Of a stretch of DNA of 64,000 bases, positions 1-64,000 are shown one piece after another (position 1 is the stretch's first letter; each line of letters starts with the position of its first letter). A model generated the notes under the pieces. The model was given only the letters and a program-made list of their open reading frames with translations. It was not told where the DNA came from and ran no database searches. Position numbers and translations under genes: made by a program. This stretch comes from Anolis carolinensis (taxonomy: Eukaryota), in the NCBI RefSeq assembly GCF_035594765.1, contig NC_085842.1, forward strand, positions 260,881,749 to 260,945,748, read 5' to 3'.

Positions 1-1945
1 TTGGTGAACCCATGTAAATAAGGATTCCTTTCTTATTGCATATGACAAAAAGAAATATAAAGTGGATTTAAAGAAACACAATGAATATTTAACTTAACAG
101 GAGCTATAAGCAGGGAATTCAGCCTGGACTCAGAATGAATCGGGTGCAGATATGAATCACTGCAGAATGTCAAGAGGCAATCAGGGGTTTGCTACTCTTG
201 CTATCAGGGAGATTAAAGCTACCTGGCTTCAAATGCCGAATCCAGCTATTGTCTGTTGAGAAGGCTCAAGGGATGTAGACCTTGACCTTTTGATACTATA
301 CTATTGTCACAGATCAAAGTAGCTGTCCTTTTGGACCTCCTTGTACTAGCTGGCTAAGTGAGGTCAGTGATATGAAGATGTCTTGGGGGTACACCAACCT
401 TACCTATATTGAAATTTTCCCAAATTGCACATCCAGTGTGACATTGCTAGCAGTATTGGTTCTGGTAGCTTTTTCATAGTTATTGATGTACTGTGAACTG
501 TGCCCTTCCCCCACTGGAGGGCATACAGCAGGCAGTTTTAGACTTGAAAATTGACATTTGGATCCTTTTCAACTGTGTTAGCTGTCCACATTTAGACTCA
601 GGAGATCCAATTTTTTACTTTTGGTGTAATAATTTACCATGTCACTATGTGTCAGTGCCTTGACTATAGTATTGTTTTAGTGTGTCCTTTGAGTGTTTCA
701 ATTGTGACAGACAGAGACTTCAGTAAATTAGCCTCCACTGTCTTTCTAGAAGAGTGGCCTGTTTCCTAGATTTTTAAAAAAACTATTGGATTCTGAGGTT
801 AATGTATTTTCCTTTTCCAAGTCTTCCAACTCACTAGTGCATATGTATGCAAATAGCTTTTTGCAAACACAGAAAATGGTTGTCTTTTTATGTGTCCCCT
901 TTCAGAAGAAACAGGACAAATAATGTGGTACAATGAAAGCGAGAATGATGACTAGGGTCGAGATCACTGTATGTCATTCATTCCTGCAGTCAAAGGTCAG
1001 GCAACAATTATGTCTTCTGCCACAGCTTGCCAAGTGAAAACAAATGGCAAGAAAGCACTTTGTTCACACTTCAGACGTGCTCCAGAGACATAGATGATGG
1101 TCTGGATGTTTAATTGTTGCTCAGGGCCAGCTTCCAGAGGAGGCTTAGGCCACTATAAGGAGGATAGAGTCTTCTTTTTTCTTTTTTCATCATTAAGGAT
1201 CCTATGAGTAAAAGCCACCCCCCCCCAGCTAAATACTGAAGTAAAGACACATGTCAGAAACATAGATCAGAATTGGAACAGAATGAGAAAACTACCAGTT
1301 TGAAATGCCTTAATACAGGCAGATGTATAGTACACATTCAAAGAGAAAATATTTATGTTGACATTTCAGGCTGCAGTCACGCCATTTGAATGCAATGACT
1401 GCTAGCTAAGATAGCTGAAAACAGATGATCTTGTATGATGGTTGGCTTCCCTTCCTCTGTACACTCAAGTGCTCATTACAGTTCTTTCTTTAAACTGCTG
1501 GCTAGACAGCTGCCTGTGCCTCTAAGGAGCATTGAGTGAGGGAGCATATAAATTACTGTAGCATTTTACAGCCAAGATAAACTCGAAGTGCAGGGTTATA
1601 GCCTGAACAGACATAGAAGAAGAACCAAGCAGAGAGAAAAGTATTTATATTGAGTCATGTCACACCCACAAAAACATTTATATAGAAATATTTTCCCTCC
1701 ATACATTCCCTTTCAACCTTGTAAGCAGCTCAAATATTCAGAGCTGTGTAACATAAACCATTGATCTCTCCTGTTTGGTAAAATGTTATTCTAAGATTAC
1801 TACCATAGTATTGATGTCAGTTGCAAATCTAACCTGCTGTTTGATTCTTGTTTTAAAAATTATCTGGCATCAAGGAAACATTTATTAAAATAAAATATTA
1901 GGAAATCTTCCAAATAACAGAAAATATTGATTGTACTAATGAGTG

Positions 1946-2051
1946 TTCTGTTTATCCTAGATTATCTGTCTGTGAGGACTTATATAATCCAATTTAAAAG
2001 CAGAAAACCTTGGATCAGATCCTGGGATATAGGGCCTGTCTGGAAGGGCCC
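1946..2051. mobile_element. Truncated PIF/Harbinger-type MITE, right two-thirds of the family at 63627-63777
   Basis: Near-identical to 63673-63777, ending ...GGATATAGGGCCTGTCTGGAAGGGCCC; the left TIR is missing. Confidence 0.85.
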
Positions 2052-4017
2052 AAAAACAAATGGTCAGAGTTTCTGTTGGGTGTAAATCAAAGCACAACCT
2101 TAGTGCTGGGTGGAGATGGAAATGAGATTTTGGGAATATCTCAGAAATGATTGTGCCATGAAGTCCTTTGCCCACCTTTACATGGCCTATAGATATATAA
2201 AGACATAACAGAATAGCACTTTTTGTCATCTAATATTGCCCCAGGGAACTGGAAATCATAACTGAGTTAAGCACATGTATCAATCATAGTGAGAGACTTC
2301 ATTCATTGCCGAAACATATTCAAATGCAGGGAGGGGAGGACTTATTTCTTTTCTGCAAAAGGATTGCACAAGAGTGACTACACTCTGTGCCTGGAAGGGC
2401 GAGGCACCCCTTTTCTCTTTTTTAATAAATACCTGGAATTTGAGGCAGATCATGGTCCAAATAGTGGTATGTGTAGGAAAAGGAGAAACCTAGCCAGCAG
2501 GGTAATATGGCAGCCTTACTTGTAACAGACACATATACGAGAATCTATGGCAGTCTCAGATGCCATTGCTACCCTGACATCTACTCTGGAAACAATTATT
2601 GGAGGTACTACAGTTCCAAGAATCCCACAAAGAGCAATGTGATTGTGGGACCATCAACATTTCAGAATGCTAAAGGCAAATTTCTTGAAGTTAAGAACTG
2701 TCAAGGTTAGAAGAACACATTTTCTTGGCTCTGCCAATTTATAATGCCGGCATAATGGTACAGAGGAAAATATTTTCTGGCATAGCATTCAAGTAATTAG
2801 CTAATAAAACCATTATAGGACCCAACAGTAACCACTTGGTATACTTCATACCAGGCCCTGAAGTTCAGTCTTTCATTTATGTGTATGTATACCAGTATTC
2901 AGTTTGGTTTTTAGCTGTAATTATTTAAAATGGACTCCATCATTCTTCTCTCTGTGCTTTTTCCTTTTATTGGAAACCAACTCATGGCTTTTCATTTGGG
3001 CTATAGCATTTAATTTTGCATTCAACCAATTACTGTGGGTATGGATTTTGCTTTGTTTAAGGATCACAACACTCAAGCAGTTATTTTCACAAATATATGG
3101 TGCCTTTATTACAGCCAGCAGTCTCAAACGAACTATGCTTCTTTCTAGCAATTTCAGTCCATTTTTCGCCTCTCTTCTGCACCACTAGCAATTTTCTCTG
3201 TGAGCTGTGTATAGTTTGTGAAACCTTGAGAAGCTGAGAAAATGCTCTGCTGGCTGGTTCATTCCCTCAGGAAACACCACTTGAATGTCAAAAGAACCAC
3301 AAAGTAGAAATTATTCTTACTTTCATAAAACCAAAGATTTAAACACAGTGTGTGGGATGTATTACTGCTTCGCTGCAAGGCAACATAAAAAGGAAAGCTT
3401 TATCTTTCTGCCTGAAACCTGACAACCTCTGGGAGTGTGCGTTCAACAACCTAAAAATCAAAACATTTTCATAGCACAAACAGCACATGGAAAGTCAGTT
3501 CTTGGACAAAGTGAGAAAAGATAAAAAGATATAACTTTGAGACATTCACTGTGTAGAGCCAAATGCTGATAAAAACAATATTAGCCTAAATTGTGTCTAT
3601 CATTTTCTAGCCTGAAGAATATCATGCCTGGATGTTTTAAATATATGGAGGCTACAGTGAGGCTCTTGCATTTTGGACATTGTATGAAATTGGTAAACTT
3701 AATCAAGGCAGATAGACTCAGTAAAGGGATCTGTTGTCTTAAGTCTGCAAGACCTGAGCAGAGCAGTTAATAAACAGATCTCTTGAAGGTATGTCATTTA
3801 TAGGGATTGTCATAAATTGAACTTGATTTGATAGCTTTATCATAACTAGAACCAAATCTGATCCTGCGTTGAGAAGTTGGACACAAAGGTATGTGGATGC
3901 ACATCTGATCCCAACCCTTCCTATATTCAGAGACCTCATTTGCATATATTATATGTGTTTATACCCAGAGGTTTGTTATATATCTTTATACAGATTGATT
4001 TATATATATTCTGTACC

Positions 4018-4217
4018 TAGTGGCAGCTGGTGGCTTCAATATGCGTAGGGCTATGAATCTGCTTCGGGATTTAGCCACAACTTTACACAAGCTATCTAAA
4101 GTTCTGATCCCATTCTGAGAATTGGGTTTGGCATCCTGAATGAGACTTTTAAAATTCAGGTCAAGGCCCAGGGCATATTATGGCTCTAATTGATATTGAA
4201 GCCATGAACCACCACTG
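4018..4217. mobile_element. Old ~200 bp hAT-like MITE
   Basis: Imperfect TIRs TAGTGGCAGCTGGTGGCTTCAATAT / ATATTGAAGCCATGAACCACCACTG; TSD is degenerate. Confidence 0.5.
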
Positions 4218-7200
4218 GCTGTTTGCTGGATCCAGATTTCAACAGTATGAGCATTTTGGCAACTGTGTGTTTAGCATGAAAACATCATCAACAGTCTGAA
4301 GCCATCTTGTTGTGATCCTGGATTGCTGAGTTTTGCTTTGAACTTCTGAAAATATTCAATTAGTGGGAGACAGTGTTGCAAGCTATAGGCTAGGGTTGTT
4401 GCCTTTTAATACAGTCCTGTCTTGGCAATGTCATATTTACTTGTAGAAAATTCTGCTCTAACATCTTCCTTGCATCTGGAATAAAATTTACATTTCCCTT
4501 TTACATTCCTGCTACAAAAACATACAAACAGTTGTTTTGCTTTGTACTGACTGTGCTCACTTTGCCTATGCATTTATTGGTTAAAATATTTATATTAAAC
4601 CCCACTAGGTAAAGATCTCAGGACAGAATCAATATGACAATAAGAACTAACTATAAACATTTTGATGCTTAGTGGACAAGCTTTTTTGCAATTTAGGGCT
4701 TCTTCAATTAACCTTCAATTACATACTTGGCTCTCAGGGAGTAAACACAGTGAGTTCTTTGGGACTCACTTCTGAATTGTTAGTAAAGGTTTGTGCTGCC
4801 AATGCATATGCCACCATCCTCTGTTACAAATATCATCATGTCCTACACAGGAACCAATATGCACATTTGTAAGGACACCTGAATCCTGGGTAAACCCGTA
4901 AATACTAGAAATATGGCAGTATCAAACAAACTTGAGTTTTTTTTAAAAAAAGGGGGGGGGTTGGCAATAACCCAGTAGGTGAGATCCATTTTCTGTGAAA
5001 ACCTGTGACATATTATTACTGTAACTAATTCCTTAGTAAATAGTCTTTTCCATAGCAGCTAAACTGAATTTGGTACTAAAACATATAAACACCATGCAGT
5101 GTGGTACTCATAAAAGCAATATGGAGAAATAATATAAGGTGGGGACATGCCTAATCAACCTTTTTTTAAAAAAAAAAAATGGCAACAATTTATATTAATT
5201 TTGGCAACAATTTGTATTAATCTTGGCGCAATATGCAAAACTTTTGAGTGTGTGTCTTTAGTGAAACACTTGAGATTAGCACAGGGCTACAGACAAAACA
5301 TGTCAAATCTTCATTCGTTTTGCTTAGTCAAGGAAACAGACTAGCAAGTGTCTGGAATGTGGGGATAATTAGTGGAAGCGGAAAGGTAAATCTTGTGTTC
5401 TGCATTTAATGGAACATGAGCAGAATTTATACAAAACCAGATGTGATGTAAAACATTCATGACTGGATCTTTTAACTTTGTTTTTTAGTTTTATAACCAA
5501 AGCAAATATGGGAGACTCTGACTTGATGCAAACTGTGGCACTGAGGAGAGGGCGTTCCATCTTCTTACTGGAACAGAAGGCAAATAAAAATGTACCTGAA
5601 TTGTGTCCATCTGTTTCTTGGTGTGGGGTTTAAAACAGCAACTTTCAGAGAGGGAGCATTATTTAGATTAAGGGCATAGCATATGGAGAAAGGGTTCAAA
5701 ATTGGGAAGTTTCAAAATGGATTGCTCAGCTTGAATCTGGCATTCCTGGCAGAACAAAAGTGGCTGTAGATCTTGTCACTTGGTAGATGCCAGTCTTGTT
5801 AGTTAGTTTCTGAATGGTTGAAACAAAATCCCAGTTAACTGGGAGAGATGATTCTGGGAGAGGTGAAAAAGCAAACAGTACTGAGAGACATAAAAGAAAG
5901 AGATAAAACTACAAAGGAATCTTAAGAGACCTAATTAACTTAGTCTTCAAAGTATTCTTGCGATTTAAGATCAAATGAGAAAATGTCACACATTGACATT
6001 TTTAATGGAGTAGGCAAGTGAGGAATGACTGAATTCATCTGGAAAACAAATATTTGATTCGATTCAATAGAGTGGTGATCATTTACTTTTTTATATACCA
6101 ATGGATTCTATTTTCACAAAGGTTGCTCAATTTACTATGTTAGCCACAACATCCAAATGCTATGAAAGATAATCTCCTCCTCTACTGCTATCCTCCTTTC
6201 CTTGTGTATACTATTTTATTTAAACTGCATGCCTCAGGGTAGGGAACTGTCAGGTTGACAATTTGTAATCAGCTCTGGGAGATATTTTAGCTGAAGGGTA
6301 GGGTATACAAACTATAAACATACAAATAAGACGTACTAGGACAGAACTATCATATCAAGGGAGACACTGAATCTTTTGCTATCAAAGAACAGGAGCAGCA
6401 AAGATGAACACATTTACACATAACTTTCCCAGCCTGACAGGAAAAAATATTTTGGTACAGAGCAATGGTGATTGTGGCTTCCATGTTAGTTGAAGTTTTA
6501 GTCCGAACTTTATGAGAATAACTCAAGGTGTTGAAATCCATACTCAATATAACATTTAGAATTGCATCACTGCCTCTATGATACAGACCCTCTAGCTATT
6601 TGTTTCGGTTTGACCTATTCTGGGAGCCACTGATTTGCATCAAAGATATACATTGATATAGTTCACATTGGCCCAAGTAGATCATATTACCTACACAGAC
6701 AAGATCACAAGCAGATGTCCTTCATATCAACTTGTGCTTTGTCCTTTAAGTAGAGGTACCTGGATTTGAACCTGAGATGTGTTCTTCCAATGAATGTTTG
6801 TCATCTGCAATGCCAGATGTAGGACAAATGAGGCCATGCTTTGTGGCACACTGCCATAGACTATTAACTCTATCATTATGTCTGGAAACACTCCGAAACA
6901 GAATACCTTCAAATTTATAATTACACTACATGAGCAAAATCCATCATAAAAAATAATAATTTTTTTTGCAGGAAGATGCCCCCTCACGACCATGGTGTGC
7001 TGCATACTGGAGATTAGAGCTCCTAGGGGAATCTGGATGGGGACTTATCCCACTATTCCATAATGCTCACATCACTTATCAACTTCCATAGCTGCAGAAA
7101 CCTACAAATAAATTGAAACAAAGAAAGCTGCTTTGAAGTTGGGAATATTATTTTTGGTTAGAGAGAAGTAATACAAATTACTTTTATTTGATAATCTTTT

Positions 7201-8008
7201 TTAAAATTAAAAACTGCAAAGCATAAACCATATAAAAAGAAAACTTTTCTTGATAAACTTACAAAAATCCAGGCAGATTTTTAAAAATAAAAAATGTAAG
7301 ATTTTGCTTCTTTAAAAAATGTATGACTTTCAAGAGGTTTCATTTATAAACTTAAGAAATATTTTCTCTGATGCAGGAGTGACCTTTCTAACTTTCGTGT
7401 TCACAAAGAACCTTTTTCACAGCATGTGATTCATATAAAGCTGGGAAATTTTGCATAATGCAAGTGACACTTTTTGATCCATTTTCCTCTTCTTTCTCTT
7501 TCTTATGAACAGCATATGTTACATCTGTGCCTGTTTCCATAGAAACAGTCAATTTTGGACTTTGAAAGAGGGAGTTGGGGGGACGCTGAAGAGTTGAGTA
7601 GCTTGGGAACAAGTGCACAGGTAATGGAGTTGAAATAGTTCTTCATTTTAATACTTGTGAAATATAAAACAAAATTAAACATATGAATCATATGAGACAC
7701 TCATCAGAGACTAGAATCTCTGATTAGCTATGGATCCCAGTGTGAATTTGTTACTAATGGTACCTTGAAATATTTCTGTTTCTTTTAATGCTTCTGTCCA
7801 CCCATTCCTCTATCAGTAAATAAAATTCTCAGAATACAGAAATATGCTTGCTCTGCTTATTTAAGCAAAGCATATAAAGGGACTAATGTGCATTAAGAAT
7901 GAAGTAAAGCCCAGCTTTGTTTCATTGAGAATGTTTGTGATTTTTGTATCATCTTTAAAATGGCAAAGATGGATTGTATAAGCTCAGCTTGGAGATCAAA
8001 CAGGAATG

Positions 8009-8176
8009 GAATCATAGAATCATAGAATAGTAGAGTTGGAAGAGACCTCATGGGCCATCCAGTCCAACCCCCTGCCAAGAAGCAGGAAATCACATTCATA
8101 GCACCCCCGACAGATGGCCATCCAGCCTCTGTTTAAAAGCCTCCAAAGAAGGAGCCTCCACCACAGTCCGGGGGGC
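8009..8176 (-). mobile_element. CR1 LINE 3' end
   Basis: Reverse-strand (ATTCTATG)n tail (gaatcatagaatcatagaat) plus CR1 3' UTR; similar to 28317-28466. Confidence 0.9.
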
Positions 8177-9562
8177 TTTTAAAAGGGGGAGGTTATGTAT
8201 TCAATGAAGGCCAAAGAACTGAATTGAAACACTGTGACCCCTTTGTAGGATGGTGGAAGGTTCCCAGTGTTTAGTGGAAGCAATGTTTCTTAGCAGAGTG
8301 AATGACAAAGAAAAACAACTTTAGTGAGTCAGTTCCAAAAGGAAAACAATGGTATAAGAAGAAGAGCCCCAATGGCTTGGCAGCTAAAACTACTCATTTC
8401 CTTTTTCATTATGATAGTGAATATCTACCTTGTACGTTCTAAGGAAAAGCTTTTTCTTTCTCTCATTAAAATAGGAATAACTTTAATACATAATTGGAAG
8501 TGTTTTAGGATAAGTAGAGAAAAAATAGGAGTTGCATGGGAGCATGACCTTTCAGCCTTCACATTTTGGCATGAAACCACTTGTTCAAGTAGCAATTAGT
8601 CTTTAAATAAAATATGACGATAGATTTTTCCCCTACACATACTTCTAGTCAAATGTTCCACAATAAAAATTCTAAAGATTCTCAGCATTCCAGGCTGACT
8701 ATCTAGCCCTGGTTGCAAAGAAACACTAATGTAATAATAAAGCATTTATAGCTTTTATTTTGGAGAGAGGAGGAAGAAAATAGAGCAGAAGAGCAGCAAA
8801 TACATACATTGTTGTTGTTATATTAATATCCAAACTTCTTTTTTTCCATATTGTGACTCAAGGTAGCTTACAATAGAATTTTCTAAAAAAAATTAATTTC
8901 ACCAAATTCAAAGGTTAAAAAATGATTGAAGCGTCAAAATTTAAAACCAGTTAAAATACAAGCCATTAAAAACACATAGAAAACAGTAAGAGAAATGCCA
9001 ATCAAAGAAAATAAATAGTATCTAGGGATGCAATATTTTGGCAATTCTCAAAGCAATAAATAACTAATTTTAGCAGTTTCCTTCCCACTGCAAGAACACA
9101 CTTGAAAACTGCAGTTTTTGAAGACTATTTACAGTTTGAAACCTATTATGTGCAAATGTGAAAATCTTTAATGCAAAAAATACAAAACAAAACAGGAATC
9201 TATGACCAGGAAACAGCCTCTGTTCCAAAATGAAATTTGGCCACAGTAAGGGTTGTTTTCTGCATGAAAAACATGCACACATTTTACACAGAATATGTCC
9301 CAAAACGAAAAAATCTCATAGGTCCTTATTTCACTTTATCAAGATTTCTCAGCATACAAAAAAAACAAGACATTTTCAATCATTTTCCAACTATTTTTGA
9401 ATATTCTTTCCATCCTTAATTGTACTGCACAAATGTTTGCACTGCTTTCAATACTTATTGAAACCTATTGAGAAAATTGTTGGGTGGGATTTTCCTGAAT
9501 ATCAACAACTTCATTTGTGACACCAGATTTCACACCAAAGTGTGCCTTTAAAAAGTTACTAA

Positions 9563-9891
9563 GGACCTCATCACATTAATACTGGGATTCGCCATGCATT
9601 GTGGCAAATTTGGCGTGGGGTGTGGGGAAGCCATCGATCCATGTCCTGCATTGACTGGCTTCCCTGTCACCCCATCCCACGGAGAGAAGCATCCACCACT
9701 CGGCTTCCCCCCATTGTTGCCTATGCAACACAGGAAGCTTCCTGTGTTGCCACTACAGCATTTTACAATGCTCTTCATTTGCCATGGAGCCCTGCTGGAA
9801 ATAGATCTATGTTGTGGGATGGGAGCAGGCAGGCTCCGTTCCAGAAGCGAAGTGCCGTACAAAAGGCAATTTTGCCCAAATGATGAGGTCG
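9563..9891 (+). mobile_element. ~330 bp TIR element (probable PIF/Harbinger MITE), family B copy 1
   Basis: TIRs GGACCTCATCA / TGATGAGGTCG, flanked by TAA/TCA; central 26-bp palindrome; related copies at 37842, 41686 and 51962. Confidence 0.7.
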
Positions 9892-11879
9892 TCAATATTA
9901 AGGTGAACCAAATTTGGATTAGAAGCCAACTTTATAATTCTTTCATATAGAATAATTCCTTTAGATTCCACTGAAGATTGAAATGTAGCTCCAATAATGC
10001 ATTGGCATGGGGAAATGATGAATTTCTCATCACACTGTGAATATAAAGGTAGGTTGCTTCTATCTTTTTTAAAAAGGAAAAAACTACAATAATGAAGTGC
10101 AGGAGGAGGAGATAATATAAATGGAGTGCCAGCCTAAGACATTCTCACATTCCCACCCACCTTACAAATGCTAAAACTTATTGCTGAATCACTCAGACAA
10201 CAAATCTTGCTTCCATGGTGCAAGACAGAGCTGGCTTTGCTGCTCCACTAGTCAATATGATTTTGAATTAGAAAAGCTTCAAGTCAAACAGGTCGGTCAG
10301 AACCAGTCACAGCATCCTCCTCACACAAAAATCTGACTTCACCCTGCCTTTAGTCATGTACTATTTCCAGCTCATCAGTGTGGCAAACCATTATTATGTG
10401 TAGAATGAAATGCAAGTGATTCAAGCAGTATTACTCATTTATTTTTTTTACAGTGTCAGATGTCAGCACCAAGAACACATAGAAAGAAGTGCAGCTTCTA
10501 TTGGCTTTATATGTACACTGTGGAAAGACAGTTTCATTTGGCAATGAAGTCAGATCTTTAGTCTTCACCATTGCAAACATATCTCCTATACATACAGTTA
10601 TAAATATTCTCAACAAAAGTCACACTTTCTAGCTGAAAGGGGATGTCTGCTTTCACCTGATGTGGTCTCACAGAAATTCAGTAAAGTACCTAAGAACATG
10701 GAGGAAAAACAACTAATATTTCTGTTACCAAACAACCCACTTACCTCCAGAAAACAAAAGTCAGTTGTTTTCTTGTAAGCACAGTAGATTTACATGTAAG
10801 TGCATTTGCACAAGAAACTTGACTAAGAAATGTTCACAAATCATGGCTGTGTAAGTCCAGTAGATTTACATGACTTGAACATTAGTGCTTTTGCACAAGC
10901 AACTTGACTTAGAGATGTGCATGAATCATTGGTGTGTAGCCGAGTGGGAGGCAGAGAAGAATCATCCTTGGAAAAATCCATAGAGGATTGGTTTTCTGTT
11001 GCTAATTTACAGCCTCGCGCTGCACCTGTCACTTTTACAAATCAATGGGAGTGCCTAGCCTTTAATAACACAGGGTCACTAATAAAGGTTGCAAGTGAGG
11101 GCCATGCAGGCGAGACCTTTCGGGATGTTAGGAAAAGAACCATAGTGACGCACATTAACACCCACACGCTCTTTTATGTCACTTCCAATTTACTTTATCT
11201 TAAATTGTCAGCTAGAAGAACTCTCTCCCATATTAATAACTCAAGGTTTGTATCCAAGCCAGGAAAAATAAAGCCTGCTGCTCTGGAAGGCTTGCTCAGA
11301 AAAAAAACCAATTGGGAAAAATATGCCTCAGTCAGAGTGGAGAATGAGAAGTGAAGTGTTTTTTTTAGAGTTTCCAATGAGTAAAACAGAGAGCAGTATT
11401 GGTGCTTTGTCTTTTGTTAAAGCAATCAACCATGTAATACAGAGACTTGGGGTCAGTACTCATGGCAGTTAAATACAAATAAGGGCTGGCTCATAGAAGT
11501 TTTTCTAGGGGTAGTTTGTCTTCTTAACCTGAAGCATATTATCTACACTACAATTATAGCAGCTTGATTCCACTTCATTTCTCATCCATTCAACTAGACC
11601 TCCCAATGAAAGAAATTCCACGAATTGGGACCAGACATTAAGAAAGTTATCTCTCATGCCCTCACCATCCAAACCAGGGATGGTAGTGGGATAGAGAGGA
11701 TGCATTCCCTTGCAGATCTTAGAGCAAAGCCAGGCTCATTTAGGGCGACACAGTTTTTCAAATAGTTTGGGTCTATCATGGACAGAGTGTTAAAGGTAAA
11801 GTCTAGAACTTTGAATTATGTCTGGATCAGCAACCAATGGAGTTTTCAGGAAGCAGTTTATATGCTTGGATTTTAAATA

Positions 11880-11982
11880 CATTTCAATACGTGATTTTAT
11901 AGATGTATTTAACTATGTTGTGCTCCACTTCAAGCTTAAAGGAGAGGTGAGAAATAATTTAAACTGTATTATTATTATTATT
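11880..11982 (+). mobile_element. L2-type LINE/SINE 3' tail ending in (ATT)n
   Basis: tgttgtgctccacttcaagc...ggagaggtgagaaata...(att)n, resembling squamate L2 3' ends. Confidence 0.5.
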
Positions 11983-12549
11983 GACACAACGATGTTGTAT
12001 GACACAGCAAACAAGATAGACATGCTGGATTTCGTTTCACAAAACCACAAGTCGAACACTTCCCAAGTGTCTAGGACTGTGTGATGTATTTTCGGATGAT
12101 GCGTGCAGATCCCAGCAGGGTGGCCTTTTGCAGTTGGCAGATCGTAATTTTGTCAATGTCTATTGTTTCCAAATGCCGGCTGAGATCTTTTGGCACGGCA
12201 CCCAATGTGCCCATCACCACCGGGACCACCTGCACTGGTTTCTGCCAGAGTCTTTGAAGTTCAATCTTGAGGTCCTGATAGTGGCTGAGTTTCTCCTGTT
12301 GTTTTTCATCAATGCGACTGTCACCTGGGATGGCGACATCAATTATCCAAACCTTGTTCTTTTCCACAACTGTGATATCTGGTGTGTTGTGTTCCAGAAC
12401 TTTGTCAGTCTGGATTCGGAAGTCCCACAGTATCTTTGCGTGAGGCATAAGTTCCAATGGATCATTTGGGCCACACAGTTGTGCCTCTGTTTGTAGTCTG
12501 TCTGTGCAATTTTCTTACAGCAGCTGAGGAGATGATCAATGGTTTCGTC

Positions 12550-12551
<2 letters not shown>
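11983..12551 (-). mobile_element. 5'-truncated R4-clade (Dong/Rex6-like) non-LTR retrotransposon with restriction-like endonuclease domain
   Basis: ORF 12071-12457: KILWDFRIQTD..TPDITVV..IIDVAIP..EK..Y (REL PD..D motif); HLLSCC and RHN motifs upstream; (ATT)n on both sides. Confidence 0.92.

Positions 12552-12596
<45 letters not shown>
12552..12596. repeat. (TAT)15 microsatellite at the R4 5' junction
   Basis: Direct reading. Confidence 0.97.
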
Positions 12597-12598
<2 letters not shown>

Positions 12599-12844
12599 GA
12601 TTATCACAATCCTTTCCAATCAGAATGTTAAAAGCCCCTGGCCTCTTGATATATCTCTACTGGGTAACACAACAGTTGCAGAAAATGACTTTGTTGCTGC
12701 TGTCACTGAGCACATGCTTTCCAGTGGGCTATAATCTTAGTTCATCTGGACTTGCTTTGAGATTTTCACTGTTGATGTTCTCATCTCTATCATTTTATCA
12801 CTACCAACTCCCTAGTGGATCAGAGAGCTCACTTGGCTGAGGCT

Positions 12845-13195
12845 CTACACTGTGGGAAGAAGTGATTCAGATGGCCATTTTCTTATTTTCAATATCAGCA
12901 AGAGTTTCAACAGAATTACCTCCCAAGGCAACAGGGAACTTCCAGAAATCACCAGGAATCCATTTGGCTACAGAGCCAGAGTGTCGAGTGTGACCTGCAC
13001 TGTGGATAGCCCCAAATATTATTTGGAATAAACCAATAGTTTTCATGGAAGTCATGAAATCCTAAGCTACTTCCAACAGAGTGTTCTCATCATGAATATT
13101 GAAGTCCATCAGCACCACTGCTGAGAATTTCTCAGTCAGCTCAGGAAGGAAAATTGTCCAGCAGCAGTAAACTGATAGAATCTCTATCCTGTCCA
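12845..13195 (-). mobile_element. Decayed L2 LINE ORF2 APE-endonuclease fragment
   Basis: Minus-strand translation: DRIEILSVY..LPELTE..VVLMDFNIH..FMTSMKTIGLFQII..HSAGHT..FPVALGGNSVETL. Confidence 0.75.
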
Positions 13196-13276
13196 ATCCC
13201 CTGCCCTGCAGGAAAAACACAATCAAAGCACAGCTGACAGATGGCCATCCAGTCTCTGTTTAAAAGCCTCTGAAGG
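13190..13276 (-). mobile_element. CR1 3' UTR fragment
   Basis: gtccaatcccctgcc...gacagatggccatccagtctctgtttaaaagcctc matches 8062-8145. Confidence 0.8.
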
Positions 13277-15245
13277 CACTAGAGCTCTTTGGATGTGAAG
13301 CCTAATTATTCCTCTCTAAACTGCAAGCCCCAGGATTCCACTGGAAAGAAATGTGACAATTAAAGTGAACTCATATTTAAGAGGGCTCCTTTTTAGTGGA
13401 TTTATTTTGTTTTGTTTGTTAGAACAAGTTTAAGGCAGCATGTCCTTTTTTTTCCCCAAGGTGAAGCATACTCCTTGCAAGTGCTACTTCTTTTCTATTT
13501 AAAAAATAATAATGAAAAAGAAGGGCTCTGGAGAGCTCAGAAATGACTTAGTGAGCTGCATCCTGCCCACTGACTGCCTGATTTTTGCCTCTGTTATAGA
13601 AAAACTGTAATGTATAAACTAGAAGTAAATCCTCATTCTGACCACCTACAGCCCTTCAGATCATAAATTATGTCAATGGTCCAACAAATGCATTGTGAAG
13701 AACACCTTGAAGGGAACATGCTGTTATGTATTGCTAAGCAATAATTAAATGCCAGGGGAGTTGCAACAGAGCTCCATTGTGCCCTGATCCTAATCCTGCC
13801 ATGTTACTATGTTGATCAAAAATTTCATATAGGGCAGCATGATTCATTACAAAGTCTGAATTAGATGAATTTGATAACAGCAGCATGCCTTAGGCCTGAA
13901 AGAGGAAGGTGTGGAAAAGTAGGCTGTTACAAGCCTATCTGGCACACATCCCTCTACAATTATGATGTTGTGGAAATGATTTATAAAATTACCATGGAAG
14001 TTTACCCTGGGGCTGATCTCTGGATCTATTAAGTTAGTATGATTCACCCTCTCCCTTTTCTCCTTCTTTGCAAGCATTTTTGCTTTTGTGTGACCCAGGG
14101 TTTTTTGAGCCGACAGATAAAACCACTTAGCTGCTCCCTGCAGAGGATACTATATCTTATCACTAAAGAATGGAGGGAGTATTCTGAAGGATTGAACTGA
14201 GTAGAAAAAGAAAAGTGCGCGACTGTGAAGGACAGTTTTATTGCTGCCGGTATAGTTGTTCTATTCCTTCAGTATTGTGAAGCGTCCAAGATGTTATATA
14301 ATTCTTGCTTCTACTTCTTTCTTTTGTTTTCTTTCTTTTTATTTTACTATAAACTATACCTTGGTGTCCTGTTTTTTGTAGCTTACAACAAATAATGACA
14401 CATAGGAAGATAAGAAATAATAAAAAAAATATGCAAAAATTGAAATCATATTAAAACCTGAACAAGGCTTTTAAAAGTGATTAATCATTTTCAAAGTTCT
14501 CCTCCTAAACGCTTGTCATTATCATGGTTGTAAATGTTAAAGTAATAAACTAATTTCCCATGTATTTATTTGAATATTTTGATTTCTGCTTGTATCAGAA
14601 GACCTTGGGACAGTGAAACATTTTTCAAATGTAACTACAGTGGTTTTAAGAAATCTCAAATATCTGAATGCTATAAGCTATTGGTCTGTGATACAAAGCA
14701 CACCCTTCACCATTCATTTTATTGATGGCTCAACATAGACAATAGTGGTGCAGTGCAAGTCTCAAGATGAACCAGTGCTGGGTTTATGTGGTATTCCTCT
14801 TCCCTCAATCAGTGTTGCCACACACATTAAATCAAAAAGTACTCAACAAATTCAGTTATATCACAAAATCAGTGAAGTTATTCCTCAGTTCAGCTATAAG
14901 CATGTTACAATGTAGTTATACTCTAATTATTAGCAATAATTGAATGTAATAGCATTTACAATTAGCCATTTCTAAACACAGAACCAGGACAGCATCTGGT
15001 AATAAATAAATCAGTAACTCAGGTTTGTTTGATGAGTAGCTTCTCATAGGATTCATTTTGTGCAAGGCAGGCTTCCTTCAGGAGATTATTCCATAATGGT
15101 GGTGCTATGACAAGTAGTCTTCTATGCTTTCCAAAGGATGAGAAAGCATGCAGCAGAACGGCAGATGTTGGCCATGATGAATGAGTAGATATTTGATTGA
15201 GTTGCTGTGATTGTTATTGTTCACCACTGTTCAGCAAGTTTTATA

Positions 15246-16027
15246 AAAGTTGAGTATCCCATATCTTAGATATCAGAACCAGAACCAGAATTTCAGATTT
15301 TAATTTTTGTTTGGATTTTGGAATACTTGCATATACATAATGAGATATCTTGGAGATGGGACACAAGTCTGAACATGACATTCATGAATATTTCATGTAC
15401 ACATAGCCTTGAGATACATTGTTTATTCGTTCAGTCACTTCTGACTCTTCGTGACCTCATGGGCCAGCCCACACCAGAGCTTCCAGTTGGCCCTCACCAC
15501 CCCCAGCTCCTTCAAGGTCGAGTCAGCCACTTCAAGGATGACATCCATCCATCTTGCCCTTGGTCAGCCCCTCTTCCTTTTTCTATTTTCTCAAACATCA
15601 TTATCTTCTCCAAGGAATCCTGTCTTCTCATTATGTGGCCAAAGTACATCATGTTTGCCTTTAATATACTTCCCTCCAGTCTTGGATTCATCAAGCCCCG
15701 TGTCTCGTATAATGTGTTCTGTATACAGGTTGAATAGGTAGGATGAGTATATACAACCCTGCTGTACTCCTTTCCCTATCTTGAACCAGTTTGCTGTTCC
15801 ATGGTCTGTTCTTACCATTGCTACTTGGCCATTATGCAGATTCCTCACAAGACAGACAAGGTGATTTGGTATCCTCATACCAGCCTGAAGGAAGTTGTAC
15901 ACAATATTTTACCTAGTCTGTGGATGTCAGAAAGCAAAGGTATCACTATCTTATTCAACCACATGGGCAATTCTGTATTTTGTAGTATTTTGGATTTTGG
16001 CATTCTGGATAAAAGATGCTCATCCTG
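15246..16027. mobile_element. Tigger4/Zombi (MER46)-like pogo MITE interrupted by a BovB insertion
   Basis: TA-flanked TIRs (a)AAGTTGAGTATCCC / GATGCTCATCCTG; body ggattttggaatacttgcatatacataatgagatatcttggagatgggacacaagtct resembles the recalled Tigger4b consensus. Confidence 0.75.
15419..15880 (-). mobile_element. BovB/RTE LINE fragment, internally deleted
   Basis: RT motifs IPNHLVCLVRNL..VRTDHGTANWFKIGKGVQQGC..LFNLY joined to C-terminal YFGHIMRRQDSLEK; 3' end ..gaacgaataaacaa; approximate agcctga duplication. Confidence 0.9.
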
Positions 16028-17312
16028 TAATAATTTGTGAGTCAATCAACAATTAACATGGGCAACATTTTAAAAGTGGATCAAAATTAAAGTGGTGGGT
16101 GGGTAACAAAAGAGGAATAAGAAGTTACATATAAGAGCTGCTAATGCCTCCTTGGAAAATAAGTAATTTCTAATGGCAAGGGCCAATTCTGGGTTGAAAG
16201 TGTCTGAAATGACAGATGGGTGCACCTTCTTAGTTTGATGGGCTGGCATAAGCCCAGCTGCAGAATCCAATTCCTAATAGCACGCTAAAGTCTAGTGCTG
16301 AACCAGGACTAAGGCTGAATCTGCTTTGTCCAGTTAAGGCTGATTCCCTATTGTATTTCATACCTTCCCCTGCCTTTAACGAAGACAGCTTTTAGATAAA
16401 TACATTGATCAGAAAATATAATGCTCTTTGTGGTTAATTAAATAAAAACCAAGCATTTTGGGCATGATCCATGTTCTACATTCTAGAGCAATCATATAAC
16501 CATTACTAAAGAAAATAAAGGAAAAAGAAAAATGAAAAGTGTAGAGTTGCTTTGCTTAAAAAAGAGGACAAATTTTAAATTGTATTTATTGATGAAAAGA
16601 CCTATAGAAAATCTTTTATCACAATATCTTAGAGTGATGTGCATCTCAAAAGATGCTTGGCCACTTTGGCATGCTCTTAAAGAAAAAAAAATGGAATGGA
16701 TCAATCTGAGTTGGTCATGCAGCTGAAATTTCAACTTATTTCATGATTAAGTAATACTTTTAGATTCAACAGAAGCTATCATGAATTTGCTCTGAGGATC
16801 TTTTAAGAAAGCTCCATTTAAAACTGGTTGTTTGAGGTCTTTTCTTCTTCCCACTACTATTTTATTTGGCAAGTATTTCAAATTATACTCTTACTATTAT
16901 ATTAATTTTCTCTTCCTATATACCTTTTTTCAAAATGTGTGGGCTAGAGAGAGCAATTATGCAGTAAAACCCTTGGGAAAATCTTACAGAAGAGCACTAC
17001 ACTAACAAGATAATAGCTTCAGAACAAATCCTAAAGTTTCTGCTTTGGTCTTATTTTTTCCTGTGTCTCCTCCTGTGTTCTTCAATTTCCTCAGAGAAGG
17101 TGACAAAGACATCAACAAGGGTTGAGGGTGATTGTGTTTGTGTCCAGCTTATGGGTTTTGCTGAAACATCTGGCTAACTAATGTAGTTGAGCTCTTATAT
17201 TTTTATCACTGAGCTTGCAGGAAGACCTCCAGGGATTTGTGAAACTTCAATGCGTGGGAGTTAGTATGAGATCTTTAAGGACTTGGAAAGAAGTTGTTTT
17301 AAAAATGAGTTA

Positions 17313-17676
17313 CTGTCATCTCTCTACATTCATTGGGATGAAGGTCACAGAACCTCTGCAAAGGTAGAAAAAACATGATTGAAAATGCTGCTTTTTTAAA
17401 ACATGAGATAATGCCTCTCTAGGAATCTCTTAGGTCCTCCAGTGTGACTCTGGTCAACTTTTGCCAGTCAACATTTACAGATTCATGGACTGGATTAAAA
17501 TGTTTTTTCAAAGAACTTCTAGCTACTCCAGTGTGACTCTATGGCCACCTTCCAGCAGAAATGGATGGTAGAGTCGCACTGGAGGACCTAGAAATGCCCA
17601 AAGAGAGCATTTTAGTCAAATCCATGACAAATCAAATCTTCTAAAGTTGAAATCCACAAAAGTGGAGGGCTGACTA
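17313..17676. mobile_element. Old Tigger/pogo-like MITE
   Basis: TA-flanked degenerate TIRs ctgtcatctctctacatt / aagtggagggctgacta; internal repeat ctccagtgtgactct and its inverse agagtcgcactggag; relative at 34524. Confidence 0.7.
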
Positions 17677-18674
17677 TATGTATAATTAATCCCCGCCCCC
17701 CACACACACACCATCATTAGGATTGATGTCATCTCCATGGAAGGGTAAGTTAAATATAGAGCAAATTTCTTGTTCAGAGTCACTACATCACTACATGCTT
17801 GAGTGAAGGCGGAAGTGGTGCCATAGTGAAGAAAAACAGCACTGTTTGGAAAAAGAAAATGGGGGAACCATTCACTGGCCAGGGTGGTAGAAGAGAGGGG
17901 TGTGGAATAGTGTGCACTCTCCCTGTACCCTTGCTGGCCCCCAACTTAGTAGATGGAGTGGAGAAAAGGAAAGAAGGTGTCTCACGGAAAGTGAACTGAA
18001 GCAGTTATTAAGAGTTTACTGCCCTGCACAGTTGGTGATGTGGGGAAGAGGGAGGGAAGTGTGCATGATTTCGAGGATAAATGCAAATCTATATGTGGAA
18101 GAGCAACAAGAAGGAAGGCTTCCCCGGGTTTTCATGGGACAAGAGATGTTTTTGTAAAAATAATAAATTTCTGCAGAAACACTGCACAAAATTTATATAG
18201 ATAATTATTTTAGTGTCATCCTCTCTAACAGCTACATCCAGTACAGTTCACACATACCCTAGTGAAACCAATGTCCAATGGCAAAATCTATTTTAATTTG
18301 TTTTTTCCTGGTAGTGATTGTAACTGAATGATTGCAGCCCCTATTGAGGTATAACAATAACGTTTAAATTATGATTCCTCCCCTCACAGTAGTGTACTTT
18401 CACATTATGGTAGAGGAGGAATGTGACATAGTTCAAGTGTAGGCTTGCAGTGCTGCCTCATGTATATATGTAGGTGGTAAAAGCAATAATGAGCAGCACT
18501 GGAAAAAAGTGATGTATACTGCAGGCCAATTGCTGCTTACAGCACCTAGATTTTTAAATGTTAATCAGAAACAGTTTTATATGCTTTTCAGAAGTAGGAA
18601 GTAAAATGTTACTATTAAAAATGCAATGAAAACCCTACTCTTGAAGTCATTGCAGCTATACATGAATTTAATTA

Positions 18675-19006
18675 CAGTAGAGTCTCACTTATACAACATA
18701 AACGGGCTGGCATAACATTGGATAAGCGAATATGTTGGATAATAAGGAGGGATTAAGGAAAAGCCTATTAAACATCAAATTACATTATGATTTTACAAAT
18801 TAAGCAGCAAAACATGTTTTACAACAAATCTGACAGAAAAAACAGTTCAATACACAGCAATGTTATGTAGTAATTACTTTACTTACGAATTCAGCACCAA
18901 TGTATTGAAAAGATTGACTACAAAAACACTGACTACTAAAAGGCCAACTGCGTTGGATAACCCAGAACATTGGATAAGCGAATGTTGGGTAAGTGAGACT
19001 CTACTG
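18675..19006. mobile_element. Tc1/mariner-superfamily (pogo-like) MITE
   Basis: TIR CAGTAGAGTCTCACTTA / TAAGTGAGACTCTACTG, TA TSD; inverted copy at 62321-62643. Confidence 0.93.
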
Positions 19007-20948
19007 TACTTTCAAAAATAACGTTCTATGTACCAATGTATCCAAATAAGCTTATTTATGGAAGAACTGACTGCTATCTGAGAAACTGTCAAGGGTTCCT
19101 GACAGTACTTCTATCCCCATGCTTTTTGAAAATATATTCCATATTACAAAGTTTGCAAAGAAAATAAGAATTAAGCAAATCAATATTATTTTGCATTTGC
19201 TTATTTAAGCATTTTGAATAAAAAAACCCTATTACTCCTAAAATGTTTAAAATTGATTTTTAATCAGAGATAAGAAAGATATGTAAACATATCCTTTAAA
19301 CTTCATAGAAAGATCAAAAAGCATAAAAATCTACTGTAGAATGACTCTCATATAACAAAAACATACTTGTTAATTGTATAAAATTAACATGCATAATTGT
19401 ACGATGAATAGAAATTTGATCACTGCAAAAACCCATAATTAGTTGCATGAATATGTAATTGTATTCATGCAACTAACATCATCTGCAATTTGGCCATCAA
19501 AAGTCTTCTGTGCTATTAAAATTGTACTACAAAGTAACATTTTTCCAGCAATTTACCCATTGGCTAGATCATTTTATTTAATCTCCAAAATAAGTTGAAT
19601 ATTTCACATAGTGAATTGTTTTGTTCATAATGACTCTTAGTGATGTCTTCTGGTGTGTTGGGATTTGTCTCTATGTGTAGACTACTATAGAAATTGTCAA
19701 TATTTTCTTTATCACTATGTGTGTTCATGTTAGAATGGTAAGGAACATTCACAAATTTTCTGGTTTATAATGGCAAAAAATCTCAATGTATCAAAATAGC
19801 GTATTTTATTTTGCACAGATGCACAGAAAACATTTGTAGGATTTTAATTAAAATCATTATGAATATGCAACATTTCTCATAATTTGACCCAGCAAGGAGA
19901 AAACATCTGAATTTGTAAAGATGAAATAAGAACATCCCTAGTTCCCAGCAATAATTTCAAGTAAAAACATTGGGAATCTTATCTAAAACAAGCTACACAT
20001 TAATATACATTGTACTTATGAAGGCGTGGTAGTGAGATATGATTTCTGCGAAGTAAAAATAATATAACACGCTGCATAGGATTATTAGAAGAGCCTACAT
20101 GTTTTTGCATCCTATTTTCCAGGCAGCCCTGGTCTCCTCATTTAAGATCTCTGAACCATGTTACAATCAGTCACTATTATTTTAAGGAAAGCTGACAAGT
20201 GTAGCGCGGAAGATATCCAAAGGCTTCAGTCACAAGCATTTAATGTAGTAATGTCAATTTACAAGCATCCAAAGGTTTACCGGAACAGATGCCTCCATCT
20301 GTGTGGTATATAGTAGATAATGATAACTAGAGTTTGCTACAAAAGTGAGTGATCCCTCAGAAAATGAAAAACTAGAGCTATTTTTGCAGTAAAGTTACAC
20401 ACAAAAGGGTACAGGAAGAGAGAGAAACAAGAGATTTTTTTTGTAAAGCTCATAGCTAGTGAGAAAGGAGTTATACTATAGGGGAAAATATTTTACTTAT
20501 TATTATGGACAGATTTGCCTGCATTACAAGCTATTATAGTACTAACTATTGACTGTGCTGCTTTTATTAACAAAGGGCCCTTTAGTCTCAATGGGAACAG
20601 TAAAGCCTCTGTGTAACATTTAAAATACATTTGTGCATTATTGTTATTTTTTTTAGACTTTATGCTTCTTTCTCCAGCATGCTTGTCAAATAGGATTAAT
20701 CTCTGTGTGGAACAGCAGCAAAGTTGTTTATCATCCGTAGGCCTGACACAAATACCATTAAGGATAAACACTGTAGCAGCACAATAGAGGAATTCTTATG
20801 GAATTATTTATGTATCTGTGTTTGAACATTTATTTGAAGCTTTTCTAACATTTTTCTTTTGGCATTTTGAAATGACGATGTGAAGTGATGAAGAAGCATC
20901 TGCTTTTGTGTTTTTGCAGGGCATAATGTTAGGAGGCTTAATTACGAA

Positions 20949-21650
20949 GGCCGCTTCAAGACAGAACTTAAATGTGTGCCCAAGCAGGTTTAAGAAGCCT
21001 GTTTAGGCACACATTTAAGTCTCCATACCTCCCCCCAAAACCCGTGCTTTCCTGGAGGGATGTCTAGGTGTCCTCCTGGAACCTTACGGGATGGCACCTA
21101 GACACCCAACCCTTCCCCAAAAGGCCTTAAAATAGAAATGAACTTACCCAACCACTATTAAAGTCCTGCTGGAGTTCTCCTGCCATGTAGAAATGCTATA
21201 CCAGGAGGGGGGGGGGGGTGATGAGTGACTATCCTCCTGCCCCCCCCCCTTTCCTAGTGCGTCATTTCTATGCACCAGGAGGGCTCTGGCAGGACCTTAA
21301 TGGTGGCTGAGTAAGTTCTTTTCTACTTCAAAGCCTTTGTGAGGGGTTGGGGGGTGGTGCCCTCTGTGTTTTCCAGGCTCATGTAGCCCAAAAAGCATGA
21401 GAGGGCTATGTGGATTGGATCCGAAGATCACGTGACATGGTCCCTGGACCCAACCCACACTGGGTCCATATCTGTAAAGACCCAAATCTTATCAAAGATC
21501 TGGGTCTTGCCAGGTATCAAATTAATTTGGGACAAAGCAGGGTTTTGCTGTTTTGTCTCAAATTAATTTGATTTTACCGAAGGCGTCATTTGGACACCTC
21601 TGGTAAAAGTGCATGAACTCACGTGTTTTGGGCCCTGTCTGGATGGGCCC
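20949..21650. mobile_element. ~700 bp PIF/Harbinger-like non-autonomous element made of several hairpins
   Basis: Right end CTGTCTGGATGGGCCC+TAA matches the TIR class of 63627; left end GGCCGCTTCAAGACAG matches 12/16; four internal inverted repeats. Confidence 0.65.
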
Positions 21651-21737
21651 TAAGACAGACATTTATGAAATTATTATTGTTATTATTATTATTATTTAAT
21701 AGGGGTGTGCAATTTTTCATTAGCTGTTGTAAGTCAT

Positions 21738-22463
21738 TATGACACAGCAAACAAGATAGATATGCTGGATTTCATATCACAAAATCACAAGTCGAACACT
21801 TCCCAAGTGTCTAGGACTGTGTGATGTATTTTCGGATGATGCGTGCAGATCCCAGCAGGGTGGCCTTTTGCAGCTGGCAGATCGTAATTTTGTCAATGTC
21901 TATTGTTTCCAAATGCCGGCTGAGATCTTTTGGCACAGCACCCAATGTGCCCATCACCACCGGGACCACCTGCACTGGTTTCTGCCAGAGTCTTTGAAGT
22001 TCAATCTTGAGGTCCTGATAGCGGCTGAGTTTTTCCTGTTGTTTTTCGTCAATGCGACTGTCACCTGGGATGGCAACATCAATGATCCAAACCTTTTTCT
22101 TTTCCACAACTGTGATGTGTGTCGTGTTCCAGAACTTTGTCAGTCTGGATTCGGAAGTCCCACAGTATCTTTGCGTGCTCATTTTCCAATACTTTTGCAG
22201 GTTTATGATCCCACCAGTTCTTTGCTGCTGGGAGGTGGTACTTGAGGCATAAGTTCCAATGAATCATTTGAGCCACATAGTTGTGCCTCTGTTTGTAGTC
22301 TGTCTGTGCGATTTTCTTACAGCAGCTGAGGATATGATCAATGGTTTCGTCGGTTTCCTTGCACAGTCTGCATTTTGGGTCATCAGCTGATTTTTCGATC
22401 TTGGCCTTAATTGCATTTGTTCTGATGGCTTGCTCCTGGGCTGCCAGAACCAGGTCTTCTGGC
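21738..22463 (-). mobile_element. 5'-truncated R4-clade (Dong/Rex6-like) LINE, copy 2
   Basis: Minus strand AAQEQAIRTN..CRLCKETDETIDHILSCC (CCHC), RHN and REL domain ending ..IIRKYITQS; highly similar to 11998-12551. Confidence 0.93.

Positions 22464-22506
<43 letters not shown>
22464..22506. repeat. (TTA)n microsatellite at the R4 5' junction
   Basis: Direct reading. Confidence 0.97.
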
Positions 22507-22507
<1 letters not shown>

Positions 22508-23539
22508 TAGTAAGTAAATCTCTGTGCTGGGCTGGGAAGAAATCCCAAAATGGAAATTCTATTCTATTCAATGAGATAACTCTTGTGGCTTTAAAAAATG
22601 TTTTTGTCAAACTTTTTAAAAATTCCCAAACTCAGTTGATATATGGATATTTCTGAAAGCCGAAGAGAATGATCCCTTGTTATCTTGTGTCACTGTATAC
22701 AAAATTCAAGGCGATAGCTCTTGTAGTTTTGTTTTAAAAATGTTGTTTATAAAGACTTTGAAAATTTTCCAAAAATCCATGGATAAGTGAAATATTTTGA
22801 AACTTGATGGACTGACAGTGGTAAATGTGTTCTATCACTGTAGCACATTTTACCCCAATAGCCGTAAAAATGAGGGAGATAGGAACCCTGAAGTTTCCCC
22901 ACTGGTGCAATTACTATAATAAAAAGGTAACAAAATTTCATTACTCTCATTAGAGGAACAAAATTTTACTAACGATACTTTGGAAACATTTTAGAAACAA
23001 AATGCCAGTGCCCTATAATTTTGTAATGAGTTTTGAAACATTTTATTGATTGCACAGCCCTATTATTTAATACTGTATTTCTTATTAAAACTTGTGGATT
23101 TAAACATTCAAAATGACTGGATAGTGTCAATTAACCTTATATTCACAAGCTTACTCTTCTACCATCATGGGCAAAGGCAGTTTCTGGGACACACACATAC
23201 ACACACAGCATTGAAAAACTAAGCATTCCATCACAAAAACAATGAATGTTCTGGGTGCAATAAAACATAAAACAGACTTTGGTTGTAGTATAATATAACT
23301 CCTGAATGTATGAGAGAACAGCAAGAAAGTGGAAAAGAACTAATTATATTCAGACTTTCATGAAAGAAATATGGTTTCTTAACTATGTTAAGAAACATTA
23401 AAAACTGTTTTCTCAGAATAGAATGGATAAGATGACTGAGAAAGGCAAATCTCAATGGCTTTTGAATGAAAGATTTAACATTTAACATATTTTATTTACA
23501 AGATACCTTTAAAACATTTCATTTACTCATTTTATTTAT

Positions 23540-24229
23540 TTGGACCTTTCTGGTGTTGACCTGGGTGAAGATGAGACTTTTAATCGGAAGGAATTTGTTA
23601 CTAGAGATAGAAGCAAGAAAGAGGGAGTGAGAAGGCCTCGAAGATTAGCTCACAAGTTGGATGGCTAACTTTCCCATGGGAAGTTTTTGTGGGTCCTGTA
23701 CTCCTTATTTTCACAGGCTCAGGATTTCTTAAAAGTGCCCCTCACTGTATTCTTGTTGCGGTGTCAACTTTGCCTTTCCTCGGAAGAGGTTCCAGTTTCC
23801 AGTTCCTTGCCCGTGTCAAATTCCCAGTTCCAGGTGAGCCGTGCCAAGCCGCGACTCCCGAGTAGAACTTGCCTTGCTACCATGTCTTCTTTGTTCCTGA
23901 ACCGAGTTTGACTCTGTTTTGTTTACCTTCCTTCCTTGATCCTGCTATTGGACTTTTCAAGTGGATTTGCAACGATTTGTTCCTGCTATTGTTTCATGGA
24001 CAGACTTTGATTTCTGAAAAGGAAGCTATCGAGCTTCACTTGTGGATTACAATTTGGACATTGCTGAACTCTTCCTGGGTTGCTATTGACTATATATTAA
24101 GGACTATTTCTTACTCTGACTTTCCACCTTAAATGTGCATAGCTATATATATTCTGCTTCAATAAACGGCTTGTGTTATATTGGCTCCGGTCTGGTTTCT
24201 GAGTGCTCGCGCTGCCTTGAGGTGCAACA
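23540..24229 (+). mobile_element. LTR D, probably 5'-truncated; Ty3/Gypsy-like
   Basis: Ends ..gctgccttgaggtgcaaCA; AATAAA at 24161; U5 (ttggctccggtctggtt..gtgctc) resembles LTRs A-C; remnant ORF ..FNRKEF..RRPRRLAHKLDG*; no clean TSD or PBS. Confidence 0.75.
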
Positions 24230-24234
24230 CTAGG

Positions 24235-24258
24235 GGAGGAGGAGGAGGAGGAGGAGGA
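24235..24258. repeat. (GGA)8 microsatellite
   Basis: Direct reading. Confidence 0.95.
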
Positions 24259-27200
24259 AGGCGACAGGGAGGAAGAGGAGGGCCTGACACTTTAGGGAAC
24301 CTTTTCTCAAGAAGGAGAGCATGTGACACACAAAGACACATCCCCCAACCCAGAAGGAGAAAAAAAAAAGAAAAAGGAGAGAGAAAGGAAGTAGAAGAGG
24401 CAACTATGGTTGATCTCCTCCTCCTCTATTGGGGGCGAGTTAACTAAGTCTGTGCTGCCTTTCTGTCCCCTCCTCCCATCTTTCTCTCCTTCCTTCCTTC
24501 TCATTCACTGACTTGGGACCTCCCTCTCTCTCCGATAAGGACAAGGGGGATGGGAGTGAGGGGGGCAAGCCTTGGGGGAAGTGGAGCCTTTCCAGCCAAG
24601 AGGCATCCTCGGCCTCACCACTTCCTCCGCCGCCCGCTCCCAGCTCCAGCTCTGTTGCTGCTGCTTCCTCCGATGGGGGACTTCTATGACACAGGCACAC
24701 GGAACTCATATCACGGATGACAGAGTGTGTTGAGCAGAGTGGTGATTATTGGAAAAGTGGTGTAGTGCCTATGCTATGATCCATGTAAGTATTGTTGAAA
24801 CATATTCATTCTTTGTTTTTTTTAAAGTGTCTTGTAACTTTACTTTCCAGATAACTCTCAAACATATTGAAATGCACCAAAAAAGTTAGATGTAGAATGA
24901 AAGTTTAAAATTTGTCATGAAAACTCTCATGTCTCTTATGTCTGGTATTTAAAAGTAGAGGAACTAGTATGGAAACAGCACATGGAACCAAGACAAAAGG
25001 GCAAATTGGAACAGTAGGAACCAAAAGCAATGGAATGCTACAACTGCATATAGTTGGCCCAGTAAAGGTATCACTATTTTTCTTTATGGTCAGTTTGGCT
25101 GCTCCTGAATATGACAATTACCTTTATTAACTGTTCTTTATTAACAATTCATGCTATGCTATTGAAAAGCAGACTTGTGGTTTAAATTTCCGTGGTGAAC
25201 AAAAAAATATTACTAAAGGAGGAGGAGGAGAGGAAGAGGAGGGGAGTTGTGAGGTCTCCCTGCAAGACATGTGCATGTGTTTTGATGGATAAAATTATAA
25301 AGGAAATAGTAAGTCTCATATATATGTAAAAATGCATCCCTAAATTCCCTGTACTAGAATATGGCAGTATATGGCAGTTTGTGAAAGACAGTGACTGACA
25401 ACAATATTCCATGCTTCATTGTATAAGGAAATGACTTCATTTCTATTGGAACTGTTGACTATTTCTACTCAACAGAGACCAGCATTGACTCATTTTGACA
25501 TAATGTCCTCCACAAAACACTGGCTATGGAATAATATACTGGACGAATTAAGTCTGTGAGAAAAGTTAGAGGGAAACATAATTAATCTTTTCTACTTACT
25601 TAAAATGAACTTTGGATGTACCATTTTTCAGAAGTAAAATGTGACTATTAAGAGAAAGGGTAATCAGAATGAGTCTGAGAGATGATCACCATAATGCTAC
25701 AACTCTCAGTTCTACCTTCTGGTGATTAGGACCTTATCACAGACACCACAGAAAATGCCTTTTTCGTAGCAACCCGTGGCTTAAGAGGACTTCATGTATA
25801 CTGGATAATATACCCACATCATCACACTGGGATCTTTCATTCTCTAATAAAATAATGCATTTTTTACTCTTCACATGGCAGATGGATGACTACTCCCAAT
25901 TCATTGGATGTGCCCCCATGTCACTATCTTTCTTTTATTTTTTCTCCCCCCCCTTTTTTTTTTTGGAAGACCTTGCATAACCACACATGTTTGTGATCTC
26001 CATCCAAATGAAGAACATAAAACATATTTTTGGTCCTACAGAATTGTGCAGTTCTGATTTTTTTTTTTAAAAAAAAAAAACATCTGCTATTAGAGTACTT
26101 TAAAAATCCAATATAGGGATAATTATTACAGGGCAACACAGCAAATGTAGAGAAATAGAACTCATATGAATTTTAAGCCACTTATTTCAATGGGAACCCC
26201 ACCCTTTTAAAATTTACTTCTGCAAACCACACAATCTGTTCAACAATTTATTTCAATGGGAAATCCCACAATCTGTTGAACCACTTCTGGCACTACAAAC
26301 CCCATGATCTGTTAACAGATGGTGAGCTGTTGACAACCTGCAAATGGGGTACCATCACATGTGAAATACCACACTTCTGATGCATGTGGAGGAATTAAAA
26401 ATGTGGAGTCAATTTCCACCTGTCTTACAAAAGGTACTGTCTGCAGATCCTTTGCCTACAGATGCCTATGAGTTACATACAAAATGGGCCATATGTCTTA
26501 TAATGGGATCCGTAGAAAGCAGTATGCAAAGGACATTAGAGAGGAGGTATTTTACTGAGTGTTAAGATCCATAGTACAGTATTTCATTGTCAAACTGCCC
26601 AGATAAATAGATAGACAGACTGACAGATGGTTGATAGCAGTTGTAGTTCTTGAAAAATATCTGGTATATGTATCAACCATTTGAGGATTCCCAATGTGAC
26701 TATACTAATTTCATATATTTACATACAACCATTTTTGTTAAAAATATATTCCATACCTTGACAGTCCCTGAATGGTTGAGAAAGACATACTTTAGCCAAG
26801 GCAGTCACATTTTAGACTTGAGGCACATAGTGAGATGAAAGTGCTATACTGAACAACATTTGCGAAACAGAGAGGAACTATGTTTTCTCTGCAGATTCTG
26901 CCTTGTTGAATCATGCAGGAAGTATTGATTATATTTCAAAGTTTTCCCTTCTCCCCTTGCCACCTTCACTGATGCCTATGACTTCATCTGTCTCAGACTG
27001 TCTAAGCTTCAAACGGATTCTTGAAATGCAGGAAGGAAATATTTCATAAAAATATGCTATACTACTAAACAGTAAACCTCTCACCATCCAGATATTTTTC
27101 CTTTACCATCTTCAGGTATACTGTTACCTTTATTGTGAATGAGGAATATCTAAAATGCACATACATTTGTAAAATTCCTCTAGACTCTTCTGTTGATGAA

Positions 27201-28316
27201 ATAATTTTGTCCTTGAAGATCGGGATTTTAGCAGGTATTTTTAACCCAGATATAAACTGGATTAAATGGTTTACCCCACATTAGAATTGTATGTCATTTA
27301 GATGTTCCAGGCTGATGTGATTACTATCACACACTATGTGGCAGTGTAGATGGACCTTCAAAAAAGATATTATTACTAGAGAAATCCAAACATAGGTCCA
27401 CATTCTCCAGCCTTTTTGAGGATTGTGTCTAAGTTCCAAATTCAGATAGAAGAGGGAAGCCTACAGAGAGTTACTTACAATGCAGTCCCTCTTGCTGTTT
27501 TAGGAACAAGTGAAGACTTTTTAACAACTGAAAGTGAGAGGAAGTAACTTCTTATGGTTTGTTTGTTTTAGGAATAAAGACCTCTTGGGCCTAAAATGGT
27601 CTGGCGATGCCACATTTCTCCAGAGAGCATTTCAGATCAAAAAAATGAAAAAAACTAATTCAAAACTGTATTGCAGAACTTGAAGAATTGTGAATGTTAC
27701 ATGCTGGTTTTTAACATATAAATGAGGTAGATTTGCATCTCAGTGTGAAGCAAACCAGTTTCTTCCTTATCCCTTTATTTCCCACTCTTTCTGAATCTTC
27801 AAAATATGTTGCCTTTTGTTGTGAAAAATTTCAGCTTAACAATTGTTCTACTCATTTACATCACTTGGAATCATTCCCTAAGGAGCCAGAATTAGGCCCT
27901 TCATCTTCAGTGAGGGTCTTAAGGTCCCCCCCCCTTTGGAATTAATAGGTGCCATGTGCATTGGATTTCACAAGAGAAAGCTCTGGGGACAGGAAAGTTT
28001 TGAGATGGACAGCTTGAGTTTGGGAAAGAGGGGCATTTCTTTAAGCAACTCCTACATTGGTGCCTTCTTGGTGAATGCCAGTTAGGCCACCTCCCTCCCT
28101 CTTTATATATTTAAATAATCTTCCAGTTTTAGATATGTCATTTTTAAGTTGACTGTTTTAAAGCTTGAAATGTCTATTCAAAGTTCATAATTGTATTATT
28201 TACAATATTCACTTGAAAATCTATCCTTTGAGAATCCATGTCAGTGATCTGTCATGTCATCTAGCAGGTTGTGGTCAGTGGTTCAGTTGGCAAGAGAAGC
28301 ATCAGAAGATGCTTCT

Positions 28317-28466
28317 TGTGGAGGCTTCTTCTTTGGAGGCATTTAAACAGAGGTTGGATGGCCTTATGTCAGGGGTGATTTGAATGCGATTTCCCTGCTT
28401 CTTAGAAGGGGGTTGGACTGGATGGCCCACAGGGTCTCTTCCAACTCTGTGATTCTATGATTCTAT
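28317..28466 (+). mobile_element. CR1 LINE 3' end
   Basis: VEASSLEAFKQRLDG C-terminus, 3' UTR and tail gattctatgattctat. Confidence 0.9.
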
Positions 28467-29545
28467 AATATAAGAGAATATTTCATAGCATACTATGCTT
28501 TTCTGCTCCCAGATAAACATATTTTCTATATTTTCCCAAACCAACCTTACATACATGAGAGGTTTTCTCACTGCCGGGTATGAAACTAGAAATAAATCTT
28601 TGCATTTCTTGAATGGTATGTGTTCTGCCTCCATGCTAAACTAAATGAACTGGAAGGACCCATAGCACGAAGGACAGATTGGTGACTGTAGTTGGTGAAA
28701 CAAAATATTTTATTAATAGACAAAATTTATCTCTTTTCCTCTTGTTGCCACTATGAATTCTCTTGTGAGGAAAGAAATCTTTGAGTCTATGCAGTTCTGG
28801 ATAGATATTGCCACAGAGTATAAAGTCTTGTTATGACTGGATTCTTTGTATCTTTGAGATGACTTCAATGCAGTGTTGACATGGCTTTCTCTATTGCTGT
28901 AGTCTGTGGCTTTTTAATCTAATTTGAATACAGTTCCAACGTGATGTGAATTTCTGTGATCCTTTTACTTCCTACACTTCCTTCCAGTGCCTCACCAACT
29001 GACAAATTCTAACTGACAAAGAATAACTGCCATTTCAGGCTGCCAGGAGCCAAGGCTAAGCTCTGCCCCTTTCGAATCTTAAAGAGACAGGGCAGCAGGT
29101 AATGTTTTGCCTCCTCGTGGCATGACAGTATGCATCACTAACAATGAGAAGCTATTGGCCTGGGAAGTAGGCACCACAGAATCATGCCTAGTGTCTAAAA
29201 AGGAAGCTAAGAATGCAGTGTTATTGCTAATACTTCATGGAACTGTTTGAAGTAACATGCTTATCAGGTCCATTGAGCACTAATTACAGTTTCTAACTCA
29301 TGCTATAATGTATTGTTGATATATAGAATATATTGTAGTTTTCCAATGTGGTATCACTAGGTTTACCAGCAAAAGTTTTAATGATGTTCAAATACAACAG
29401 TAAACTTAAAGCATTTGGATTTTGCCATTTTTTTTAACAATTGTGGAGGGCTACAGCATTAGCCATATAAATAGTATCCTAAAATTCAGTTTATTTATTT
29501 GTGGTTAAATTTATAACACACTTTTTCCTCCAAGGAAGATTGGAG

Positions 29546-29748
29546 GTGTGTGTGCATATATGTGCCCTCAGGTTACTTGTTGACTTAAAGAGTTCCCATG
29601 AGCTTCATAGAGTTTTGTTATGCAATGAATATTCAGAGGTGTTTTTGCCAGTTCCTTCCTCTGAAATATAGCCTACAACATCTGGTATTCATTGACAGTC
29701 TTCTATCCGAGTGCCAGAACCAGGACTGGCCCTGCTAGCTTCCTAGAT
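29546..29748 (-). mobile_element. 5S rRNA-derived SINE with RTE/Sauria-type tail
   Basis: Reverse strand resembles 5S (ggaagctagcagggccagtcctggtt..gaataccagatgttgtaggc), followed by the body and tail also seen at 56156 and 59985. Confidence 0.8.
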
Positions 29749-30229
29749 ATTTCTGCAAAACAGAAATACAACAAGCAATCATTATAGAATTGAATCACGC
29801 ACCACCAAAAGTTAGAACTAACACATGGTAATCAAAACAGCATTAAAGCAAAAGATTGCTTAAAAGTAGGGTGCTTTAGTTATGAATTTTTCTCACAGTA
29901 CTTTGAGGATAAAATCCATTGACTCTGAAGTGCCATGTTAAAGTAGATCTTAATAAGATATTCAGCACCACCACTATCCTGCTTTTTTGGGATCAGTTTT
30001 AATTGATGTGATCTTATGATGTGGATAGCAAATCTTAGTACATGAACAAATATCAGCAAAGAATAAATGTTAATAATATATACATGCAGTCTTGTGATTG
30101 ATAGCATGCTCTCTACACTTCTGCCTCTTCCATTATTTATTAATTTAGGATACAGTCTTTGATTGGATGTTTCAAATGTGTAGTCTTTGAGAGTTTTACT
30201 CATTGCCCTTAAAAAGGTGATAGTGTGAA

Positions 30230-31472
30230 CACATAAAAGGCATCCAATGATTTCTATCAGTTGTGGACCAGACACTAATACCCTGTTTTTAAGGAAGAGA
30301 CTGTACAAGGAAATAAAGTCTAGACAATGGCAAAATATTACTTCTGTACAATCTGGTTTGCAGACTGGTTTTGGAAACAGTTTAGCCTTGATCATCATTT
30401 ATCAAGAGATGGTTAAAGGGATGATGACCTTGCTAATTCTGCTCAATATCTTTAAGTTAATTGACCATGATATATTCCTAGACTGTTTCTGTGTGATGAA
30501 TATGAAGGTCAATTACAAATAGTACCAATAGGATGTCTTGTCAATTTGTCTGTGTTGTGTCAGGACAGCATTTTGCTTCTCAGTACTCTTCAACAGCGAT
30601 TTATAGCCACTGGGGGCAGATGATTAATAAGATGGTTGGCTCAAAAAGGTGTAGTTAGCATTTGAACATTCCATAACAAAAAATGAGAAGGACCACATAA
30701 TGTCCATGATGAATATGGAAGCATAATCCACTGAACTGAGTAGTTTCTCAGCTGAATACAATCAGGATTACTGGTGTATAAGTGGAGGATAGGTTTGGGG
30801 GTCAAAATTATGAGTTGTGCTTTGATCATGAATAAGTCAAAGATGAAAGTTAGGAGTATGTAACAAAATATTTTTTCTCCTCTTTTAAAAATGTATAAAG
30901 AAGGGCACACATTAGGAAGAGGTAATGAGAAGTAGAGGATCTGTTTAACTGAGGGATTGCAATGAGGGGTTCAATTGTATCACTGATCTTAAAATGTCTT
31001 CATCTGTGATTGAGGTCCAGGTTATTTCAAGGATTGTATCTCTTTCTATGACCTGTCAGATATCTATGATAATTTAGATGCCTTATTTCCCTCAAACTCA
31101 AGCATGTTTGGTGGGAACAAGAGAGAGGGACTTTTTGGTGGCTGTTCCCAGACTTTGGAATTCCCTCCCAAAGGAGACCAGGATGGCCCATCCCTGTTTG
31201 ACTTCTGCAAACAGAAAGACATTCTGTGTGAGCAGGCATTTGCAGGAAGGTGAGGAGCATGCTGCTGGGGAGGTTGTGGTGGAACTTGGGGGTTAGGGTG
31301 GTGGGTTTTAAATGTAATTTTAATTGTATTTATTCTATTTGAATTGAATGTTTGTTTTTATGTTTATGCATGAATATTTAATTGTTTTATAATGTTTGTA
31401 TTTGTTTTGTTTAAAATTGTTATCAGAGTGTGTTGTTGTTAATGCCTTGAGTCTCTATGAGAAGAAAGGTGT
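30230..31472 (+). mobile_element. Highly decayed L2 LINE (RT to 3' end)
   Basis: QSGLQTGFG..LLILLNIFKLIDHDIFLD (RT); LVGTRERDFLVAVPRLWNSLPKE (C-terminus); L2-type tail running into (TAA)n. Confidence 0.75.
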
Positions 31473-31474
<2 letters not shown>

Positions 31475-31522
<48 letters not shown>

Positions 31523-31535
31523 TAATAATAATAAT
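31475..31535. repeat. (TAA)n microsatellite (L2 tail)
   Basis: Direct reading. Confidence 0.95.
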
Positions 31536-33989
31536 TTATAAATACAGTCTGGGAAAGAAATATAAGTAAGGAGAATTCAGCCTGAAAACAGGGAGTGGAG
31601 GAGAAGAACAAGGAAATCAATCTGCCTCTAAAGGGACCCAGTGCCAAGGTAGTGTTAAGAGATAGAGGTGAGAAACTCCCACCCAGTTACCACCTCATTG
31701 CCTATTCTGGAGAATGAAGTAACCGTCCCTCCTTCCTCACCTTTTTTCAGCTTGGACAGAATTCAGCAGCAATATGAACATGCCATTTTGGGTGCTTGAA
31801 GTGGAAAGGAGTGGCAGTGACAATTTTTAATAAATGCTTAAAGTTTTCTAGAGAGATTGTGGCCATTTTCAATACATGTAAGACCCCATTCCAGCACTGA
31901 CCTCTATACAAGTCAATCCAGGTTTGTGTGCGTGTGTGTGTGTGTGATTTTTATTCTTTTTCTTTTAGTTATGCCTAAGTATATACAGTAGACTAGTGAA
32001 GAGACCTTCCCCTTGATCTCCCTTTCAATCCCCTTGATTTTGTGAATGAAACTCCCTATTAAATATAAACTTTTCCCTACCAGCATCTCTAAGATATTGC
32101 CTAACAAGCTCATATTCTCCAGTGCCAAATCTGCGAGAGTGTAATAAAGTGTTACTAAACATATAAAATAATAACACAGATCAGTTGATTGAAGGAAAAA
32201 ATAAAATTAGTTTTTCATTTCCTTGGCATATTTCTTCTCATTTCAAAAGACTTGTTATATTTCATTTTTCAGCCAATTCCCACATTTCTTCTAACCACTG
32301 AAATTTAATAGGTAAAGTCACAGCTTTCCACAGCTAAGCAATATTATTCTACTTATAATGTTGTGCTCAGGGTAGGACTTAGCAACATGAGCAGGAGTTG
32401 CTATCAAATGCATATGAACTGGTGTGCAATGCTTTGAAGTAAAAAAAAATACACAATACCAGCTGAAGTGTGAAGAAGCAGAAGTCTGTTAAATTCAATG
32501 AACTCCTATAAGACGAAAAATCCCAAAGTCTAAACTCACCACAAATAGCATAGATTATTTGCCTTCAGGTTCTATCTTGTATCATTTTTTGATGTTGTTT
32601 AGTTATTGTTGCTGTTGCAAATACTTGCTTATTCACTTAGATTGGCTAATGTTTATCTTAGAGATAAACATAATCAATAGCCAGGAAAAAATACATAAAT
32701 AGTTTTTGTCTGTCTCCTGCAAATTAGAAGCACTGTATCCATGCTGAATGTGATTATTTCAGTCACAAACCCCTGAACTTGTTGGATTTCTGTTGTAATA
32801 TAAATCTCAATATGTTCCTGCTTGACATTCACAGCTGGTTTTGATCAGTCACCTATGAAAAGGAAGTTTCAATTAGTGCTGATCCCAACCTTTTCTCAAG
32901 ATAGAATTTTATGGCCGCTGAACCAATAGGCCTCTTTGTCCAAACATTACTTATGAGACTGAAACAAAACACAGCCAGAACAGTGAGTCATCCCTGTAAG
33001 AACTCAACTTTGTTGCAGAGGTCAGGCTCTGCCAAAACCATAAGAATTAGCTAGCCAAATTGAATTAGTGGTTGAAACACATTAATTTATACTAGATAAA
33101 TGTTATTGTGGCCCTGTGGGCAAGTACTTAGGTCATAGGCTTTATGAACTATTTGCAACAAGAGGGCTTAACAGCTGTAAATCAGAACCAGTGCATACCT
33201 TTGGAAAATATTTACAGCTCCTTGCCATCCCCTCATCGCCAGCCATTACAGAATGGCTCTTCATTCCTTGAGGGGAGGCAGTTCATGTGTTCTGTAATAC
33301 TTAATATACACACAGCAGATTAATAGTTTGGGTAGGCCCAGACAGAGTCTAGTTGAGACATGGCTATCTATTATGCTTGTGGCCCTTTCCACAGGCAGCT
33401 GTGTGTTTATCATTCCAGACAGCTCGCTGTGGGCATGGCGTTCTGGCTCAGCACCAGCTTTTTTGAAGCAATGCAGCTGTGCAATAAATGGAAGCCTTGA
33501 TGCTTCAAACACACACACAACTGAGCTTGACAAGGCTGTTTCTCTTCTGGAGTGGAATTAGATCCACTTAAGGCTGGACTATTTCTAGAATCAGAGGAGG
33601 AGAAATAAGTGGTTTCTGGCTGCAAATTGTGGCAACTGAGGAAAGATGCCAAGAGGGAATTATACATAAATGATAGTGTTTAAACTTGTTTTTATGTCTT
33701 CCAGAAAGCCTCTGCCAAAAAAAAATCTGACACAGTCTCATTGTCAAAAATTTTCATTGTGAGACTGTAGACAACATGCACTGATTCACTCCATAAGTGA
33801 GGGATAGTTGCACAGTTCTGACACACAGGCAGGTGTCAACGTGCTTTGGGAATCCATTAGTCTACCAGAATTTATTGAGATAGGGTACAGAAATGAAATA
33901 CAACATTAAATTAAATTAGTGCAAAGTATTCATCCTAAAGGAAAGAAAATATAATTAAATAGACATTTCTCAAAACTGATGGGATTAGA

Positions 33990-34524
33990 CATGTCAGCAG
34001 AATCAGCTAACTGAGGGATATAGCCTATTCATAAGTTATAACATATTCTAAAATACCCTATTCAGACAGAAAAGCAAAAGGAATATCATTATATAAAAAG
34101 GATGTGCCTGCTGTTGAGAAAAGCCATGACTTGGAGAAATAATTATAAAAGATATACAAACCAAGTTGGTCTTAAAGAATGTATTTCCAAAACAGATTTT
34201 TGAATGGGCAACAAGAAGGAATTTGGTACCAGTGGGAGACTATTTGAAAACTGTTAGGAGGTGAAGACTGCCAAGAATGTGAATTCCAGAAAGTTCATTT
34301 CATTTTTCAGAAGATGAAAAAAGTGAAAAAAGGATTGCTAACCTTGGACTTGATAATCCCAACAGGCGAGACTTAGTCATCAAAGTGGGTATAAGAGACC
34401 ACATCCTCTTGAGATTCATTATACAAAAGAAAGGGGAAACTGTCTGGACTTTGAGAAAACAGATATTAATTCGCTTAAGGAAATACTGGGTAAAATCCCA
34501 TTGCCTGAAATATCTGAAGATAAA
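33990..34524 (+). mobile_element. Decayed CR1 ORF2 endonuclease-region fragment
   Basis: GYSLF..; LDLIIPT..DHILLRFII..LDFEKTDINSLKEILGKIP resembles CR1 LDLILTN..SDH..LDFRKADF..LRELLGRIPW. Confidence 0.65.
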
Positions 34525-34660
34525 GTCATCCCTCCACACTTGTGGATTTGATTTTTGCAATTTGATTATTCACAGATTTGATTAATATGTTCTGCCTAGG
34601 AATCTCTAGATCCTCAAGGGTGACTCTGGTCACCTTCTGCTGGAAACTGAACCCAGGATT
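34524..34660. mobile_element. Tigger-like MITE fragment, same family as 17313
   Basis: agtcatccctccacacttgtggatt matches the inverted end of 17313-17676; ctaggaatctct..gtgactctggtca is shared. Confidence 0.65.
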
Positions 34661-34696
34661 TTTTTTCAAGCAGTTCACTAAGATGAGTATTTCCAT

Positions 34697-34737
34697 ACTT
34701 ATTTATTATGCAATGCTTTTGACATAAAATTAAAAAA
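34697..34737 (+). mobile_element. 41-bp extreme 3' remnant of a non-LTR retroelement (possibly Vingi)
   Basis: 11-bp TSD AGTATTTCCAT (34686-34696 and 34738-34748); matches 53395-53433. Confidence 0.75.
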
Positions 34738-35244
34738 AGTATTTCCATGTCCCTTCAGGATCAGCACTGAACTGTGGCAGAGTACAGGAAATGGGAATGA
34801 AGGGGCAGAAAGTGAGACTTCCCATGGGAATGATGTAGTTTCCCTCCCAGGAGATTATTTAGCCTCTGCCCAACCATGTTTTGGCATTTCTAAAAGTGTG
34901 TCAGTTGTAGCAGTGTGACATGTCCTGATAACTGCTCTGCATTTTCCCCATCCCAGTTTTGAGGCTTGCATGGGATATTTTTTGATCAGCTCCTGTTATT
35001 TGACTTGTTCCTGACTTTTGATGAGTTTTTTAAACACCGTGTTTCTGGCTTAAGGTACATTACAGTACACATTAGGAATAAGTGTTTTTTGTTGTGTGTA
35101 CCCTTTAACTGGATTCAAGCTTCATTATATGATCTGGTAGATGCACCTTTAATAGACTTCAAACCAAGCATTATCACCCCTCTGATGCCATGGCTAAAAT
35201 AATTGCAAAGTAATCAACAGAAATGCCATCTTCCGTTCAATAAA

Positions 35245-35747
35245 TGACATTTATATCCTCTATTCTGCTTTGTTCAGACCTTGCCTGAGATACTGTGCCC
35301 AGTTTTCAGCACAGAGAATGTGTTGGAAGAGAAGTGATCAAGACAGTGAAGAATCTAAAAACAAAGCCCCATTAGGGACAATCAGATGAATTTGATATGT
35401 TCAGTTAGAAAAAAAGAAATATAGAGAGATGAGATGATAGCCATCTTCAAATATCGGAAGGGATGAGACTTAGAAGATGAAATAATCTTATTTTCTAATG
35501 TTTCAGAGGATAGGACCAGAACCTCTGGATTCAAATTAAAATAAAGGAAATTTTGATTAGACATTAGGAACTTCCAGATGACAAAAGCTGTTCAACAATG
35601 AAATATACTACTTCAGAAGATGGAGAAATTTTACTTTATTGGGAATGATTCTCTGTAAGAGATTCTTTAGGCATGTATTCCCATATTGATAAAGTTTGGG
35701 CTGGTGGGTCCTTAAGATTCCTTCCTACTATACAATTTTATGATTCT
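35245..35747 (+). mobile_element. Old CR1 ORF2 C-terminus and 3' UTR
   Basis: LYSALFRPCLRYCAQF..MIAIFKY..; tail ttttatgattct. Confidence 0.8.
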
Positions 35748-37369
35748 GAATATAAGTTTGATTGAGCTCAACAGTGGTTAGAATAAACACATTCAGAATA
35801 TCTGAGAGGCCTCTTAAGAATTTCTTCTTTCATTTTTTTTGAGCCCATTAGTTTTCAGATAATGCAACCAGTACTGAAATTTGAATGGGATGCTGTTTTT
35901 TTTATTTCAACTTGTTATACAGGCAGAATTATCATAAACATCCTCCCCCCTATTTTGCCCCATATGAATGCAAGTGTATGCATGTTTACTCAGAAGTTGT
36001 CCCACAAAATTAAGTGAAACTTCTTCCCTAGGAGATATGTGTAGGACTCAGTGTCACTATTCTAACTGAGTAGGTAAAGAGCTTAGACGTCTAACTAAAT
36101 GTCAAGTCATGTCAACCTTTCTTTCTTTTGTAACATATATCTCATTAGAAGGTCTCACCTTTTTGAAATTATAAAATAAATTAGATTATCATAACTTCAT
36201 TTATAAAATCAGAAACAGAAACAGAGTTAAGTAATGGCAAATTTCATAAGCAAATTATGATCACATATGTCATCATGATCTCAGAAGGTATGTCCAAAAC
36301 AAAAAAAGCTAGCCTGCTAGCTGGCCAGCCATTATCTACTTGTTGTATATTATAAATGCCAACAGCTGAACAAGTTCATTGTAAAGGCTGTATTCCTGTA
36401 TATTTGAACAGAACTACGAAATCAGGAATCTCTGCACAATACCTGAGGCAAACCATTAATAATGATCCTTTGTATCAATGTTTTGGTCCATTAAATTGGG
36501 ACATAACTTAAAACCTGCCAACAACTTAGGACCAAGGAGGAGGAGGAGGAGGAGGGCAAATGTGCAAAGCAAACATTAATCTTTTGCATCAAATGAAAAA
36601 CTGTTTTTGCTAACCTATTTTTTGCTCTCTTATTCAAAAACAGCATCTTATAATTTAATTGGGAGGTTGTTTGCTCATCAGGAACATGATTAGTACTTAT
36701 GATCTAAAATGTGTTCAGCAATTTTTCTTTGAAAACTTTTTGGAACTCTGCAATAACATAATGAATCTCAATAAAAGGCAGACAAGAACAACCTTATGCA
36801 ACTTTCATTAAATAAAGTATTTACATTTTATTGTGAATCTGGTTTCAAATAATTCCATAAGATTTTATATAAAGTTTATGATGGAATACTCAACAATCAT
36901 TTCCAATCTTTTGAATCAAAAGGATGCCTTTTATATGCCAGTTTCCAGAAAAGTATACATGTCTGCTACACCAGGAAAAGAGCCTTGCAGCACCTTGAAG
37001 TCTTGTGGCACCTTAAACATTTTACAGAGAACACTTGCTTGGCTAAGCTTCAGTTTCTATTTCAATTCAAAATTTCATATTAATGGAAGCTTTGTCCAAA
37101 GTCAAATACTGGCTTCATGAGAATAATTGGAACACAGCAATTCCTGTTGACTTTACTTTTAATTCTGATCAAGAGACCTTTCAGTTGCAATGTATACATT
37201 ATCAACATAAATCAATAAATAAATGCCACATCCAGTGGTACTAGCTTGACCTCCAGAATGGATGGAAAATAGAAAACTAATAAAATACTACAAATGTTTC
37301 TATTATATCCCACATTAAATAGCGATTTACAAATCTATGTGTTGGTATAAAAAGTGCTTTCAAGATATT

Positions 37370-37815
37370 TAGATTGAGGGAAGTAATACTACTACTCTAT
37401 ACTGTTTGGTCTGACCTCATCTGGAATACTGTTTTGAGCTCTGGGCACCACAATTCAAGATGAAAGATGACAAGCTGGAAAGTGTTCAGAGGAGGCTGGC
37501 CAAAATGGTAAAAGGTCTGGAAGACATGCCCTATGAAGAGCTGGGGTAGTTGAACTTGGAGAAGAGAAGGTTAAGTGGTGACATGACTTTAAATGTCTGA
37601 ATGTGTCATATTGAAGATAGATTAAGTTAGTTTTCTGCTGCTCCAGAGACACAGAGTAATGGATCAAACTACAGGAAAAGATATTCCACCTAAACATTAG
37701 GGAGAACTTCTTACCTAACACTGAGTGCCCCTAGTCAGTGGAACACATGCCTCAGAGTGTGGTAAGGACCCCTCTCTGGATGTTTTTAAAGAAGCTGGAT
37801 GGCTATCTGTCATGA
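37370..37815 (+). mobile_element. CR1 ORF2 C-terminal fragment
   Basis: REVILLLY..PHLEYC..WAPQFK..DKLESVQRRLAKMVKGLEDMPYEE. Confidence 0.88.
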
Positions 37816-37841
37816 ATATCCTTGTGTCTGTCAACATATGA

Positions 37842-38174
37842 GGTCCCTATCGGCGACATGGACAGGTTTGCCTATACTTTTACAACGGAGCCCACCAGCT
37901 CCCATCCCATGACATAGAGCAACTTCCAGGGGGGCTTCATCATAAAATTATAGGTGAACCGGTGTATACTGCCGTTGCAACATGGGAGGCTTCCCGTGTT
38001 GAATAGAAGTCAATGGGGGGAAGCAGGGGTAGCTGATGCTTCCCCCCATGGAATGGGGATTCGGGTCAGTTGGGTGATGGGGGCATGGAGCGACGGGTTC
38101 CCTACGTCTACCGATGGGCACTGCTTGATTTGTCACAATGTGTGGTGATTCTGGGGGCCCATCTGATGTGGTCG
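37842..38174 (-). mobile_element. Family B TIR element, copy 2 (inverted)
   Basis: ggagcccaccagctcccatcccatgacataga matches the reverse complement of ~9806-9837; core gcaacatgggaggcttcccgtgttg. Confidence 0.7.
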
Positions 38175-38561
38175 TATAACTTCAGTGTTCTAATAGAATT
38201 CATGAGGTTTTCACCAAAGGAGACACACTAATGTGTGAAAGTATTCATTTAATGCTAGTTGTAATTCACCTTAGGTTTAAAGTGTCTTAAATATTAAAGT
38301 TTAGAACCACCAACAAGCAAGTTTATCTTTTTAACAACATACAAGTAACTTCCCATCCTGCCCTAGGAGGCAGTTAGCTCCTCCTCCAAATGCAGTGGTG
38401 GCTGGGTCATCTTATGTCATTAGGAATACTGAATCCATTCCAGATTCACTATCCCCTAAATAGGAGCCAACATAACATCACAATATTACAATATCCCCTG
38501 ATGAAAACAGTAAAATACAGCGATTTCTGCAGGTAAAAACAGTATTCAATCTCAGACTAGT

Positions 38562-38649
38562 AAAGGTAGTTTTGGGGAAAGATTGGATTTAAGACATACA
38601 TGACTACAGCAGTTACATTTTTAGCCAATCTTTCCCCAAAACTACCTTT
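38562..38649. repeat. Perfect 25-bp inverted repeat with 38-bp spacer
   Basis: AAAGGTAGTTTTGGGGAAAGATTGG (38562-38586) / CCAATCTTTCCCCAAAACTACCTTT (38625-38649). Confidence 0.95.
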
Positions 38650-38805
38650 TCCCCTTTGTCCCATTGGAATATCAGTGGATAGACTTTTTAAAAATAAAAC
38701 CTTATTGCATATATTAAATTTGGGTTATAAAGTCAGCAGAAAAGATATCTCCTTGGTTACAATTTCTTAATTTCAGACATTCCTATGTCAGCATATGGAA
38801 AGAGC

Positions 38806-38960
38806 ACATTGGGCCCTTGGTATCTACTAAGTTTTAATTTCAGGATCCCCATGGATACCAAAATCTAAGGATGTTCAAGTCCTATGATATAATGGCATAT
38901 TAAACCAAGGTTTGCATTTTTATTTTCAAACCATTGGTTCTGTCAATATGGATATGGATT
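38806..38960. mobile_element. MER2-like Tigger MITE fragment
   Basis: cccttggtatc..caggatccccatggataccaaaatc..ggatgttcaagtcc..atataatggc resembles the recalled MER2 5' part. Confidence 0.6.
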
Positions 38961-38964
38961 CTAT

Positions 38965-39600
38965 ATGTAGCTGGACACTCTCTTGATCTTGTCTTTATTG
39001 TGGACAGGGATGGAATTGTTGGGTTGGAGGAACTCTCAAGTGTTCTGTCATGGACTGACCATCACCTGATTAGGTTTAAACTAACCACAACCTCAAACCT
39101 CCGCAGGGATGGAGGACCTATTAAGATGGTCTGCCCTAGGAGACTTATGGATCCAGATGGATTTCTGATGTCTCTTGGGGAGATTCCTGTCAAAGTGGCA
39201 GATGATCATGTTGAAGTTCTAGTTGACCTCTGAAACACAAAGGTGGCCAGAGCAGTAGACACGATCACCCTCGAGCCTCTTCTCTTGGATCCTTGGTTTA
39301 CCAGGGAGCTAGAGGTGATGAAGCGTGCGAGGCGGGGACTAGAGTGCCACTTGTAAAAGATTCGGTACGATTCCAGCTGAACACGGGCTAGAGCCTCACT
39401 TAAGGCCTACTCAATGGTAATAGGGGCAGCCAGGAAGGCTTTCTCAACTACCTGTATTGCGTCTGTAACTAATAGTCCAGCTGAGTTGTTCCAAGTGGTT
39501 AAGGGACTCCTCCACCCTGGTTCCCAGGGGAGGTTCCTGATCACTCGCCGACTTGATGTGGCAAGTTTGTCCATCATTTTGCAGACAAAGTCACTCGGAT
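38965..39600 (+). mobile_element. L2 LINE ORF2 fragment (end of endonuclease and linker)
   Basis: AGHSLDLVF..LSWTDHHLIRFKL..GGPIKMVCPRRLMDPDGFL; IASVTNSPAELFQVVKGLL. Confidence 0.88.
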
Positions 39601-41685
39601 ATGATTTTTGTAACCTTTGTATTCATAATTATGAACGCTTTATTGGATAACTGTAGATCCTATGTGAATGAGATTCACAAAGTAATTTGTTTTTTAATCT
39701 TCTTTAACAGATTTTTAAATAAGCTGGTGTTATTTGCTAGTTTTAAGCTATTATGCAACTTTGTAATGGTGGTGGGGGATTTCAGAACCTTTGATGGATT
39801 GAGTTTCATGACATCTGAATCTGGTTTACCAAACTGCTCAGAGTGCAGGCCTGTCTTGCCACATTCTGTATCTTGATTGTGTGAGTCTTCCAGTTTCATG
39901 GTTTTTCATACACACACATATACCCAGAAAAACACATATTCATGCTAAAATTTGAAGGCAGGTATTTCTATTTTAAATCGAACCAGCCAAAGATATTACA
40001 CAAAAGCTTAGTCTGCCAAAGAAGTCATCCTTGATAAAGTGTTTTTTTCCTCTCATATTTCATTATCTGGGAAACTCTAACCAAAATCTAACTTCTCTCA
40101 AAGCACCTCAATTACCATAACAAGTAGTGAGGGAACTGCTACTTACACAATATGTTCTATTATGCTTGTGCACACTTGGGGAAAAGTAGAAAGACTTTTA
40201 AAATATTTATAAAGAAAGGGCTTACAGAAAGAAACATAAACCTAATATCAAAGATGAACAACTTCAGCAAGTGAGGGCCAGCCTTCTTCCACAAGATGCT
40301 TCAGAGGCCACATATATTGCCAAAAAAAACCCAGACAATCAACACAATTGTTGTTGTTGTCATCATCATCATCATCCCAAACAGAAAACAAAAAAGCAAA
40401 GAAACATGTGCCCGAAACTCATTTTGGTTTTGAAAAATGGTGGTGGTGTAAAGGGAGGGGGGGGGGGGGGCTTGAAACAAAAACAGTTAGTGGATTGACA
40501 TATTTAAGAGGTGAATCAATGTTTCCAAAGGCATTCTCAGGAAGTTGAGGGTCACAGCCACAAAAGCAGCTTTTGGGGTCATTGCAGCCCCAAACTTTGC
40601 CTCCTGTGGTAGACCACAGGAGAAACATCTTTGCAAACATTTGCCACTTCCTGTAGAGACATTTCCCATGATTTATTTACAGACTGAAACAGAATGATTA
40701 GTTTTGTGGCCTAAACAGCAACCACAAAGCCACTGCTGAATTATTCTGAGATGATACTATATGTTCTAGTCTCTGAATTCTCTGCCAAGGGAGGCAGGCT
40801 AACTCTTGTTCTGCTTCCCATTTATCAACATACAAGCACAGGTTTTTTTCCTGGTGGCTTTTTGGGCATCTAAGATGACATATTTCTGGAGAAAATTTTA
40901 ATCTGATGGGGATTTAATTTTTTCCCTCTTCGATAGCTGTTCCCTGAAGTGTTTTGTAAGCTTTAGGGTTTTCATCCTGCTGTGTTCTTTGTATGTTATT
41001 ACTAGACATATTGGCCACTTTTTTGTGGGGAATGTAGGACAAAAATGACCATTCTGCTGGAGAATTAAAGAAAAGAAGAATGATTCCACTCAGAGCTAGT
41101 TTGGTGATCTGCATAAACCCCCAGAAATATATGCAAAAGTGCTCATCAACTGAAAGAACATTTGACTTTATGAATGAACAGTCAGTATTACAGATGCCAA
41201 TTTTTCTGCACTCGTCTTACTCAAATATTAGTGACAAAGTCATTCAGTGCAGATGAAATGGAAAATAATGGCAATCTTAAGTGTCCAGGTAATTGTGCAG
41301 CTGCTTGAGGAAGCAATGTATTCGAGTTGTTAAATTATTTCACATCCTGATTAATAAAATAATCACCCCATGAGCAGCAGCACTGGCGTGAACTGTCAGG
41401 ACCATTAATATATTCTTCTCCGATCACCATGTCAAGCTCTCTTATTGGCAAGGTCGCAAAGAGGCAGGAGGGGCATTGCAGAGTTCTTTGATATGCTTAT
41501 TTTTGTTGTAGAATTTAACATGCTGGTGGTATCATTGTTTTTGAAGGGAACTGGTAACATCAGACTCAAAAGAGAAGGATTTCCTTTGTTAAGCACATCT
41601 AAACTCTGGTTTTGCCTTGCCAGATTCAAAGCTATGTGGTTTTCAGGAATGTTTTGTAGGTCAGATGACCTCATAACACATCTTA

Positions 41686-42011
41686 TGACCTCATAACACA
41701 GTCACCCAAAGTGTCTCATGTTGCTCCTCTTCACCACAGGGCATGGGGAAGCCACTGGCCCATATTGCTGGGCTCCTCTGGTAGCTGATCCCATGGGGAG
41801 AAGTGTGGTGTGTGCGTGAAGCATGCTGCTTCCCCCATGAAAGTCAATGGACACACGGAAAGCCTCCTGTGTTGCAGCAGTGTCATGCCAGTTCTTCCCC
41901 CCTTCACCCATGGAGCCAGCACAACGTTGTCTGATGGGAGTTGGCAGGCTTCATGGGTGATCAGGGCCAGATCAACATTTGCTGTCAATTTTAACCCCAT
42001 ATGATGAGATT
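41686..42011 (+). mobile_element. Family B TIR element, copy 3
   Basis: Ends tgacctcataacac / atgatgagatt; core acacacggaaagcctcctgtgttgc; tggggaagcca and gatgggagttggcaggct shared with copy 1. Confidence 0.65.
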
Positions 42012-42394
42012 GCTAGTGGACTTGGAAATGCCTTTCAGCTATAGTTTCCAACTGCAAAAGAGATACTCCAATGAACCATCTTCTGGAATAGTTGTGAATT
42101 AGGAATGGAATGTTTGATTTTCCCACTTCCCAGAAGTGGTCAAAAAGGAGACACCAGTATTTCTTTCAAGAGTGTTGAAATATTCATGATCCCTTCTCCC
42201 TACCAAAGGATAGAAAATTCACCACAGATTTTCTAGACACTCAAGAAATTTTCTTCAGAAAACCATAATGTATTGAAGAACAACTGTCCAATGGTAAGTC
42301 TACCTCTCACCATGGTTGTTTCATTTTGCACAATCTTTTGAAAAAGAGAGACAAACAGCACAGGAAGGATGGATTAGATACCAGGAATATATGA

Positions 42395-42540
42395 GGTGAC
42401 CAAGGTTCAAATTCCCTTTCAGTAATGGAAACCCATTGGGTATCCTTGAGCTAGTTACAATCTTCCAGCCTCAGAGAAAAGCCAACGGTAAAGCTCATCT
42501 GAACATACCTTGCTAAAAAATTCCTGTGATAGGATTTCAA
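42395..42540 (+). mobile_element. Decayed tRNA-derived SINE fragment
   Basis: B-box-like ggttcaaattccc, then atggaaacccattggg..ccttg..cagcctcagag body resembling Anolis SINEs. Confidence 0.55.
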
Positions 42541-43594
42541 ATTCACACAATTTACTGCTGCTGCTGTTGTTATTTTTGTTGTTGTGTGTCTTGAAGTCAG
42601 GAATTTACATACAACAACATATGTAAATACTTCAGAAATGAAAAGCAATCAACAGGCAATTTAATGTGAGACCCTCTTTCTCAGATAAAACCAGAACATA
42701 ACTATTCCTAGCACTTCTATAACATCTCTTTGATAAATTGTTTGATGTGTCTACAAATCAAACAATTATTATTACATCAGCCAAGGTTCTGTTTCCTTAT
42801 TCAGCATTTAAAGAACTGAATATTAAAAATGATAAATGACATCTATCATGTCAAACAAATGATATAACAAGTCTGATCTTGTGCATCCTTATTTTTCATT
42901 TGCAAAATATTTGTTGGAGGAAACCTATTTTGCCGTATATAAAGATTTGCAGTTTTTATTGCATCATTTCTGCTCTGTATTATTTGTAATATCTGGCTTT
43001 GGTTGTGTTTCATGCATACACACATCTTAATTAATAAATCATTACACCTTGGTTCTCTACTTGGAAGATTGACAACAAAATGTATTTTTCATTTGTAATT
43101 TAGTCTTGGGAATAGTCACCTTGTCAATGCCTTGATTGCTTTTCTCATTCTTTGGGGACAAATTTGGAAGCTCTGTAGAATTTTTCTGAACTGGGCAGGT
43201 ACAGCTAGTCATTGGATTTGTGTGTGTGTGTGTTGTCTCTATAATATTGTTATTTGAATTCAAGACAACATTTTAGTTGATGTGTGCCTGGAGTGGAAAA
43301 AAAAACAATTACAGTAAAATTGTCTGATGTTCATTTCTATCTGGTTTGGCAATAATTGCATGCTAACATATTTTAAATAAAATGACAACTACCATTGTTT
43401 CCCTTTTTGCTAAAATTAGAATAAAATGCTAAAATTAGAATGAAAATAATGTAAAGCTTGACAGTGCTGATGAAAACCACCGTGCTTTTAGTTGACAAAT
43501 GCAGGTGCTAAACCCATTAACATTTCTCATCCAATTTGAAACATTGTAAAGCTTTAATTTATGAAAGATAACATAAAACCTGGTGAGGATAACT

Positions 43595-43930
43595 AAAAAG
43601 GTAAAGGTAAAGGTTTCCTCTGACATTAAGTCCAGTCATGTCTGACTCTGGGGGTTGGTGCTCATCTCCATTTCTAAGCCAAAGAGCCGCCGTTGTCTGT
43701 AGACACCTCCAAGGTCATGTGGCCGGCATGACTGCATGGAGGACCGTTACCTTCCCACCAGAGCGGTACCTATTGATCTACTCACATTTGCATGTTTTGG
43801 AACTGCTAGGTTGGCAGAAGCTGGAGCTAACAGCGGCTGCTCACGCTGCTCCCGGGGTTTGAACCTGGGACCTTTCGGTCTGCAAGTTCAGCAGCTCAGT
43901 GCTTTAACACACTTCGCCACCGGGGTTCCT
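43595..43930 (-). mobile_element. Full-length Sauria SINE
   Basis: (ACCTTT)n tail, tRNA-like head, 14-bp TSD TGGTGAGGATAACT (43581-43594 and 43931-43944). Confidence 0.95.
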
Positions 43931-45206
43931 TGGTGAGGATAACTGCTGTACTAAAATTCAACACTACATGAAAGATCAAAGAGATCATGGGTTTGCAATT
44001 AAAAATATAATTATACATTTTGATAAGTTTTAATGACTCTGTCACATTGCTTCCCAATTAGAATTCAAACCCATTTGTATCCAATAGTTTTTGTTTAGAA
44101 ATGCTTTATCAAATACTAAAGCTAGTTTGCTTCTGGTCCAACAAGTATTGACAGTTTGTCAGTTTGGCATCATTTCCGGGGGTATTTTATGTGAAAGTTT
44201 GTACTTTATAGAAGAGTTATATATAATCATTTCACATTATCAGAAGCCCACATCTGATGGCCTCTGTCTGGTGATCTAGAAGATTTTTACAAATTTTCCT
44301 ATCTTCAATGAGACAGGATGCCTTCATATTAAGGAGGCAATTCTTCACTAATTTCATTTCTGAAGGAGACACTGAGTAATATTAGCAATTTCTTTCTGCT
44401 GTGCAAAAGTACAGTTTTGAAGGACTATTTGCAAGTCTATAATATGCAAAAATCGTGTAATGTTTGTATGTATATATGTGTAAAGAAAACAGCCTTTTTC
44501 TGCTCGGAATATTTTTTTTCACAAAAATTGGTTTCTGAAATGCCTCTCTGCACAGAACCTTTCTTGTTATTCTCCTTGAATATTCTTTCAATTCTAACTT
44601 GAAACATTGTGATATACTACCAAAAAATTGTTCTATCTGATTTGTCATTGATCCACTCCTTTGGATTTCATACAAATCTACCATTTGCCAAAATATACGA
44701 TCCTGTGCTCTTCTTTTCCATTTCTGGTTGAATAACTTAACCATTGGTTCGAGGTCTGGTGAAGGGCCGCTTGATATACAGTTCATTAGTCACTATGTCA
44801 ATCAGTTGTCTTTTGCTCGTGTTATATGCCCTGCCCATCTTCTATTTTGCCTCATAGATCCCATTTACCACATCGCATAACCCAGTTCTTTGACGCATCT
44901 CTTTGCTGCTGACTTTATCTCTTATTGTCATGCCACACATCCTTCTTTCCATTGCTTTCTGAGTCACTGCCAGTTTTTCCTCCTCTAACTTTGTTGTTGC
45001 CCATGTTTCAGAACTCTAGTGTTGAAAATATCTGCTCTGACCTTTATTGGCAGCTTAGCATCTGTTAGCAGTGTCCGGTTTCGATTAAAAGCTGCCCAAG
45101 CCACTTTCCGTCTTCTTGTCCATTCTCCATTTACCAATTCATTCAACAATACATTTTGTCCAAGATATACATATTCAGTCAATTCCTCCATTTCATCTCC
45201 ATTTAT

Positions 45207-45500
45207 GGGAGCCCCCAGTGGCACAGTGGATTGTGAATTGAAGGTTGGATTGCCTTGTGAATTGAAGGTTGGATTGCTGACCTGAATGCTGTCAGGTTTG
45301 AATTCAACTTGGGGAGAGTGCAGATGAGCTCACTCTATATGCTCCAGCTCCATGCGGGGACATGAGAGAAACCTCCCACATGGATGATAAAAACATCAAA
45401 ACATCTGGGCGTCCCTGGGCAACGTCCTTGCAGATGGCCAATTCTCTCACACCAGAAGCAACTTGCAGTTTCTCAAGCCACTCCTGACATGAAAAAAAAT
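45207..45500 (+). mobile_element. SINE with Sauria-like tRNA head and a distinct (possibly Vingi-type) tail, nested in the RTE
   Basis: 12-bp TSD ATCTCCATTTAT (45195-45206 and 45501-45512), A-tail; relative at 58090. Confidence 0.88.
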
Positions 45501-45603
45501 ATCTCCATTTATAACGATGAGGCCCTGGACACATGGCTCTTTTTTCATGCATTTTGTTTTCTTCAAGTTAATTTCCATCCTACTGATTTTGAGATTTGAG
45601 CTA

Positions 45604-46154
45604 CCATGTTTCCCCAAAAATAAGACACTGTTTTATATTTAATTTCCCCCAAGAAGACACACTATGGCTTATTTTCAAGGATGTCTTATTTATATTAAGT
45701 ATGGTACAACAATCGGCATTTATGGGATGATCTCTCTGGGTTCAGCAGCAGGCAGCTTGATGAAGCTTTTCACCTATCCCCTGGTGTTTGTGTGGGGTGA
45801 GAGAGACCCACAGACTATTGCTGGTTGGTGTTGGGAGAGAGACCCACAGTGGGGAGTAAAACAGCAGCCACAGCTTTACTTCTTCCCCCTGAGGACACAC
45901 AATACCTAAAGCAGAGCATCCTGCTCCTTACTTCACTGAGGAGACTTTTACTTTCACTTTCTATGTCTCCCTCTATGCTTTAGCTTGCCGTACACACAAA
46001 ATGACCAGGATCTGATGGGGGAGCTGACTTTGTATGCTGCATAGCCACGCCTACAACTATGTCTTATTTTCAGGGTATGGCTTATATTGCACAAATTTTT
46101 AGAAATCCTGCTATGGCTTATTTTATGATTATGTTTTATTTTGGGGAAAACAGG
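45604..46154. mobile_element. Tc2/pogo-like MITE nested in the RTE
   Basis: TA + CCATGTTTCCCCAAAAATAAGAC / TTTTATTTTGGGGAAAACAGG; subterminal cttatttt repeats; the RTE reading frame resumes on both sides. Confidence 0.8.
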
Positions 46155-47049
46155 TTCGTTGTTGGAGAGTATGTTGAAAATCTTCCAAATACATGGCAAA
46201 AAAAGATGTAATTGTCTGTGAAGAGGAGATCAGAAAGGGTGGAGTAGTCACATCTGAAGCCTACTTGTTCCCTGTTGATTTCCATATCTTGAGATAGTCT
46301 TTGTAGCAGGATCCTTGTGAACAGTTTATATAGTTGAGAGAGGAGTGTAATAAGATGATTGTTGCTAAGGTCTAGTGTCTCCTTTCTTCATTAGAAGTAT
46401 GGTTTCAGATATTAGTAGCAGTAAAAACAAAATTAAAATGAAGCATTTTGTTTTAAATATGTTGCTTTTGTGTGAAAAAAGACTATATTTGTGCAAAATA
46501 CAATGCCTTCTTTTAAAATACATTGCCTTAGCACATTTTTAAGCATAAAATCTCTTTGTGTTTTAGTGAAAAAATGTTGTAAAAATACAATTTAGAGAAT
46601 GCAAAGAAAAAACTCTACATGGTGACAGAATTAGATATATCCTTAAAATTTACATTTCTATAATAATGGAGTAAGAAGTTATGTACATATGGAAAAAGTG
46701 TAAAAAAAAGCAGTACAAAAGAGATAAGAAATGAAATGCAACAAGAATTCTAGCATGGGTACCATTTTGTCTTTTCACTGAATAACTAGAGAAATCCCTA
46801 TAATTCAGTTATAAAATGTCATTGTCTTTATATAAATATTGTTATTTATAAAGAACTCTTGTTTTAACATACTTTGCATCTCAATTTATTAGTTGTTCTG
46901 GTCGATTAACATTTATAACATTTATGACTTGTATTTTATGTTTTGCCAAATGGTCTGTTGACTGTAATAAAAGCTGTTGTTTTTGTTGTTGTATTTATGA
47001 CTTGAAATGTGTCTAAACCCACAAATGGCATTGGAATCATATATTAAGG

Positions 47050-47724
47050 CATGAATCGGTAACCTCAAGGTTAGAATTCTGCAATGTGCTATACATAGGG
47101 CCACCTCTGTATCAAGTTTGGAAACTTCAATTAGTTCAAAGCACAGCAGCCAAACTTGTTACATGAAAATCTGTGAGTGAGCATATTACACCCATATTAA
47201 AGTCACTCCACTTGTTGCCAATTAGTTTATAGGGAAAGTACAAAGTATTGGTTTTGACCTTCAAAGCCGCACATGGTTTGCGTCTAGGTCAGGGGTCTCC
47301 AAACTAAGGCCCGGGGGCCGGATGCGGCCCTCCAGAGTAATTTTCCTGGCCCCCGCCCTCAGTTTTATAATATAATATATTGTATATACATATAATATTG
47401 ATATTAATATTATAATGTAATACAATATAACACTAATAATAATACCATATAATAATATTAATTATATATTCTATATTACATATAATATTACTAAAATTAC
47501 AGTATAGTGGTATAGTTCAATATAGTAATATATAATGCTAATATTGTGCTATGCTAATAATATAATATAATGTATGTACATATAATTTGTAAGCCACTCT
47601 GAGTCCCCTTTGGGGTGAAAAGGGTGTGATACAAATGTAGTAAATAAATGCAGTAAATAAATACATAATAATAAATAAATTTTAGACTTAGGCTCGCCCA
47701 AAGCCTGAAATGACTTGAAGGCAC

Positions 47725-47759
<35 letters not shown>

Positions 47760-48330
47760 CCTAATTAACTTGACTATCTCATTGGCCAGAAGCAGGACCA
47801 CACTTCCCATTGAAATCCTGATAAATGTATGTTGGTTAAAATTGTTTTTATTTTTAAATATTGTATTGTTCTTTAATTGTTCTTTTATTGTTCTTGTTGT
47901 TACTGTTGTTGTTGTTTTTGCACTACAAATAAGACATGTGCAGTGTGCATCGGAATTTGTTTGTATTTTTTTTTCTAATGATAATCCGGCCCCTCAACAG
48001 TCTGAAGGATTGTGGACTGGCCCTCGGCTTAAAAAGTTTGAGGACCCCTGGTCTAGGTTACCTACAGGATCATTTTCTCCAGTACAATCCACCCTGGACA
48101 CTTTTTACATTTACTCCAGCCAGCCAGAACTCCACTGGCAACCATTACCCAGAGGATCTTTTCATCAGTCACCCCTAAACTGTGGAATGACCTGTCAGAA
48201 GAAATTCATCAGCTAAATCAGTTGTCAGAATTTAAGTGACAACTAGACCTATCTCTTCCAACAGGCATTCCCAATCCATTTTAACTAAGAATTATAGATT
48301 GTTTTGTGTATTTTAACACGTGTATTTTAC
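47050..48330 (+). mobile_element. L2 LINE ORF2 C-terminus interrupted by a hAT element
   Basis: VTSRLEFCNVLYIG..KLQLVQ..HITPILKSLH..KVLVLTFKA.HGL|GYLQDH..PKLWNDLSEEI..YLFQQAF. Confidence 0.88.
47290..48050. mobile_element. Non-autonomous hAT (Charlie-like) element with internal retroelement tails
   Basis: TIRs CAGGGGTCTCCAAACT / AGTTTGAGGACCCCTG; perfect 8-bp TSD GTCTAGGT (47282-47289 and 48051-48058). Confidence 0.93.
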
Positions 48331-51300
48331 AGAATCTTTAAATCTAGGAACCAATGAAATTAAGCCACTGTACTTGGATTTCAATTCAATTCTATGTACA
48401 TTATGGAAAATGCTGAAATGCTTTCTGGACTATAGCTGCAACTGAGGTGGTGATGATTTCTTTCTTAGATATCATGGCCAGGATATTAAAGTGGATCTGT
48501 CTAAATGAAATTCCCCCGATACAGCAGAAGATTGCTTAAACTTTCTAATTTGTGACCTATGATTGTTCTCAGTTAAATGTGATATTAGGGTCAAGGTCTA
48601 ACATGAAGTCACATGGCAGGCCACAAATTCATTACATTACTTCATTTTAATTCCTGTGGTAAGGCAGCTGAGAACATGTTCTTTTACCTTTGACCTCAAG
48701 TTGCAAAGGAAATCAATCTTCTTTTAGTTGGCATGATTATGAAAAGCCCTAGAGAATCAGTGGCTAGGCAATAAAAGCTTTTAGTATTGGAACATATTTG
48801 TATACACACACTTAACATGGATGCCATATGCCACTGTTACCAGTAAGAATAATATCATAAATGGATCTTGGCATTTATAATTTGTTTATACAAGGTCATC
48901 CATGTACATGGTGCTTTACAAAGTAATAACAAACAGATCCTTGCCCATAGGAGACTACACTGTAAAATTTGACACTGGGCTGGCAATGTATATAATTATG
49001 TATCTGTTCTTTTCTGTCCTTACATTTCTATTTTAGTATTAGATGGTTCTAAAATAAAACATATGATATGCACAGTATGCTTTCTCAGTGCAATATAATT
49101 ATTTATAAGTACTAATCCAGAAGTTTTATCTGAAAATGTATTTTTAGTTGAATGCTTACTCATCATATGAGGCAAGTTTTGTGGCACATATTCATTCAAG
49201 TTATGCTGCATGATGAGGAAAATGATATAAAAGGTTGCAACCTCCCTGTTTGCTGTAGCAGCTCAGCCGAAAGAAATGTTATATAGTTGGTCATAGCTTT
49301 TTCATTAGCAGTGTCACCTGCCTGTCAATCTTCATATTTACCAAGAGGAAAAACCATCAACCACCCTGCTGTGTGCTGAATGCAATAGCATTGTAATGTC
49401 AGAGCACCATGAGATGGGTAATGGTTTATGATAGAAATAAATCATTTATAAGAGGAAACCTGGGAGAATTGCAAGCTTTTGTAAGGGATATATCCCAGTA
49501 TAGTTATTACTGACAGTTTTCTCAAATGCACCAGTTTGATAAGGCAAGGGTTTATTGCATATAATCATGTACTGAGGCAGAGAGAAGGTCTGAATTTCCC
49601 CATAAGCTTAGGGGATGTGGGAAAAGAGAAGGATCCTACTTCATTCATTAAAAGATGGTTCATTTGGTCTCCTGTATTTTGCTAGGATGGTTTCTTTTTA
49701 GCAAGCCAAAGCAGATAACATTGACCACTCACAGCATTAATGTATTAGTGAAGTCTAAGATGAGATGCTTGCTTTTGTAAGAAGATGTCATTTGAAATGC
49801 AAAATATCTCTGTATCTAATTGTGTGTCTTTAGAGCATGAATAAGTGAACAATGCAACACTATGCAGTACATTGCCACAGGCACTGTAAATAGACTACAT
49901 AATCACTAAACTAAAAAGGGCTTCATTGTTTTCAGACTATGTATAAACAAAATAATGACTTCCTGAATATACATATTTTTAAAAAACTGAGAGAAATATG
50001 GGCCACATAGAGAAAATTCTCATGGCTAATCTTGCAGTGATAGATGCAATATTCTGCAATATTCTGCATCCTGGTTGTCATTATAAAGACAGGAATGTGC
50101 CACTAGCACAAAGAACTTATGTCATATGATCTTAAAGATTTCATCTTATTATCCTTTCACCTTAAAATTGTTCTTCTTGAGATAAAAACAACTTGATACA
50201 CAGGAATCCTATGATGGTATTGTTCCTGCCTAGGAATATAGATCTGGAGCAGAGTGCATGACTCTCAGCTGCTCCCTATGTGAACCCTAAGGCGGGATGA
50301 AAGATGTAGTTCTTCAGTAATTTTCTTCATAAAGTAATTTTTGCAATTTTCTTCCACTTGAAAGTCCTAAAGAACTGCACCATTTCTGAAGATGATTCAC
50401 AATTTGGAACTTGTTCCATGAAAAATCGTATGCATTATTTTACTTTTCCTGCACACAAGATGTTGAGACCTTATTCTGTGCAAAATTCAAACACGGCTTT
50501 TGGGCAGAAACCAGCATTTCCTGCATAGGTAGAAGCAGTTTATTCAGAGAAAAGGCAGTTTCAGTGTTACATGGCCATGCACATATTTTTGCATAAAATA
50601 ACTCAGAAACTGCAATTATTCTCATCTGTCTAGAATTCTTCTCATCAGAGTTTCTTGGTAATCAAGAAAAACTTATTTCAACTATTTTTAAGCATTTGAT
50701 ACAATATTCTTTCTCATATGATATGATATTTTAAACTTTGTAGATTAGGTGATTACAGCTTCTCAAGTCACTTCTAACACAAAAAAATGTTGATTTATGT
50801 GTTTATTTTTACAATCTAAATTCATTGGGTATCCTATGGGAATTCGCATAAAACTTTTCCTTCCTAAAGTCTTCATTTGAATTTTCTTATGATTTCAAAA
50901 GTGTAGGAAGTGCTAATATGAAATACAGAAGTGTATTGATACGTTTTACAGCCAATTTAAATTTTGCCAAGTATCACCCTCCAGAACATGTTGACATACA
51001 AAAGCTGAACATCAAAGTTAACAGATGAAAGACAGATTAGTTTCTCAAAGAGCTGTGTAATTACTGAAATGATGCCAATACTTAACCAAATTGTTTGAAG
51101 CCCTGGGGTTGTAACCTGGTCAGTTCTGTTTTTAGTCCCAAGACACTACACATTTTAATAGTTTTCATCCTTAAAGGAAATGTAGCAATCCTATTAGCCT
51201 CTGAGGAAGTTCCAAAATGGCAGATCTACTTACTAATGTATCCACATAAGCCCTAAGGCCTGAATCCTATTATTAGTTTCAACTAAACTAGATCTCCTGA

Positions 51301-51409
51301 ATATGATTTACCTCATAATTTAACAACTGAGTGAGTGGGCCAACTCTAGTTGGAACAAAGTGGTTTTCTTTTCCAGACCTGCTGTAATTCCTTTGGAATT
51401 GAGTTTTTA

Positions 51410-51421
51410 ACATCATCATCG

Positions 51422-51453
<32 letters not shown>

Positions 51454-51466
51454 ATTATTATTATTA
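51410..51466. repeat. Compound microsatellite (CAT)n(GTT)11(ATT)n
   Basis: Direct reading. Confidence 0.93.
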
Positions 51467-51961
51467 CTATTAAACTTATTATTGATCTTTCTTGAAACCT
51501 AGCTTCTCCCACACTCCTCTCACATTTAGATTCCTGAAAGTGGAATAATGTAATTTGGGTCAACATAAAATTTATTATATTTTGCAGAATTCGCTGGTAT
51601 CAAAGAAAAAAAATGTTACTGCCTGCAAGAAACAAGGCAAGGCATTCAGCATGCATGGATCACTAAGAATCAACCAATCACAAGCTGAGCAGCACCTGCA
51701 TTCCATAGAGCCAGTCACCAAACTATGCATGAACCTGGACCTCAAAACAAGCTAACCTGAATGAAAGATCATTATATATTTATGCAAACAAATCTCTGTG
51801 CAGGATGCAATGACGTGATTTTTTTTTGTTTCCCTTTGTTAAATATTTTCATAGCTCACCATTGCTTGGCAATCCAACAGAAAACCCTTTGTGATTCCAA
51901 ATGGGGTTGCAACCCATGAGTTGGGAACAACTGCTCTAACAGTTTTGTCACATGTGTTACT

Positions 51962-52267
51962 GGAATCTCACCAGATCACTGCAGACTGCAGCGATCCCAG
52001 TGGCACCTGTCTAGGGGGCGGGAGGATGTGTTGCCCCATGCCCTGCACAGTCCTGGTTTATCACACTGAGGAAAGCATTCACTAGCCAGCTTTTCCCATT
52101 GAGGGCAAAGCAACATGAGAAGCCTCCCGTGCTGCCACAACTGGCTTTTTTTCAGTGGTGACTTTGGTTCCCTGGAAGTACTTCTCCAGTGTGTGGTGGG
52201 AGCCGGTGGGCTCTGTGGCAAAGCTGTTGTGGAACCAGAGCAAAATTTGCCCCGTGTGTAAAGGTCC
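51962..52267 (+). mobile_element. Family B TIR element, copy 4
   Basis: Degenerate ends ggaatctcacca / gtgtgtaaaggtcc; core gcaacatgagaagcctcccgtgctgc. Confidence 0.6.
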
Positions 52268-53333
52268 TTTGAGAATGAAAGATCAACTGTGAACTCAGAA
52301 TTGTCCAATTCTCACAGATAAATAAAGAAATAAGGAGGGGGGCATATAAGAAGATGGAGAAACCATGGATTGGGAGGAATTAGAACACCACCGCTGTGGA
52401 AAGATAAACACACTTTGAACTTTCTCAAAGCAATTTCAATAAGACTTGCTGTGATAAGAAGAGAGGTTAGGCAAGTATACTCCAGTCTTAAACAAGATGG
52501 GTTTATAATGACAGAACCCGTTTTAGGAGTCTTGTGTGATAGCTTTCTGTGTTTTATATCAGTCCACTCTTCTCCAAATTCTGCTATAATATGAAGATGA
52601 GCATCAATGAACTTTCTCATTTCTCCCTCTCATTCTGGAGGACAAATGGTAAACCCTCCCCTTCCATAGCCTTCACTGTGGACAATGGGAAGTTAAGGAG
52701 CCAGGTTCATTTCTTGGTTCATTTCTGTTAAGCTGCTTTCTTCAAATATGATAGAAATGAACTGATCTACCAAAACATGTGGTTAATCCACTGAATTTCC
52801 CACTATCCCTTCAGCTCTTTTGTATTTGACTAGTCACTTTTCATAGGACTGGCAACCAACTATCTTCTAAACCTCATGAAATGTTGCATCATCATCACAC
52901 TGGAGCACATCTTCCTTTTGTAAATTATTTCCTTCAGTAAATGATCTACACTTACTTTATTGCTTTTTATGTATTAGATGAAAAAGTGATTGGCCACAAG
53001 CTTTAGTGAGATTTTGAGAGGAAGGAGGAGTGGGGAAATATTATGAACTATGTTTACTTTGGAAGCTGTATGCTTCCACTTAATCTTTTTATTGAGAACC
53101 CTGATGCTTTACCCAGATGGTATGTGCCTCTTACATTAACTCTATTTCTTGCCTGTTGGTTTATTTGTGCCAGTCTCTGGAATTGCTATCAGATCCCATA
53201 ATCAGAGTGGATACAGACCAGGTGAATGTCTTCCCTCCCCCACCCCGCACCCCCAGGTTAATATCTTGGCTACACAGAGAACAACTTTTTTCTTTTCTCT
53301 TTGTCCCAGAACATAAGAAGTGCTTGACCTAGG

Positions 53334-53433
53334 GCCACTTTTGGTCTAAAACTATTTAGCTGTTTGTGATTTCCTTTATTTTATCACTTTTAAACTTATT
53401 TATTATGCAGTGCTTTTGACACGAAATAAATAA
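53334..53433 (+). mobile_element. 100-bp 3' remnant of a non-LTR retroelement (possibly Vingi)
   Basis: TSD ACCTAGG (53327-53333 and 53434-53440); ..FWSKTI* then 3' UTR and (TAAA)n tail; matches 34697-34737. Confidence 0.72.
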
Positions 53434-53733
53434 ACCTAGGAAATTGTTAAGAGAGTTTTCAATTTAGCGAAGTGGCTGTGGAAAAATCTCAGATGGGAAT
53501 AAAAAATTGAGCATTTGGTGAAGTGCTGGGTTTCACAACATTTAAATCTTGGCCGGTTTTGTTTCTGGAACCTATGCAACATAAATATTAAGTCAACTTG
53601 TTTCTGACTGAGAGTCAGAAAGGGATATATATTGGAGGGGGGGGGGGGGGAGAGAGGATCCAGACTGTTTAAACCACTTACATCCATTATATAATGCTTA
53701 ATAATTTGCATTACTGGAAAGTCTTATTGCTTC

Positions 53734-54640
53734 TGTGATGCCTCATGGGTTTTGTAGTCCTGTGCCTAGTGTCACCGTGACAGATGAGGATGAAAACATG
53801 GGGTTTTCACAGCCAGAGCCAGAGTTTTTCCAGATGCCTGAGGTTCTTGTCCAAGAACCAATTAAAACTGACCTTGATCAACGCTCACCTCCCTTCGCTA
53901 GAAAGCAATCCTTCTCGGCAGATAGGGGAGTGAGAGAGAAAATTCGGAGGAGTGCCCGAATTGCTGCCAAGCAAGAGACTGATTAGCCATGTTTCCCCTG
54001 GGAAAATCCAGTGAGTCTCACACCTGCAAGTTGGGTTTCGTTCCCTGTTCTCTAGGGAAAGAGAACGCTGGATGCCCGTTTGGCGGGAAATGAGACCCAG
54101 ATAAAAGTATCGGGCTCTGTTGATTCTTTGCGGAGACAACAGCTCAGCTTCGGGAGTGAATTCCATGTTTCCAGCCTAGTGTGGACTTCGCTAAGTCCAC
54201 AATCCAGTTTCCTTGCCTCGCCTGCTCAAGTCTCCATGAATTGCCTTGCTTTGTCCTTAGCCACGGATTTTGTTCTTAGAATCAAGTTTTTAGACTACCT
54301 TGCCTCGTTTTGAACCACGGACCTTGTTTCCTAGATTCAAGCCTTGTTCCCAGCTTCCTTGTGGATTTAACCTTGTGCCTTGAAAGACTTTGGACAATTC
54401 CCCTCACTATTGCCTTGCAATAGTGAGTGTTTCGGTATTGGATTTTATCTTTGAACCCTAATATCATTTATTGGACAAACTATTCCTGGACTATTTTAGA
54501 CCTCATTTGAAGGGTCTGTTTCTGGACTATATTCTCTACTTGCTTTTATCCTTCTTATATATTTCCTTAATAAAGATATTAGATAGTTTTATTGGCCTCC
54601 GTTTCTGGTTCTTGGTGCTCCGCTGCCTTGGTGTGTGACA
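53734..54640 (+). mobile_element. Solo LTR A (907 bp), Ty3/Gypsy-like
   Basis: TG...CA termini, 5-bp TSD GCTTC, AATAAA at 54569. Confidence 0.93.
53735..53986 (+). CDS. LTR-encoded 83-codon frame (probable Pol C-terminal extension or microprotein) with DEDENMGF and RRSARI motifs
   Basis: Intact frame starting at LTR nt 2; motifs shared with frames in three other divergent LTRs. Confidence 0.55.
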   Translation: MMPHGFCSPVPSVTVTDEDENMGFSQPEPEFFQMPEVLVQEPIKTDLDQRSPPFARKQSFSADRGVREKIRRSARIAAKQETD

Positions 54641-54767
54641 GCTTCAGCCATTGGCAAAGGCTTTATAAATCTAAGCCTGAAAATGAAATAAAAATCTATA
54701 AGGTCTTCATTGTTTTTAGTAGTTGACAGGACACAATCCACAATCTGCTCACATTAAATGCTTCTGA

Positions 54768-54915
54768 GGCCCTTTCTACACGGACATATAAAATACAGAT
54801 AATCTGTTTTGAACTGGATTATATGGAAGTGTAGGCTCATATAATCCAGTTCAAGGCAGATACTGTGGATTATCTGATTTGATAATCTGGATTATATGGC
54901 AGTGTAGAAGAGCCC
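54768..54915. mobile_element. PIF/Harbinger MITE
   Basis: TIRs GGCCCTTTCTACAC / GTGTAGAAGAGCCC, 3-bp TSD TGA; internal ctggattata/tataatccag repeats. Confidence 0.82.
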
Positions 54916-56155
54916 TGAATGGGAGTAGCAGAAGAGCAGGACAATTTTACCACTCACTTCACACTCAAAAAATATCCTGCAGGAAAATGGATCAATGGAT
55001 TTTGCTATGTTCATGTAAATCAGCATTTAAAGTTACATGATTTTGCCTTCTGGTCAAGTTCAGGTGATAGATATGATGAAGACATGCCCTAAATTGAAAC
55101 AAACTGGGCAGGAGTTAGTTAGACATTCTAATCAATGGAGATTGGCTGACTAAACAAGAATTCAGTTTCATAGAACCAAATGCTAGCCAATTTTTTTCTC
55201 TGTTCTTGTCAGGGATTGGTCAATAGACAAAATAAGGAAGTGGTGAGAATATCAGCATCATTTACTTGGTCTCTTTTATTATTTGGGCTAGTCAGAGATT
55301 TCTAGTTAATCTTTGTTTGGTATAATTCTCATCTATTCTTCAACAGCTGCCTGAGAATTTGCCGAAATGGTTAAAATATATTTCTAAGAGGGAATTCTAT
55401 TAGACTGGTTTAAAATGCACACAGCAAAATGTTTGTGTTTCTCAGTTCTAAGTTCATTGGAAAGACTAAAATAATTGCATGGGCTTGTAATATGAGTTTG
55501 GATCTAGTATTTTATCTGATCAGACCTTTTTATGACATAGCAAAATATGAATAACAAACTTAATGCATTTGCCAAAATGATTCAACAACATAGATATGCT
55601 TAATGCTTTTTCCTGTCCTTTCTGTTTTGTTCATTTGTTGATTTTGGAAAGAAGCAGTTTTATGGATATGAATGGAACTCATTAAAGTCTTCAGTAACAT
55701 ATTAAAACAAATGCTTTGCTTCTCTGGAGCATTGTAGCTCCTTTTTAAGTGACATACTACTAATATTTATGTCTGTGATTATTCTTAGCATTTCTTTGGG
55801 AATATCTTTCATTGGTGCCTGTTTGCCTTCAGTTTTCTTTGGCATCATTAGAGTTTCAGCACTTGAACAGTACTGCAAATACTCGTTTGCTACTTGTTGA
55901 TAGCATAATTTACATATTATCATCATGATAGCATTGCGCCAACAAGTAAGTACTTATTATGAAAGATACGTTTTGTAGATTTTTGCAATGAAACATAAAT
56001 CATGACATTACAATCCATTGGGGAGACACATTATCCTGTGATTTTGAAGTAGGTTCAGGTGCATAAATGTTGAGGACAATTCAGTCATTTATATAAATTT
56101 AAAGATTTAAATCTATCTTCACCACCCCCTGGTTCTCAGCTTTAAAAGATTATAA

Positions 56156-56322
56156 GTTAATACTTAGATAGGAGACCAGCAATGATTACCAGGTGATATA
56201 GGCTATGTTTCAGAGGAGGGAAGTGACAGAACCATATCTGAATTTTCCTTGTTTAAAAACACCTCTTGAAATTCACCAGGTCTCCACAAGTCAACAGGTA
56301 AGTTGAAGGCACATATACACAC
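56156..56322 (+). mobile_element. 5'-truncated 5S-derived SINE
   Basis: gttaatacttagataggagacc..taccaggtgatataggc (5S 3' half) plus tail ttgaaggcacatatacac. Confidence 0.75.
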
Positions 56323-58089
56323 AAGGAAATTTATGCTTACAACATAAAAGAAAAGACACAAAAGAAAAATGGATGGGTGGGTTTCTTTACTGAGTTAATG
56401 TAATGGCCGTACTTTTTCACTCTCTGTTACAGCAGAATAAAATGGCAGCTGTTTGTGTGTCAGTTTGTGGAGGGAGGGCTGGTGGAGCTGGCTAAGTGGT
56501 GGCCTTTTCTCCCACTGCTCCAGCCTGATAAAATGATTTGCTGCCAAGTAACAGTAGATAGAAAAAGGAGCACTTAAATACTTTCTTGGTAAGACTGCTG
56601 TAACTAATTCCTATGAATCTCTAAGAATTGGTATGTAATAGTTGGAGCCCCCTTGTATGTGTTTCTTAATGCTCCTGTGCTACTGAAAGAATCACTGGTA
56701 GAAATTATTAGCACAGTAAAAGAAGTATTCCTAGGCTTTCTACATAAAGCCTGTTCTAAGCTCTTTACACTTGAGCCATGAGCCAGCTCTAAGCAGTATA
56801 GTAATTTGGGACTTCCAAAGTCTCGTAGTATCTAATTCCTAATAAGTAGCTTACATTAGTTATTGCATCTACTACTGACATGATACTCCTCCAAATGTCT
56901 TCGGTTCCATAAAGATGTTATCCTATCCTTTTCGACTGGTGTGCAGACCACTTCCATAAGTGGTCCAAAAAGTAATTTTCCTAAACCTTTTCCATATATG
57001 AATGAATAAAGACACTATCGTATTTGACTCATAAATATTGATGCTAATGGTATTCTTAACTTGTTTCAAATTTAACTTATGCCAACTTCAAAATTATGCC
57101 AACATGTACTCTTGAGACTTATCTTAACTGTATCCAAAGCAGGTAAGTATTCCCTTTGCTTCTTAATCAAAACTTGAGGGAGTTGAATTCCATGCTTTGA
57201 TATGCAGATACCAAGACAGACAGTCATAGGCAAAAATAATCTTTTTTTGTTTTTTGAGTTCCACAACTATGCATTCCTGGGTCATAATTATCACTTCTTC
57301 CTTATATGCCCTCTTGTAGACATATCCACACATCTGATCGGAAATCAGGGGGAAAGGAATTATGTCTGTTATTCAGCAGGACTCTGGAGCAGATGAAAAG
57401 ACCTCATGTGCATGGCACTGAATATAAATATTGAATGATTTAATGGTTTTACTTTATGGCACTGTAAAATTCTATTGGTGAGCTCGGCACTCATACACTC
57501 AGACTTTTAAAATGTTTATTGCAGGCATTTTACTGATCGTAGCCAACAAGTTTTGTTTTGCACAGAATCCTTTCTGGTTTTTGGTCTTGCTAGCTACATT
57601 GATTAATAAATAGCAATTACTGTTCACCACTATTATGCTAGAAGGATTTGTTGGAAACCAGTTTGCTCAATTCATGAGGCTTAGGGACTTTTCTTCACAG
57701 ACACACAATACAGCTTGGAACCAGCATGATAAAAACTGGTTCCAGGCAGCATTGAGGCCACACTGCCTCGGCAGTGGGACATCAACCCAACAGCCCAGCT
57801 GTAATGAAGTCGATATGGCCAGACTGGGCATGGGCTCAGTTTCTATCCTACCTGCAACACTGATTTTCCCCCACAAAAGAAAGCAACAGCACTTTCCACT
57901 GGTAACAGCCTCCTTTTCCTGGTTCAAAGCCCTATGACTGGCAAAGGAACCTGGGAAAAGCTATTGCTCTTCTCAGTCGTCCCAGTTTCGTTTGACAGTT
58001 ATGTGGCTCAGAAACAGGATAAAGAGGCTTCTGCCATGTGGTAGGTGCTTTTTCTTTCTTCTCTGGGGCATGACGGGCATGAATGGACT

Positions 58090-58350
58090 TTTTTTTCCTG
58101 TCAGGAGCAACTTGAGTCACTTCTGGTGTGAGAGAATTGGCCATCTGCAAGGACGTTGTCCTGGGGACGCCCGGATGTTTTGATGTTTTTACCATTTTTG
58201 TGGGAGGTTTCTCTCATATCCCCACATGGAGCTGGAGCTGATAAAGGGTCCACGCTCTCCCCGGGTGGGATTCGAACCTGGCAACCTTCAGGTCAGCAAC
58301 CCAACCTTCAAGTCACAAGGCTTTAACCCACTACTCCATCAAGGGCTCCT
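58090..58350 (-). mobile_element. SINE of the same family as 45207
   Basis: 12-bp TSD CATGAATGGACT (58078-58089 and 58351-58362); B-box ggttcgaatccc on the minus strand; A-tail. Confidence 0.9.
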
Positions 58351-60369
58351 CATGAATGGACTGCCATCCTACCTACTTAAGCTCCCTGAGCACCGAAATA
58401 CAGTATGGCTGTCCCCATTGCCCCAACATGGAGGAAGATTCACATCCTGGAGCAGGATGTAGACCTTGCCTGGAGTTTTTATTTTAATCCAGGGTGAAGT
58501 CACATTAAGCAGCTTACCCTAACTGAATGTTGGACAGATGCACCAGGCTAATGCAATACCCAGACTGCATTATTTGACAGTGTAGATGCAGCCTTAATGA
58601 TAATACTCTGAAACTGTACTGAAAGCAAAAATTTACTTACGAAGACTTGCAGCTCATTAGACAGCATCCTATTTAGGCATTATGCCTGTGTAAGAAAGTA
58701 CCCAGTTCACCATCTTCTCACCCAGAATAAAGCTGTGTGTACCATGTGGCCTGGCTTGTACTTTCTGAACCAATCTGAGTAGTTCCATTTCCACTTTGTA
58801 TAGTTTCTATATTTTGACTGATAAGAGGAGATTATCTTATCCTTTACCTCAGGCAGGAAAGTGTCTTTAGTTAGCTAGTTAGCATAGGGAGGGGATTAAA
58901 ATTCCCTCGGCATTGCTCATCATCAGGTTCTCAGATTTCCTCAACATCAGACTGCTGGGAGTTATAGTCCAACAACATATGGATTGCTATATAATTTTGA
59001 TTCATTTTGGAATAATCAATCAGCACTTGACTGCATGTATCCCTGTGTAACTTTTGTATTACATTGTCCATCAATAGAAAAAAGCTATTACTTTACAATC
59101 ACTGGGAGATCAATGGTAATGTAGGTGACTACCTGCTTTAAACCTTTAGAATTTGTAAAAGCGATGGCTGATTTGGAACTCATGTAGCCCATGGCAGGTC
59201 TCTACGTGTAAGTACCAGTCAGCATTCTTTCCTTTGGCTTGGAGCACTTTTCAGTGAGTGCTAAAGAATTGCTTTAAGAGCTAGGAAAAGCTGTCAGATC
59301 CCCTGTGAGATTAAATGAATACACTTGCTGGAACAGAAGGGAAAGAGAAATCTGCTTGTTCAGGGCAAGCATGCTTAGACTTGCTGCTGTCAGAACAAGA
59401 GTCAGCTAGGTACTGGTGGTAAAGATTTGAAAGCCTGTAATATTTTCCTGCACAGTTAAGTAAAAGAGAAAATAATAGAACGTCTTCCCACTTTCTCTTC
59501 TCTATAATAAATAACATACAGGAAAATGAAAATTTAGAGGTGGATGTCAGAGTAATACTAAACTTAGGGAAAATGGTGGCTGTTCAAATTGGGTGTATGT
59601 TAGAAATTCGCAATCTGCTAGCCCTTTCCGGGACTCTAATTTTGAACAGCAACCCTCTCTCTCTCTCTTTTGACAGATTGCTTTGCTTGTTTTATGTATG
59701 TGCCTACTAGGATGATTGTTTAAGCATGGCATCACATAAAAGGGAGTGAGGAGAAAGAAAGAAAGAATCACAAAACGAGGACAAAGATGTGCCTAAAATG
59801 TGCATATGACAATAGATAGAAAGTTAAAGAGATATAGATATTAAAAATAATTGCATTATATGATAAATGGAAATAGAACTCTCTATGAAGCCTGTGGAAA
59901 ACTGTGTTGTATACAATTTTGAAGCCCCTGTAGGTGCTTTAAAGTGAACTAAAATTCAAAATGGGTCAAAATATCATAAGGTCACTACATCCTATCTGAT
60001 CTTGGAAGCTAAATAGTGTCAGCTCTGATTAGTATTTGAAGAGAGACCAGGATTGAACACCAGGTGCTGTAGGTAATTTTTTAAAGGGGAAGAACTGGCA
60101 AAACCACTGCTGTGTATTCCTTCCCTTAAAAAAATCCCTATGAAATCAATGGGGTCACCATAAGTGACAGGCAACTTGAAGGGACTGTAGTGTCTCAGAG
60201 ACCCCCGAGTCATGACCCCGTCGCCATTATGGATCAGACCGAAGAAGAGATGGGGTTTGTGCCACTTCCACAAGATTCTACTCCTTTCCAGATGTCCCCT
60301 GTTGACAGTTTTAGCCCACAGTTAATTAAAAAGGGCCTTGATTCACAGCCCGGTTCTCCAGAGAGCGCT

Positions 60370-61345
60370 TGTCACGACCCAGACTACAGAGCACCAATAA
60401 CCATACGCAGAGGCCAGATTCTATCTAATATCTTTATTAAGGAAATATATAAAGTTAATAAAAGCAAATGTAAAAGTTAGTCCAGAAGCAGACCTTTCAG
60501 GAAAGGTCAAAATTAGTCCAAAGAAACAATGTCCAATATGAAATATTAAGGTCCAAAGTTGTAATCCAATAACCGAAACACTCACTTTGCCAGGCAAAGT
60601 GAGGGGAGATGACAAGGTCCTTTAGTCCATGAACTTGAGCAAGGCTAGGAATTAACTTGATACTTGAAAACAAGGCTTGAATCGTGGCACAAGGTAACAA
60701 GGAACAAGAACAAGATCCGTGGAATTACTTGGTAAAATCCGTGAAACAAGGCAAGGTTTAGTCCTGAAAGGCGAGGCAAGGTCCGTAGGTAAACAAGGCT
60801 GGGAAACAGGAGCGAAGGCTTGAAAACAAGAACAAGGCTTGATCAGGAACGAGGCTTGGATCGGAGCGCGCTGTCCAGACACAACTCGCTCCGGAGGCTG
60901 ACGAATTGACTCCGCAAAGTTACTCCGCGGGTAAAACACCTATATAGAGTCTAACTTTCCCGCCGAGAGCAGTTCTCTGGGAACCAGAAACGAAAGCTAA
61001 TCTCTGAGACCAGATGTTTGACTCCTTAAAGATTCTCATGGAAAGCAGGCTTAATTGGCTAAATTCTTAGCAATTATTCTAGCACTCCTGCGCGAGGCCG
61101 CTTCCAAACCTCTCTGTTGTTTACAAAACTCATGGCGAGAAAACACAGGAGATGTAGCCTCAGTGTTTGTTTGACATACTTCTGGAACATAACCCTCTTG
61201 CAGGTGCAAGGTTCCCAGATCTGGCTGGGAAGAATCTGTCTGGGAAGAATCCAGTTCTGACTGGGAAGGTAAAAAACCCAAGTTTTCTTCTTCATCAGGC
61301 ATCACAATGTCATGAGCAGGACTACAAGGCCCATGGGTCATCACA
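60370..61345 (-). mobile_element. Solo LTR C (976 bp), antisense inside LTR B
   Basis: TG...CA termini, 5-bp TSD GCGCT (60365-60369 and 61346-61350), minus-strand AATAAA at 60433-60438. Confidence 0.94.
61051..61344 (-). CDS. LTR-encoded 97-codon frame with DEEENLGF and RRSARI motifs
   Basis: Intact frame starting at LTR nt 2; homologous to the frames in LTRs A, B and D. Confidence 0.55.
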   Translation of the reverse strand: MMTHGPCSPAHDIVMPDEEENLGFLPSQSELDSSQTDSSQPDLGTLHLQEGYVPEVCQTNTEATSPVFSRHEFCKQQRGLEAASRRSARIIAKNLAN

Positions 61346-62063
61346 GCGCTCCTTTTGACCGCAGATTGTTTTGGGAAACATCTCGCTCGGAGAAGCAGAA
61401 TCTGAGAAGAAGCGCAAGATTAGCGGAGAGAGCAAGCGTTAATTAAGCCGGTTCCCTTGAGAGTTTCCCGGGAGGATTGCATCTGGCAAGTTGTTGACTT
61501 AGTCCACTTTCCCTCGGGAAAGAGTGTTCAGACACCTGGCTGGAGAGGAGAGTGTAGTCCCGTAAAAGTTCTGGGCGCCAACTGACCTTTGCGGTGTTCA
61601 ACGTGTCAGTTGAGGAATTCACATCGACTCTAGTTCTGCAGTGCGCTACTCTCGAGTAGACCGGCATTGCATCTCGTCTCCCTGCCAAGCCTGGACAGCG
61701 ATTCAGCTTTACCATGACTAACTTTGCCTTGCCTTGTATCCTAGCCTCGGAATTGAACCCTGGAACTCTTGACAGATCTTGCTTTAATCCCCACTCAAAC
61801 AGCCTAAAGGTTTGAGTGTGTTTTGGTTATTGGATTTAAAACTTTGAACTCTAATACTGGATATCTACTTTCACATTACTGGACTATATTTGACCTTTTC
61901 TGAAAGGACTATTGCTGGACTATATACTCTGCTTATTTTTAGTTGTCTCCTTTATTTCCTTAATAAAGATATTAGATAGTTTATTGGCCTCCGTGTCTGG
62001 TTCCCAGTGCTCACACTGCCCTGAGGCGTCACAGGGACATACATACACAAAGTTCATCTAAAT

Positions 62064-62198
62064 CAGTGATTCTCAACTTGGGGTCCCCAGATGTTTTGGG
62101 CCTACAACTCCCAGAAATCCCGGCCAGTTTACCAGCTGTTAGGATTTCTGGGAGTTGAAGACCAAAAACATCTGCAGACTCCAGTTTAAGAACCACTG
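62064..62198. mobile_element. 135-bp palindromic hAT MITE
   Basis: TIRs CAGTGATTCTCAAC / TTTAAGAACCACTG; 8-bp TSD ATCTAAAT / ATCTAGAT; internal caactcccagaaatcc / ggatttctgggagttg. Confidence 0.88.
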
Positions 62199-62320
62199 AT
62201 CTAGATCAACATTATTTGTATTAGAAGTAGCAATCTGATTCTTTAGACAAGGTTTGGTCTATATGTCCCATAGGAATTCAAAACACGTAGAGGACATCAG
62301 ACAATCTACTTTTATCTATA

Positions 62321-62643
62321 CAGTAGAGTCTCACTAATCCAAGCCTCGCTTATCCAAGCCTCTGGATAATCCAAGCCATTTTTGTAGTCAATGTTTTCAA
62401 TATATCGTGGTATTTTGGTGCTAAATTCGTAAATACAGTAATTACTATGTAGCATTACTGCATATTGAACTGCTTTTTCTGTCAAATTTGTTGTATAACA
62501 TGAAGTTTTGGTGCTTAATTTGTAAAATCATAACCTAATTTGATGTTTAATAGGCTTTTTCTTAATCTCTCCTTATTATCCAAGATATTCGCTTATCCAA
62601 GCTTCTGCCGGCCCGTTTAGCTTGGATAAGTGAGACTCTACTG
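62321..62643. mobile_element. Tc1/mariner-superfamily MITE, inverted relative of 18675-19006
   Basis: TIR CAGTAGAGTCTCACT / AGTGAGACTCTACTG, TA TSD. Confidence 0.93.
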
Positions 62644-63626
62644 TATTTACAACAGCTTGGAAAGGTTACTTTTTGGATGACAACTTCCCAAATTCCTCAG
62701 CCACTGTTGTAGACTAAAAAGGATAAGCGGTACCAAAGTTTGATAGTGATTAGCAGCAGCTTCCTAAGATTTCAGATCTCTACCTGGAGATGTTAGGAAC
62801 TCAACCCAGGATATTTTGTATGCTGATTTCATATGCTGCACCATTTGCCCAGAGACAGTATAGCTGTATGAAGGCGTATTTATCTTACATTCTAAACAGC
62901 TTGTGTCGCAACCATCCTGCATAATTGAAGTCTTGAAGATATGGATTAAAAATGAATTAGATCTTTTTCTAGCCAAATTGCTGATTTGCTAAACTGGAGT
63001 CCAAATTAAACTATGAAGTCAGTGGACATTCTTTCTGTGTATGGTATGTGTGTTTAAAGCCAAAGGTCGTGAAAGGTAGGAAGTGGCTGACCAATACTTG
63101 CATGCAACCAGCAACATAATATCATCTTTAATGTTCTGTGGGAGAAGGCATATAAACAAAATGAATTTCATTCTTTCTGAGGAGCTCTGAACAGTATACA
63201 AATGTGCTTTCTTATGCTGAACTGCAATGAGCAAATCTCAGAGTGGGGAAATCGCTAATTGCAAAGCTTGATTGCAACAGCTAATCAGACTCACAGGGAA
63301 AAGAAGTGTGGGGAATTAATTAGGCAAGGACCTTCAGAACAGCAGCAGGAAACCTCCCAGTGACCTTTATTTACAGTCAGTTAAACAGAAGTGTGACTAA
63401 AAATGCCAAGGAGCAAATCACATTATTAATATTGATTGCTTAAAGAAACTGAATAATTTAGAGGTAGTTGGAATAACTATGCCATGGAAGGTAGGGGAAA
63501 ATGTAATGTCTTTTGAACATTAATTTCTCATGCAGCAGTATCCCAAGCTCTGAAACTGAGAATGTTTGCCATTGCGAAACAGAATTAGTTTAATGACCCA
63601 GCATACTTCACTATTCGTGCCACTAA

Positions 63627-63777
63627 GGGCCCTTCCAGACAGGCCCTATATCCCAGGATCTGATCCTAGGTTTTCTGTTTATCCCAGATTATCTAGCAGT
63701 ATGGGTTCTTATAATCCAGTTTAAAGCAGAAAACCTGGGATCAGATCCTGGGATATAGGGCCTGTCTGGAAGGGCCC
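63627..63777. mobile_element. Complete 151-bp PIF/Harbinger MITE
   Basis: ~51-bp TIRs GGGCCCTTCCAGACAGGCCCTATATCCCAGGATCTGATCC.. with one mismatch; TAA TSD on both sides. Confidence 0.93.
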
Positions 63778-64000
63778 TAAGATGTTTCTGGGTTGCAAAA
63801 TGAGATAAACATATGGTGTTCTGCAAAAATATATACTTATTAAATTATATACCACAGTGTTTTTGGAATGCAACTCTTTCAATGAATATTGTATATTCTC
63901 TGCCAGAATTATGGACAATTTAGAATTAATATTTTCAAAATACTGTTTTCCTATACATTATATATAATTACTTACTGTCGATGCAATATAGACAATAAAT

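What the first reader, a model, noticed from the sequence alone, without database searches (positions are those of the whole stretch)
53735..61446. Conserved peptide encoded inside divergent LTRs, ending in an HMGN-like RRSAR[LI] motif
Seen: LTRs A (53734), B (60186, after removing the nested insert) and C (61345, minus strand) each have an open frame of 83, 92 and 97 codons. Each starts exactly at LTR nucleotide 2 with a GTN (Val) codon. The central part differs strongly in sequence and length, yet frame is kept and three motifs stay in order: acidic DEDENMGF / TEEEMGF / DEEENLGF; PFARKQSF / PFDRRLFW / VFSRHEFC; and IRRSARIAAK / LRRSARLAER / SRRSARIIAK shortly before the stop. Truncated LTR D adds TFNRKEFV..VRRPRRLAHK* (23540-23668). 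Established: RRSARLSA is the HMGN nucleosome-binding core, arginine-anchor motifs bind the H2A-H2B acidic patch, and in plant CRM chromoviruses the integrase targeting domain extends into the 3' LTR. Inference: this is probably the Pol/integrase C-terminus reading through the polypurine tract into the 3' LTR, or a separate U3 microprotein. It may be a nucleosome-docking module for integration targeting in a vertebrate Ty3/Gypsy lineage. The acidic-xGF motif loosely recalls acidic FxGF motifs that bind LEDGF/TFIIS-N domains, but it lacks the first Phe, so that link is speculative.
Basis: partly seen in the sequence, partly recalled or inferred. Interest (0 to 1): 0.85.

Follow-up and report, generated by a model that had tools for sequence, protein, structure and literature searches.

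The report
LTR-encoded integrase tail with HMGN-like motif
The open frames in these lizard LTRs are the end of the retrotransposon's own polymerase-integrase protein, which reads past the polypurine tract into the 3' LTR and adds a disordered tail ending in the same RRSAR peptide that HMGN proteins use to grip nucleosomes; whether the tail binds nucleosomes has not been tested.

Summary
Three solo LTRs of Anolis carolinensis chromoviruses, each with 5-bp target duplications, are open from LTR nucleotide 2 for 83, 92 and 97 codons. They share colinear motifs: DE(E/D)EN[LM]GF, SP.F.R and RRSAR[IL]A.

Annotated Anolis Pol proteins (RT, RNase H, integrase, SH3, HP1-type chromodomain) continue through a PPT-encoded linker (..LEEGDS) directly into this peptide. 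P0165 (1212 aa, representative of a 366-member cluster) ends in the LTR C peptide, 96 of 97 residues identical.

A full-length Anolis element (L003, LTRs 99.8% identical) shows the junction in DNA: GAT AG|T GTG ATG, with 85 codons inside the 3' LTR. Rhineura and Crotalus chromoviruses use the same phase (87 and 108 codons).

The tail is predicted disordered. It evolves much faster than the integrase (49-80% against 91-96% identity) but keeps its motifs with synonymous codon changes. RRSAR equals the HMGN2 pentapeptide resolved on the nucleosome acidic patch. Binding is inference only.

The LEDGF/TND link fails because the first Phe is absent. A pol ORF that overlaps the LTR is already known (plant CRM, fish V-clade), so this is a new variant. 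The scan noted the same theme on other DNA of this genome.

The parts
53734..54640 (+). Solo LTR A (907 bp, TG..CA), flanked by the 5-bp target duplication GCTTC at 53729-53733 and 54641-54645
53735..53986 (+). Tail ORF A: 83 codons plus TAG, starting at LTR nt 2. Closest annotated tail is P0162 (70% identity)
53783..53806 (+). Acidic motif DEDENMGF of tail A
53945..53959 (+). RRSAR codons of tail A (CGG AGG AGT GCC CGA)
60186..60369 (+). LTR B, 5' part. TSD GGGAC at 60181-60185 and 62034-62038. Tail ORF B codons 1-61 lie at 60187-60369
61351..62033 (+). LTR B, 3' part. Tail ORF B codons 62-92 plus TAA lie at 61351-61446; RRSAR at 61405-61419
60370..61345 (-). Solo LTR C (976 bp) nested in B, with TSD GCGCT at 60365-60369 and 61346-61350. 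It belongs to a high-copy family (contig word depth about 500-800 times the unique flank)
61051..61344 (-). Tail ORF C: 97 codons plus stop. 96 of 97 residues match the C-terminus of Pol protein P0165. Acidic motif at 61273-61296; RRSAR at 61078-61092
23540..23668 (+). Fragment D: C-terminal tail-like frame (..FNRKEF..RRPRRLAHK..), a weak relative from a divergent or truncated LTR

Best explanation
Shown: the frames are the last 83-97 codons of the pol gene of Anolis carolinensis chromoviruses (Ty3/Gypsy; integrase with an HP1-type chromodomain). In a full-length element the pol ORF does not stop before the polypurine tract. It translates the PPT (..GAG GAG GGG GAT AG|T..) as ..LEEGDS and runs on into U3 of the 3' LTR, with LTR nt 1 as the third base of a Ser codon. 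Because both LTRs are copies of each other, every LTR, solo LTRs included, carries this coding segment. That is why three solo LTRs in the window show it.

The product is an integrase with an intrinsically disordered C-terminal tail of about 110 residues beyond the chromodomain. The tail carries short conserved motifs in an otherwise fast-evolving, indel-rich sequence.

Inferred: the terminal RRS[AL]RIAA[KR] motif, always 13 residues from the stop, acts like the HMGN/Dsup arginine anchor on the H2A-H2B acidic patch. Together with the chromodomain, which would read H3 methyl-lysine, it would give the intasome a two-point hold on nucleosomes and so influence where or how efficiently the element integrates.

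My odds are about 0.95 for the architecture and about 0.4 for the acidic-patch mechanism. The roles of the acidic DEEEN[LM]GF and SP.F.R motifs are unknown.
For: Protein continuity. P0005/6/8/9/10 have Integrase_H2C2, rve, SH3_Tf2-1 and Chromo, followed by the tail. P0140 (1223 aa) has RVT_1, RNase H, integrase, Chromo and the tail. P0164 and P0165 (1211 and 1212 aa, clusters of 94 and 366 members) end in the C-type tail.

DNA continuity. In L003 (A. carolinensis GCA_035594765.1) the LTRs are 3906-4785 and 9260-10139, 99.8% identical, with TSD GCATG. An open frame of 646 codons runs 85 codons into the 3' LTR. L001 (Rhineura) and L002 (Crotalus) have the same phase, with 87 and 108 codons in the LTR.

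Coding constraint. All indels are in frame. The RRSAR codons differ synonymously. Pairwise dN/dS is 0.32-0.42, but saturated and biased by the alignment. 35 independent annotated tails are 85-97 aa long, with RRS[AL]R 13 residues from the end in 33 of them.

Disorder. In the AF2 model the chromodomain has pLDDT 78-89 and the tail is below 50.

Chromodomain. It aligns to HP1-beta (1ap0, E 2e-9) with the three cage aromatics kept as F/W/F.

Motif. HMGN2 residues 22-26, RRSAR, are the segment resolved on the acidic patch, with R23 and R26 as the main contacts (PMC12487698). There is no RRSAR in 64,100 residues of non-Anolis chromoviral hits.
Against: No binding data exist, and no complex model could be run. 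About a third of the annotated tails have RRSLR in place of RRSAR. Rhineura and Crotalus tails end in other basic sequences, so the exact HMGN-like form is lineage-restricted and may not be essential.

A five-residue match can be convergent or fortuitous. Basic C-termini could equally serve nuclear import or nucleic-acid binding.

The tail diverges far faster than the integrase (49-80% against 91-96% identity), which is also compatible with weak constraint outside the motifs. The dN/dS estimates are unreliable at this divergence. The tail has no Pfam, PDB or Atlas match.
Confidence: 0.5

Rival explanations
1. The tail is a functional integrase extension, but its motifs do something other than bind the acidic patch. 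Options are nuclear import, binding of cDNA or RNA, or tethering to another host factor. The hydrophobic-then-acidic stretch (..IVxPDEEEN..) resembles a SUMO-interaction motif, and the basic end resembles an NLS or AT-hook-type element.
For: The motifs are conserved in a disordered tail. Rhineura, Crotalus and fish chromoviral tails are also acidic then basic but lack RRSAR; fish tails carry PRGRGRP-like AT-hook cores. Integrase C-terminal tails of other retroelements tether to varied host factors (MLV-BET, PMC4027182 listed). The SIM resemblance comes from my own knowledge and was not tested.
Against: RRSARIAAK is not a classical NLS. The exact identity with the structurally resolved HMGN pentapeptide favours the acidic patch. 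No alternative partner motif passes a defining test: FxGF fails (PMC9987994).
Confidence: 0.3
2. The tail is a by-product. Pol simply ends at the first stop in the LTR. The frame and motifs persist because of DNA-level constraints on U3 (att site, enhancer or promoter elements) or by shared descent, and the peptide has no role.
For: The first 8-10 codons overlap the integrase-binding LTR terminus, where DNA-level constraint is expected (PMC3601003). The tail evolves much faster than the integrase. Codon-position mismatch counts between A, B and C are not significantly skewed.
Against: Open frames of 83-108 codons are kept in the same phase across Iguania, Amphisbaenia and Serpentes. Only in-frame indels occur. 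The RRSAR and GF motifs are conserved with synonymous codon replacement. The stop position relative to the motif is fixed in 33 of 35 tails. B is detected by a protein profile although its DNA is unalignable.
Confidence: 0.12
3. A separate small protein is translated from U3, starting at the ATG in TGTG-ATG, independently of pol.
For: A- and C-type LTRs have ATG as codon 2. Two gene models (P0007, P0166) start there and splice into gag.
Against: LTR B has no ATG until codon 15. U3 of the 5' LTR lies upstream of the element's own transcription start (general retroelement biology). The frame is always continuous with pol. The two gene models use different splice points and look like prediction artefacts.
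Confidence: 0.03

Closest known systems
Plant CRM clade group A chromoviruses (centromeric retrotransposons)
   Same: The polyprotein ORF extends through the PPT into the 3' LTR, and the LTR encodes the putative integrase targeting domain (PMC3059260).
   Different: In CRM group A the LTR-encoded CR motif stands in place of a chromodomain. Here a complete HP1-type chromodomain is kept and the LTR adds a further disordered tail. The motifs are unrelated, and the host is a vertebrate.
Vertebrate V-clade chromoviruses (Sushi-like); fish 'V-clade1' elements
   Same: Gypsy elements with a chromodomain integrase. A 2024 survey notes in one sentence that pol partially overlaps the LTR in V-clade1 (PMC11117352). 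Fish hits here run about 20 codons past the PPT. The Anolis gag carries RTL1-8_LDOC/DUF4939 and PEG10-type capsid domains.
   Different: The Anolis overlap is 85-97 codons and carries conserved motifs including RRSAR. I found no description of such a tail or of its motifs. Clade placement by phylogeny was not done here.
HMGN nucleosome-binding domain core (RRSARLSA), also the Dsup and yeast Dot5 HMGN-like motifs
   Same: The RRSAR pentapeptide is identical, and 6-7 of 8 residues match the RRSARLSA core (RRSARIAA, RRSARLAE). It sits in a disordered region. HMGN2 R23 and R26 anchor on the H2A-H2B acidic patch (PMC12487698; PMC13347269 abstract).
   Different: The context is a transposon integrase tail, not a chromatin architectural protein. 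There is no similarity outside the motif, a third of copies carry RRSLR, and binding is untested.
Viral acidic-patch binders and integrase tethers (PFV Gag CBS, KSHV LANA, MLV IN tail-BET, HIV IN-LEDGF)
   Same: Short linear motifs on retroviral or retroelement proteins that dock the integration machinery on chromatin (PMC9040877, PMC6282019, PMC4027182, listed).
   Different: In PFV the anchor is on Gag, not on integrase. The MLV and HIV tethers act through host adaptor proteins. Here a direct histone contact by the integrase tail is proposed but not shown.
TND-interacting motifs / LEDGF IBD-binding motif (acidic linker plus FxGF)
   Same: An acidic run followed by x-G-F.
   Different: The first Phe of FxGF, essential for LEDGF/HRP2 binding (PMC9987994), is Asn in all tails. 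The required upstream helix is not evident. This is not a member.

Membership tests
Ty3/Gypsy chromovirus | Pol domain order PR-RT-RNase H-IN, with a chromodomain at the integrase C-terminus | tested here: met
   P0140 and P0155 in Pfam: RVT_1, RT_RNaseH, Integrase_H2C2, rve, SH3_Tf2-1, Chromo. P0164 and P0165 start in the protease.
Ty3/Gypsy chromovirus | LTRs with TG..CA ends, short target duplication, and a PPT abutting the 3' LTR | tested here: met
   Window LTRs A, B and C have 5-bp TSDs. L003 has TSD GCATG and the PPT GAGGAGGGGGATAG directly before TGTGATG.
Ty3/Gypsy chromovirus | Chromodomain with the three aromatic cage residues (type I, HP1-like) | tested here: met
   The alignment to CBX1 1ap0 (E 1.8e-9) has F/W/F at the Y/W/F cage positions. 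Methyl-lysine binding itself was not tested.
Vertebrate V-clade (Sushi-like) chromoviruses | Phylogenetic placement of RT/IN with Sushi-ichi and the Amn elements | not tested
   Only indirect evidence: the nearest relatives are amphibian, fish and squamate chromoviruses, and gag has RTL/PEG10-type domains. No reference sequences were on hand.
Pol-into-LTR architecture (as in CRM group A) | A single ORF continuous from the integrase through the PPT into the 3' LTR, and the same sequence present in the 5' LTR | tested here: met
   L003: frame 7578-9518 with 85 codons inside LTR 9260-10139, which is 99.8% identical to 3906-4785. L001 and L002 show the same.
HMGN-like nucleosome-binding motif | RRSAR core with arginines at positions 2 and 5 in a disordered segment | tested here: met
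   RRSAR is present in window A, B and C and in 19 of 35 annotated tails; RRSLR is in about 13. Tail pLDDT is below 50. The definition comes from PMC12487698.
HMGN-like nucleosome-binding motif | Acidic-patch-dependent binding to nucleosomes | not testable with these tools
PMC12487698 reports that AlphaFold 3 models HMGN2-nucleosome poorly.
TND-interacting motif / LEDGF IBM | FxGF with both phenylalanines | tested here: not met
   All 35 tails and window A, B and C have N-[LMF]-G-F or E-M-G-F. The first position is never Phe. The requirement is stated in PMC9987994.
TND-interacting motif / LEDGF IBM | Obligate short amphipathic helix upstream of an acidic linker of 8-16 residues | tested here: inconclusive
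   AF2 predicts no helix in the N-terminal half of the tail, at low confidence. The acidic run is only 4-5 residues long.

The most novel reading that the evidence does not exclude
A lineage of vertebrate chromoviruses has placed an HMGN-mimicking arginine anchor, encoded in U3 of the LTR, behind an HP1-type chromodomain. The integrase would then grip a nucleosome at two points, the methylated H3 tail and the H2A-H2B acidic patch. This would be the first retrotransposon integrase with a direct acidic-patch motif. Because the targeting module lies in the LTR, it can be exchanged between elements by LTR recombination and evolves with the promoter.
Probability: 0.35. Interest if true: 0.8.

Novelty: new variant of a known kind. 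Interest (0 to 1): 0.6.

Why it matters
Integration-site choice of LTR retroelements is usually set by short motifs or domains at the integrase C-terminus. This tail is an abundant, young, natural example in a vertebrate genome: hundreds of copies, with LTR pairs up to 99.8% identical.

It has a five-residue motif identical to a structurally defined nucleosome anchor, which makes the hypothesis directly testable with peptides and recombinant nucleosomes.

It also explains a recurrent oddity of this genome scan, coding-like frames inside solo LTRs. It shows that part of U3 in these elements is under double duty, as coding sequence and as regulatory sequence. And it flags mis-annotated host 'genes' that are in fact chromoviral integrases.

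Tried and rejected
1. A profile of the window peptides against 1.84 billion representative proteins gave only two chimeric gene models (P0001, P0002), one chance repeat protein and one fragment. The link to pol came only from the word-indexed search with a region.

2. The look-up of encoding contigs found nothing for the UniRef-only proteins P0002, P0005, P0006 and P0165. The gene range of P0001 was too long.

3. The tail peptides gave nothing in Pfam, in the ESM Atlas by features or in the PDB beyond the chromodomain.

4. Read laying confirmed family abundance and the empty-site form of LTR B. The loose ends listed did not include the LTR 5' boundary, so it gave no PPT information. All runs were contigs, so nothing can be said about transcription.

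5. Codon-position mismatch counts between A, B and C were not significant, and dN/dS is saturated. I do not lean on them.

6. The bacterial promoter/terminator scan of LTR A is irrelevant to a eukaryotic LTR.

8. The LEDGF/TND reading is rejected because the first Phe of FxGF is missing.

The pol genes of L001 and L002 are broken into several frames and were left so.


Full report
**1. What is in the window**

The region holds three solo LTRs.
- LTR A: 53734-54640 (+), 907 bp, TG..CA ends, flanked by the 5-bp duplication GCTTC.
- LTR B: 60186-62033 (+), flanked by GGGAC. It is interrupted by LTR C.
- LTR C: 60370-61345 (-), 976 bp, flanked by GCGCT.

Removing C and one copy of its duplication (981 nt) gives an 867-bp LTR B. 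Public contigs from the same species contain that uninterrupted form, with joints 60363/60365 to 61345/61347 that skip 981 nt.

Read from LTR nucleotide 2, the frames are open for 83, 92 and 97 codons. The other two forward frames stop within 0-9 codons. Shuffles of the same 300 nt reach these lengths in 0.5-1.3% of trials per LTR.

All three peptides carry the same elements in the same order: an N-terminal V-M/V-x-H/Q-G.. segment, an acidic ..EEN[LM]GF motif, SP.F.R.., and RRSAR[IL]A about 13 residues before the stop.

A and C are 36-41% identical as proteins (tblastn E 1e-13). Their DNA is alignable only over nt 1-77 and the last 230 nt. B is not found by BLAST, but it scores 31 bits against a profile built without it; the best of 5000 shuffles reached 10.4 bits.

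The RRSAR codons differ at synonymous sites in all three LTRs, and the GF motif codons also vary. So the motif is conserved as protein, not as a DNA element.

Fragment D (23540-23668) is a weak relative of the C-terminal part only.

**2. What the frames are**

A profile search of 1.84 billion representative proteins found only chimeric gene models. One of them identified the genome as Anolis carolinensis, GCA_035594765.1.

A word-indexed search using the tail of one chimera found A. carolinensis proteins annotated as Gypsy integrase that end in this peptide. Pfam finds Integrase_H2C2, rve, the Tf2-type SH3 domain and a chromodomain upstream of it.

Further searches and cluster look-ups gave:
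- 35 complete tails from independent gene models.
- Long Pol proteins: P0140 (1223 aa; RT, RNase H, integrase, chromodomain, tail), and P0164 and P0165 (1211 and 1212 aa, representatives of clusters of 94 and 366 members).

The P0165 tail equals the window's LTR C peptide at 96 of 97 residues. The one difference (I91A) is also the majority letter at 61073/61074 among the family's contigs. LTR A is closest to the P0162 tail (70%). B has no close annotated relative (35%).

In every case the chromodomain is followed by ..KPRPR..(F)ERGLEEGDS and then V-M-T-H-G-P-C-S-P.

**3. DNA-level proof**

P0125 could be located in the A. carolinensis assembly (locus L003). NCBI labels it as a calmodulin-lysine N-methyltransferase isoform.
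- LTRs: 3906-4785 and 9260-10139, 99.8% identical.
- Target duplication: GCATG.
- A gag gene with RTL/PEG10-type domains lies upstream.
- The sequence ..TTG GAG GAG GGG GAT AG|T GTG ATG ACT CAT GGG.. crosses the PPT/LTR boundary in frame.
- The open frame is 646 codons long, and 85 of them lie inside the 3' LTR.

Two other squamates show the same architecture and the same phase (GAT AG|T GTN):
- Rhineura floridana, L001: LTR pair 97.9% identical, 87 codons in the LTR.
- Crotalus adamanteus, L002: LTR pair 96.4% identical, 108 codons in the LTR.

Upstream, the pol genes of those two elements are broken into several frames; I left them so.

Fish chromoviral proteins among the hits run about 20 codons beyond a G-rich PPT-encoded stretch, and carry an AT-hook-like PRGRGRP after the chromodomain.

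The peptide is the C-terminus of Pol/integrase, encoded in U3 of the LTR. Solo LTRs carry it only because LTRs are copies of each other.

**4. Properties of the tail**

- In the AF2 model of chromodomain plus tail, the chromodomain is confident (pLDDT 78-89). The tail is below 50, apart from a weak helix over the last 25 residues. This is consistent with an intrinsically disordered region bearing short linear motifs.
- The chromodomain aligns to HP1-beta (1ap0, E 2e-9) and keeps the three cage aromatics.
- Between Anolis subfamilies the integrase plus chromodomain is 91-96% identical, but the tail only 49-80%, with in-frame indels giving lengths of 85, 87, 92 and 97.
- The motifs persist: DE(E/D)EN[LM]GF in 31 of 35 tails, SP[PVT]F.R in all, and RRS[AL]RIAA[KR] in nearly all, placed 13 residues from the C-terminus in 33 of 35.
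- Pairwise dN/dS among A, B and C is 0.3-0.4. Synonymous sites are saturated and the alignment is protein-guided, so I give this little weight.

**5. Likely mechanism**

HMGN proteins bind nucleosomes through RRSARLSA. Cryo-EM of HMGN2 resolves exactly residues 22-26, RRSAR, on the H2A-H2B acidic patch, with R23 and R26 as the main contacts. Dsup uses RRSSR in the same way (PMC12487698). [quoted passage not shown]

The tail motif (RRSARIAA, RRSARLAE) matches 6-7 of the 8 core residues, including the whole resolved pentapeptide. It lies in a disordered segment. It is absent from 64,100 residues of non-Anolis chromoviral hits.

I therefore favour an arginine-anchor contact with the acidic patch that cooperates with the chromodomain, at about 0.4. 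This is inference, and three points weaken it:
- No binding test was possible.
- A third of the copies have RRSLR.
- Other squamate tails end in different basic sequences.

The acidic x-G-F motif does not meet the definition of a LEDGF/TND-binding motif. The first Phe of FxGF is required for LEDGF/HRP2 binding (PMC9987994) and is never present. A SUMO-interaction-like reading of the hydrophobic-acidic stretch is possible, but it comes only from my own knowledge.

**6. Comparison with what is known**

- A polyprotein running into the 3' LTR, with the LTR encoding the targeting motif, is established for plant CRM group A chromoviruses (PMC3059260).
- A 2024 survey mentions in passing that pol overlaps the LTR in fish V-clade1 elements (PMC11117352).

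So the architecture is known. What I did not find in the searchable literature is a vertebrate chromoviral integrase with a long LTR-encoded tail behind an intact chromodomain, or any retrotransposon integrase with an HMGN-type motif.

Earlier notes of this scan on other DNA of the same genome (s1-519610, s1-519626, s1-517342, s1-519623) describe the same theme. Two of them say the integrase lacks a chromodomain, which is not the case for the families studied here.

**7. Verdict**

- Observation: confirmed.
- Structural interpretation: confirmed.
- Functional interpretation: plausible and directly testable, but unproven.
- Class: a new variant of a known kind. Interest 0.6.

Noticed in passing
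L003:8001-9518 (A. carolinensis CM069367.1): NCBI protein XP_062825005.1, named 'calmodulin-lysine N-methyltransferase isoform X1', is entirely a chromoviral integrase plus tail. It lies inside the methyltransferase gene's range, so this is an annotation artefact. Crotalus P0017, labelled 'PEG10', and Rhineura P0014, labelled 'cec-1-like', are likewise chromovirus integrase fragments.
   Followed up: partly
proteins P0007 and P0166 (A. carolinensis gene models): Two gag gene models begin with the tail peptide (M-T-H-G-P-C-S-P..) of a 5' LTR and then splice into gag at different points. They are either prediction artefacts or read-through transcripts that start upstream of the element.
   Followed up: no
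L003:4786-4830: The sequence after the 5' LTR does not start with the usual TGG of a tRNA primer-binding site. Self-priming, as in Tf1 and Sushi-type elements, may apply.
   Followed up: no
proteins P0055, P0058, P0079, P0084 and others (fish chromoviruses): After the chromodomain these integrases carry an AT-hook-like PRGRGRP(R)RR stretch. They then read about 20 codons past a G-rich (PPT-like) stretch and end in ..SPEY. This is a different, shorter C-terminal module in the same position.
   Followed up: partly
window 60370-61345 against 60100-60369: Contig word depth over LTR C is about 500-800 times that of the unique flank, and over LTR B about 30-40 times. The C family is therefore very abundant in A. 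carolinensis, which fits the 366-member protein cluster.
   Followed up: partly
proteins P0005, P0008, P0009, P0010: Integrase bodies are 91-96% identical but tails only 49-80%. The LTR-encoded part diverges far faster than the rest of pol, possibly through LTR exchange between elements or diversifying selection.
   Followed up: partly
window 62049-62213 and 63623-63781: Two short inverted-repeat elements, with arms of 72 nt (82% complementary) and 58 nt (95%). They look like the MITE/SINE-type hairpin repeats common in this genome.
   Followed up: no
window 29880-30398 (-): This is the only ORF of 150 aa or more in the window (172 aa). It has no Pfam match.
   Followed up: partly
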